Below are positions 1-64,000 of a stretch of DNA of 64,000 bases, one piece after another. Source of the DNA: Macrostomum lignano (lineage: Eukaryota); the NCBI GenBank assembly GCA_002269645.1, contig NIVC01000051.1:1-64000 (forward strand). Direction: 5' to 3'. The translations under genes were made by a program, and so were the position numbers. Every line of letters starts with the position of its first letter. Within the stretch, counting starts at the first letter, position 1. The notes under the pieces were generated by a model that did no database searches, was not told where the DNA came from, and saw only the letters and a program-made list of their open reading frames with translations.

Positions 1-1326
1 GTCAGTAGAAAAGCAAAATAGCGGCCCTGAATCTCACCAGTTAGAAATGGATCCCTTTGAGGTTGCTTGGGTGCAGAGTTCTGCACAGGTGCGGAGCGCG
101 GTCTTAGCAGGGGACTTTAGTGCTGGCGGCGCGCTGCTGGATGGTGCTGCCCCCAATGGCGCGTCCAGCCATCGCGTTTCCCAAGCTGCCGTTGTGCTGG
201 GATGCGGTGCTGGCCAACCATCGTGTGGGCACTCGACGGCGCGGTGCTCACGGTTGCACCTGTAACACATTGCACTCTGCCGCCGCAACTGATAAGGCGG
301 CTGGCGCGAACTCGACTGTTGCTGCGGCTGCTGCTGCAGCTGCCAACGTTGACCTCCTGCTGGCGGCGTTCTCGGCGGCGGGTTGCTACTGCGCGGGGTT
401 GCTGAAGTTGATGGAACTGCTGATGCTGCACATGGTGTGTGCCGGGTGTCGTAAATTGTGCGCTTCCGTTGGCGCTGCGGCGAGGAGTTGTAGGTACCAA
501 ACATCTGGAGCGTTGGCCCCACAAGTCCGCGGCTGATGGCAAGCTGGTTTCTATGGCTCCGGGGTGTCGTTGTCGCGCGATCCCCACAAGTAGAACTCTC
601 GCATTTCATTGCTTTCGTTGCTGCTCCTGCAGAGTCTCAGTTTGTTGTTCCATCACTTCACGCAACCAGTTTTCCTCGGGTCGAGATGACTTGGCGTCGT
701 GTTGCGCCACAGTGGGTGTCTGACTGTTGTCATTCTCGAGAACTCGTACATGTCTCGCTGCTGGCAGCGGTGCTACTCGCTGAGCCAAGCTAGCTGCTGT
801 CTCTAGGCATAGCACAGCCCTTCTCGCAGCAGTCGGATTCTGCAGTCTCACCAGGAATAGCTGTTCTCGAGCCGACTGGGCAATTCGCACTCCTACGTGA
901 ACTGGTCCACCAGCTCAGCTTGCTTTTGCACCAGAGTAAAGTGCAGGAACGCTTTGTCGGCCAGAGCAATTAATCAATCGCCATAGTCATCTACGCTCTC
1001 ATTCTTGCCTTGTTGGCAGCTTCGGAATTGCTCGGGATACTCCAGCGTGTCGGCCACGTGCGTGAACGCTCAGACAACCGCTGTTTGAACTCACTCACAC
1101 AAACGTTAGGTTGTCTGGCAGCTCCATCCTGACAACTGCGGGATAGGTTGTGGCAATGTCCAAATTCACAAGGACCTCCGCCTTCTTACGTCTGTTGTCT
1201 GTGATCCCGTTGAGCTCGCATCGCTCCTCCAGGGCCTGGATCCGACATCAAATTCCTGGTTCTGAGTGTACCGTTGAATCTTGACCAGTTTTGGCGCTGG
1301 AGCTCGATCCTGCTGCTGGGGCTGCT
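1..1326 (-). pseudogene. Ty3/Gypsy LTR retrotransposon gag (C-terminal part) and start of protease, degenerate
   Basis: Minus-strand frames give KLVKIQRYTQNQEFDV/(W)IQALEERCELNGITD, QQGKNESVDDY..LIALADKAF, EQLFLVRLQNP and a zinc knuckle CYRCNREHRAVEC (229-267). At the window edge FLTGEIQGRYFAFLL resembles an aspartic protease N-terminus. Stops and frameshifts are present. Joins in frame to the gag N-terminus at 5867-6055 once the LINE is removed. Confidence 0.75.
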
Positions 1327-1618
1327 TTCTTTTCTTCACTCCGACCTCCGACCGCCGCAGGCGGGGGCGGGCGCCGGGTGGCCGCCAGGGTCGTCGATGG
1401 GCGGCTCGGTCCGACCCACCCTCTTGAGGTAGTCACAGATAAGGGCGCCGCCACCCTCGAGAATGTCGTTCCAGGAAATGACCACCCCGCCCCAGGTGCG
1501 GATGCGGGCCTGGTGGTGGCAGGGGCAGTAGAGCATAAGATGATTGACCGAGTCTGGTTCTCCGCAGTCGGCGCATCGGTCGTTCTGAGCGAGGCCGAAC
1601 CGACACAGGTGTCGCGAG

Positions 1619-2440
1619 TCAGGGGGATTTCTTAGTGCGGATTTGGCTGACCGTCACCTGGCCCCACCTGGGAAGGTCATCGTGGCCTGGCGTCAGAGTC
1701 AGGTGCGGATGCGTGCGGTCCCGCGCAGTTCTCCAATTGGACAGTACGTGGCGGACGGCATTTTTGGCGGAGGCCTGGGAAAGTTGCGCGGTGTTCGGTT
1801 CCAATTCTGCAGCTTCGCGGGCGAGGGCGTCCGCTGCCTTGTTACCAGCAATGTCCGCGTGGCCAGGAACCCATTGGAAGTGGAGCCTGGTCTGAGCTGG
1901 GAGGTCGGTGATGAGTCGCCAGATCGTGAGGACGAGCGAATTAGTAGAACGGTACGGGCCTTGGTTGATGGCCTGAAGGCCTGATCGTGAGTCGGTACAG
2001 ATGTGAACCGAGAGCCGCGGGTTGCCGATGGTGTCGAGGGTTTGACGTAGGGCTCTTATCGCTGCCTCGATGGCGACCAATTCAGTGTGGGTGCTACTGC
2101 ACCACTTTCCGGCTTGCTGGCGGATGGACATGCGGAGTGCCTCGATGGATTCGGCAGTGAGGAGAGCACCTCCGCCGGCAGCAGCGCCGTCCGGGCTAAC
2201 GGAGCCGTCCGTCCAGATGGTGCAGTCGGCGCTCGGTAACAGGGCCAAGGTGGCTTCTGCCGCAGCACGGCGGGCCTCCAGTGGGTCGGATCTTTTGGTC
2301 GGCCGGGCGAGATCGTAGCGATGGTGATCGCCTGGTCGGCTAAGTGCCACGGCGGGAGAGCCGGGTAGTGCTGGCGGTCTATGTCTCCGATGTGGATACC
2401 GGCAAGGCTCAGGAGCCACAGGCCTACTCGTCTGAAGCAT
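1619..2440 (-). pseudogene. RNase H domain fragment of the LINE ORF
   Basis: CTIWTDGSV, ELVAIEAA, ICTDSRS, FQWVPGHADIAGNKAADALAR. Confidence 0.9.
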
Positions 2441-2583
2441 GGCCGGTGACTCAAGACGATGTCTTCATCGTGGAGGTCCGTGTCGACGGGCCGGTCCACT
2501 GGGCCTTCACGCTCCAAGCTTCGTGGGCTCTGTAGCGGAGGCAAGGGGCGACTTAGGCTACCATAAGGGTACGGGCCGGGTCG

Positions 2584-3645
2584 TCATCCGGTAGGCCGAG
2601 CAGGCGAATGAATTCGTTTGCGGCTAAGGTTTTGGCTTGGATGCTGAGGGCTGGTAGTCCGGCCTCGCGAGTAGGCAGCGTCGTCTCGTGATGCCCAGAC
2701 AGCCGTAATAATTCTGGCGCATTTGTTTTGCTCGGCCTCGAGTTTGAGGCGCGCCGTTGGTGCCGCATGATTGAAGTATAGTGCCGCTCCGTAGTCAAAA
2801 ACCGACCGTACGTAGGCCATGTAGGCCGCACGTAGGGTGCGATGGTGGGCGCCATAGCTCTTGCCAGCGAGCACTTGGATGCATCGACGTCGGTCGGCCA
2901 TTTTCTGTCGGACCATCTCAGTGTGTGGCGAGAAGGTGAGTTGGTCATCCAGCTTGAGTCCTAGGAATGTCGGCGTGGGGTCATAGGTGAGGTCGTGGTT
3001 TTCAAGTCGCAGAGCGGGTCGGACTTTGCCGCCGCACTCGGTAGGATCGAGGGTAAAGGTTGAGTAGGCACACTTGGAGTGGCTGAGGCTCACTTTCCAT
3101 TTACGGGTCCAGGCAGCCGCTTGGTCAAGGGCGGGTTGCAGTTTGTCAGCGCAGGCAGCGAGGGAGCGTCCTGTGGCAAGTAGCGCGGTATCGTCTGCGA
3201 AAAGTGAGCGGTGTACGTTCTCGGCCATCTCGGCATCAATGTCGTAGGCATATATAAGCCAAAGGAGGGGGGCGATCACGGATCCTTGCGGGAGGCCGTC
3301 CGTGAAAACTCTCCAGTTCGAGGTCGCACTGCCCCATCTAACACGTGCACGACGGTCTGCAAGGAAGTTTCTCAGGTACCGAATCAGGTGCTTGGGAATA
3401 CCTAGCCGGGCCATCTTGGCGTACAGGGCTGGTCGCCACACTTTATCGTATGCCTTAGCGAAGTCCAGGAGGACGAGGATAGCTCTCTCCGGTTTTCTCT
3501 GTTCGAAGGCGTCAAAGATGGCTTGGGTAATGCGGGCGAGCTGGTCCATGGTCGAGTGGCCTCGTCGGAAACCCGCTTGGTTCTGGTTGAGGAGGCCTCT
3601 GGTGTCCAGCCAGTGATAGAGTCTGTTTTGTAAGAGGCGCTCCAT
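2584..3645 (-). pseudogene. Reverse transcriptase fragment of the LINE ORF
   Basis: QAGFRRGHST, LLDFAKAYDKV, GLPQGSVIAPLLW, LFADD, FLGLKLD. Confidence 0.92.
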
Positions 3646-4401
3646 GAGTTTGCTGACGCAGCTAAGGAGAGATATAGGTCGGTAGGAGCTAGTGGCGCTC
3701 GGGTCTTTGTCTTTTTTCAGGATGGCGATGATTTCGGCCCGGCGCCAGGCAGTTGGGACTGAGCCAGTGAGCCAGCTACGGTTTAGTAGTTCCAGGAGGG
3801 CGTTCCGGCCTGCGTCGCCGAGTTGTTTGAGGAGTTCGTTGCAGACGCCGTCGGTTCCTGGTGATTTGCCAGTCTTGAGTTGATGGATCGCGACGTTGAG
3901 TTCGCCGATATTGAAAGGGCTGCAGATCTCCGTCCTCAGTCCATTGCAGGGGCAGTCGTTGGTGTTGCTCGCCTTGTGTGCCTCGATGACGACGGGTCTG
4001 TCTTCTGGTCTAGACTTTGGGAGCCGGGAGACCGTCGCGTAGTCGGCGCAGAATAGTTCGGCTTTCTCTTTATCCGTGATGGCTTTGGCGGGTGGATTCC
4101 CGGGATCATGGTTCTTGGTAAAGATAGTCGAGGGGGTGGCGGTCGGTCGTCGGCCGTCTTGGATCTTGATGAGGCGCCATAGACTGTCATTTGGCGACAG
4201 GTTCGAGACCGCTTCTCGGAAGTGTAGGGTTTTCTCCTCCTGGATGACTCACTCGGCAGTGGCCTTAGCGTCCTGGTACGCTTGGAGGGCCTGGGTATCC
4301 AGGGGGGCGGTCTGAACAGCCAGGCGTGCCGCTTCGCGGAGGTCGACAGCAGCTTGGCATTTCTCGTTCCAAAAAGGCGATCTCTGTCTGGGGCCGTCTC
4401 C

Positions 4402-5726
4402 TTAGGGGATAGATGACCTAGCAGCCTTCAAAATAGAGTCGGTGAGGGCTCGGTTGACGCTTTCGATGTGTGTGGGCGCTTGGATGTCGATTTGCTTGAG
4501 AAGTTCATCAGATTTTTTGTGGAACGCTGACCAGTCGGCTTTTTTGAAATTGAAACGGCCCCTGCGGGATCGTTGGTGCGGGGGCGATTTCGTGGAGATC
4601 TTGATCCAGATAGGGAGGTGATCTGATCCGACATCGGCCCCTGTCTGCCAGGTGGTCCTGCCGGCCAGGTCGGCCGTGGCAAAGGTGACGTCCGGGGTTG
4701 ATCGGCCTCCGGTGGCTGGGTTAATGCGAGTGCAGCTGCCGTCGTTGAGCAGAGCCAAGTTCAGGCGGCAGCTCCAGTCGTCTAGTTTTTGGCCTAGTGT
4801 GTCTTCGCGCTGGTGGCGGTCCCAGGCGGTCGCGTGGGCATTGAAGTCGCCTGCCACGATCGAGTTGGGGCCTACCGCAAGGGCCTCTGGGTTCATGTTT
4901 TGCTCGGGGGTGTTGTCCCTGAGGGCTCTAGTGGCCGGCGGCGAGTAGACGTTGATCAGCACGATGGGCTTGCTCGAAGTAGACGGGTAGATCGAGGTGG
5001 AGCTGCAGAAAGTGAGTTGGTCGGCAGGAGATTGGTACGGATTGTTGTGGGGTTCGAAAGGGACATCGTCACGAACGAGCGTGAGGATGCCCCTTGGTTC
5101 GGCTGTCCGCGGCGTTGGTCCGGGTTCTCGTAGTCGAGGCGGGCTGTGGCATTGTAGCCTGAGAACTTTGGTGGGCGGGAGCTCGGTCGCAGGAAAGTTT
5201 CTTGAAGAAGGACCGCGTGGGGTTTGAGTTGGTCTAGGGTGGCGGCGAGCTCGGTCGTTCTCGCTCCGAGGCCATTGCAGTTAAGTTGGAGGATAACAAT
5301 GTCGGTGGGCTTTTGGGTCAAGTCCGGTTCGGTTCTGTCGGTCTGACTGGTCGTGGTTTTGTCATTGTTGGCGTTAGGGCTCTGGGCGGCAGTTTGGCGT
5401 TGGCGGTGATCGCAGTGTTGGGGCGTCTCGGCCGTGCCTGGTGGGCTGGAGCTGTTCGGTGTGCGGTTACAGGCTTCACAGACCCAGTTACTACCTTGTC
5501 TGGTGAGTCTCCTAATTTCAGTGTTGCTGATGTTAATACAGGCTCCGTGGGACCACGTGCGGCAGCAGGTGCACTCGAGGGCACTGACTCTGCCGACGTT
5601 TCGTCCGCATGATCCACACAGCCAGGTGGGTCCCAGATTGGGCTCGACGTCTCCGGCTCGGAGGACCAGGGACGCGAGGGCCAGGCAGGTGAGGGCCGGG
5701 ACCAGGATGGTGAGCGACGTTCTCAT
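4402..5726 (-). pseudogene. N-terminus of the LINE ORF: hydrophobic leader, 2A-like motif, PHD finger, APE endonuclease
   Basis: ATG at 5726; GDVEPNLGP at 5628-5654; PHD Cys/His pattern; APE motifs. Frameshift at the C-run 5090-5093, which is intact in the duplicate copy. Confidence 0.85.
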
Positions 5727-5799
5727 GGGCGGAGGCTTCCCCTGAAGCGGCCGGTAGTGCAGGCCGCAGGTGGCAGTCTCCAAAAGAGGTGAGTGTGAC

Positions 5800-5867
5800 T
5801 AGGACAATTGGCACAGAGGGAGGCCTCTGTGGCGCCACCCCCACGGGAAGGGTGTCCTATTGACGAC
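5800..5867 (-). ncRNA. HDV/CPEB3-like self-cleaving ribozyme (predicted) at the LINE 5' end
   Basis: RNA reads GUCGUC AA UAGGACA CCC UUCCCGU GGG GGUGGC G C CACAGAGG CCUC CCUCUGUG C CAAU UGUCCUA, i.e. P1a, J1/2, P2a, P3a, L3, P3b, P1b, P1.1, P4, J4/2, P2b in HDV order. Putative catalytic C at 5811. Folded by eye only; P1 is weak (6 bp, three G-U). Confidence 0.7.
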
Positions 5868-6055
5868 TGCTGGGGCTGCTGGTACACGTGGTGATGGTGT
5901 TGTGGCTGGCCCAGGCTGTTCTGCTCCAAGCACCGGCGCACCTCGTCGGTCACCGCGCGAATCATCTCGTTGTAGGTCGGTCTGGTTGCTGAATTGTCTG
6001 AGCCCGCGACGTCGGCTGTCGCGTCCGCGGCCGTTGAATTAGTTGCTGAAGCCAT
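5867..6055 (-). pseudogene. Gypsy gag N-terminus
   Basis: ATG at 6055, MASATNSTAAD..HHHHVYQQPQQ. Continues in frame as QDRAPAPKLVKIQRY at 1312 after removing the LINE and one TSD copy. Lies ~50 nt downstream of the PBS. Confidence 0.75.
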
Positions 6056-6104
6056 AGCATTGTAGTTTCTAAATGACTCGTCAAATGGATTGTGGTGTTT
6101 CAAT

Positions 6105-6124
6105 ATCCCACTTAGCTGACACCA
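6105..6124 (-). promoter_or_regulatory. Primer-binding site, tRNA-Leu type
   Basis: Minus strand CA-T-TGGTGTCAG(CT)AAGTGGGAT matches the common Gypsy tRNA-Leu PBS TGGTGTCAGAAGTGGGAT with a 2-nt insertion. Confidence 0.65.
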
Positions 6125-6125
6125 A

Positions 6126-7302
6126 TGAGGTGGGGCGGGGAAAGTTTTTAGGGAGATTTGGTAGTTGGTGGATTGTCCGGTGGTCGCTTGATTTAATGTC
6201 GAGTATGAGCAGCTCAGGCCTTCGAATCGGCGCCATTGTTAATTTGCACAGATTAAATCCGGAAAATCCGTGTGGACGAATCCCAGTTAAAATGTCTCGT
6301 AGATACTCCGACTGCCGGGGTCCTCAATCCCGGGGGAGGGTAGTTTTAGTCGTAGGTGAACAGTCTTCGTTGGCGCAAGCATTCAGAGTGGGTCCTCAGA
6401 TACCAAATTTATCGTATCTCGAATGTTTGACTTAACTTGTTACTAACAGTGGAGTAGAGCTGCCACCACCATAATTCGCGTATTATGGAACGTTAGGGTC
6501 TCAGAGCTTGCTTCGAGATGAGACTGGGTTGTTTTACGCCCCACGGGCAAATGACTCAAAATAAGCTAGGCTTTGGGTTATTAATGAGAAAATTAATGTT
6601 AGATCAACTGTTTTATTAAGAGTTCAGCGACAGGATACTAAGTTAATAAGTTCAACGGAGAAAATAGCTTGGCGTGTGTGCGAAATCAACTAAGAGTAGC
6701 AAATAGTAGAGGGGACCAAACTCTACTCCAGCGGATGATTGGCTAGTACCGCAGTGCACGACTGGATAAAATAAACGACTTAACGCTAGTTGTAAATAAG
6801 TTTGGCGGATTAAAATATTAGTTGTTAAATTGAATGGGGAGAGAGAGAGCGAGGGCGGGCAAAAGAAGGGGGCAAGGAGAAAGAAAACAAAAAAAACCTT
6901 AAAGAATTAAAGAAAAAATTGGGCAGCTCCAGGGGCACCATTATATAGAGATTGAAAATGCAAAAGATGGACAAATGAGGTCAAACATTGGTGGCAAAAG
7001 GTGGTCACGGGGTCCAAGCAATGAACAGACAAAATTAACACGGAAAGATAGGGCGATAAACAAAGTTTCCAAAGGAGGGACGCGAAAGACCAGAAAAAGG
7101 AGCGGGAAAACCATTGCAAGAATGGGGAAAACTGACGGAATAAACCAACAACTGGGGCACAGGGTGGACACAGAGGACCAAAAACTGGGGACAGCGGGAA
7201 TGGGTCAAAAGGTGGTTTAATAAGTCACGTAAAATAATATTAAATTTAGAAACTAAAATAATAAAGTTCATTGGATTGTTAGTGGCAGCCCCAACTGCCA
7301 CA
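6126..7302 (-). mobile_element. Putative 5' LTR of the Gypsy element (~1.18 kb)
   Basis: Ends in CA next to the PBS. Candidate start TGTGGCAG at 7302. Minus-strand TATATAA (6941-6947) lies upstream of AATAAA (6612-6617). The partner LTR is outside the window, so the outer boundary is unverified. Confidence 0.5.
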
Positions 7303-7395
7303 ATATGATTATAAAATAGGCTTATAAGAATAACTATATTATCTGTAAAATTATCAAGACTATGGCTATGCCTATATTAGAACATTGCTTTGCCA

Positions 7396-7972
7396 CCAGG
7401 TTGCGGATAGTATGCATGTACACTGGAACTTTTCAGCATACAAAACCGCCACCCTAAGTCCTTGGCGTACACAATTGGCATATACAACCCCTGGCAAACT
7501 TTGTTGGTGTACACTATTGGCATACACAAGTAACACAGCCACGTATACTTTTTGGTGTACAAATTTTGGTGAATAAATTCATGCCATGCATGAAAATTAT
7601 AATGTAAATTAACGTTTTTACATAAACTAACAAAAAATTTGTATTGTCAGTGATAAAATTTTTGCTTCTTTGAAATTAACAATGAATAAATTTAGTGTAA
7701 ACTTTTGCTAAGAGTATCAATTTTGCATTATATTTTTTGTAGGTATAATTTAAGTTTGTTTAAATTGAAAATATTCATAATATTTTAAAAACACTTTTAA
7801 TACAAAAGCCTTTCTAAAAAAACTCTACTTGTGAAAAACCATATTACCTTTGTTAGGAATTTTTGGTGTATATTTTATTAGTGCAACATTTTGTTTTTGG
7901 CATACATTGGCGTACAAAGTCCTTGACGCCCGAATTTGTCCAGCGTACACGGATACATGATCTGCACACTGG
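7396..7972. mobile_element. 577-bp non-autonomous DNA transposon (hAT-like MITE)
   Basis: 8-bp TSD CTTTGCCA (7388-7395, 7973-7980). Imperfect TIRs CCAGGTTGCGGAT and CCAGTGTGCAGAT. Repeated subterminal TGGYRTACA-like motifs. Confidence 0.6.
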
Positions 7973-8060
7973 CTTTGCCATAATACTTTGCTTTAATTTT
8001 TATAATGTATTTAAGGCCTTTTCTCAGAAACTCAAACTTGTTTGCCCTATCACGTCTGAG

Positions 8061-9139
8061 ATGCAATCTCTAAATGAAGAGCAGCGGCATAGACTAGTTA
8101 TAAAATATAAAATTAAGCACCTTGGGCTAAGCAACAATGCAATTGCAAAATATTTTGCTGAGCTCAATGTCCCAAGATCAACCATTTATATAATTCTAGA
8201 TTGCTACTCAGTAACTGGAGAAGATACTGTGTTATGAAAAAAGGGGTCAAGACAACCAGCTACCAAGGTCACTGCCACTTTGATAGAAAAGATGTCGAAT
8301 GATGTTAGGATGGGTCTGTCCTAGCGCAAAATTGCATGCAAATATGACATCAGCCAGCTGTAAGTCAATGAGATTCTCAAGAAGCAGGGACTGAGTGCAT
8401 TGTGTCATTGTGTGAAAAAAAAGAAAAAAAGGTGTCATTGTGTTGTTGGAACAGAAAGAGTGCCAGCATGTAAGGATTGACAGGCTCTATTGTGCTGTGC
8501 TAGTATGAGATGACAGCAGACTGGACATTGTCATGGACAATGAATCGTACTTCTTTTTGTCATCCAATGTCATCCCTAGTAACAGGTTCTATTATGCAAC
8601 AGCTCAAGGTGATGCACCATTGCACCTGATAAGGTCAGGTGTTCACCTAGCAAGAAATTTGAGGCCAAGTCTTGGTCTGGCTGGCCATCAGCAAGAAGGG
8701 CATATCCAAGGTCTTCTTCTGCCATGGTAGCTCAATGAACAAAGAGATCTATATAAGAGAGTGCATTCACAAGCGTCTATTGCCATTTATTAAAGAGCAG
8801 CATGCTGATAGCAACTACCTGTTCTGGCCTGACCTGGCAAGCTATCACTATGCTTGTGATGTCATTGACACATTTCAAAAGGAAGGTGTCAATTTTGTCA
8901 GCAAGGAGTTCAATCCTCTCAATGTACCATAGCTGTGACCACTTGAGAACTTCTGGGAGATGTTGAAGCAAAAGGTTTGCCATCACAATTGGATGGCAGA
9001 CAGTCTGGAATAGCTGGAAAATTGCATTCGCTACTGCCTCCGCCAGGTGGATCTGCACTGTGTACAGGAGATAATGACCAATGTCAAGTCCCAGATTCGC
9101 CAAGCTCAGGCTAATGGTGTTGAAGCTGTTTGGCAATGA
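8061..9139 (+). pseudogene. Tc1/mariner DD37E-type (ITmD37E-like) transposase pseudogene, copy 1
   Basis: HTH-like N-terminus (IAKYFAELNVPRSTIY), VMD(N)ESYF, VWLAIS, FWPDLASYHY, NPLNVP*L*PLENFW; 37 residues between the second D and the E. Multiple stops. Right TIR ends CAATCACCCTG|TA at 9227; left TIR not found. Confidence 0.85.
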
Positions 9140-9363
9140 GCCAGACAATCCCTTATATATTTAACTAAATCCAAGTTAAAAAAACAAATTAAAATTAAAA
9201 ATGTCCAGATTTTTACCAATCACCCTGTAAAAATATCACTATTTAAATTATGATCTTAAGCTAGACCCTAGGCAAGGCCTAATATTAACTATTATATCGA
9301 TTATTAAAGAATCGAGTCTGAAAAGAATATTCAGATATCTAGAAAAGAAAGCCATATTAATAT

Positions 9364-9722
9364 CTATAGCATATTCATATCTATAGCCATATATCTATAT
9401 CCAGATTCATATATATAGCCATATTCATATCTATAGCCATATATTCATATCTATAGCCATATTCATATCTATAGCCATATTCATATATATAGCCATATTC
9501 ATATATATAGCCATATTCATATCTATATCCAGATTCATATATATAGCCATATTCATATCTATAGCCATATTCATATCTATAGCCATATTCATATCTATAG
9601 CCATATTCATATCTATAGCCATATTCATATCTATAGCCATATTCATATATATAGCCATATTCATATCTATAGCCATATTCATAACCATAGCCAAATTCAT
9701 AACCATAGCCATATTCATAGCC
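9364..9722. repeat. 18-bp minisatellite (ATAGCCATATTCATATCT)n, ~20 units
   Basis: Direct reading; source of the spurious MAIDMN ORF. Confidence 0.95.
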
Positions 9723-9798
9723 AATCCCTAGTTAAGCCTGACCACACTACTTCAAGTAGACTAATTAGCAACATTCGCCCATAGTTTTCAGTCAATGA

Positions 9799-11721
9799 AT
9801 GGATGACGTCAGCTCGATTGGCTCTGCTTCTACGGCGGACGAATTTTGTGTTGTAAACGCGGATCCAACTGTGAGGCGGCACTGCGATTCCGGTAACTTT
9901 CAGTCCAGCATGACCGAAGCCATGGCTGATACGAACTCTGCTGCCGCCGCCGCTGCTGCCGCCCCAGTTGTCAAGGACAACCCATTTAACAATAGCGCTC
10001 TTGACGATGACGGAGATAACATTGGCGATCGAGATGCTGGAGGTGCTGCGTTTTCATCGAAAGAGCAGTGAGTTTCGGGTGTTTTTTTGCTACATTTGCT
10101 TAACGTCTCTTAGAGCAAAGATGCTATATTACTGTAATGTAGAGGTAACTACATGTATGTAATGTATGCTGTAATGTAGGCGTCACTCAATCTGGATTTA
10201 TCCCACTCCTACAGATAAGTATCTAGATTTATCCCACTACTATAGAGATGAGGATCTAGATTCATCCCACTTCTATAAGGATGAGGGCCTAGATTCATCC
10301 CACTCCTATAGAGATGAGCATATAGATTTATCCCACTCCTATAGAGATGAGGATCTAGATTTATCCCACTTCTATAAAGGTTGAGGATCTAGATTTATTC
10401 CACTCCAATAGCGATGAGGATCTAGATTTATCCCACTGCTACAGGGATGAGGATCTATATTTATCCCACTGCTATAGGGATGAGGATCTAGATTTATCCC
10501 ACTGTTATTAGGGATGAGGATCTAGATTTATCCCACTGCTATAGGGATGAGGATCTAGATTTATCCCACTTCTACAGATGAGGATCTAGATTTATCCCAC
10601 TACTATAGGGATGAGGATCTAGATTTATCCCACTGCTATAGGGATGAGGATCTAGATTTATCCCACTGCTATAGGGATGAGGGTCTAGATTTATCCCACT
10701 GCTATAGGGATGAGGATCTAGATTTATCCCACTGTTATTAGGGATGAGGATCTAGATTTATCCCACTCCTATAGAAATGAGGATATAAATTTATCCCACT
10801 CCTATAGAGATGAAGATCTAGATTTATCCCACTGTTATTAGGGATGAAGATCGAGATTTATCCCACTGTTATTAGGGATGAGGATCTAGATTCATCCCAC
10901 TCCTATAGAGATAAGGATATAGATTTATCCCACTCCTATAGAGATGAAGATCTAGATTTATCCTACTCCTATAGCGACGAGGATCTAGATTTATCCCACT
11001 GCTATAGTGATGGGTATCAGCCTCAATAATTGCTGTTCGTGTATAAAAATTGGCCTATCGTGGCTTGCTGTTGCAATTCTCGCCCATGTAGGGCCAACCC
11101 CCAAACTCACAGAGGTTTGTACACTACTGGCGATAAAAATAAGCCAGAGCCGCTGATAATGTACACCCTGTGTGAGCGCCTGTACCTGAGTACTTTTTTG
11201 AGCTATCTATGTGCCTTATCTATCTATATAATATGGAATATCGTGGCGGTGTACAGAGATATCGAAGAAGCTCCGGACGGTGCCAGAACTCCGACTGCTT
11301 CTTCGTTGAACCTGGACAGCGGCGGCCAGGAGGGCATCAGCTATTGCGACATGCTCTACCTCGGCTCTGTGTCGGTGTCTCGAGCTCGTGACGAAGACGA
11401 AATCCAGCGCTATTTGAGCCAGTGCGACACTGCCCAGGCTAAACCGGCTAGCATATTTGTGCCGTACACTAACCGGGGCAGCGTGCGGGTGCTGGACCAG
11501 TCCGATAAGCGGCTGCTATTAGAAGAGCACCCGGTCACGTCTATAGCTTACTGTTGCGTTGGCCGTGGCCACGGCTTGATTAAACGTTTCGCTTTCACTG
11601 TTAGCGAGGCTATGAAATCTGGCGAACTGCAGCAGCAGCAACAGCAGCGAGTTGTGATGCTGTACGCTCCATCCGATGCAGCAGCTTTGTCTGTTGTTAA
11701 CCAGATGGCTCAAGCGTTTCG
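9799..11721 (+). pseudogene. RABGAP1: Duplicated 5' fragment of RABGAP1 (exons 9799-10067 and 11257-11721, PTB domain)
   Basis: Near-identical to 21651-21919 and 22584-23048, with intact GTGAGT donor, TACAG acceptor and GTTAGT donor. Truncated in intron 2 by the duplication junction. Confidence 0.85.
10188..11008. repeat. 33-bp minisatellite (ATTTATCCCACTCCTATAGGGATGAGGATCTAG)n
   Basis: Direct reading; intron 1 of the duplicated fragment. Confidence 0.95.
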
Positions 11722-11823
11722 GTTAGTTGCTTAACTATTAATATTTGTTTATGTATATGCCCAAGGAATTGGGATAATCGAGGATTATACAGTTTTTAGG
11801 GAAGTGTGATAATTGAAGATTAT

Positions 11824-11905
11824 CAATGTCGTAATCAATCGACAATTCCTTGTATCAATTAATCAGTATCAATATCAGTATCAGTATCAGTATTAATCAG
11901 TATCA
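11824..11905. other. Tandem-duplication junction with 82-bp filler
   Basis: The left side matches the intron-2 repeat up to 11823. From 11906 the sequence matches 3227 onward (offset 8679). The filler contains short copies of both flanks. Confidence 0.85.
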
Positions 11906-14544
11906 ATCTCGGCATCAATGTCGTAGGCATATATAAGCCAAAGGAGGGGGGCGATCACGGATCCTTGCGGGAGGCCGTCCGTGAAAACTCTCCAGTTCGA
12001 GGTCGCACTGCCCCATCTAACACGTGCACGACGGTCTGCAAGGAAGTTTCTCAGGTACCGAATCAGGTGCTTGGGAATACCTAGCCGGGCCATCTTGGCG
12101 TACAGGGCTGGTCGCCACACTTTATCGTATGCCTTAGCGAAGTCCAGGAGGACGAGGATAGCTCTCTCCGGTTTTCTCTGTTCGAAGGCGTCAAAGATGG
12201 CTTGGGTAATGCGGGCGAGCTGGTCCATGGTCGAGTGGCCTCGTCGGAAACCCGCTTGGTTCTGGTTGAGGAGGCCTCTGGTGTCCAGCCAGTGATAGAG
12301 TCTGTTTTGTAAGAGGCGCTCCATGAGTTTGCTGACGCAGCTAAGGAGAGATATAGGTCGGTAGGAGCTAGTGGCGCTCGGGTCTTTGTCTTTTTTCAGG
12401 ATGGCGATGATTTCGGCCCGGCGCCAGGCAGTTGGGACTGAGCCAGTGAGCCAGCTACGGTTTAGTAGTTCCAGGAGGGCGTTCCGGCCTGCGTCGCCGA
12501 GTTGTTTGAGGAGTTCGTTGCAGACGCCGTCGGTTCCTGGTGATTTGCCAGTCTTGAGTTGATGGATCGCGACGTTGAGTTCGCCGATATTGAAAGGGCT
12601 GCAGATCTCCGTCCTCAGTCCATTGCAGGGGCAGTCGTTGGTGTTGCTCGCCTTGTGTGCCTCGATGACGACGGGTCTGTCTTCTGGTCTAGACTTTGGG
12701 AGCCGGGAGACCGTCGCGTAGTCGGCGCAGAATAGTTCGGCTTTCTCTTTATCCGTGATGGCTTTGGCGGGTGGATTCCCGGGATCATGGTTCTTGGTAA
12801 AGATAGTCGAGGGGGTGGCGGTCGGTCGTCGGCCGTCTTGGATCTTGATGAGGCGCCATAGACTGTCATTTGGCGACAGGTTCGAGACCGCTTCTCGGAA
12901 GTGTAGGGTTTTCTCCTCCTGGATGACTCACTCGGCAGTGGCCTTAGCGTCCTGGTACGCTTGGAGGGCCTGGGTATCCAGGGGGCGGTCTGAACAGCCA
13001 GGCGTGCCGCTTCGCGGAGGTCGACAGCAGCTTGGCATTTCTCGTTCCAAAAAGGCGATCTCTGTCTGGGGCCGTCTCCTTAGGGGATAGATGACCTAGC
13101 AGCCTTCAAAATAGAGTCGGTGAGGGCTCGGTTGACGCTTTCGATGTGTGTGGGCGCTTGGATGTCGATTTGCTTGAGAAGTTCATCAGATTTTTTGTGG
13201 AACGCTGACCAGTCGGCTTTTTTGAAATTGAAACGGCCCCTGCGGGATCGTTGGTGCGGGGGCGATTTCGTGGAGATCTTGATCCAGATAGGGAGGTGAT
13301 CTGATCCGACATCGGCCCCTGTCTGCCAGGTGGTCCTGCCGGCCAGGTCGGCCGTGGCAAAGGTGACGTCCGGGGTTGATCGGCCTCCGGTGGCTGGGTT
13401 AATGCGAGTGCAGCTGCCGTCGTTGAGCAGAGCCAAGTTCAGGCGGCAGCTCCAGTCGTCTAGTTTTTGGCCTAGTGTGTCTTTGCGCTGGTGGTGGTCC
13501 CAGGCGGTCGCGTGGGCATTGAAGTCGCCTGCCACGATCGAGTTGGGGCCTACCGCAAGGGCCTCTGGGTTCATGTTTTGCTCGGGGTGTTGTCCCTGAG
13601 GGCTCTAGTGGCCGGCGGCGAGTAGACGTTGATCAGCACGATGGGCTTGCTCGAAGTAGACGGGTAGATCGAGGTGGAGCTGCAGAAAGTGAGTTGGTCG
13701 GCAGGAGATTGGTACGGATTGTTGTGGGGTTCGAAAGGGACATCGTCACGAACGAGCGTGAGGATGCCCCCTTGGTTCGGCTGTCCGCGGCGTTGGTCCG
13801 GGTTCTCGTAGTCGAGGCGGGCTGTGGCATTGTAGCCTGAGAACTTTGGTGGGCGGGAGCTCGGTCGCAGGAAAGTTTCTTGAAGAAGGACCGCGTGGGG
13901 TTTGAGTTGGTCTAGGGTGGCGGCGAGCTCGGTCGTTCTCGCTCCGAGGCCATTGCAGTTAAGTTGGAGGATAACAATGTCGGTGGGCTTTTGGGTCAAG
14001 TCCGGTTCGGTTCTGTCGGTCTGACTGGTCGTGGTTTTGTCATTGTTGGCGTTAGGGCTCTGGGCGGCAGTTTGGCGTTGGCGGTGATCGCAGTGTTGGG
14101 GCGTCTCGGCCGTGCCTGGTGGGCTGGAGCTGTTCGGTGTGCGGTTACAGGCTTCACAGACCCAGTTACTACCTTGTCTGGCGAGTCTCCTAATTTCAGT
14201 GTTGCTGATGTTAATACAGGCTCCGTGGGACCACGTGCGGCAGCAGGTGCACTCGAGGGCACTGACTCTGCCGACGTTTCGTCCGCATGATCCACACAGC
14301 CAGGTGGGTCCCAGATTGGGCTCGACGTCTCCGGCTCGGAGGACCAGGGACGCGAGGGCCAGGCAGGTGAGGGCCGGGACCAGGATGGTGAGCGACGTTC
14401 TCATGGGCGGAGGCTTCCCCTGAAGCGGCCGGTAGTGCAGGCCGCAGGTGGCAGTCTCCAAAAGAGGTGAGTGTGACTAGGACAATTGGCACAGAGGGAG
14501 GCCTCTGTGGCGCCACCCCCACGGGAAGGGTGTCCTATTGACGA
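11906..14544 (-). mobile_element. 3'-truncated duplicate of the Ingi-like LINE
   Basis: Identical to 3227-5866 apart from a few SNPs and indels. Same 5' flank and TSD copy (14545-14558) and the same TAA at 13080-13082. Confidence 0.92.
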
Positions 14545-14545
14545 C
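14478..14545 (-). ncRNA. Second copy of the predicted HDV-like ribozyme
   Basis: Same sequence as 5800-5867. Confidence 0.7.
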
Positions 14546-15983
14546 TGCTGGGGCTGCTGGTACACGTGGTGATGGTGTTGTGGCTGGCCCAGGCTGTTCT
14601 GCTCCAAGCACCGGCGCACCTCGTCGGTCACCGCGCGAATCATCTCGTTGTAGGTCGGTCTGGTTGCTGAATTGTCTGAGCCCGCGACGTCGGCTGTCGC
14701 GTCCGCGGCCGTTGAATTAGTTGCTGAAGCCATAGCATTGTAGTTTCTAAATGACTCGTCAAATGGATTGTGGTGTTTCAATATCCCACTTAGCTGACAC
14801 CAATGAGGTGGGGCGGGGAAAGTTTTTAGGGAGATTTGGTAGTTGGTGGGATTGTCCGGTGGTCGCTTGATTTAATGTCGAGTATGAGCAGCTCAGGCCT
14901 TCGAATCGGCGCCATTGTTAATTTGCACAGATTAAATCCGGAAAATCCGTGTGGACGAATCCCAGTTAAAATGTCTCGTAGATACTCCGACTGCCGGGGT
15001 CCTCAATCCCGGGGGGAGGGTAGTTTTAGTCGTAGGTGAACAGTCTTCGTTGGCGCAAGCATTCAGAGTGGGTCCTCAGATACCAAATTTATCGTATCTC
15101 GAATGTTTGACTTAACTTGTTACTAACAGTGGAGTAGAGCTGCCACCACCATAATTCGCGTATTATGGAACGTTAGGGTCTCAGAGCTTGCTTCGAGATG
15201 AGACTGGGTTGTTTTACGCCCCACGGGCAAATGACTCAAAATAAGCTAGGCTTTGGGTTATTAATGAGAAAATTAATGTTAGATCAACTGTTTTATTAAG
15301 AGTTCAGCGACAGGATACTAAGTTAATAAGTTCAACGGAGAAAATAGCTTGGCGTGTGTGCGAAATCAACTAAGAGTAGCAAATAGTAGAGGGGACCAAA
15401 CTCTACTCCAGCGGATGATTGGCTAGTACCGCAGTGCACGACTGGATAAAATAAACGACTTAACGCTAGTTGTAAATAAGTTTGGCGGATTAAAATATTA
15501 GTTGTTAAATTGAATGGGGAGAGAGAGAGCGAGGGCGGGCAAAAGAAGGGGGCAAGGAGAAAGAAAACAAAAAAAACCTTAAAGAATTAAAGAAAAAATT
15601 GGGCAGCTCCAGGGGCACCATTATATAGAGATTGAAAATGCAAAAGATGGACAAATGAGGTCAAACATTGGTGGCAAAAGGTGGTCACGGGGTCCAAGCA
15701 ATGAACAGACAAAATTAACACGGAAAGATAGGGCGATAAACAAAGTTTCCAAAGGAGGGACGCAAAAGACCAGAAAAAGGAGCGGGAAAACCATTGCAAG
15801 AATGGGGAAAACTGACGGAATAAACCAACAACTGGGGCACAGGGTGGACACAGAGGACCAAAAACTGGGGACAGCGGGAATGGGTCAAAAGGTGGTTTAA
15901 TAAGTCACGTAAAATAATATTAAATTTAGAAACTAAAATAATAAAGTTCATTGGATTGTTAGTGGCAGCCCCCAACTGCCACA
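14545..15983 (-). mobile_element. Duplicated Gypsy gag N-terminus (to 14733), PBS (14783-14802) and putative LTR (14804-15983)
   Basis: Copy of 5867-7302. Confidence 0.65.
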
Positions 15984-16076
15984 ATATGATTATAAAATAG
16001 GCTTATAAGAATAACTATATTATCTGTAAAATTATCAAGACTATGGCTATGCCTATATTAGAACATTGCTTTGCCA

Positions 16077-16653
16077 CCAGGTTGCGGATAGTATGCATGT
16101 ACACTGGAACTTTTCAGCATACAAAACCGCCACCCTAAGTCCTTGGCGTACACAATTGGCATATACAACCCCTGGCAAACTTTGTTGGTGTACACTATTG
16201 GCATACACAAGTAACACAGCCACGTATACTTTTTGGTGTACAAATTTTGGTGAATAAATTCATGCCATGCATGAAAATTATAATGTAAATTAACGTTTTT
16301 ACATAAACTAACAAAAAATTTGTATTGTCAGTGATAAAATTTTTGCTTCTTTGAAATTAACAATGAATAAATTTAGTGTAAACTTTTGCTAAGAGTATCA
16401 ATTTTGCATTATATTTTTTGTAGGTATAATTTAAGTTTGTTTAAATTGAAAATATTCATAATATTTTAAAAACACTTTTAATACAAAAGCCTTTCTAAAA
16501 AAACTCTACTTGTGAAAAACCATATTACCTTTGTTAGGAATTTTTGGTGTATATTTTATTAGTGCAACATTTTGTTTTTGGCATACATTGGCGTACAAAG
16601 TCCTTGACGCCCGAATTTGTCCAGCGTACACGGATACATGATCTGCACACTGG
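16077..16653. mobile_element. Duplicated 577-bp hAT-like MITE
   Basis: Copy of 7396-7972 with the same TSD CTTTGCCA. Confidence 0.6.
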
Positions 16654-17738
16654 CTTTGCCATAATACTTTGCTTTAATTTTTATAATGTATTTAAGGCCT
16701 TTTCTCAGAAACTCAAACTTGTTTGCCCTATCACGTCTGAGATGCAATCTCTAAATGAAGAGCAGCGGCATAGACTAGTTATAAAATATAAAATTAAGCA
16801 CCTTGGGCTAAGCAACAATGCAATTGCAAAATATTTTGCTGAGCTCAATGTCCCAAGATCAACCATTTATATAATTCTAGATTGCTACTCAGTAACTGGA
16901 GAAGATACTGTGTTATGAAAAAAGGGGTCAAGACAACCAGCTACCAAGGTCACTGCCACTTTGATAGAAAAGATGTCGAATGATGTTAGGATGGGTCTGT
17001 CCTAGCGCAAAATTGCATGCAAATATGACATCAGCCAGCTGTAAGTCAATGAGATTCTCAAGAAGCAGGGACTGATTGCATACAAGAAAAAAAGTGCTAT
17101 TTGTGTTGTTGGAGCAGAAAGACTGCCAGCGTGTGAGGATTGATAGGTTCTACTGTGCTATGCTAATAGGAGATGACGGCAGACTGGACATTGTAATGGA
17201 CAGTGAATCATACTTCTCTTTGTCATCCAATGTCATCCCTAGTAACAGGTTCTATTATGCAACAGCTCAAGGTGATGCACCATTGCACCTGATAAGGTCA
17301 GGTGTTCACCCAGCAAGAAATTTGAGGCCAAGTCTTGGTCTGGCTGGCCATCAGCAAGAAGGGCATGTCCAAGGTCTTCTTCTGCCATGGTAGCTCAATG
17401 AACAAAGAGATCTATATAAGAGAGTCAGAGAGTGCATTCACAAGCGTCTATTGCCATTTATTAAAGAGCAGCATGCTGATAGCAACTACCTGTTCTGGCC
17501 TGACCTGGCAAGCTATCACTATGCTTGTGATGTTATTGACACATTTCAAAAGGAAGGTGTCAATTTTGTCAGCAAGGAGCTCAATCCTCTCAATGTACCA
17601 TAGCTGTGACCACTTGAGAACTTCTGGGAGATGTTGAAGCAAAAGGTTTGCCATCACAATTGGATGGCAGACAGTCTGGAATAGCTGGAAAATTGCATTC
17701 GCTACTGCCTCCGCCAGGTGGATCTGCACTGTGTACAG

Positions 17739-20700
17739 CACAGCTATCTTGAAGACCAGTTAAGTGACAAAAAAATTGCCCAAAAAACAGTTTGTGTTTT
17801 CAAAAACAATGCACCACTAGAAGTTTTTGTATAAATTTTCAAAATGATTTTGCGAGATATTTTTATTTTATTGCATGTTTTTACTTTTACAATGATTTCT
17901 GTGCTGAAATTATAGCATCTGTGGTCTGGTAGTTAAGGGTTACTTGTATAATGTATAGCATACGTATAATTTTTGATCAAACAAATCAATACATAAATTA
18001 GTAAACTTCATTAAATGAAAAATGGTGAATAATTAGACTTTCAATAACATTTTGATAGAAAATCACCTTTACCTTTAAAAATAGTTATTAACTAAAAGCA
18101 ACTTGTTCACTGGTGCCGTGAGTTGTACACAATTGTGCATTTCAGCAGCTGCTTGCTGTACTGTGCACTCGTTTTCGCCACTTTGTAGCTGCTGTCCCAG
18201 AGGCGACTGAAGTCCGCATGCACAGCCTCACTTGCCTGCTCCGACCAGAATCCAAGGCCATGCAGAGCTGATCCAGGCATTTGCGGCTGGTTGCGAAGAA
18301 ATGGAGCAACATGCTCAAAGACAGCATGGACTTTAGGGCTGACAGGAATGCCAACATCCTTGTAGGCCGCAGCAAATGCCTTTATTGCTGCATCGTAGCC
18401 GTCTAGAAGCACCAGTCCAAAACAAGTCCTACAGACTTCACGAAAGGTGCGAAGGGCTTGTACAATAGGCATGGCTGCTATGGCACCGCAGTCTTGCAGC
18501 ATTTGCTCAAGTGAGTCGACACTGTTTAGCAGCTTGCTGCAGTGGTTGCCAGTAAACTGCCCACCTTGATATGGTGCCTGCCAGATGTTTAAACGATTAG
18601 CAAAGTCCTGTGCTCGTATTGTACAGTTGGAGATTGACTGTAATCGAGAATCAAGCTCCTTGAACAGCCGATTGACAATACCTAGCATCAAGTGCAACTC
18701 CATTGGAGGCACAATGTTGATCACCAAAGTCTCGTCTGGAAAATCAAGCAGCGGCATTCTAACACAATTCTTGAACCTGGCAGCCGAGTGCCTTGTGCTA
18801 CTTGTCTGTTGCACCAGCTCTTGGTAGCTGTTAGCATTCTGTCGTATGCTGCCAAATGACCGCAAGGGAACTTCATGATGTATGCTACAGAATTCTTTGC
18901 AGTTCAACTCGCACCATGGACAGGGGTGACTGCTGCTGGCACACTGGAGGCCAAGTAGTGCGTTAGCCATCTTCATGTCAACAGCAAGACTGAAGCGTAC
19001 CTGTTGCAGTCTCAGAAGGTCCAGGACAGCCTTGATGTTGAAGTAGGACTCTCGAATATCTTCGACAATTGCAAGGATCAGCAGTTTTTTCACTCCACTA
19101 TCACAGAAACGAGAACTGCATGCGGCAGCAGAATAGCTTGTCTTTGTTTTAGGTTGTTGCTCTGCTCCAATTCGCACAATAGTGAGACAGACCTTCAAGA
19201 AGTTGCCTCCTCCATCTATGCCAATTTTAACTTTAAAGTTTCCTTCTTCAATGCAGCGGTGGTACAGAAGGCTATCAATGAGTCCCTCTGGGTCCTTGCA
19301 GTATACAACGTGTCTCATCTCTGTTGCTGCATCCTTCCCAACCTCCAGCTGCATTGCCTTTACATCAAAGAAATCACCTAGCTCCTCATCCAGCTGACGT
19401 AACTTTGACATCAGTCCAGAGTCCACAGACTTGCGTCCTTTCCAGTTGCGCAGGAACTGAGCTGCCAGTTTAGTCTGCTGGCCACTTAAGCCAAGAGTAT
19501 TCTGAAACCTGTTGAACTCTTTGGCAGTCACAGGCTTGTCAACAAATGTGGCACAAGAGTTTTTGCATTGCGCTGTAGTTGTCACTGTCAGCTGATAAGG
19601 TCCACGAGTTGCTAACTGTGTGGAGAGAAAGGCACCACTGGTGCACTTTGTCTTTATGAGGTCTGATGCATGGATTTCTGCACCTCTTTTGTCCATGGCA
19701 AACTGAAGTGAAAGGTTTTTTCTTCTTTGAGTCACATTGCAATTGTGAGATATACCTTTGCCAAGCACAGAGTAGCAGCGCATGCAGGTTGATACAGGTT
19801 GAGCTTCAGGCAGAGGATCTTCGATGCCAGATGAAGGTCTCCCACGAGGGTGTGCACTGACTTTCCGTGATCCAAGGCCTTTACCAATAGGTGTCCATCT
19901 TGCGGCAGTGCAGATGCCACCCTCGCACATGGTCGTTGAGCGTGTTAGGACAGTCATTTTTATGCTTGAAAAGTCGAATGATCGAGGCAAAGCATCTTCT
20001 TCTCGCTTTCCTGCCTCAATGTCAGCCAGCAGAGTTCTGCATCGAGTGCACACTGCAGCTGGTAGTTGCTCATCATCAAGATTACAGCTTGGCATAAAAA
20101 ACCGGCGAATCCTTGTGAGTACAGTTTCACCAATTGGCTTCATGCTGTTTCCTTTTTGCATGCAAATGAGACATACTTTGAGCCGATTTTCTGCATGTGA
20201 TGCTCCGCATGATGGGTTTGGCATGGTTGCAGCTAAATACTATATCAGGTTGAGTTAATTTTCCAGTTTTGATTGCTTAAGATGACACTTTCATGCGGCA
20301 TTGATATTATAGCTTGTTCATTCCACTACCAAATGAGGTTACAATTTTAGGCTCACACAGCTTGTACATAACTTTAAGCTTGTACTCAGCAGTGTGAGTT
20401 GATGTCTCAACTGATTTTAGTGTAAATGTACGCTTGTATATAGGCATCCAGCCTTTATAAAGTTATGCAATTTTAAAAACACAAAGGCTAGGAGCTGCTA
20501 CACATCTCTTACATCACATTTTAAAAGTTGTTCTGCTAAAAAGATACACTGTGTTCTGAATTATTAGTGGGTCACAGATATTCTTAGCTTGGAACTCCTT
20601 GTAAAAGTCAAAACATGCAATAAAATAAAAATATCTCGCAAAATCATTTTGAAAATTTATATAAAAACTTCTAGTGGTGCATTGTTTTTGAAAACACAAC

Positions 20701-20745
20701 CCGTTTTTTGGGCAATTTTTTGTCACTTAACTAGTCTTCAAGATA
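17739..20745 (-). mobile_element. Chapaev/Transib-related (RAG1-like) DNA transposon, ~3.0 kb, ~150-bp TIRs
   Basis: Absent from copy 1 at the same site. Left end CACAGCTATCTTGAAGACCAGTTAAGTGACAAAAA; the right end is its reverse complement but lacks the terminal 6 nt. Contains a single intact ORF. Confidence 0.85.
18107..20224 (-). CDS. Intact 705-aa DDE transposase with Chapa-like zinc finger and RAG1/Transib-like core
   Basis: H-x7-C-x2-C..P..VC-x2-C N-terminus; GIDGGG (D), AVDMK (D), HPCPWC, ELHLMLG, GNHCSKLL, PKVHAVFEHV, WSEQASEAVH (E). Transposase identity is solid; the Chapaev versus Transib call is from recalled motifs. Confidence 0.8.
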   Translation of the reverse strand: MPNPSCGASHAENRLKVCLICMQKGNSMKPIGETVLTRIRRFFMPSCNLDDEQLPAAVCTRCRTLLADIEAGKREEDALPRSFDFSSIKMTVLTRSTTMCEGGICTAARWTPIGKGLGSRKVSAHPRGRPSSGIEDPLPEAQPVSTCMRCYSVLGKGISHNCNVTQRRKNLSLQFAMDKRGAEIHASDLIKTKCTSGAFLSTQLATRGPYQLTVTTTAQCKNSCATFVDKPVTAKEFNRFQNTLGLSGQQTKLAAQFLRNWKGRKSVDSGLMSKLRQLDEELGDFFDVKAMQLEVGKDAATEMRHVVYCKDPEGLIDSLLYHRCIEEGNFKVKIGIDGGGNFLKVCLTIVRIGAEQQPKTKTSYSAAACSSRFCDSGVKKLLILAIVEDIRESYFNIKAVLDLLRLQQVRFSLAVDMKMANALLGLQCASSSHPCPWCELNCKEFCSIHHEVPLRSFGSIRQNANSYQELVQQTSSTRHSAARFKNCVRMPLLDFPDETLVINIVPPMELHLMLGIVNRLFKELDSRLQSISNCTIRAQDFANRLNIWQAPYQGGQFTGNHCSKLLNSVDSLEQMLQDCGAIAAMPIVQALRTFREVCRTCFGLVLLDGYDAAIKAFAAAYKDVGIPVSPKVHAVFEHVAPFLRNQPQMPGSALHGLGFWSEQASEAVHADFSRLWDSSYKVAKTSAQYSKQLLKCTIVYNSRHQ

Positions 20746-21035
20746 ATGACCAATGTCAAGTCCCAGATTCGCCAAGCTCAGGCTAATGGTATTGAAGCTG
20801 TTTGGCAATGAGCCAGACAATCCCTTATATATTTAACTAAATCCAAGTTAAAAAAACAAATTAAAATTAAAAATGTCCAGATTTTTACCAATCACCCTGT
20901 AAAAATATCACTATTTAAATTATGATCTTAAGCTAGACCCTAGGCAAGGCCTAATATTAACTATTATATCGATTATTAAAGAATCGAGTCTGAAAAGAAT
21001 ATTCAGATATCTAGAAAAGAAAGCCATATTAATAT

Positions 21036-21574
21036 CTATAGCATATTCATATCTATAGCCATATATCTATATCCAGATTCATATATATAGCCATATTCAT
21101 ATCTATAGCCATATATTCATATCTATAGCCATATTCATATATATAGCCATATTCATATATATAGCCATATTCATATATATAGCCATATTCATATCTATAT
21201 CCAGATTCATATATATAGCCATATTCATATCTATAGCCATATTCATATCTATAGCCATATTCATATCTATAGCCATATTCATATCTATAGCCATATTCAT
21301 ATCTATAGCCATATTCATATATATAGCCATATTCATATCTATAGCCATATTCATATCTATAGCCATATTCATATCTATAGCCATATTCATATCTATAGCC
21401 ATATTCATATCTATAGCCATATTCATATATATAGCCATATTCATATCTATAGCCATATTCATATCTATAGCCATATTCATATCTATAGCCATATTCATAT
21501 ATATAGCCATATTCATATCTATAGCCATATTCATAACCATAGCCAAATTCATAACCATAGCCATATTCATAGCC
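21036..21574. repeat. 18-bp minisatellite, ~30 units
   Basis: Same unit as 9364-9722, 180 bp longer. Confidence 0.95.
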
Positions 21575-21650
21575 AATCCCTAGTTAAGCCTGACCACACT
21601 ACTTCAAGTAGACTAATTAGCAACATTCGCCCATAGTTTTCAGTCAATGA

Positions 21651-21919
21651 ATGGATGACGTCAGCTCGATTGGCTCTGCTTCTACGGCGGACGAATTTTG
21701 TGTTGTAAACGCGGATCCAACTGTGAGGCGGCACTGCGATTCCGGTAACTTTCAGTCCAGCATGACCGAAGCCATGGCTGATACGAACTCTGCTGCCGCC
21801 GCCGCTGCTGCCGCCCCAGTTGTCAAGGACAACCCATTTAACAATAGCGCTCTTGACGATGACGGAGATAACATTGGCGATCGAGATGCTGGAGGTGCTG
21901 CGTTTTCATCGAAAGAGCA
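21651..21919 (+). CDS. RABGAP1: RABGAP1 coding exon 1
   Basis: ATG at 21651; donor CA|GTGAGT, phase 2. Confidence 0.75.
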
Positions 21920-24900
21920 GTGAGTTTCGGGTGTTTTTTTTGCTACATTTGCTTAACGTCTCTTAGAGCAAAGATGCTATATTACTGTAATGTATGTAGA
22001 GGTAACTACATGTATGTAATGTATGCTGTAATGTAGGCGTCACTCAATCTGGATTTATCCCACTCCTACAGATAAGTATCTAGATTTATCCCACTACTAT
22101 AGGGATGAGGATCTAGATTTATCCCACTACTATAGGGATGAGGATCTAGATTCATCCCACTTCTATAAGGATGAGGGCCTAGATTTATCCCACTCCTATA
22201 AAGGTTGAGGATCTAGATTTATCCCAGTCCTATAGAGATGAGGATCTATATTTATCCCACTCCTATAGAGATGAAGATCTAGATTTATCCTACTCCTATA
22301 GCGACGAGGATCTAGATTTATCCCACTGCTATAGTGATGGGTATCAGCCTCATTAATTGCTGTTCGTGTATAAAAATTGGCCTATTGTGGCTTGCTGCTG
22401 CAATTCTCGCCCATGTAGGGCCAACCCCCAAACTCACAGAGGTTTGTACACTACTTGCGATAAAAATAAGCCAGAGCCGCTGATAATGTACACCCTGTGT
22501 GAGCGCCTGTACCTGAGTACTTTTTTGAGCTATCTATGTGCCTTATCTATCTATATAATATGGAATATCGTGGCGGTGTACAGAGATATCGAAGAAGCTC
22601 CGGACGGTGCCAGAACTCCGACTGCTTCTTCGTTGAACCTGGACAGCGGCGGCCAGGAGGGCATCAGCTATTGCGACATGCTCTACCTCGGCTCTGTGTC
22701 GGTGTCTCGCGCTCGTGACGAAGACGAAATCCAGCGCTATTTGAGCCAGTGCGACACTGCCCAGGCTAAACCGGCTAGCATATTTGTGCCGTACACTAAC
22801 CGGGGCAGCGTGCGGGTGCTGGACCAGTCCGATAAGCGGCTGCTATTAGAAGAGCACCCGGTCACGTCTATAGCTTACTGTTGCGTTGGCCGTGGCCACG
22901 GCTTGATTAAACGTTTCGCTTTCACTGTTAGCGAGGCTATGAAATCTGGCGAACTGCAGCAGCAGCAACAGCAGCGAGTTGTGATGCTGTACGCTCCATC
23001 CGATGCAGCAGCTTTGTCTGTTGTTAACCAGATGGCTCAAGCGTTTCGGTTAGTTGCTTAACTATTAATATCTGTATATGTATATGCCCAAGGAATTGGG
23101 ATAATTGAGGATTATGGAGTTTTTTGGGAATTGGGATAATTGGAAGATTATACAGTTTTCAGGGAATTGGGATAATTGAAGATTATGGATTCTTTTGGGA
23201 ATTGGGATAATTGAGGATTATACAGTTTTTAGGGAAGTGGGATAATTGAGGATTATAGAGTTTTTTGGGAAATAGGATAATTGAGGATTATGGAGTTTTG
23301 TGAATTGGGATAATTGAGGATTATGGAGTTTTTTGGGAATTGGGATAATTGAGGATTATTGATCTTTTGGGAATTGGGATAATCGAGGATTATACAGTTT
23401 TTAGGGAATTGGGATAATTGAAGATTATGGATTCTTTTGGGAATTGGGATAATTGAGGATAAATGATTTTTTGGGAATTGGGATAACTGAGGATTACGGA
23501 TTTTTGAGAATTGGGATAATTGAGGATTAAGGACTTTTGTGAATTATGGAATTATCATAATTAGGGATTATGAATTTTGGGCAAAGGGATTATTAAGAAT
23601 TTTGGATTATGAGAATAGTTTTTATTGTTTGTTTAATTTTATACTTGTTTTATATTTCTTCAAGGTCCTATGATTTACCGGATTCTGGTACACAGCTGCA
23701 TCAGCAGCAGCAGGATCAGCAGCCCGATCTGCGGCCTTGCCTCGGCCTTCGCCTCCTAGTTGACATCCAAGAGCAGGACGGCAAAGGCGCTTGGAGCTCT
23801 GTGCCGGTGGATGATAAATATGATTTTAAGGTAACTATTTTAACTAGATAAAAAGTTGAATTGCTTTCAGGTCTTGGCATTGTTGGGTTATAAATAGAGA
23901 AAGTGTCAAGAAAAGCGCCAAAATCAAGCTAGACAAGCGCCAACCAATACCAAGCTAGACATGCGCTAGAATCAAGCTAAAATCACGTAGCCAAAATCAA
24001 GCTAGACAAGCGCCAACCAATATCAAGCTAGACATGCGCTAGAATCAAGCTAAAATCACGTAGCCAAAATCAAGCTAGAGAAGAGCGCCAAAATCAAGCT
24101 AAAGAAGAGCGCCAAAATCAAGCTAAAGAAGAGCGCCAAAATCAAGCTAGACAGCGCCAAAATCAAGCTAAACAAGAGCGCCAAAATCAAGCTAAAGAAG
24201 AGCGCCAAAATCAAGCTAAACAAGAGCGCCAAAATCAAGCTAAAGAAGAGCGCCAAAATCAAGCTAAAGAAAAGCGCCAAAATCAAGCTAAACAGCGCCA
24301 AAATCAAGCTAAAGAAGAGCGCCAAAATCAAGCTAAACAAGAGCGCCAAAATCAAGCTAAATAAGAGCGCAAAAATCAAGCTAGAAAGCGCCAAAATCAA
24401 GCTAGAGAAGAGCGCCAAAATCAAGCTAGAGAAGAGCGCAAAAATCAAGCTAGAGAAGAGCGCCAAAATCAAGCTAGAGAAGAGCGCAAAAATCAAGCTA
24501 GAGAAGAGCGCCAAAATCAAGCTAAAGAAGAGCGCCAAAATCAAGCTAGACAAGCGCCAAAATCAATCTAAACAAGCGCCAAAATCAAGCTAAAGAAGAG
24601 CGTCAAAATCAAGCTAGACAAGCGCCAAAATCAATCTAGACAAGCGCCAAAATCAAGCTAAACAAGCGCCAAAATCAAGCTAGACAAGCGCCAAAATCAA
24701 GCTAGACAAGCGCCAAAATCAAGCTAAAGAAAAGCGCCAAAATCCAGCCAATACCGAATGAGTCTCCATCTCCCCTCTATCTCTGTCTCCCCCCCCTCAC
24801 TGCCATTACTCAGGTGCGCCAGTCTCACCCTAAGCGACTGCACCTGACTGTACAACAGACCGCCGGCAGAAAAGTGAACATCAGCCGTTGCTTTGGTCTG

Positions 24901-27900
24901 CTATTAAGAGTTGGCAGTCAGCCAGACGCCGTCTGCCTGCCGCTGTCTATGGGCCCAGATTCCGACGGATATTCCGTGTGCGCCGTGTGGCCAGGCGCCG
25001 AGGCGCTGGTCGCTTCGGATCAGCTGATCTCATTAAGACTGTGCGTCGACCTCGTGTTGGAAGCTATCTCGGACCCGTTGAGGCTAAAGTGAGTACGGAG
25101 TGTTTATTACGGATGTTGGTCTGACTTCTGAACTAAGTGGGATAAATTATTTATCTCACTCCTATTGGGATGAGGATCTAGATTTATCCCACTCCTATAG
25201 GGATAAGGATCTAGATTTATCCCACTCCTATAGAGATGAGGATCTAGATTTATCCCTCTGCTATAGGGATGAGGATCTAGATTTATCCCACTCCCCTATA
25301 GGGATGAGGATCTATATTTATCCAACTCCTATAAGGATGAGGATCTATATTTATCCCACTGCTTATAGGAATGAGGATCTATGTTTATCCCACTCCTATA
25401 GGGATGAGGATCTATATTTATCTCACTCCTATAGGGATGAGGATCTATATTTATCTCACTCCTATAGGGATGAGGATCTAGATTTATCCCACTCCTATAG
25501 GGATGAGGATCTATATTTATCCCACTCCCCTATAGGGATGAGGATCTATATTTATCCCACTGCTATAGGGATGAGGATCTATGTTTATCCAACTCCTATA
25601 AGGATGAGGATCTAGATTCATTTCGAATCCTAAAATCTCAGAATCCAGATCCACCCGGCCACTGCCCCATCAGGTACGACGCCCTGATCAGAGTGTACCG
25701 GCCGGAGGAGCGATTCTGGCTGGCCTCGCTGACCAGCAATCTGCAGCAACGCCGCCTGCCGGGCCGCAGCTTCGTGTTCCGGCACCAGAACAGCGCCCTG
25801 GTGAATGAGAACAGCGCTTCGGACACTGACTCGGATGATAATGACCCTTTACCGTCCGGTTCCGGCCAGGTGTCCAAGGAGATCACGGATGCCGAGCTCA
25901 CAGACGAATGGGTGGCTGTTATCAACCGATGGCAACGTGAGCAGACTGCTCAAGCTCCGTCTAGCGTTAGACGATTAGTTCGACGCGGCGTGCCTGAGTC
26001 GCTTCGGCCTCAGGTGTGGAGTCTGTTGGGCAGATCGCAACAGGCCAGCCCTGTCACTGCCGACTACAGCGATCTGAGCTGCAAGGATGCGCCTGAGATT
26101 GAGGCCGCTATTGCCAGGTTTGGAAATAGTAGTATTGGAGTAACTGTTGCGTGAGATTCTCATTGAGGTAGGCGTGAGATTCTCATTGAGGTAGGCGTGA
26201 GATTCTCATTGAGGTAGGCGTGAGATTCTCATTGAGGTAGGCGTGAGATTCTCATTGAGGTAGGCGTGAGATTCTCATTGAGGTAGGCGTGAGATTCTCA
26301 TTGAGGTAGGCGTGAGATTCTCATTGAGGTAGGCGTGAGATTCTCATTGAGGTAGGCGTGAGATTCTCATTGAAATAGATGTGAGATTCTCCTTCAGATA
26401 GATGTGAGATTCTCATTGAGATAGATGTGAGATTCTCATTGAGGTAGGCGTGAGATTCTCATTGAAATAGATGTGGGATTCTCCTTCAGATAGATGTGAG
26501 ATTCTCATTGAGATAGATGTGAGATTCTCATTGAGATGGACGTAAGATTCTCATTGAGATAGATGTGAGATTCTCATTGAGGTGGGCGTGAGATTCTCAT
26601 TGAGATAGATGTGAGATTCTCCTTCAGATAGATGTGAGATTCTCATTGAGATAGATGTGAGATTCTCATTGAGATAGATGTGAGATTCTCATTGAGATAG
26701 ATGTGAGATTCTCATTAAGATAGATGTTAGATTCTAATTGAGATAAATATGAGATTCTCATTGAGATAAATGTTAGATTCTCATTGAGATAGATGTTAGA
26801 TTCTCATTGAGATAGATGTGAGATTCTCATTAAGATAGATTTTAGATTCCCATTAGGATAGATGTTAGATTCTAATTGAGATAGATGTGAGATTCTCTTT
26901 GAGATAGATGTGAAATTCTCTTTGAGATAGATGTGAGGTTCTCATTCTAATAGATGTGAGATTCTCTTTGAGATAGATGTGAGATTCTCATTAGGATAGA
27001 TGTTAGATTCTTATTGAGATAGCTTTTAAATAATTATTGAGCTAGCTGTTAGATTCTCATTGAGATGGACGTGAGATTCTCATTAAGATAGATGTGAGAT
27101 TCTCATTGAGATAGATGTGATTCTAATTGGGATAGACGTGGTTGTTATTATTTTTTATTCTAATAAAGAGTGCGATAGTCATGAATACTCTAGCATGAAA
27201 CCTCGAATAAATCCCTGCAGAGACATCAGTCGAACGTACACAGCCTGCCCAGACTTTGCCGAGGGCGGAGCTAAACGGGAAGATCTGGCGCGATTGAGCA
27301 AAGCATACGCTCTGTATGACCCAGCTGTGGGCTACTGCCAGGTAGGGTGTGCGTTTCTTGTGCTCTGACTACTCAATCGTGTTTACTCGACCCAATCTAC
27401 TCAATCCTGTCCTGCCTGCTCAATCCTGTCTACTCAATCTTTTCTGCTCAATCCTGTCTACTCAATCGCGTCTACTCAATCGTGTCTGCTCAATCCTGTC
27501 TACTCAATCGTGTCTGCTCAATCGTGTCTGCTCAATCGTGTCTACTCAATCGTGTCTGCTCAATCCTGTCTACTCAATCGTGTCTGCTCAATCCTGTCTA
27601 CTCAATCGCGTCTACTCAATCGTGTCTGCTCAATCCTGTCTACTCAATCGTGTCTGCTCAATCCTGTCTACTTAATCCTGTCTACCTAATCTTGTCTACT
27701 CAATCCTGACTACTCAATCCTGTCTGCTCAATCCTGTCTGCTCAAGCATGTCTACCTAATCTTGTCTACTCAATCCTGTCTACTTAAGCATGTCTACTCA
27801 ATCCTGTCTACTCAATCGTGTCTGCTCAATCCTGTCTACTTAATCCTGTCTACCTAATCTTGTCTACTCAATCCTGACTGCTCAATCCTGTCTACTCAAG

Positions 27901-30900
27901 CATGTCTACCTAATCCTGTCTACTCAATCCTGTCTACTCAATCCTGTCTGCTCAATCCTGTCTACTCAATCCTGTCTGCTCAATCCTGTCTACTCAATCC
28001 TGTCTACTCAATCCTGTCTACTTAATCCTGACTACTCAATCCTGTCTGCTCAATCCTGACTACTCAATCCTGTCTGCTCAATCCTGACTACTCAATCCTG
28101 TCTGCTCAATCCTGTCTACTCAAACATGTCTACCTAATCTTGTCTACTCAAGCATGTCTACTCAATCCTGTCTGCTCAATCCTGTCTACTCAATCCTGTC
28201 TACCTAATCTTGTCTACTCAATCCTGTCTACTCAATCCTGTCTGCTCAATCGTGTCTACTCAAGCATGTCTACTCAATCCTGTCTGCTCAATCGTGTCTA
28301 CTCAAGCATGTCTACTCAATCCTGTCTGCTCAATCGTGTCTACTTAAGCATGTCTACTCAATCCTGTCTGCTCAATCCTGTCTACTCAATCCTGTCTACT
28401 CAATCCTGTCTGCTCAATCGTGTCTACTCAAGCATGTCTACTCAATCCTGTCTGCTCAATCGTGTCTACTCAAGCATGTCTACTCAATCCTGTCTACTCA
28501 AGCATGTCTACCTAATCTTGTCTACTCAATCCTGTCTACTCAATCCTGTCTGCTCAATCGTGTCTACTCAAGCATGTCTACTCAATCCTGTCTGCTCAAT
28601 CGTGTCTGCTCAAGCATGTCTACTCAATCCTGTCTACTCAATCGTGTCTGCTCAATCCTGTCTACTTAATCCTGTCTACCTAATCTTGTCTACTCAATCC
28701 TGACTGCTCAATCCTGTTTTCTCAAGCATGTCTACCTAATCCTGTCTACTCAATCCTGTCTACTCAATCCTGTCTGCTCAATCCTGTCTACTCAATCCTG
28801 TCTGCTCAATCCTGTCTACTCAATCCTGTCTACTCAATCCTGTCTACTTAATCCTGACTACTCAATCCTGTCTGCTCAATCCTGACTACTCAATCCTGTC
28901 TGCTCAATCCTGACTACTCAATCCTGTCTGCTCAATCCTGTCTACTCAAACATGTCTACCTAATCTTGTCTACTCAAGCATGTCTACTCAATCCTGTCTG
29001 CTCAATCCTGTCTACTCAATCCTGTCTACTCAATCCTGTCTACTCAATCCTGACTACTCAATCCTGTCTGCTCAATCCTGTCTACTTAATTCTGTCTGCT
29101 CAATCCTGTCTACTCAAGCATGTCTACCTAATCTTGTCTACTCAATCCTGTCTACTCAATCCTGTCTGCTCAATCGTGTCTACTCAAGCATGTCTACTCA
29201 ATCCTGTCTGCTCAATCGTGTCTACTCAAGCATGTCTACTCAATCCTGTCTGCTCAATCGTGTCTACTTAAGCATGTCTACTCAATCCTGTCTATTCAAT
29301 CCTGTCTACTCAATCCTGTCTACTCAATCCTGTCTACTCAATCCTGTCTACTCAATCCTGTCTGCTCAATCGTGTCTACTTAAGCATGTCTACTCAATCC
29401 TGTCTGCTCAATCCTGTCTACTCAAGCATGTCTACCTAATCCTGTCTACTCAATCCTGTCTGCTCAATCGAGTCTACTCAAGCATGTATACCCAACGGTG
29501 CCCAGCAAATGACGCAGTCCAGTCTAGCCTATATGTACTTCAATAATGCAGCCACTTTCCTCCCATCCGCAGGGCATGTCATTCCTAGGCGCGGCCCTGC
29601 TACTCCAACTACCCGAGGAGGAGGCATTCGAACTGCTAGTACAAATCATGTACGATTACGGAGTACGAAAAATGTTCACGGCCGGTTTCGAAGGCCTACA
29701 ACTGAGATTTTATCAGTTGGACGCCCTGCTGAAGCAGCACTGTCCGGAGGTTTTTTCGCATTTCAAACGGCTGGGCTGCGAGCCGCACATGTACGCCAGC
29801 CAATGGTTTCTAACGTTGTTCACTTCCAAGTTTCCGCTGACCGCTGTCAACCGGGTTCTGGACGTGTTCCTGTCTGAGGGCGACTCAGCTCTGCTCAAAT
29901 TGGCCGTGGCGCTGCTCACGAAAGCTAGGCCGGATCTGCTTGGCAAAGATTTTGAAAGTGTTATGCGATACTTCCGCGTCAGCCTGCCTAAGGCTTATAG
30001 GTAGGTTTTGGGAAGGGGTCAGATTGATCAGTTTCTAGTGGTAGAAGTACTCTTAGGTTTGATAAAGTAGGTCAGGGTAGATAAAGTGGGTCAGGGTAAA
30101 TAAAGTAGGTCAGGGTAGATAAAGTAAATCAGGGTAGATAAAGTAGGTCAGGGTAGATAAAGTAAATCAGGGTAGATAAAGTAGGTCAGGGTAGATAAAG
30201 TAGGTGAGGGTTGAGGGTAGATAAAGTAGGTCGGGGTAGATAAAGTAGGTCGGGGTAGATAAAGTAGGTCAGGGTAGGTAAAGTAGGTCAGGGTAGATAA
30301 ATTAGGTCGGGGTAGATAAAGTAGGTCGGGGTAGATAAAGTAGGTCGGGGTAGATAAAGTAGGTCAATGGTAGATAAAGTAGGTCAATGGTAGATAAAGT
30401 AGGTCAGGGTAGATAAAGTAGGTCAGGGTAGATAAAGTAGGTCGGGCTAGATAAAGTAGGTTAAAGGTAGATAAAGTAGGTCAAAGGTAGATAAAGTAGG
30501 TCGAGCTAGATAAAGTAGGTTAAAGGTAGATAAAGTAGGTCAAAGGTAGATAAAGTAGGTCAGGGTAGATAAAGTGGGTCAGGGTAGATAAAGTAGGTCA
30601 GGGTAGATAAAGTAGGTCAGGGTAGATAAATTAGGTCGGGCTAGATAAAGTAGGTTAAAGGTAGATAAAGTAGGTCAAAGGTAGATAAAGTAAATCAGGG
30701 TAGATAAAGTAGGTCAGGGTAGATAAAGTAAATCAGGGTAGATAAAGTAGGTCAGGGTAGATAAAGTAGGTGAGGGTTGAGGGTAGATAAAGTAGGTCAG
30801 GGTAGATAAAGTAGGTGAGGGTTGAGGGTAGATAAAGTAGGTCGGGGTAGATAAAGTAGGTCAGGGTAGGTAAAGTAGGTCAGAGTAGATAAAGTAGGTC

Positions 30901-33900
30901 AGGGTAGATAAATTAGGTCGGGGTAGATAAAGTAGGTCAGGGTAGATAAAGTAGGTCGGGGTAGATAAAGTAGGTCAATGGTAGATAAAGTAGGTCAATG
31001 GTAGATAAAGTAGGTCAATGGTAGATAAAGTAGGTCAGGGTAGATAAAGTAGGTCAGGGTAGATAAAGTAGGTCGGGCTAGATAAAGTAGGTTAAAGGTA
31101 GATAAAGTAGGTCAAAGGTAGATAAAGTAGGTCTGGCTAGATAAAGTAGGTTAAAGGTAGATAAAGTAGGTCAAAGGTAGATAAAGTAGGTCAGGGTAGA
31201 TAAAGTGGGTCAGGGTAGATAAAGTAGGTCAGGGTAGATAAAGTAAATCAGGGTAGATAAAGTAGGTCAGGGTAGATAAAGTAGGTGAGGGTTGAGGGTA
31301 GATAAAGTAGGTCAGGGTAGATAAAGTAGGTGAGGGTTGAGGGTAGATAAAGTAGGTCGGGGTAGATAAAGTAGGTCAGGGTAGGTAAAGTAGGTCAGAG
31401 TAGATAAAGTAGGTCAGGGTAGATAAATTAGGTCGGGGTAGATAAAGTAGGTCGGGGTAGATAAAGTAGGTCGGGGTAGATAAAGTAGGTCAATGGTAGA
31501 TAAAGTAGGTCAATGGTAGATAAAGTAGGTCAGGGTAGATAAAGTAGGTCAGGGTAGATAAAGTAGGTCGGGCTAGATAAAGTAGGTTAAAGGTAGATAA
31601 AGTAGGTCAAAGGTAGATAAAGTAGGTTAAGGTAGATATAGTAGTTCAGGGTAGATAAAGGTCAGGGTAGATAAAATAGGTCAAGGGGAGATAAAGTAGG
31701 TCAGGGTAGATGAAGTAGATCGGGCTAGATAAAGTAGGTCAAGGTAGATATAGTAGTTCAGGGTAGATAAGGAAGGTCAGGGTAGATAAAGTAGGTTAGA
31801 TAAATAAGTAGTTTAGGGTAGATAAAGTAGGTCAGGTTAGATATAGTAGGTCAGTGTAGATATAGTAGGTCAAGGTAGATAAAGTAGGTTTGGGTACATG
31901 TAGACAAAGTAGGTCAGGGTAGATAAAGTAGATCTGGGTAGATAAAGTAGGTCTGAATAATCTTAGTGCTCTGTAAGGTAGGTCATTATTAATGTAAGAT
32001 CGCAATTACAGCCTCGCACATTCCCAGTTAATTAATTATGCTAATAAAAAATCACATTTAGATCGACAGAGGCCGTAGAAGACCTGGTGAGTCGGGCCCT
32101 CAGTCTGAAAGGCATTTCAACTAAACGCCTGGACAAACTGTCTAAAGAATTTCAAGCCGAACAGGAGGCTGGCAAGGAGAGAACCAGAGATTACCGATCG
32201 GATTGCATGCGACTGCAAGAGGAGAATGACTGTCTGGCTAGGGAGCTGCTGCACTCGCAGACCCAGAATCGGATGCAGCAAGATTTGGTAAGCTGCACTG
32301 CACTGCCTGTGTGCTTCTCAGTTGTGCTTTTTTCAATATTACGCATTTTTAGCATATTTGTCGTGTGTTTGACTTGCTTCTGCTGGTGTGTATGTAGCAA
32401 ATGTCAAAGCATTTTTGTTTTAGTTTTAGCTTTTTGCTTTGATTTAAATATGCTTTGATATTTTGTTACTGGGATGTCTGGAATGAATGTGAGATTAAGG
32501 GTGGGATAGATGTGAGATTAAGGGTGGGATAGATGTGAGATTAAAAGTGAGATAGATGTTGGATTAAGGGTGAGATAGATTTGGGATTAAGGTGGGATGG
32601 ATGTGAGATTAAGGGTGGGATAGATGAGAGATTAAGAGTGAGATAGATGTGGGATTAAGGGTGAGATAGATGTGGGATTAAGGGTTAGATAAATGTGAGA
32701 ATTAGGGTGGGATAGATGTTTGCTTAAGGGTGAGATAGATGTGGGATTAAGGGTGAGATAGATGTGAGATTAAGGGTGAGATAGATGTGAGATTAAGGGT
32801 CCAATAGATATGGCATTAAGGATGAGATCGATATGATATAAATGTGAGATTAAGGGTGAGATAGATATGAGATACATGCGAGATTAAGGTTGGTGTAGAT
32901 TGAGATTTAGGTGGGATATATATGAGATTTAGGATGAGATAGATGTAAGATTAAGGGTGGGGTATATTGAGATTTAAGGTAAGATAGCTATGAGATTAAG
33001 GGGGTATATGAGACTAAGGGTTGGATAGATGTGAGATTAAGGGTGAGATAAGAGAAAAGAGCAGATAAGAGATATCGGTGGAATTGATGTGAGAACTAGA
33101 TTTAAGCTTTTTTTGCTTAGACATGGAATCTGTTTCTGGAATATATGTTACACACAATCTTAATCAAATAAATCTCAGTTATTTTTAGTTAATCTTTAAT
33201 CTGTTTATTAAGTTCCTATTCTATAATCATAAGTGTTCTTACGGGAATACCGCATGTTATATAATAGATTTATGCTGCTCATATATTAATCTTCATTATT
33301 AATATCCCTAATCAAGTCTGTCTATAACAAATTTGTACTTTTATTTCTCAAAACACAGTTTTCAGACTATAAAATGCTGGTAAGTAGATTGCAATAAGTT
33401 ATTTTATTCTTTTAAACTTGCCATTAAACACCAATTAGTAAGTATTTTGTTTTAATGGTTTCATTAATTTTTTATGTTTTGCAAGTTGGAATCGTAGCAT
33501 AATTTCAGAAGGGTAAAATTTTTTTATTTTTAAATTTTAAAAGTTGCGTTCATTATTCTTCAATGTTCCATACTTGCTACTGCTTCTACATCTTAGCAGG
33601 AAAAAGTTGTCAGTAGCATAGTTGGAACACTTGATTTTTTATTAAGGTTACAGGAATTCGTTATTTTTCGGTGTTTGGCTTTTAATTTTTTTATTAGGAT
33701 GACAGTTTTAACGAGAGAAGGTTGTAAACTGCGCATTTATTTACTAAACTAATAGTATATGTTTGGGCTATACGCTAAGCATACTACTGCATTAATGTAC
33801 ACTTGTACTAATATAATGTACTAATGCTTATCTTCTACAAAGGAGTTAGCGCCAGTACTGTACACACGCTCACGTAGTTTTTATACATCACATTTTTTTA

Positions 33901-34505
33901 AAACTTGACAGCTCGAGGACAAGCTGGACGTGGTCCAAACTGAACTACTGCTCACCAAGCAGATGCTAACAGAGAAAGATGATGAAGCATTGAAGCTGGC
34001 TGAGAACAATGCCAGACTCAAGGACATGGTTCGCGAGCTCACGACTGACTGCGACAAACGGACCGGAATTATTGACGAGTATAAACAGATTGTTAGTAGA
34101 TTGAGCGACAGATTGAACTCTCAAGACCAGCAGCAGCTGTCTGCAACAATTCCAACCACTCCTACCACTGCTGCTCCTACTACTGCTGCTACTACTAGTA
34201 GTAGCGATTATTCCGAACTGGAAGTTGAACTGGCTAAAACTAAGTTAGCCCTGGTCGAAGCCGAATGCCGTTGTCAAGCTCTGGAGCATCAAGTGAACAG
34301 TTTTAAAATGATGCAACAGAGACCGTCTGCAACTTCTTCTTCTAGTGGAAGCGGCGGCGGTTTGTCTCAACGATTCACCAAAGCTGTGAGCAGTTTTGCT
34401 AATAAAACTGCGTCTTCTTCTTCTAGTGGACAGCAGCAGCAGCAGCAACAGATGCCGCCTTCAGTGTCTGAGCACTGCTTGAGCAGTCAGTTAAGTACTA
34501 TGTAA
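21651..34505 (+). CDS. RABGAP1: Rab GTPase-activating protein 1 (RABGAP1/RABGAP1L, GAPCenA-like), 9 coding exons, 995 aa
   Basis: Exons 21651-21919, 22584-23048, 23665-23830, 24814-25088, 25674-26117, 27221-27341, 29573-30000, 32062-32287, 33912-34505. All introns are GT-AG, phases are consistent, total 2988 nt. Domains: PTB; kinesin-binding region (ISRCFGLLL..ERFW); TBC with Arg finger (IARDISRTY) and Gln finger (GYCQGMSFL), plus YASQWFLTLF; C-terminal coiled coil. Confidence 0.92.
22046..22335. repeat. 33-bp minisatellite, RABGAP1 intron 1
   Basis: Same unit as 10188-11008, ~16 units shorter. Confidence 0.9.
22584..23048 (+). CDS. RABGAP1: RABGAP1 exon 2 (PTB domain)
   Basis: TACAG|A acceptor, CG|GTTAGT donor; YLGSVSV..QMAQAF; 465 nt, phase 2-2. 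Confidence 0.88.
23090..23540. repeat. ~35-bp minisatellite (GGGATAATTGAGGATTATGGAGTTTTTTGGGAATT)n, intron 2
   Basis: Direct reading. Confidence 0.9.
23665..23830 (+). CDS. RABGAP1: RABGAP1 exon 3
   Basis: TTCAAG|G acceptor, AAG|GTAACT donor; VDIQEQDGKGAWSSVP. Confidence 0.85.
23913..24745. repeat. 21-24-bp minisatellite (GCGCCAAAATCAAGCTAAAGAAGA)n, intron 3
   Basis: Direct reading. Confidence 0.92.
24814..25088 (+). CDS. RABGAP1: RABGAP1 exon 4
   Basis: CTCAG|GTG acceptor, AA|GTGAGT donor; ISRCFGLLL. Confidence 0.88.
25135..25620. repeat. 33-bp minisatellite, intron 4 (same family as intron 1)
   Basis: Direct reading. Confidence 0.92.
25674..26117 (+). CDS. RABGAP1: RABGAP1 exon 5 (TBC N-terminus)
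   Basis: ATCAG|G acceptor, AG|GTTTGG donor; EERFW, LVRRGVPESLRPQVWSLL. Confidence 0.9.
26150..27120. repeat. 23-bp minisatellite (GTGAGATTCTCATTGAGGTAGGC / ..GATAGAT)n, intron 5
   Basis: Direct reading; each unit has the interrupted palindrome TGAGA-T-TCTCA. Confidence 0.95.
27221..27341 (+). CDS. RABGAP1: RABGAP1 exon 6
   Basis: CTGCAG|A acceptor, CAG|GTAGGG donor; DISRTY..VGYCQ. Confidence 0.92.
27368..29490. repeat. 14-bp minisatellite (CTCAATCCTGTCTA)n, intron 6
   Basis: Direct reading. Confidence 0.95.
29573..30000 (+). CDS. RABGAP1: RABGAP1 exon 7 (TBC core)
   Basis: CGCAG|GGC acceptor, AG|GTAGGT donor; GMSFL, YASQWFLTLF. Confidence 0.95.
30065..31950. repeat. 19-bp minisatellite (GGGTAGATAAAGTAGGTCA)n, intron 7
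   Basis: Direct reading. Confidence 0.95.
32062..32287 (+). CDS. RABGAP1: RABGAP1 exon 8
   Basis: TTTAG|A acceptor, TTG|GTAAGC donor; RLQEENDCLARELL. Confidence 0.9.
32485..33050. repeat. 23-bp minisatellite (GATAGATGTGAGATTAAGGGTGA)n, intron 8
   Basis: Direct reading. Confidence 0.88.
33912..34505 (+). CDS. RABGAP1: RABGAP1 exon 9 (coiled coil, stop)
   Basis: GACAG|CTC acceptor; ELEVELAKTKLALVEAECRCQ; TAA at 34503-34505. Confidence 0.9.
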   Translation, partial: LEDKLDVVQTELLLTKQMLTEKDDEALKLAENNARLKDMVRELTTDCDKRTGIIDEYKQIVSRLSDRLNSQDQQQLSATIPTTPTTAAPTTAATTSSSDYSELEVELAKTKLALVEAECRCQALEHQVNSFKMMQQRPSATSSSSGSGGGLSQRFTKAVSSFANKTASSSSSGQQQQQQQMPPSVSEHCLSSQLSTM

Positions 34506-34934
34506 GCTGGATTCAGTAACTCTATATCCTTTATTTTTATGCCTAGTTATATTTTAACTAAGCGGTATTCTTCAAACGCGTGTTTCTTTTGTCTGCCAAG
34601 CGTTTCTGCCTGTAGCTATGCAATCAATTCATTCCCTGTGCAGTTTTACTACTGCTAGTAGGCTATGCGATTGTATGTGAATATTATAATAGCGTGACTG
34701 TATAAATATTTGTTAATACAAAGATGTCATAATGCTTTATATATTGTCCAGTATGCACAGTTTATTAATAGTAATAATATGTAGTAAGAATTAGACAGCT
34801 TCGCTTTTTCCGTATCTACCAAACAATTTACCTGAATGGTGTGTGTCATTCTGTAAGTACTGCTGATCACTCTAACTTTCTATGTGACTTCTCTACCTCT
34901 ACGCTCTCGATGTCTAATTTCCACCCTACCTTTC

Positions 34935-36065
34935 TTCTCTACCCCTACCTCTCTACTCTCCACCCTACCTCTCTACTCTCCACCCTACCTCTCTACTCTC
35001 TACCCTACCTCTCTACTCTCTACCCGATCTCTCTACTCTCTACCCTACCTCTACTCTCCACCCTACCTCTCTACTCTCCACCCTACCTCTCTACTCTCTA
35101 CCCTACCTCTCTACTCTCTACCCGATCTCTCTACTCTCTACCCTACCTCTACTCTCCACCCTACCTCTCTACTCTCCACCCTACCTCTCTACTCTCTACC
35201 CTACCTCTCTACTCTCTACCCGATCTCTCTACTCTCTACCCTACCTCTACTCTCCACCCTACCTCTCTACTCTCCACCCTACCTCTCTACTCTCCACCCT
35301 ACCTCTCTACTCTCTACCCTACCTCTCTACTCTCTACCCGATCTCTCTACTCTCTACCCTACCTCTACTCTCCACCCTACCTCTCTACTCTCCACCCTAC
35401 CTCTCTACTCTCTACCCTACCTCTACTCTCCACCCTACCTCTCTACTCCCCACCCTACCTCTCTACTCTCTACCCTACCTCTCTACTCTCTACCCTACCT
35501 CTCTACTCTCCACCCTACCTCTCTACTCTCTACCCTACATATCTACTCTCCACTCTACCTCTCTACTCTCCACCCTACCTCTCTACTCCCCACCCTACCT
35601 CTCTACTCTCTACCCTACATATCTACTCTCCACTCTACCTCTCTACTCTCTACCCTACCTCTCTACTCCCCACCCTACCTCTCTACTCTCTACCCTACCT
35701 CTCTACTCTCTACCCGATCTCTCTACTCTCTACCCTACCTCTACTCTCCACCCTACCTCTCTACTCTCCACCCTACCTCTCTACTCCCCACCCTACCTCT
35801 CTACTCTCTACCCTACATATCTACTCTCCACTCTACCTCTCTACTCTCCACCCATCTCTACTCTCCACCCTACCTCTCTACTCTCCACTCTACCTCTCTA
35901 CTCTCCACCCTACCTCTCTACTCTCTACCCTACCTCTCTACTCTCTACCCTACCTCTCTATACTCTTCCCTACATATCTACTCTCTACCCTACCTCTCTA
36001 CTCTCTACCCTACCTCTTTACTCTCTACCCGATCTCTCTACTCTGCACCCTACCTCTCTACTCTG
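34935..36065. repeat. ~20-bp minisatellite (CTCTACTCTCCACCCTACCT)n
   Basis: Direct reading. Confidence 0.95.
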
Positions 36066-36639
36066 CTCCTGTTCCCTGTTTCTATAATCCAACTCTACTC
36101 TCTTTCTTTATCTACTCTCATTCCCTACTCTTCTTACATACCTCTTCTTTCTATCTTGCACAAGAAAATATTTTATAACGGATATTGGCGTGTATGAGTC
36201 ACATTAAAAGATATACTCGTTAATCTGACAGTTTCAGCAAAAAATTGTTTTATATTTTTTCGATCTGCATCAGATTCATATTTCTTATTTAATTAAGCTC
36301 TTCTGTAATATATGCTTATTTTTAATAAATTTATCTCCGCACTACTAATGTAAGTATTATTACAGCATATAACTGTTTTTTTTTAAAAATTACTATAATA
36401 TGTAAAATTGAAATTATTTTTGCAGCTATTTTAAGACTGAAATCACTATATGTAATGTAGAGTTATGAAATAATTTTTTAAGTGGATTTGCAATGCATGT
36501 ATGGCATATTCTTTGTTTTTTTAAGTTGAATTTCGCACTTTAATTGACGCTTCAGTATAAAATTTTGAGTTCTTTATATTGAAAAAATTTACTTTATTTG
36601 AGGCTTTGTTTTAGGACTTTTGGATTTTGGATTTAGGAT

Positions 36640-36930
36640 TTGGGATTTCAGAAAGAGTATCTGGATTTTCGGATTTTAGAGTGGGGATCTGAATATTGGG
36701 ATTTTAGAATGGGGATTTGAATGTTGGGATTTCAGAGTGGGAATCTGAATGTTGGGTTTAGAATGGGTATCTGAATATTGAGATCTTAGAATGGGGATCT
36801 GAATATTGGGATTTTAGAATGGGTATCTGAATGTTGGGATTTTAGAATGGGGATTTGAATGTTGGGATTTCAGAGTGGGAATCTGAATGTTGGGTTTAGA
36901 ATGGGGATCTGAATATTGGGATATTAGAAT
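36640..36930. repeat. ~28-bp degenerate repeat (GAATGGGGATCTGAATATTGGGATTTTA)n
   Basis: Direct reading. Confidence 0.8.
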
Positions 36931-37549
36931 GAACATTAGGGTGTTGTATTGAAATAGAAAAGAAATTTCAGCTGAGCTTTTATGGTCATCAAATAAAGTA
37001 TTTATAATTAAATTTCAATCAAGGCACTATTTTTATAAACTCGATTTTTACTCTCGCTTACATTTGCCCATAGACACACTTATTTAAACAGCCTGATTTT
37101 TACTTACTACTGTCAGTAACAAAAGACGCTTACTGCTCCAATTTTGGTTAATAATTTTTATTCTACTAACCTATATAACACATTAGTTTAGGTTTACGTC
37201 TGTGTTTTTTTATTTAAATATTTCCAACAGTTCTATGAGAAATTGCAATGCCACCTTCGACTGTACCTGTTTTCGCAACTGCAAACAATAGATAATTATA
37301 ATTTGTTTATTTGTCTGTGTAGTTGCTTTAGTGATAAATAAACGGCATTGGCTCTTCACTGCATGTCTGACAGATTGCTGCGTTGGAAACTGGGACTTGG
37401 GACTTCATCAGTTATGTTGATTTTACGTGTAAAGCCCGCTTATAAAAACTTTTTAATTATTGAATTTGCTTTTGTCTTCTTTCTGGCTGATAACGATTAT
37501 TTTATATGGGCCAAGTGCAAGTTCTCCGATTGCTGACCCACCACCCTTG

Positions 37550-38640
37550 CAGATCCTCAGTTGCTGGGCCAGCCTCCCAGATCCTCAGTTGCTGGGCCAG
37601 CCTCCCAGATCCTCAGTTGCTGGGCCAGCCTCCCAGATCCTCAGTTGCTGGGCCAGCCTCCCAGATCCTCAGTTGCTGGGCCAGCCTCCCAGATGCCCAG
37701 TTGCTGGGCCAGCCTCCCAGATCCTCAGTTGCTGGGCCAGCCTCCCAGATGCCCAGTTGCTGGGCCAGCCTCCCAGATCCTCAGTTGCTGGGCCAGCCTC
37801 CCAGATCCTCAGTTGCTGGGCCAGCCTCCCAGATGCCCAGTTGCTGGGCCAGCCTCCCAGATCCTCAGTTGCTGGGCCAGCCTCCCAGATCCTCAGTTGC
37901 TGGGCCAGCCTCCCAGATGCCCAGTTGCTGAGCCAGCCTCCCAGATCCTCAGTTGCTGGGCCAGCTTCCCAGATGCCCAGTTGCTGGGCCAGCCTCCCAG
38001 ATCCTCAGTTGCTGGGCCAGCCTCCCAGATCCTCAGTTGCTGGGCCAGCCTCCCAGATGCCCAGTTGCTGAGCCAGCCTCCCAGATCCTCAGTTGCTGGG
38101 CCAGCTTCCCAGATGCCCAGTTGCTGGGCCAGCCTCCCAGATCCTCAGTTGCTGGGCCAGCCTCCCAGATCCTCAGTTGCTGGGCCAGCCTCCCAGATGC
38201 CCAGTTGCTGAGCCAGCCTCCCAGATCCTCAGTTTCTGGGCCAGCCTCCCAGATCCTCAGTTGCTGGGCCAGCCTCCCAGATGCCCAGTTGCTGGGCCAG
38301 CCTCCCAGATCCTCAGTTGCTGGGCCAGCCTCCCAGATCCTCAGTTGCTGGGCCAGCCTCCCAGATGCCCAGTTGCTGGGCCAGCCTCCCAGATCCTCAG
38401 TTGCTGGGCCAGCCTCCCAGATGCCCAGTTGCTGGGCCAGCCTCCCAGATCCTCAGTTGCTGGGCCAGCCTCCCAGATCCTCAGTTGCTGGGCCAGCCTC
38501 CCAGATGCCCAGTTGCTGGGCCAGCCTCCCAGATCCTCAGTTGCTGGGCCAGCCTCCCAGATCCTCAGTTGCTGGGCCAGCCTCCCAGATGCCCAGTTGC
38601 TGGGCCAGCCTCCCAGATCCTCAGTTGCTGGGCCAGCCTC
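37550..38640. repeat. 28-bp minisatellite (CCCAGATCCTCAGTTGCTGGGCCAGCCT)n
   Basis: Direct reading. Confidence 0.95.
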
Positions 38641-39509
38641 TGTCTAAACTATTCATTTTCAGCGTTCCTCAATCGACTCCCAAGGCCCAGAATCAGGGTG
38701 GTTGATCAATAATTACAACTCTCTTCATCAGGTTTCTCCTTGCCGCTGGAATCCAGCTGTCGGGTTGAGTGCGTTCTATAATTAGCAGGTGCAAATTAAG
38801 CTGGCGAGCGATTGTGTATTTGTGCTGTTCGTTTTTGACTCAAGAGGAAGCAATGCTCGGCAGAATTTTTTTTCAAGGTAATCACACTTCTCCGTAAACC
38901 AGCCGCTGCTAAAACAGCAATTTCATGTGGCTTAGAGCTGGTCGAAGTCTGGAATTAGGTGCCAAAAAATAAGTAATTACCGTTGAGCAGTCGCAGTGTG
39001 GGGCAGCTCACACCTGGCAGCGAGAAACTTCACTCCTGTAATTTTGATCCAATCGGTTTGAGCTGATTCAGAGCAGGTTTTTCTTGGAGCTGTACAATTA
39101 TATCCTTGATTCCTGCTAACTTGTGGATGGTTATTAGATGTGTGTGCTAGTTTTTTGGTGGCAAATGATTGATTGAATGATTGTGCAGCCAGGTTGAGGG
39201 TCTGCTGTGCTTCTAACTTGCGGTAGTTCAGAGTAGGATATGCAAATGAGATCTTTAAAGCATGCCTTGCTGCGGATTTTAATCTGATGGCTAGTTTTAT
39301 TGACTCTTAGTAAATCCTCAGTTTCTGGGCCAGCCTCCCAGATCCTCAGTTGCTGAGCCTGACTTAACTTGACTTAGCTGCAGGGCTGTCCCGGAGGGGA
39401 CACAGCGGGAAGGCGCGGGCGCCCATTCCGCTAGTCCCTGAACGGCCGACGCATCGCTATGGACGGAGGGTTGGCGCCGCCCAGGGAGGTCCCCCAGTGT
39501 CGCCAGCAG

Positions 39510-42500
39510 CTATGGTGCTCTCTGGAAAGGAGAGTTCAGCCCTGCGGGTGGCCCGAAGGTAGCGCATGAGCTGATTAAAGTTTCGGGTTTGCACGCTTCA
39601 GTAATAGATGTGTGTGGCCCGAGGTAAGTGAGTCTGGCCCGCGTGAAGGCGGGACAGATGCTGACGAAATGCTCAGCGGTTTCGTCACCTGAGTTGCAGA
39701 AGCTACAGGTGGCGTTGCCCTGCAGGTGCTGGTGCCTGGAGAAGCAGCCGTGACCAGAGAGGGTCATGGTGGCAGCCCGGATGTCTCTGCGCGAGAGGCG
39801 CAAGAGGAGCTTCCGGAGCTGGTGAGAGGGCTGAGGGACAGCGCCTCTGGATTGCCTGCAGTTCGTGCGGTTCGCCCAAGTCGAGCGGTGCTGAGTCCTG
39901 ATCCACGCTTTGATGCGCGAGTCGATGACACAGCCAGGAATCGGGACAAGAGGTTCGGGGCCGAGAGAGGAGCCGGAGGCACCAACTTTTGCAAGGGTGT
40001 CAGCCAACTCATTTCCTCGGATCCCCACATGCCCCGGAACCCACTTAAGGGTAATTTTGTTGGCGGAACCCAACACGTTGAGGAGTTTGATACAGTCGAG
40101 GACTGTAGCAGAGTTGGTGCTGCAGCCACTGATGGCGTGCAAGGCAGCTTGGCTGTCCGAATGGAAAATGATGTTCTTACCAGTAACGCCAGTGGCGAGA
40201 AGCTCTGCAGTGCAGGAGCTGATGGCCAGAACTTCATTTTGGAAAACACTGGAGTTGACCCCAGTGTATTGAGCGTGGGTAGCGATGACCCTCCCGTTCA
40301 GAAAGATTCCAACACCAAAGCCGGTGTTGGCTGACTGCTTAGAACCGTCGGTGTAGCAATGAAGCTCACCAGGGTTCCAATGGTCATTGATGTTATCGCG
40401 CGAGTCGATAGCTACGGAGTAGCGCTGTCTCAGGTTGAGCGTTGAGGCAATGCCATCGGTGAAGACGCGATTGGCCTGACACTCGTTGAGAAAGTTGAGG
40501 CACAGATCGCTATGCGGGACAAGGTTCCGCTTAGCAGGTGCTCTCATGTAAATGAATTTGACGCCGGCATCAATTAGACGCCGCGTCGTTCTAGCCGCCT
40601 CACCCCTGATGAAGAGGTCAAGAGGCGGAAGATTAAGGAAGGCCCCCATGCCAGCAAAGGGCGTGGACCTGTGGCGTTGCAGATGAGCCTACACGCTCTG
40701 CCTTGGATCGTGTTGAGCAGGTCTGCATGGCTTTTGACCTGGGTAGCGCTAACCCAGACAACAGAGGCGTACGTAATGGCAGGTCTAACTACGGAAGTAT
40801 AGATCCACCAAAGCCGCTTTGGGGATAGACCCCAAGAAGTGCCAAGTGCTCGTCGGAGCTGGGCCAGGATGGCTGAGGCACGCTTGGCTTTTGCTTTCAC
40901 GTGGAGGACCAGTTGAGCCGGTGGTCAAGTATGACCCCGAGACATCTGGTCTGGTGCGCGAAGGCAATATCTCTGCCGTAGAGCTGCAGAGGACGTATGT
41001 TCCAGCGTAGTCTGCTGGTAAACATAATGGCAACGGTTTTGGGCTCAGAGAGTTCCAGACCATTGTCATTGGCCCAGGATTCTGCTTTGCGGATAAAGCT
41101 CTGCATCAGATCCCTGAGCGTGCTGGGAGACGGTCCTGCCACAATGGCCGTGACGTCATCAGCATACCCGACTTTGAAGACGGGGTCGGGTCGGGAGTCA
41201 CTCAAAAGAGCGTCCATGACCAGGTTCCAGAGCGTCGGGGTGAGGACTCCGCCTTGGGGTCCACCCTTACAGACTCTGGCGGAGGCAGTTTGCCCAAGAA
41301 GTTGGGCAGTGACCGTACGGTTGGAGATCATGTACATGATCCACCGTATGAGGGTAGCATGAGCTTTGCGATTTTGAAGGGCCCTCTGAAACGCTTCAAA
41401 GATAACGTTGTCGAAGGCGCCAACAATGTCAAGAAAGAGAGCCAGAGCGTAACCGTCACCCAGTACCGCCCTTTCAATCTTCTCGACAATCGCATGCAGG
41501 GCGCTGTCAGTCGACCTCCCGGTACGGAAGGCGTGCTGATTATTGCTGAGGGGCATCGCTGTCAGCTCGCAGGACAGCAGCCGCCAGAGAATAAGCCTCT
41601 CAGTGAGCTTAAGCATTGCTGACGTTAAGCTAATAGGCCGGAAGGCCTTGACGCTTTGGTAGTCACCCTTCCCAGGTTTGGGAATAAAGACTACCCGAGC
41701 TTCAGTCCAGCATTTGGGAACGTATCCCAGCTGGATAGAGGCCCGCATAAGATTGCGGGTGAGTCTCAGGAACGAGGGTATCTTGGCTGCTTCACGAAGG
41801 AGAACAGGGTAGATACCATCAGGTCCAGGAGATTTGAAGGTTTGAAGGTTCTGACCGCACGAGCGATTAGGTCTTCAGTGACAATGCCCGCCGCTAGGGT
41901 GGCTCCATCCATCGAATGGTTGGGCTCCGGTCTAGCAGTAGGTACCCTCGGGAAGAATGTGCTAAGCATATGCTGAAGCACTTCTTCAGGGTCTTTAGTA
42001 AGAGAGCCATCATCTTTTTTGATCATGGCTAATTTGGACATTTTGTCCATTGTAAGGGCCTTGACAAGCCTAGAAGTAGGTCTGTCTTGATCCAATTCAT
42101 TGCAGAATTGGCGCCACTTACATTCCTTGGCCTTGCGCACTTCAGATTTGAAATTGCGGGAGGCTTGCCGGAAAAGCTCCATGTCCTCCGGGTTTCCGGT
42201 CTTCATGGCACGGCGATGAAGGCTTTTGGCCTTCCGCCTGAGTTTCCCCAGCTCCGGGTTCCACCACGGCGCCGAGGTCTTGCCTTTGTAGGCGCGAGCA
42301 GGACAAGCCGCTTCGTAGGCTTCAATAATGCAACCTGTCAGCGTCTCAGCCATATGATCCACATCCTCGCAGGTCTCAATCGGACGTAAGTCCGTGAGTT
42401 CCTGCAGGTGCAGATCAAGGGCAGCCTTGTAGGCCGCCCAATCAGTGTTGCGGATATTGCGTCTCCAAGTGATCGGAGACTGGGTTTTAGTGTCCGCGAT

Positions 42501-43184
42501 GTTAAAGGCGATAAAGCAGTGGTCAGACAGGGAGGGCTCCTCAGACCAGACTCTCCACTCCTCAACTCTGTCAAAGAGTCTTGGGGTAACGAGTGTGGCG
42601 TCGAGGACCTCGGTCCATCTGCCATTATTAAAGGTAGGAGTGCTGCCGCGGTTGCAGAGCATGAGGTTTGTGTTAGAGATGAGGGCCAGAAGCTCCTCTC
42701 CTCTAGTGTTGGTATCTTTGCTGCCCCAGTGCTTGTGGTGCGCGTTGAGGTCGCCCCCTAAGCACAGCTCAGCGTTCTGGGACTCGCAGTACTGCGCGAG
42801 GCGCAGTAAACTCTCAGGAGCAGGGTCTCTGTCGCCTGGGATATAAACCGAGGCAACAAGACACGTACGCGGAGAGAAATGATTAGATTGGATGACACAA
42901 AGGTCTCCATCAGAGAGATCAGTCCTCAGCCAAGCCTGGAGATGGCTAGCAGCGAGGATAGCCGCTCTAGGGCGGCTGTTCCCCGGGCCACACACATAAA
43001 AATCAGAGTAGCCAGAGGGAATGTTGGGCAACTTACCGTTGCGCATCCAGGGTTCCTGGATCAGGATGAGGCCTGGCCTGTACAGCTCAGCAATCTTCAT
43101 CAGATTTACTGACGCAGATACGCAATGCTGTAAATTAATTTGCAGACAGAATGTCGCTCCTTTGGCAGCGTGGAGCTTAGTCAT
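39510..43184 (-). pseudogene. ORF2 (APE endonuclease, RT, RNase H, zinc knuckle) with at least 3 frameshifts
   Basis: Segments 41766-43184 (APE), 40897-41748 (RT), 40574-40900 and 39510-40649 (RNase H, CSFC..H....C) lie in different frames. Confidence 0.9.
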
Positions 43185-43207
43185 ACTGTATTAAATGCAA
43201 TTTCTGG

Positions 43208-44727
43208 CTAGAGCCCAGGGCCATCAAGGAGACTTGGACAACAGATCGTCCTCGTCCCAGGCCGCTGGGGCTTGACTGGGAGATGGGAGTTGGTCGACGT
43301 CCATGGCCTCCTCACCCCCACCGGCCCCCCCAGCAGAGTCCTCAGGCTCCGATGACAGGATGGAGGAAGCTTCCTCACCTGCATCTTTACCTTCAGACCC
43401 CACCAGGTGGCCGAGGAGAGCTCGGATTCCGAAGACCCGGCCTCGTCCTCAACTCCTTCTCCGACTGGCAGGTTTGGTTCCCGGGGCTTGGCCGGAGCCG
43501 TTACCGCGGTCGCCGAACTGCTGCTAGCAGAGGGGCGAGATGCAGCTTTGGCTTTGGGATCGGCTTGCGCCTTTCCTTGGGCCTTAGACTGCGCCCCGCT
43601 CTTGCCGGAGATGCCGGGGTTGGCAGTAGCCTTCCCTTTGGCAGACTTTCCTCGGCGCATCTTGAGCTTGAGGGCACCCAGCTGGAAAGAGGATCCATTA
43701 GGGTACCGACTCGCCCAAGTGCTGGAAAGGCCGAGGACAATTGAGTTGCCCGTCTCCCCCCTGCGGACTTTACGGTGATACACCAGTCCACTAGCAGGGA
43801 GGTCGGGGTTCAGACGCAGTAGGACCCGGCGAATAACGTCTGGTCCAGCTGCGGTGCTCTTAGCAGGGACGAAAACCACATAGGGTATCGTCTTTGGACG
43901 CTGGCCCTCGCGAAGAAAAAGAGCTCCGCCAAGGTCAGCATCCAAGGAGACCGTCGGTAGCCGCTGGAGCAGCTGCCGAGCGTCCTCCTCGCTGCTAGGA
44001 GCAATAAGAACGAATTGCTTCGCAGCACCATCCGCTCAATGCCGATGGAGATTCCCTCCTCGACAGTCAGCTCAATCAGATAGGAGTCAACAGCACTCCA
44101 CACTTTTTGAAGCTGATCAGTGGTCCAGTCCTGGTCGCGACCTTGGATGATCACTCCCGGGATTTTGGCCTTGGCCTTCGCCGCAAAGGTAGCTCCCGAA
44201 GGAACCTCCTTGTTGGCAGTGGCCATTTGTTGCGCCGTGGTTTCGGCCTCAGCAGCCGCGGCAGCAGCTCCAGGGAGCGCCGCCGCTGAACTACTGGAGC
44301 TTCCACCGGCCGGCCCGCCTGGTTGCCTTGGGACTCCAGTCGCTTCAGCATCCATGGTGGACGCCGCCGCTTTGGCCCCCGCAGCTCCCTTCTTGGCCTG
44401 CCTTTTGGCGCGTTGTTTAGCGCGTTTGCGCTCAAGCCGAGCCCGCTGAGCTTCATCGGATCTGCCAGATTTGGCCGGTCCTTTAGGCTCAGAGCTCGCG
44501 GTTCCCTTAGATCCACCAGCGGAGCTGGCAGGTCCTTGGGTATTTTGAGTTTGGTAGCTCTGGTCGGATCTGCCAGCAGAGCCAGCCGGTCCTTCCTTTG
44601 CCACAGTTGAATCAGTCGGTTGGGATCTGCCAGCAGGGCCGGCCGGTCCTTCGGACTGAGGTTGGGGTTTAGAAGGGTCCCCGTCCCTAGAGTTAGCTTG
44701 ATTGTCCATAGACGGCTCGAAGGCCAT
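43208..44727 (-). pseudogene. ORF1 of the LOA-like element, frameshifted
   Basis: ATG at 44727. Low-complexity basic N-terminus followed by a globular region (VIIQGRDQDW..YVVFVP..LNPDLP..SIVLGL) split across frames. Lies immediately upstream of ORF2. Confidence 0.7.
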
Positions 44728-45242
44728 GATAAAAGGTTGGTGGGCTACCCTCAAAGGGGCGCGGTACCCACCCGGCCGCTCCACCTGACCGGGCAGTAGG
44801 CCAATAGCACCCTCAAGGCTGGCCCGACACCAGGAGGGGGACCGCTTGCGACCGGACTACTCCCCGGCCTTCCAGCCCATCGGCACGGTCAACACCTTAG
44901 GCATTAGAGAGTACGTTGAGCAGTACCACGGCCTGCAGGTTGGCGAGCCAGACCCGCATACCCAAATTCGGCCGAAGCCACTGGATAGGGTCGCCAGCGC
45001 CGGAGCCCAGTCTGTCCAGCAGCCCTAGGGACTGCCTTGAACACACGCGGGGACGAGTACCCTGGGTCGACTTGCGAGACAGCGTGGGGGGGTCTGCGGC
45101 TGCCAGAGGCAAATAGAGGGTGCAGACCTCCCACCAGCCTTGACCTGCTGAAGATAGGGGCAGGCGTAAAGCATCGCAGACCTTAGCCCATGGGCCTAGT
45201 CTGTCTCATACTTCACTGGCATGCTGAATACGCCTTCGCGTG

Positions 45243-45820
45243 CAGTTGCTGAGCCAGCCTCCCAGATCCTCAGTTGCTGGGCCAGCCTCTCAGATCCTCA
45301 GTTACTGGGCCAGCCTCCCAGATCCTCAGTTGCTGGGCCAGCCTCTCAGATCCTCAGTTACTGGGCCAGCCTCCCAGGTCCTCAGTTGCTGGGCCAGCCT
45401 CCCAGATGCCCAGTTGCTGGGCCAGCCTCCCAGATGCCCAGTTGCTGGGCCAGCCTCCCAGATCCTCAGTTGCTGGGCCAGCCTCCCAGATCCTCAGTTG
45501 CTGGGCCAGCCTCCCAGATCCTCAGTTGTTGGGCCAGCCTCCCAGATCCTCAGTTGCTGAGCCAGCCTCCCAGATCCTCAGTTGCTGAGCCAGCCTCCCA
45601 GATCCTCAGTTGCTGAGCCAGCCTCCCAGATCCTCAGTTGCTGAGCCAGCCTCCCAGATCCTCAGTTGCTGAGCCAGCCTCCCAGATCCTCAGTTGCTGA
45701 GCCAGCCTCCCAGAGTGTCAGTTTCTGGGCCAGCCTCCCAGATCCTCAGTTGCTGGGCCAGCCTCCCAGATCCTCAGTTGCTGAGCCAGCCTCCCAGAGC
45801 CTCAATTAATGGGCCAGCGT
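45243..45820. repeat. 28-bp minisatellite, continuation of the array split by the LINE (left part 39315-39359)
   Basis: Same unit as 37550-38640. Confidence 0.95.
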
Positions 45821-46514
45821 CGCATATTCTGTAATCTCTAAGCGCAACCAAAGCTGTTCACAGCAACAAACTCATGGCTATATTTTTCTGGATTTTCTTA
45901 GCTCAAGCGACAATTTGTGCGCCGCATCAGGCAAACGATCTGAAATTCCCAAACGGCCTCAGCCTCGACCTCCATCAGCAGTTTTCATATTCATAGAAAT
46001 TGAGGAGTTTTGTTAATTCAACCGCAAATTTACGAGTGTTTGGCTTTTCCCTCCTGGGGGGGTCGGTCGGGAGCGAGTTGGCTGGAATAAAATTGATTTC
46101 AGCTTTGAAACGCGATAGCGCGCGCGTTGAGCTGTGTAATGAACGGAGCCTAAATCATGCCAATTTTGATGAAGGAGTCAGCTGCCTTTTCCCCCTTATG
46201 GATCCACACTTTACTTGCTGCAACTGCCACCCTGGCAACAGAACCGAATATTAAATGAGCTGGCATCTGGGGGCGGGGGGGGGTGTTACAGATCGGCCAG
46301 GCTCATCTGCAATCATTTATATTCTGTCTGTTTAATCCCCCAATATCCCCTTAGCTATAGTCACTTGCTCCAATATTCCCCAATGAATGCTGCGAGTGTA
46401 ATTTAGGAGTATCTGTAAATTTTATTTTAGAAATTGCTTTCCTCAATTGGTTTCTTAGAGATTTTGTTTATTTATTCTCTGGTTCTCTGGTTAGATTTTT
46501 TCTGGGCTCTGTCT

Positions 46515-46735
46515 CACCCTCTCTCTCTCCCGCCCTCTCCATCTCGCCCTCTCTCTCTCGCCCTCCCCATCTCACCCTCTCTCTCCCCTCTCCTTCTCAC
46601 CCTCTCTCTCCCGCTCTCTCAATCTCACCCTCCTCTCTCTCTCCCCTCTCCTTCTCACTCTCTCTCTCCCGCCCTCTCCATCTCACCCTCTCTCTTCCGC
46701 CCTCTCCGTCTCACCCTCCGTTTTTCCCGCTTCCC
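46515..46735. repeat. CT-rich low-complexity tract
   Basis: Direct reading. Confidence 0.8.
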
Positions 46736-48639
46736 CCGGCCACGTCAATTTCATGCATATATTAATATAAATCTTAATTTCATAAGTTAGTCTGGATTTT
46801 GTTATTTTTTAGTGCTTTTAGATTTTTGTTTATTAGCATTTCTCAAGTGTGCAGAAATTTTCTAATGGAAGATGCCGTGACCCATTTGTTTAGCCTCTAG
46901 TGCCTCTAGAAGATACTTAGTCGAATCTTGAACGGAAACTGTAACCATTTTATAAGCGGCTTTTTCTTCCGCGTCTAAGAGCATCCTTCTACATTTTGTA
47001 AAATGACGAATTTCTATTGCCACTTAAATACGGGAGTGGCCTTTGAATTGAAATTATAAAATTGATTACATATCCTTCGACTTATTGATTAGTAATTTAA
47101 AAGATGATGATTTATTTCATCATCATCATTAGCAGCTTAAAGAAAAGGGTAATGGACACTTTCAATTTAATCTCTGAATAAAGAGTTTCTTTCTTTAATC
47201 CTAGGATGATTGAGTTCTTGAGTTGGCAGAAATTATTCAAAATTCATTTTTCTATAAATGAATCTGTTGATTAACTTTATCTATAAATTGCAATTTTTTA
47301 CTCAAATGCTTTAGTAATGGAAAAAAAAGTTTTTTTTACTACATATCGGTAGGGTCAGATGCAGACATGCGGTCAGTCCGGTATGCTGTTCTTTGTGTGC
47401 GTGTGTGTATACATATATAATGTGTAATTTAATAGTTAAAACGGGAAGTGCTGTGTGTTTTTTAAATTTGGTGATTGGTCGGTCGGTCGGTCGGTCGGTT
47501 GATCGGTCGGTCGGCACCGAAGTGCAGGCACCAGGGAGGTGTGTAGCGATTCTGTCGGAGTTGAAGTGGCTATAGTTGCCGGATTCTTGCACTGAAAAGG
47601 CGCAACTTGTTGATGTCGGTAAAACGCGCCCTGTAATAAATTATTTAGAAACCGATGGATGGAATGCCTTTCACGTAGAGCAGAGAGGTTGGGAAAAACT
47701 GATTTTCGATACAATTTCGATTTTCAAGCCTTTTACGCGGGCTGTCTAAGATTATAGTCTAGTTAAATTGTTTATGAATTTACATTTGTCTTCTAAGCCT
47801 CATCAGTAGCTTGGGTATTTGCTGCTCGTAACGGCGCAAAAGTCGGGGGGGGGGAGTGTTGCGCTGGTTGGGAAACTAACAATAATTCTTGTTAGTTGAA
47901 GTTTTATTCGCAGTTCGAACCTGACGAGGGGGGTTGGGGGCGGTCTTAATCTCCCGGACCGATCGCGTAGGCCCGTGTTTAAATTAGAAAATATTATTCG
48001 AAAATTTTCTCTGCTAATTAAAACAAAAAAATAAAAAAACGCAATCGTCAAGAGTTCTTGCGCAAAAATGTTTCAAATTTCAAATTCAAGTTGTGCGACA
48101 TTTCTAGATGTAAATGCTTCTTATTAAAAAAGTTTTGATTGTTAATTAGATTTTATGACCTTCGAATGCTCTTAGTTGTCGGGGAGTTGTAGTGAAATTC
48201 ACAGCCATGAGACCCAAGCCCCTAGACAGTGTACATGCCTGGCGATTGTATATTCAGGGCCGCTGTACTATAACACACAGTAACTAAAATTATACTATAA
48301 CAAATGAAGGTCAATTCAAAAGACAAGCAATTAGTTCAATATCTCCGTATTCAACCTGTCAAATTTATTTACAACACAGTTGCACTCACAGCTGCTAAAA
48401 ATGTGTTTGATTAAGATTTTTTTAAACACGACAATAACAAGCGTACAACACAACAGACGGCATAGAGCATGATTTGTTAATATATCAGGGAATATTGTTG
48501 AAATTTGTTCTCAGTAAGTTTAAGTACATGGCATTTCATTTTGGATTGATAAAACTTCATATTTTATTAATAAACGTTATATTTTTGTACTAATTAGACT
48601 AGAGTGAATCGCAGAAATAAGAGAATAAACTGCACAAAG

Positions 48640-48930
48640 ATAAGAGAGTGAACTGAAGAGATGAGAGAGTGAACTACAGAGATAAGAGAGTGAACTACTG
48701 AGATGAGAGAGTGAACTACTGAGATAAGAGAGTGAACTACTGAGATGAGAGAGTGAACTACTGAGATAAGAGAGTGAACTGCAGAGATAAGAGAGCGAAC
48801 TGCAGAGATGAGAGAGTGAACTACTGAGATAAGAGAGTGAACTGCAGAGATAAGAGAGTGAACTGCAGAGATAAGAGAGCGAACTGCAGAGATAAGAGAG
48901 TGAACTAGAGAGATGAGAGAGTGAACGGCA
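48640..48930. repeat. 21-bp minisatellite (AGAGATAAGAGAGTGAACTGC)n
   Basis: Direct reading. Confidence 0.92.
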
Positions 48931-49071
48931 GAAATGAGAGTGAGTTGACAATAAGTCAAAATTGAGGGAAGCATAAAGCAACATATTAGCCTCAAAAAAG
49001 CAAGTTTAAGAAAAAATGAAGCCCAAAAAGCAAAATCATAATCTCTCATCAGGTTGTCAGAATTGTGAAAT

Positions 49072-52448
<3,377 letters not shown>

Positions 52449-53426
52449 TATCGAGGGACTCAAGCTTATGGGATTGAACTTAACAAATTAGAAAAATTCC
52501 CTCAGAAATTACTTCTGGCCTTTTTAGCGGCTATAGGGGATTAGGGGAATCGATATGCGGGGTTGGTTGATGATTAATAAAAATTGAGCGCTAAGGTTAG
52601 GCAGCTCAGGGAGAATCAATCTGCCAATTATTATTAATGACGGCCCGAGGACTTGAAGTGTTTATTAAAATTGCCTCTGCTGGCGGTAAGGAAGATTGCC
52701 GATTTGGAGCGCCTCTTAATGCCCGACTTTTTAAAAACGAAGGGGGATTCTGTTCCCTCCTCTCCAGCTTTTCTAATTAGCTCTCTAACGGGCCGATTGG
52801 GGTGTTTGGGAAGAATCCTCTAAAAGCCGATTGGCCATTGGTTGGGCTTGGATGGCTTTTCATTGGGCGCGGCTTGAAACTGGGAATTCTGGGGGGGGGG
52901 GGGGCTATTAAACACCAGCTCCCGATGATTGGGGGAATGGGAATGGGTTTCGTGGGAAAATCGGCGATGTGATCTTTTCTATTTTTTTTTCCAAAGCGAA
53001 ATTGAAAACTTAGAAGAGGCGCTGTGTATTGATTTCAGTGAAGAAGATGGTAGAGTTTTTTGTGCCAAGTTCTTTAGTCAGATTTAAATTAGTTTTCAAG
53101 TTTGGCAAGAAACCTTTATACTTTCATTCGTAGTTAATGATTGTGTGATTTTGAAATTGAAAATTTAGCTACTGAATGTAATTACCATTCTTTTTGGGTA
53201 ACTTTTCCATTATACTTCGTAGTCTAAACGATTATAGCCATTATTTTAGTCTATGGCAAAAACATCCCTTTATACTCGTAGCCTATGGTATTAGCGCCAT
53301 TATTATAGTCTATGGCATTAAGCACCACTTTATAGTTTATGGAAAAAAGTGTCACTTTATAGCCGACGGTATTATAGTCTATGGTATTGCATGTACCGCC
53401 ATTTTTATAGTCTATGGTATTGTATA

Positions 53427-53830
53427 ATAGTCATTACCATAGTCTAGGTAGAAAAGAATTTATAGTCTATGGTAAAATAGTCATTACCATAGTCTAGGTA
53501 GAAAAGAATTTATAGTCTATGGTAAAATAGTCATTACCATAGTCTAGGTAGAAAAGAATGTATAGTTTATGGTAAAATAGTCATTACCATAGTCTAGGTA
53601 GAAAAGAATGTATAGTTTATGGTAAAATAGTCATTACCATAGTCTAGGTAGAAAAGAATGTATAGTTTATGGTAAAATAGTCATTACCATAGTCTAGGTA
53701 GAAAAGAATGTATAGTTTATGGTAAAATAGTCATTACCATAGTCTAGGTAGAAAAGAATGTATAGTTTATGGTAAAATAGTCATTACCATAGTCTAGGTA
53801 GAAAAGAATTTATAGTCTAATGGTAAAAAA
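53427..53830. repeat. 50-bp tandem repeat, ~8 units, each with an internal inverted repeat
   Basis: Unit ATAGTCATTACCATAGTCTAGGTAGAAAAGAATTTATAGTCTATGGTAAA. Confidence 0.92.
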
Positions 53831-54949
53831 GCTACTCGAATAGTATGTATATCGGCATTATCATCATTATTATAGTCTATGGTAAAAGCGCCAGCATATC
53901 ACGAGGTATATATGTTGTTATACTTAGTAGTAGACAGTAAAATAGAAAAGCCGAGGAATTAAAATCTATATATTTTAGTGTACCATCATACGGATACCCT
54001 GTATGAACTGTCTACACGATATAGCCAATTTTTCCCACGGATTTTGATCTTCAGCCATCTCCATCTTGATGATCCCACCACCAATATCGGCAGGTCTCGG
54101 GCGTCTCGCCAGTTTGTGCACGGCATGTTTGTGTTGCCAAGCCACTATATAGCCTCCTAATGCCTCCCATGCACCTTCCCTAGAAACTTAATCTGTTACT
54201 GACCAACACGCCAGTGCTGTGGATATTCCGTTACCCCGCCGGGAATATAATTAACTGTTCACAGACCATGCGCACACAGAGACACATGTGGGCATGAGGA
54301 TGTCCATTTTTTTAAAAGCCTGCATTTTACTTATGGTCGGCCAGCACTAAATATGATTGACTTCAACACATATCAGCCATGCACACTTAACATAGTAACA
54401 GTTAGATCCACTCTCTCTGTCTGAGTTACTAAGGCCCCCTATCGCATTGCGAATGATGGTCATATATTTAGAGATGATACTATATACTGCAGATTATATA
54501 TATATATATATATAGTAAGGTCTTTGTTTTACACAATATTCCGATTCTTGACTGACAACATGTCATGCGATGCACGCGCCGTGCGCACACCTGTTGCATA
54601 ATCTGTTGAACATATTAGCTGTATAAATACAGAATAGATTACAGATAGAGTTCTCTTGCTGCTAGTCAATTGACGTCTGGGATATTTCAGGGTCCATGCA
54701 AGGCTGTATAATGAGGCTGTCTTGGGATAAATTAATGTATGCTATAGAATCAGCACTGCATGCTGTTTGGATCCTGCTGTGTTTTAAAATTCAACACGGT
54801 AGTACCATAATAACGAATATGATATGCCCAATTAATATTTACACTCATAATAATTTCGTCAATTTTGTTAATATTATAGCTAATTATCATAGCAAAATAC
54901 TGCCTGATTTCTTTGAGATATTTCTGAGATGTATAGAGGTAAGGGGAGA

Positions 54950-55030
54950 GTGTAGATGTGGGAGAGTAGATATGGAGAGAGATATGGATAGAGTAGAGAG
55001 AGTAGATATGGATATGGATAGAGAGAGAGA

Positions 55031-55084
<54 letters not shown>

Positions 55085-55745
55085 AGATAAAGGTGTGGGA
55101 AATAGTAGCTAAAGGTTGGGAGAGAGTAGATAAGGGTATCGGAGAGAGTAGATAGAGGCAAGGAAGAGAGTAGATAGAGATGTAGAAGAGAGTAGATAGA
55201 GGTCTGAGAGAGAGTAGATAAAGGTGTGGGAGAGAGTAGATAAAGGCTGGGAGAGAGTAGATAAGGGTATCGGAGAGAGTAGATAGAGGCAAGGAAGAGA
55301 GTAGATAGAGATGTAGAAGAGAGTAGATAGAGGTCTGAGAGAAAGTAGATAAAGGTGTGGGAGAGAGTAGATAAGGGTATCGGAGAGAGTAGATAGAGGC
55401 AAGGAAGAGAGTAGATAGAGATGTAGAAGAGAGTAGATAGAGGTCTGAGAGAGAGTAGATAAAGGTGTGGGAGAGAGTAGATAAAGGCTGGGAGAGAGTA
55501 GATAAGGGTATCGGAGAGAGTAGATAGAGGCAAGGAAGAGAGTAGATAGAGATGTAGAAGAGAGTAGATAGAGGTCTGAGAGAAAGTAGATAAAGGTGTG
55601 GGAGAGAGTAGATAAAGGCTGGGAGAGAGTAGATAAGGGTATCGGAGAGAGTAGATAGAGGCAAGGAAGAGAGTAGATAGAGATGTAGAAGAGAGTAGAT
55701 AAAGGTGCGGGAGAGAGTAGATAAAGGTGTAGGAGAGAGTAGATA
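54950..55745. repeat. (GA)n tract plus 22-bp GAGAGTAGATA-core repeat with 110/132-bp higher-order period
   Basis: The AAGGGTATC variant recurs at 132- and 110-bp spacing. Confidence 0.88.
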
Positions 55746-56733
55746 TGTGAGTTACATAGTAGATGAAGCTACCGTGGTGAGGTTAACACAAAAACCGAAG
55801 TTGGAAAAGATTGTGCAGATCTCAGTGATAAGAATTTTATGAAAATAGGAGAAGAAAAGTGGGCAGACATGTACAAAGTTTCGAGTGTCAGAAGAATCCT
55901 AATTGATTGATTTTGCGTGAAGGTCCAGTTTGATGCTATATATTAATGCATTGTTTTTTGATGACTTCTAAATATTACAGTCTTTGTTCTTTGTTTGATC
56001 TTTGTTGCAACTTGCTGGCGTTATGTTACGTGCTAATATATCTAAGTGGGAAGCTTTGGGAGACACAGCATCGCCCTAACCCTGATGCAAAAATAATAAT
56101 AAGAACTAATGTTCGCAAGCTGGGGTCTTCTGACGGTTCTTTACCCGATGTTATGGTCAGTCTTTGTTCGAACTTTGGTCTTTAGTGGGAGTGCAGGACT
56201 GGTTTCAATTAGCAAGATATAGGGGCTGTCCGTTCTGTAAGTTGTTGTGAATGAACTGACATGAATCTACCGTTCGCTTTATCTGTTAAAAATGGGGTGC
56301 GGTAGGGCGATGGCTGCATGTGTGGTATGTACCAAGATTTCCAACTTCAATAACAAAGACTCAACTGTGGAAACTGTGTAGATCGCCAGACAAAACCGCT
56401 TGGATGAACAAAACCGTTTCCTGTCCAACTAATTAAACCAAAACTTTTAGATGATGGAGAGAAAAAATTGGGTGAAAAACTGAGTCAGTTAAAAACTGAA
56501 AATTGATAAATTAATTAGGGACCCACCGCAGATTTCTGAGAGAAAAACTCGAATGTTCTGTACAGGCGTGCTCTGTAAAACCTCAGAGTTCTTGGGTAGG
56601 TAGAGATGCCTTCTGTTCAGAGACCTGGATCTCGGTCTGATCTGTCAGGGACCCTTCGCCAAAAACCGTATCTGGATTCAGTTGCAAAGCGAGTTTTGAA
56701 AAGTGAATTTAACTGAACTTTTTGTCCAATTTA

Positions 56734-57332
56734 GCGCCAGCACAAGGGGCGCCAGCACCAGGGGCGCCAGCACCAGGGGCGCCAGCACCAGGGGCGCCAG
56801 CACCAGGGGCGCCAGCACCAGGGGCGCCAGCACCAGGGGCGCCAGCACCAGGGGCGCCAGCACCAGGGGCGCCAGCACCAGGGGCGCCAGCACCAGGGGC
56901 GCCAGCACCAGGGGCGCCAGCACCAGGGGCGCCAGCACCAGGGGCGCCAGCACCAGGGGCGCCAGCACCAGGGGCGCCAGCACCAGGGGCGCCAGCACCA
57001 GGGGCGCCAGCACCAGGGGCACCAGTACCAGGGGCGCCAGCACCAGGGGCGCCAGCACCAGGGGCGCCAGCACCAGGGGCGCCAGCACAAGGGGCGCCAG
57101 CACAAGGGGCGCCAGCACCAGGGGCGCCAGCACAAGGGGCGCCAGCACAAGGGGCGCCAGCACAAGGGGCGCCAGCACAAGGGGCGCCAGCACAAGGGGC
57201 GCCAGCACAAGGGGCGCCAGCACAAGGGGCGCCAGCACAAGGGGCGCCAGCACAAGGGGCGCCAGCACAAGGGGCGCCAGCACAAGGGGCGCCAGCACCA
57301 GGGGCGCCAGCACCAAGGGCGCCAGCACCAGG
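56734..57332. repeat. 15-bp minisatellite (GGGGCGCCAGCACMA)n, ~40 units
   Basis: Direct reading. Confidence 0.97.
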
Positions 57333-58419
57333 GATGTCAACATCTGTTTAGTTTAGAAGCAAGAACAGAACGCTTCCAGTCCATCGAAGACTTTCCAGAG
57401 GTCCTTGGCCCAGAATCCGCGGATTTTTACCCGATTTTCCCCAATTGATGTCATTAGGGAAGTGCAACAGTTCCCTCCTCTCTCCATCTCCCTTACCCCC
57501 CCCCCCACCAGATTGTTACCTGTTGATCGCGCGGGCCCGATCGCGGGAAAAGGTGTAAAAAATGGGGCCGAGTTTGCGTGCGGCAGATTAGGGGGGCGAA
57601 AGCGTATCATCGTCTGGGCAGGGTCCTAATTGACTCCCCCAAGCCTTAGCCGGGGCCGAATGGTTAAACGTTAATTAGTGTTCGCTTCAATAAGCGAGAG
57701 CGATCGAAAGCCGCTGGGGTGGGAGGCTAGGGAAGGATGTTTGTTAACAAATACAAGTATAGCAATGGGATTTATAAGGGTTAGGGATTGGAATCATCAG
57801 GTGTCTAGATTATCCCTCTCCATGCTTCCTTCCCACCCAGATTGGGAATAGGGGAGTGTATATATGCATATACAATATAAGTATCTAAGCCCTCCCTTTT
57901 AATCTGCCGCAACGGCCGCTGAAGACCCCCGCGGTGTGAAATTTCGCTCTAACCTGGACGGGCGAACTGTTTGCTTTATCAGATCTTATAGCGGCTTCTC
58001 CCCCACCTGATGGCAATTACTAATTATTGCTATATAAAGCGGAATGCCCCCCACCCCAAAATCCGCTTGGTAGCAAACTTGATGAGGCAGATTTTATGTT
58101 TTAAAAAATCTGCCAAAAATGTACCGCAATGATGCAAATTGGACCTTTTTACATGCCAGTGGAAGTTGTTATTTCTATTCCATTTTTTACATATTTTAAC
58201 TCTCCAATGATTACCTCTTGTTTTTGCTATACAAGTGTGCGAAATTTTCAACTTTTTTGTTTATATGCACTAATTAAACTTTAATTTATCGTGTATTACA
58301 GAGGTTCGCAGAATTTCATAGGATAAATTTATTAATTAATATTAAAAAGAACTGACTACACTATTTGTCTTCGTACCTACCTACTACCTACCTTATTACT
58401 TACTTACGTTCTTTGTCTG

Positions 58420-58895
58420 TCTATCTGTCCTACCTGTCTGTCTGTCTGCCTTACCTGTCTGTCTATCTGCCTTACCTGTCTGTCTGTCTGCCTGTCTGTC
58501 TATCTGCCTTACCTGTCTGTCTGTCTGCCTTACCTGTCTGTCTGTCTGCCTTACCTGTCTGTCTATCTGTCTTACCTGTCTGTCTATCTGTCCTTACCTG
58601 TCTGTCTATCTGCCTTACCTGTCTGTCTGTCTGCCTTACCTGTCTGTCTATCTGCCTTACCTGTCTGTCTGTCTGCCTTACCTGTCTGTCTATCTGTCTT
58701 ACCTGTCTGTCTATCTGTCCTTACCTGTCTGTCTATCTGCTTTACCTGTCTGTCTATCTGCCTTACCTGTCTGTCTGTCTATCTGTCTTACCTGTCTGTC
58801 TATCTGCCTTACCTGTCTGTCTATCTGTCTTACCTGTCTGTCTATCTGTCTTACCTGTCTGTCTATCTGCCTTACCTGTCTGTCTATCTGTCTTA
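58420..58895. repeat. ~21-bp repeat (CCTGTCTGTCTATCTGCCTTA)n
   Basis: Direct reading. Confidence 0.9.
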
Positions 58896-59659
58896 CGCCC
58901 CTGTCCATCAGTTCCCTCTATAGCTTATGTTTGATTTTTAATTTTAACAGAGTCTTAAGCAGCCCCTATTATTTCTAATTCCCAATATTTTCCCCTAGAA
59001 AAATCCCATTTTTATCTCGACCATTTATATAGCGCTTATAAGTTTCAGTCCAGATGATGATGAAGGAGGCTGGCAGTTGTAATGCTAATTAAATGTACCC
59101 TCCCCCCTCAAACCCAACCAATAAAGCAGCACACATGATATGAGAGCCGCCTATGTGGGGGCGGCTGAAGGCCCCAAGCAGCTCTGCAGATTGGCATCCC
59201 AGATAAAAAACACAACGAACCCGTCTGCACCCAATTGGGAAAAACTGCTTAAGGCAAAGGCATGCCTGGTGGCTGCTATAGTGGCAACGGAAAGTGATTA
59301 GGGGCTAAACTTGATGAAGCATCCTTCGATGGCCGATAAACCAACACTCCCAACAACACCCACCGTTTCAAGCCCCAACTGAAAAAAAAATCTCAACAAA
59401 CCTGACCCACTGCTGCGTTACAATAAGTGTTACTAATATGACTGTTAGTTTATCTTATATTTCAGTACAGTAAGGGCCTGCAAAAGGTGCTGTATCCACG
59501 TGGGGTCACTGCTTATAGACAATGCGGGAGACAGATTTACTTTTGGTAATAAATAAGCCGCACAGTGGGAGTTTTCTGTACCTGTCAGGGAGGCCTAAAA
59601 GCGAAGTCTGGAATGATACGTCTCTTCTACATCAATATCGTTTTACTTTTCGAGCTGGA

Positions 59660-60740
59660 GTCTGACACCCCAGTGTCTACTCTGTCTGACACCCCAGTGT
59701 CTACTCTGTCTGACACCTCAGTATCTACTCTGTCTGACACCTCAGTGTCTACTCTGTCTGACACCTCAGTATCTACTCTGTCTGACACCTCAGTATCTAC
59801 TCTGTCTGACACCTCAGTGTCTACTCTGTCTGACACCTCAGTATCTACTCTGTCTGACACCTCAGTATCTACTCTGTCTGACACCTCAGTATCTACTCTG
59901 TCTGACACCTCAGTATGTACTCTGTCTGACACCTCAGTATCTACTCTGTCTGACACCTCAGTATCTACTCTGTCTGACACCTCAGTATGTACTCTGTCTG
60001 ACACCTCAGTGACTACTCTGTCTGACACCTCAGTATCTACTCTGTCTGACATCTCAGTGTCTACTCTGTCTGACACCTCAGTGTCTACTCTGTCTGACAC
60101 CTCAGTATCTACTCTGTCTGACACCCCAGTGTCTACTCTGTCTGACACCCCAGTGTCTACTCTGTCTGACACCTCAGTGTCTACTGTGTCTGACACCTCA
60201 GTGTCTACTCTGTCTGACACCTCAGTATCTACTGTGTCTGACACCTCAGTGTCTACTGTGTCTGACACCTCAGTATCTACTGTGTCTGACACCTCAGTGT
60301 CTACTCTGTCTGACACCTCAGTATATACTGTGTCTGACACCTCAGTGTCTACTCTGTCTGACACTTCAGTATCTACTGTGTCTGACACCTCAGTGTCTAC
60401 TCTGTCTGACACCTCAGTATCTACTGTGTCTGACACCTCAGTGTCTACTGTGTCTGACACCTCAGTATCTACTGTGTCTGACACCTCAGTGTCTACTCTG
60501 TCTGACACCTCAGTATATACTGTGTCTGACACCTCAGTGTCTACTCTGTCTGACACTTCAGTATCTACTGTGTCTGACACCTCAGTGTCTACTGTGTCTG
60601 ACACCTCAGTATCTACTGTGTCTGACACCTCAGTGTCTACTCTGTCTGACACCTCAGTATCTACTGTGTCTGACACCTCAGTGTCTACTCTGTCTGACAC
60701 CTCAGTATCTACTGTGTCTGACACCTCAGTGTCTACTCTC
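59660..60740. repeat. 24-bp minisatellite (TCTGACACCTCAGTGTCTACTCTG)n
   Basis: Direct reading. Confidence 0.97.
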
Positions 60741-61282
60741 TCTAATACTGCACCCTTGTAACTCCGTTTCATAATCCTGGGCCTCCTTGGTTTCCAGTCA
60801 CTACATAAAGTTACTGTCTGTCACAAGTGCTGACACTTTTGTTAGCTAATAAATATAAGTCATGAAACAAAGACTTCCCATTTGCTTTTTTGCTGTGTTT
60901 CTGTCAGCCCGATCCAGATGGCAGCACTCAAATTACAGGGGCTGTTTTCGCTATTTTTTTAAAGATTTGTCCTGCCCTTATCGCGGCTCGGTGATCTATT
61001 GGTGATAGGAAAGTTGGGAAAATTATCCCATTCCAGGTCAGGTCTCCATTGATGACGGAGCATTGTTGACTGTGTTAGTTATACGAGAACTCAATCCAGT
61101 TTTGTAAAGTATATAATTATAATACACACCATTCCCTAATCACACGTCTCACTTCTGGGAACATTGGACTTTAAGATTCACACTCTTAGAATCTCACACT
61201 TAAATCTCACTGTCAGAGTCTTATTCTTAGAAGCTCACCCATGATTATTAAGGTCTTAAGAGTCTTTTCAGACAAGATTTTC

Positions 61283-62342
61283 TCAGACAAGGCGCGAGAG
61301 TCAGAAAAGGCGCGAGAGAGTCAGGCAAGGCACGAGAGTCAGACAAGGCGAGAGAGTCAGACAAGGCGCGAGAGTCAGACAAGGCGCGAGAGAGTCAGAC
61401 AAGGCGAGAGAGTCAGACAAGGCGCGAGAGTCAGGCAAGGCGCGAGAGTCAGAAAAGGCGCGAGAGAGTCAGGCAAGGCGAGAGAGTCAGACAAGGCGAG
61501 AGAGTCAGGCAAGGCGAGAGAGTCAGACAAGGCGAGAGAGTCAGACAAGGCGCGAGAGTCAGACAAGGCGCGAGAGAGAGTCAGACAAGGCGCGAGAGTC
61601 AGAAAAGGCGCGAGAGAGTCAGGCAAGGCGAGAGAGTCAGACAAGGCGAGAGAGTCAGACAAGGCGCGAGAGTCAGACAAGGCGCGAGAGAGTCAGACAA
61701 GGCGAGAGAGTCAGACAAGGCGCGAGAAAGTCAGACAAGGCGCGAGAGAGTCAGACAAGGCGCGAGAGAGTCAGACAAGGCGCGAGAGAGTCAGAAAAGG
61801 CGCGAGAGAGTCAGACAAGGCACGAGAGTCAGACAAGGCGAGAGAGTCAGACAAGGCGCGAGAGTCAGACAAGGCGCGAGAGAGTCAGACAAGGCGAGAG
61901 AGTCAGACAAGGCGCGAGAGTCAGGCAAGGCGCGAGAGTCAGAAAAGGCGCGAGAGAGTCAGGCAAGGCGAGAGAGTCAGACAAGGCGAGAGAGTCAGGC
62001 AAGGCGAGAGAGTCAGACAAGGCGAGAGAGTCAGACAAGGCGCGAGAGTCAGACAAGGCGCGAGAGAGAGTCAGACAAGGCGCGAGAGTCAGAAAAGGCG
62101 CGAGAGAGTCAGGCAAGGCGAGAGAGTCAGACAAGGCGAGAGAGTCAGGCAAGGCGAGAGAGTCAGACAAGGCGCGAGAGAGTCAGACAAGGCACGAGAG
62201 AGTCAGACAAGGCGCGAGAGAGTCAGACAAGGCACGAGAGAGTCAGACAAGGCGCGAGAAAGTCAGACAAGGCGCGAGAGAGTCAGACAAGGCGCGAGAG
62301 AGTCAGACAAGGCGCGAGAGTCAGACAAGGCGCGAGAGTCAG
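61283..62342. repeat. 18-20-bp minisatellite (AGAGTCAGACAAGGCGCG[AG])n
   Basis: Direct reading. Confidence 0.95.
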
Positions 62343-62992
62343 GCATTAGAGTTGGTCAGTAAATTTTCTCAGCCAATTAGTAACCCTTCCCCACTGTCTG
62401 GTGGCCGCTGCTGTGAGAGACACCGGGGGGGGGGGGAGCGGCCCCAGGAAACAGGGGCCGCGCAGCCCCAGCTCAGCGGGAAATTAACCCTCAGCCAGAC
62501 AATATCGTGGGAAAAATTCGCCCCTCCGTGCATTCGTAGAAAAGAAGAGGAATTTACACTCTAGTCGCCCTCATTTCCCCTTGCCCACCCACTTGCCGGC
62601 TATTCCCGATGATTTAGCCAAAAGAGACAAGAGCAACTGCTTAGCTTAATTGCTGCTTTTAAAAAGGCTATAGCTAGGCTAGTTAGTGAGTTATCAAAAC
62701 TGCATAAGCTAAATAGTTTGAAGAAGGCACCAGGCGAGTCAGTTTAATTAAGGCAGTTCTTGACCGCGGGTTTCGACATTATCGATACTGCGAAATATTT
62801 TAGCTAATTGCTAACAGGCATTGGCAGCACTGTCGCTAGCAGGAATGTCGGTCTACTGGGGGGGGGGGGGTAATGAGGCTTATCTAACAACTTGTAAAGC
62901 TCCCTCTTTAAGGGTTAACCAGCTATTTATTGTCTGGCACTAACTGTCAATCACGGTCTTTGTTGGTTTGGGTATCACACAGACTTTATTTT

Positions 62993-63760
62993 TCAGTCAG
63001 TCAGTCAGTCAGTCAGTCAGTCAGTCAGTCAGTCAGTCAGTCAGTCAGTCAGTCAGTCAGTCAGTCAGTCAGTCAGTCAGTCAGTCAGTCAGTCAGTCAG
63101 TCAGTCAGTCAGTCAGTCAGTCAGTCAGTCAGTCAGTCAGTCAGTCAGTCAGTCAGTCAGTCAGTCAGTCAGTCAGTCAGTCAGTCAGTCAGTCAGTCAG
63201 TCAGTCAGTCAGTCAGTCAGTCAGTCAGTCAGTCAGTCAGTCAGTCAGTCAGTCAGTCAGTCAGTCAGTCAGTCAGTCAGTCAGTCAGTCAGTCAGTCAG
63301 TCAGTCAGTCAGTCAGTCAGTCAGTCAGTCAGTCAGTCAGTCAGTCAGTCAGTCAGTCAGTCAGTCAGTCAGTCAGTCAGTCAGTCAGTCAGTCAGTCAG
63401 TCAGTCAGTCAGTCAGTCAGTCAGTCAGTCAGTCAGTCAGTCAGTCAGTCAGTCAGTCAGTCAGTCAGTCAGTCAGTCAGTCAGTCAGTCAGTCAGTCAG
63501 TCAGTCAGTCAGTCAGTCAGTCAGTCAGTCAGTCAGTCAGTCAGTCAGTCAGTCAGTCAGTCAGTCAGTCAGTCAGTCAGTCAGTCAGTCAGTCAGTCAG
63601 TCAGTCAGTCAGTCAGTCAGTCAGTCAGTCAGTCAGTCAGTCAGTCAGTCAGTCAGTCAGTCAGTCAGTCAGTCAGTCAGTCAGTCAGTCAGTCAGTCAG
63701 TCAGTCAGTCAGTCAGTCAGTCAGTCAGTCAGTCAGTCAGTCAGTCAGTCAGTCAGTCAG
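62993..63760. repeat. (TCAG)n microsatellite, ~192 units
   Basis: 768 bp with no interruption seen. Confidence 0.97.
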
Positions 63761-64000
63761 GATGGTCCGCAAGGGCACTGGGGACCTTTCACATGGCGGT
63801 CCGGCCAGTTGTCTCTTTCCCTTAGTCTAATCAGAGAAATAATTTTAATTGCCGCAAAGCGCCTATAACTTTCGGCTTTATTCGATCTCTTTCAAAGGCA
63901 GCGCAGCGCGAATGTCAGTGTGTGTGCGCCAATGTGTGTGTTGTGCGGAACACAAAGCGGATCCCAGAAGCTGCCACGCAGACCGCTTATAGCCTGGGAT

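Follow-up and report, generated by a model that had tools for sequence, protein, structure and literature searches.

A conserved HDV-like ribozyme fold, probably self-cleaving, at the exact 5' end of a 2A-bearing single-ORF LINE family

A LINE on the minus strand of a 64,000-nucleotide stretch of the Macrostomum lignano genome (assembly GCA_002269645.1, contig NIVC01000051.1, positions 1 to 64,000; in its full length referred to here as the window) has a conserved HDV-like ribozyme fold precisely at its 5' end. The fold occupies the first 68 nucleotides of the element and recurs at the same position in seven relatives from other assemblies. Its catalytic activity is inferred from the structure, the invariant nucleotides of the core and the coincidence of the element boundary with the predicted cleavage site. 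Judged from sequence, it is quite probable that these 68 nucleotides represent a nested double-pseudoknot self-cleaving ribozyme of the HDV type, belonging to a family of single-ORF LINEs.

Read on the minus strand from 5867 to 5800, the 68 nucleotides contain all of the helices and junctions of an HDV-type ribozyme in the correct order (GUCGUC AA UAGGACA CCC UUCCCGU GGG GGUGGC GC CACAGAGG CCUC CCUCUGUG CCAAU UGUCCUA). A preliminary description of this DNA had claimed that the whole set of HDV helices is nested in the first 68 nucleotides of the element, and each of the helices and junctions that it listed is indeed there (Table 1). Together they make up the nested double pseudoknot P1-P2-P3-P3'-P1'-P4-P2', with P1' abutting P3, in the window and throughout the family. 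In HDV-like ribozymes, L3 has 7–8 nt with a G required for activity, and P1.1 consists of one or two pairs linking L3 to J1/4. The seven-nucleotide L3 of the window copy includes a G, and its C5847 could form with G5833 a P1.1 of one pair; J4/2 supplies the candidate catalytic C (C5811), followed by the constrained A (A5809). The topology, the position of the cleavage site and the layout of the catalytic core correspond to those described for HDV-like ribozymes (PMC4908430, PMC3774820). When the window site was folded without pseudoknots, P2, P3 and P4 were recovered; the z-score was modest (-2.1).

Table 1. Positions of the ribozyme fold, its host LINE and the duplicated block in the window, and of the same fold in related loci (coordinates of the respective locus)
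Feature	Position	Strand	Remarks
Whole HDV-like ribozyme fold	5800-5867	-	68 nt; G1 = 5867; strict descriptor and leave-one-out model R1
P1, 5' strand GUCGUC	5862-5867	-	pairs with 5834-5839; 6 bp including three G.U
P1, 3' strand GGUGGC	5834-5839	-	immediately 3' of P3
P2, 5' strand UAGGACA	5853-5859	-	partner UGUCCUA at 5800-5806; 7 Watson-Crick bp
P3 CCC/GGG (3 bp) with L3	5840-5852	-	strands 5850-5852 and 5840-5842
L3 UUCCCGU (7 nt)	5843-5849	-	C5847 proposed to pair with G5833 as P1.1
J1/4 GC (G5833, C5832)	5832-5833	-	G5833 in the proposed single-pair P1.1
P4 hairpin CACAGAGG-CCUC-CCUCUGUG	5812-5831	-	8 bp, 4-nt loop
J4/2 CCAAU	5807-5811	-	C5811 first; candidate catalytic cytosine
LINE body, frameshifted	1327-5867	-	~4.5 kb; ORFs, Pfam, sequence
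Degenerate 2A-like motif GDVEPNLGP	5628-5654	-	213 nt downstream of G1
PHD	~5469-5618	-	Pfam
APE	~4609-5291	-	Pfam
RT	~2959-3645	-	Pfam
RNase H	~1808-2227	-	Pfam
CCHC remnant	~1525-1575	-	read in the sequence
GAA-rich tail	1327-1337	-	read in the sequence
Target-site duplication AGCAGCCCCAGCAG, 5' copy	5867-5880	-	last G shared with G1
Target-site duplication AGCAGCCCCAGCAG, 3' copy	1313-1326	-	directly after the GAA-rich tail
Identical ribozyme duplicate	14478-14545	-	segmental duplication
Segmental-duplication block (5.8 kb, 99% identity)	3227-9067 = 11906-17738		5' half of the LINE and 3.2 kb of upstream flank
L130 ribozyme fold	1280-1358		
L001 ribozyme fold	3196-3274		
L004 ribozyme fold	4470-4552		
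L008 ribozyme fold	3985-4062		
L007 ribozyme fold	4381-4457		
L002 ribozyme fold	1801-1866		
L129 ribozyme fold	38-105		

Helices of this kind are common by themselves, with about 21 structure-only matches per shuffled window; an initial, loose structural descriptor gave 1472 matches, was uninformative and was replaced by versions with constraints on the core sequence. Since the helices alone are not rare, it is their combination with the core nucleotides that carries weight. The strict descriptor, which was drawn up after the site had been seen though from previously known features, demands, besides the helices, U as the first base of L3, with C at position 2-3 and G close to the 3' end of the loop, a G following P1', and C-N-A-A in J4/2. 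Over both strands, its matches in the window are confined to 5867 and 14545, that is, to the site and its duplicate, whereas 300 dinucleotide shuffles yielded a mean of 0.017 matches per window, with at least one match in 5 of the 300. The CPEB3 ribozyme escapes this first strict descriptor because it has one base between P3 and P1'. A generalised descriptor, v3, that accommodates the spacer base recognises the CPEB3 ribozyme, used as a positive control, and also detects the 5' ends of four of the relatives (L001, L004, L008 and L130); its background in control loci amounts to about 12 start sites per 1.39 Mb. The controls included 120 unrelated JGI metagenome loci that share a 20-nt core pattern; none of the 120 has a LINE protein match, and for this reason they serve as a control only. 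The fold was completed in one of them, the GC-rich L097, under the looser v2 descriptor.

The models of known families gave no signal. A gathering-score Rfam scan of the window produced no relevant match, and at E ≤ 10 no family, whether HDV, CPEB3 or other, matched positions 5760-5910 or the relatives L129 and L130, so that this check, proposed in the preliminary description, was negative at both thresholds. The HDV/CPEB3-type models of Rfam are narrow, and the pseudoknot cannot be encoded in them.

The extent of the host element follows from a 14-bp target-site duplication, AGCAGCCCCAGCAG, that flanks both of its ends, and the LINE therefore spans 5867 to 1327. The last G of the duplication is base 5867, the predicted G1, which bears out the earlier claim that the insertion boundary and the predicted cleavage site are one and the same. 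The element has the build of Ingi/L1Tc-type LINEs, with a single ORF encoding 2A, APE, RT, RNase H and a zinc knuckle and with no ORF1; in this copy the ORF is frameshifted. We use "Ingi-like" as a description of this domain architecture, not of a position in an RT phylogeny. The closest named homologue is a barnacle (Amphibalanus amphitrite) protein annotated as "transposon BS", an annotation that is uninformative about the clade to which the LINE belongs.

Searches with the N-terminal ORF of the element, with its RT and with a profile of N-termini found few homologues; the contigs recovered contain LINEs of like build, at 40–64% amino-acid identity, and seven of these relatives possess the same RNA fold (Table 1). 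The family, with the domain order 2A, optional PHD, APE, RT, RNase H and CCHC, occurs in crustacean-type and marine metazoan assemblies; a PHD finger between 2A and APE is found in the window element and in L001. In the window, and in those five relatives that were searched for a 2A motif, 190–220 nt separate the fold from the 2A downstream of it, and in L129 and L130, which were read separately, the 2A motif lies 150–220 nt downstream of the fold. The relatives have a canonical 2A, D[VI]ExNPGP, located as far from the fold as the degenerate motif is in the window. The size of the ribozyme ranges from 66 to 83 nt across the family, with a J1/2 of 1–3 nt. L004 has a target-site duplication of 11 bp, including one mismatch, that directly follows the (GAA)n tail and ends 1 nt before G1; none was found where it was looked for in L001, L002, L007 and L008, and element boundaries are accordingly backed by target-site duplications in two cases, the window and L004. 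About four subfamilies are represented among the eight sequences, five of which come from a single assembly, so the number of independent events that they represent is small. No ribozyme was detectable in four other homologues (L003, L005, L006 and L132), in which the 5' end is truncated or lost at the end of a contig, or the divergence is too great. A distant, AT-rich homologue, L131, seems by eye to have an HDV-like fold at ~92-150, with P3 inverted to GGG/CCC, an L3 of UCUACGC and a J4/2 of CCAA, about 140 nt upstream of the start codon of the 2A ORF; it was not counted because its P2 needs a bulge and the covariance model described below does not detect it.

The fold is supported by covariation within this small family. 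In the alignment of the window sequence with the seven relatives (A3), which was curated by hand with the structure in mind and padded with N, 96.2% of the pair cells are standard pairs, compared to 50–56% after a shift of the 3' partners by 1–3 columns, and 15 of 24 pairs have changed on both sides, compared to 3–7 after sliding; none of 500 shuffles reached the observed values. P2 is 100% paired, with changes on both sides in six of seven pairs in A3 and four of six in alignment A5, and in P4 all seven basal pairs of A3 have changed on both sides. P1 is 95.8% paired and two of its pairs have changed on both sides; position 4 varies by subfamily among G.U, A-U, U-A and G-C, and position 5 is U.G, U-A or A-U. 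RNAalifold applied to A3 independently yields P2, P3 and P4. Four nucleotides are invariant in all eight sequences, namely the C of L3 and the G of J1/4 that would form the one-pair P1.1, the C of J4/2 and the A two bases after it, and a G near the 3' end of L3 is present in all eight members as well. Covariation among family copies, which the preliminary description had put forward as a means of checking the fold, is therefore seen in P1, P2 and P4, with the core nucleotides kept and 96% of the pairs formed.

To avoid the circular reasoning inherent in an alignment curated by hand, a covariance model, R1, was built on the seven relatives alone, leaving out the window sequence, with the apical part of P4 removed and P1 left unpaired. 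When the whole window was searched with filters off, R1 found 5800-5867 and its duplicate at 35.2 bits (E-value 5e-6), with a full-length match at 5800-5867 (model positions 1–62 of 62), while the next-best match in the window scored 10.6 bits. The alignment of the real sequences made by R1 is 96.6% paired, compared to 48–55% when slid, and P1, which is absent from the model, is 95.8% paired in it. These results bear on the suggestion that the fold is a chance product of GC-rich sequence. The abundance of structure-only matches in shuffled windows and the completion of the fold in a GC-rich control locus are what such a suggestion would predict, but matches become very rare once the core features are required, the site lies at the exact start of the element, the leave-one-out model recovers it and the fold recurs at this position in seven relatives; chance is thus an exceedingly improbable explanation.

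A further possibility is that the conservation reflects protein coding, with the 2A reading frame continuing through the ribozyme and the helices being incidental. This frame is in fact open across the entire ribozyme in six of the eight members (L001, L002, L007, L008, L129 and L130), and an AUG is present in J1/2 of L002 and L129. However, a TAG closes the frame at the 3' end of P2 in the window, and in L004 the frame opens only past the ribozyme. Moreover, the sequences of P2 and P4 are unrelated between subfamilies while pairing is retained, and helices that differ wholly in sequence but still pair are the pattern of a conserved RNA, not of a conserved peptide. Coding as the source of the conservation consequently appears very unlikely.

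In the details of P1, the family differs from the canonical HDV ribozyme. P1 consists of 6 bp, instead of about 7 bp opening with a G.U wobble, and the pair at the cleavage site is G-C in six of the eight family members and G.U in the other two. A P1 of about 7 bp has been described for R2 (PMC3774820), and the G.U wobble at the cleavage site is tied to metal binding in the HDV ribozyme literature, as indicated by the title of a reference listed in PMC3185411. The shorter P1 and the mostly G-C first pair are departures from HDV-type detail, not from its topology. P1 contains a bulge or a single mismatch in three of the eight members. The weakness that the preliminary description had conceded, six base pairs of which three are G-U, is real in the window copy, with a P1 duplex energy of just -1.5 kcal/mol, compared to -8 to -9.6 kcal/mol in the intact relatives L130, L004 and L008. 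The three wobble pairs could derive from C-to-T transitions. This copy has decayed elsewhere too, with a frameshifted ORF and a 2A that reads NLGP instead of NPGP, and as a LINE it is a dead relic. The weak P1 and the frameshifts suggest that its ribozyme may no longer cleave.

The most probable of the alternatives is that the family possesses a conserved, structured 5' UTR of HDV-like topology but without catalysis, acting as a promoter within the element (at the DNA level, as with Pr77), as an IRES-like element or as a binding site for the protein of the element. The structure is conserved, yet its conservation is not a measure of cleavage; the pair at the cleavage site is mostly G-C, and the 5' regions of R2 and L1Tc have been reported to have such additional roles (PMC6765202, PMC3185411). 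In those known cases, though, the additional roles are compatible with cleavage. Furthermore, the positions that are invariant here are the ones involved in HDV catalysis (the C of J4/2, the pair of L3 C with J1/4 G, a P3 of 3 bp and a P1' that abuts P3), and the base 5' of P1 is where the boundaries of the elements fall. We therefore consider a purely non-catalytic role improbable, and a self-cleaving ribozyme remains the favored interpretation.

Such a ribozyme would be in keeping with what has been established for other LINEs, since HDV-like ribozymes are known at the 5' ends of R2, L1Tc, Baggins and RTE elements (PMC6765202, PMC3185411) and those of L1Tc and R2 cleave at the first base of the element (PMC3185411, PMC3774820, PMC6765202). 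In general, HDV-like ribozymes cut directly before the first nucleotide of P1, in a Mg2+-dependent reaction that yields a 5'-OH and a 2',3'-cyclic phosphate; in the present family, the target-site duplications of the window and L004 point to such a site indirectly. The closest parallel is L1Tc of Trypanosoma cruzi, a member of the ingi clade. Its single ORF encodes APE, RT and RNase H and has 2A at the N-terminus (PMC3185411, PMC3383444, PMC3708506), and its ribozyme lies in the first 77 nt, has a one-pair P1.1 and cleaves at nucleotide +1 (PMC3185411). The likeness to this ribozyme (L1TcRz/Pr77), drawn from layout by description rather than by comparison of sequences, extends to a fold within the first ~70–80 nt, a predicted cut at the first nucleotide of the element, the single pair of P1.1 and the domain composition of the ORF with its N-terminal 2A; unlike L1Tc, the elements found here have metazoan hosts, and those of the window and L001 have the PHD finger between 2A and APE. 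PMC3708506, which makes no mention of ribozymes, describes 2A sequences in metazoan LINEs, among them an Ingi element of Aplysia and elements in which a PHD separates 2A from APE. In the literature that was compared, the pairing of a ribozyme with an N-terminal 2A is described only for the trypanosome L1Tc.

The R2 ribozymes are likewise HDV-like double pseudoknots at the 5' end, and they free the element from a co-transcript (PMC3774820). They resemble the present family in having few invariant nucleotides (in R2, the catalytic C, the G of L3 and the A in J4/2) and a variable P4 (PMC3774820). R2 differs in being specific for 28S rDNA and in using a restriction-like endonuclease. Its P1 often recruits upstream 28S sequence, whereas P1 here begins at the first base of the element itself, and its J1/2 can reach hundreds of nucleotides, compared to 1–3 nt here. 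The intronic CPEB3 ribozyme of mammals is similarly compact (~68 nt) and has a one-pair P1.1. Its L3, UUCACGU, is identical to that of L004, L007 and L008 and one base away from the UUCCCGU of the window, and its J4/2 starts with C-G-A-A, as in L008, L002 and L129. CPEB3 differs in being single-copy and intronic, unconnected with a transposon, and in the extra base from P3 to P1', and its Rfam model matches neither the window nor L129 and L130. Lastly, Baggins and RTE LINEs of insects and other metazoans have an HDV-like ribozyme at the 5' end and are described as promoter-less elements transcribed from introns or from upstream retroelements (PMC6765202). They belong to other LINE clades and, as described there, lack a 2A.

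On this basis, a LINE of the family would be read through from transcription of the host or of another retroelement upstream. The ribozyme would then fold and cut just 5' of G1 (5867 in the window), with C5811 of J4/2 acting as the general acid, leaving an RNA with a 5'-OH that begins at the first base of the element. The folded ribozyme would stay at the 5' end, where it may aid cap-independent translation, and the 2A about 200 nt downstream would remove any leader peptide from the APE-RT-RNase H protein. Full-length reverse transcription of such an RNA would make the insertion boundary coincide with the cleavage site. We infer catalysis, co-transcription and any role in translation alike from the sequences and their parallels. 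A bolder proposal would unite the ribozyme and 2A in one conserved, two-level escape module, common to metazoan and trypanosome L1Tc/ingi elements, in which the ribozyme is also translated as a leader. We regard this as doubtful; if it were true, the ribozyme would trim upstream RNA and 2A upstream peptide, and processed and unprocessed co-transcripts could both give rise to LINE protein.

The surroundings of the elements were also inspected. When the flanks of the window LINE are joined across the empty site, an ORF is restored on the same strand, with a CCHC motif downstream and a gag-like appearance; Pfam has no match for this interrupted ORF in the window. The window LINE lies in sense inside it (5868-6103 and 34-1312). 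In L004, an upstream ORF on the same strand (3707-4468) is confirmed by Pfam as another APE, and in L008 the LINE lies in sense with a neighbouring LINE fragment (1231-2588). The element of L007 is antisense to the adjoining LINE fragment (4078-4389), so nesting in sense is not universal, and the upstream ORF of L002 gave nothing useful with Pfam. Among the four loci whose context is readable, three thus have the LINE in sense, either inside another ORF or shortly downstream of one, a proportion that is suggestive of a dependence on read-through transcription and is not significant.

What these observations add is a compact (66–83 nt) ribozyme family, undetected by Rfam, in metazoan LINEs that encode 2A. 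For ribozyme specialists it is a useful but expected extension of the known ribozymes at LINE 5' ends. The alignment and the covariance model could help to locate the true 5' ends of such LINEs when the genomes of crustaceans and other marine invertebrates are annotated, and they make it testable whether promoter-less LINEs that rely on read-through have a general solution in the combination of ribozyme and 2A.

The preliminary description also pointed to a second copy of the ribozyme at 14478-14545. An identical copy does exist there, but it is not an independent insertion: it shares the upstream flank and the target-site duplication with 5800-5867 and is a single insertion that was copied later. 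Being part of a segmental duplicate with 99% identity, it adds no independent evidence. The tandem duplication as a whole measures ~8.6 kb (3227-11823 versus 11906-23151, ~95–99% identity); it also copies minisatellite arrays, and one of its breakpoints lies inside the LINE, at 3227. A 3-kb insertion (17739-20740) is present in the second duplication unit only, with the empty site at ~9067-9069 in the first. It has 155-bp terminal inverted repeats (17745-17899 and 20592-20745, 95% identity) and a 705-aa ORF on the minus strand (18107-20224), for which Pfam gives only a weak zf-AD match, and it resembles a DNA transposon that was mobile after the duplication.

A second, unrelated LINE is located on the minus strand at 39510-44784 and encodes an ORF1 and an ORF2 with APE, RT and RNase H; its ORF1 has no Pfam match, and this element has neither a 2A motif nor an R1 match at its 5' end. 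Long minisatellite arrays at 27.3–38.7 kb and 54.7–63.9 kb make up much of the window and give rise to long spurious ORFs. The minus strand also harbors, in support of a metazoan origin, two exons of an NK-type homeobox gene (50326-50889 and 49072-49617; Pfam Homeodomain), the second of which encodes the end of the homeodomain.
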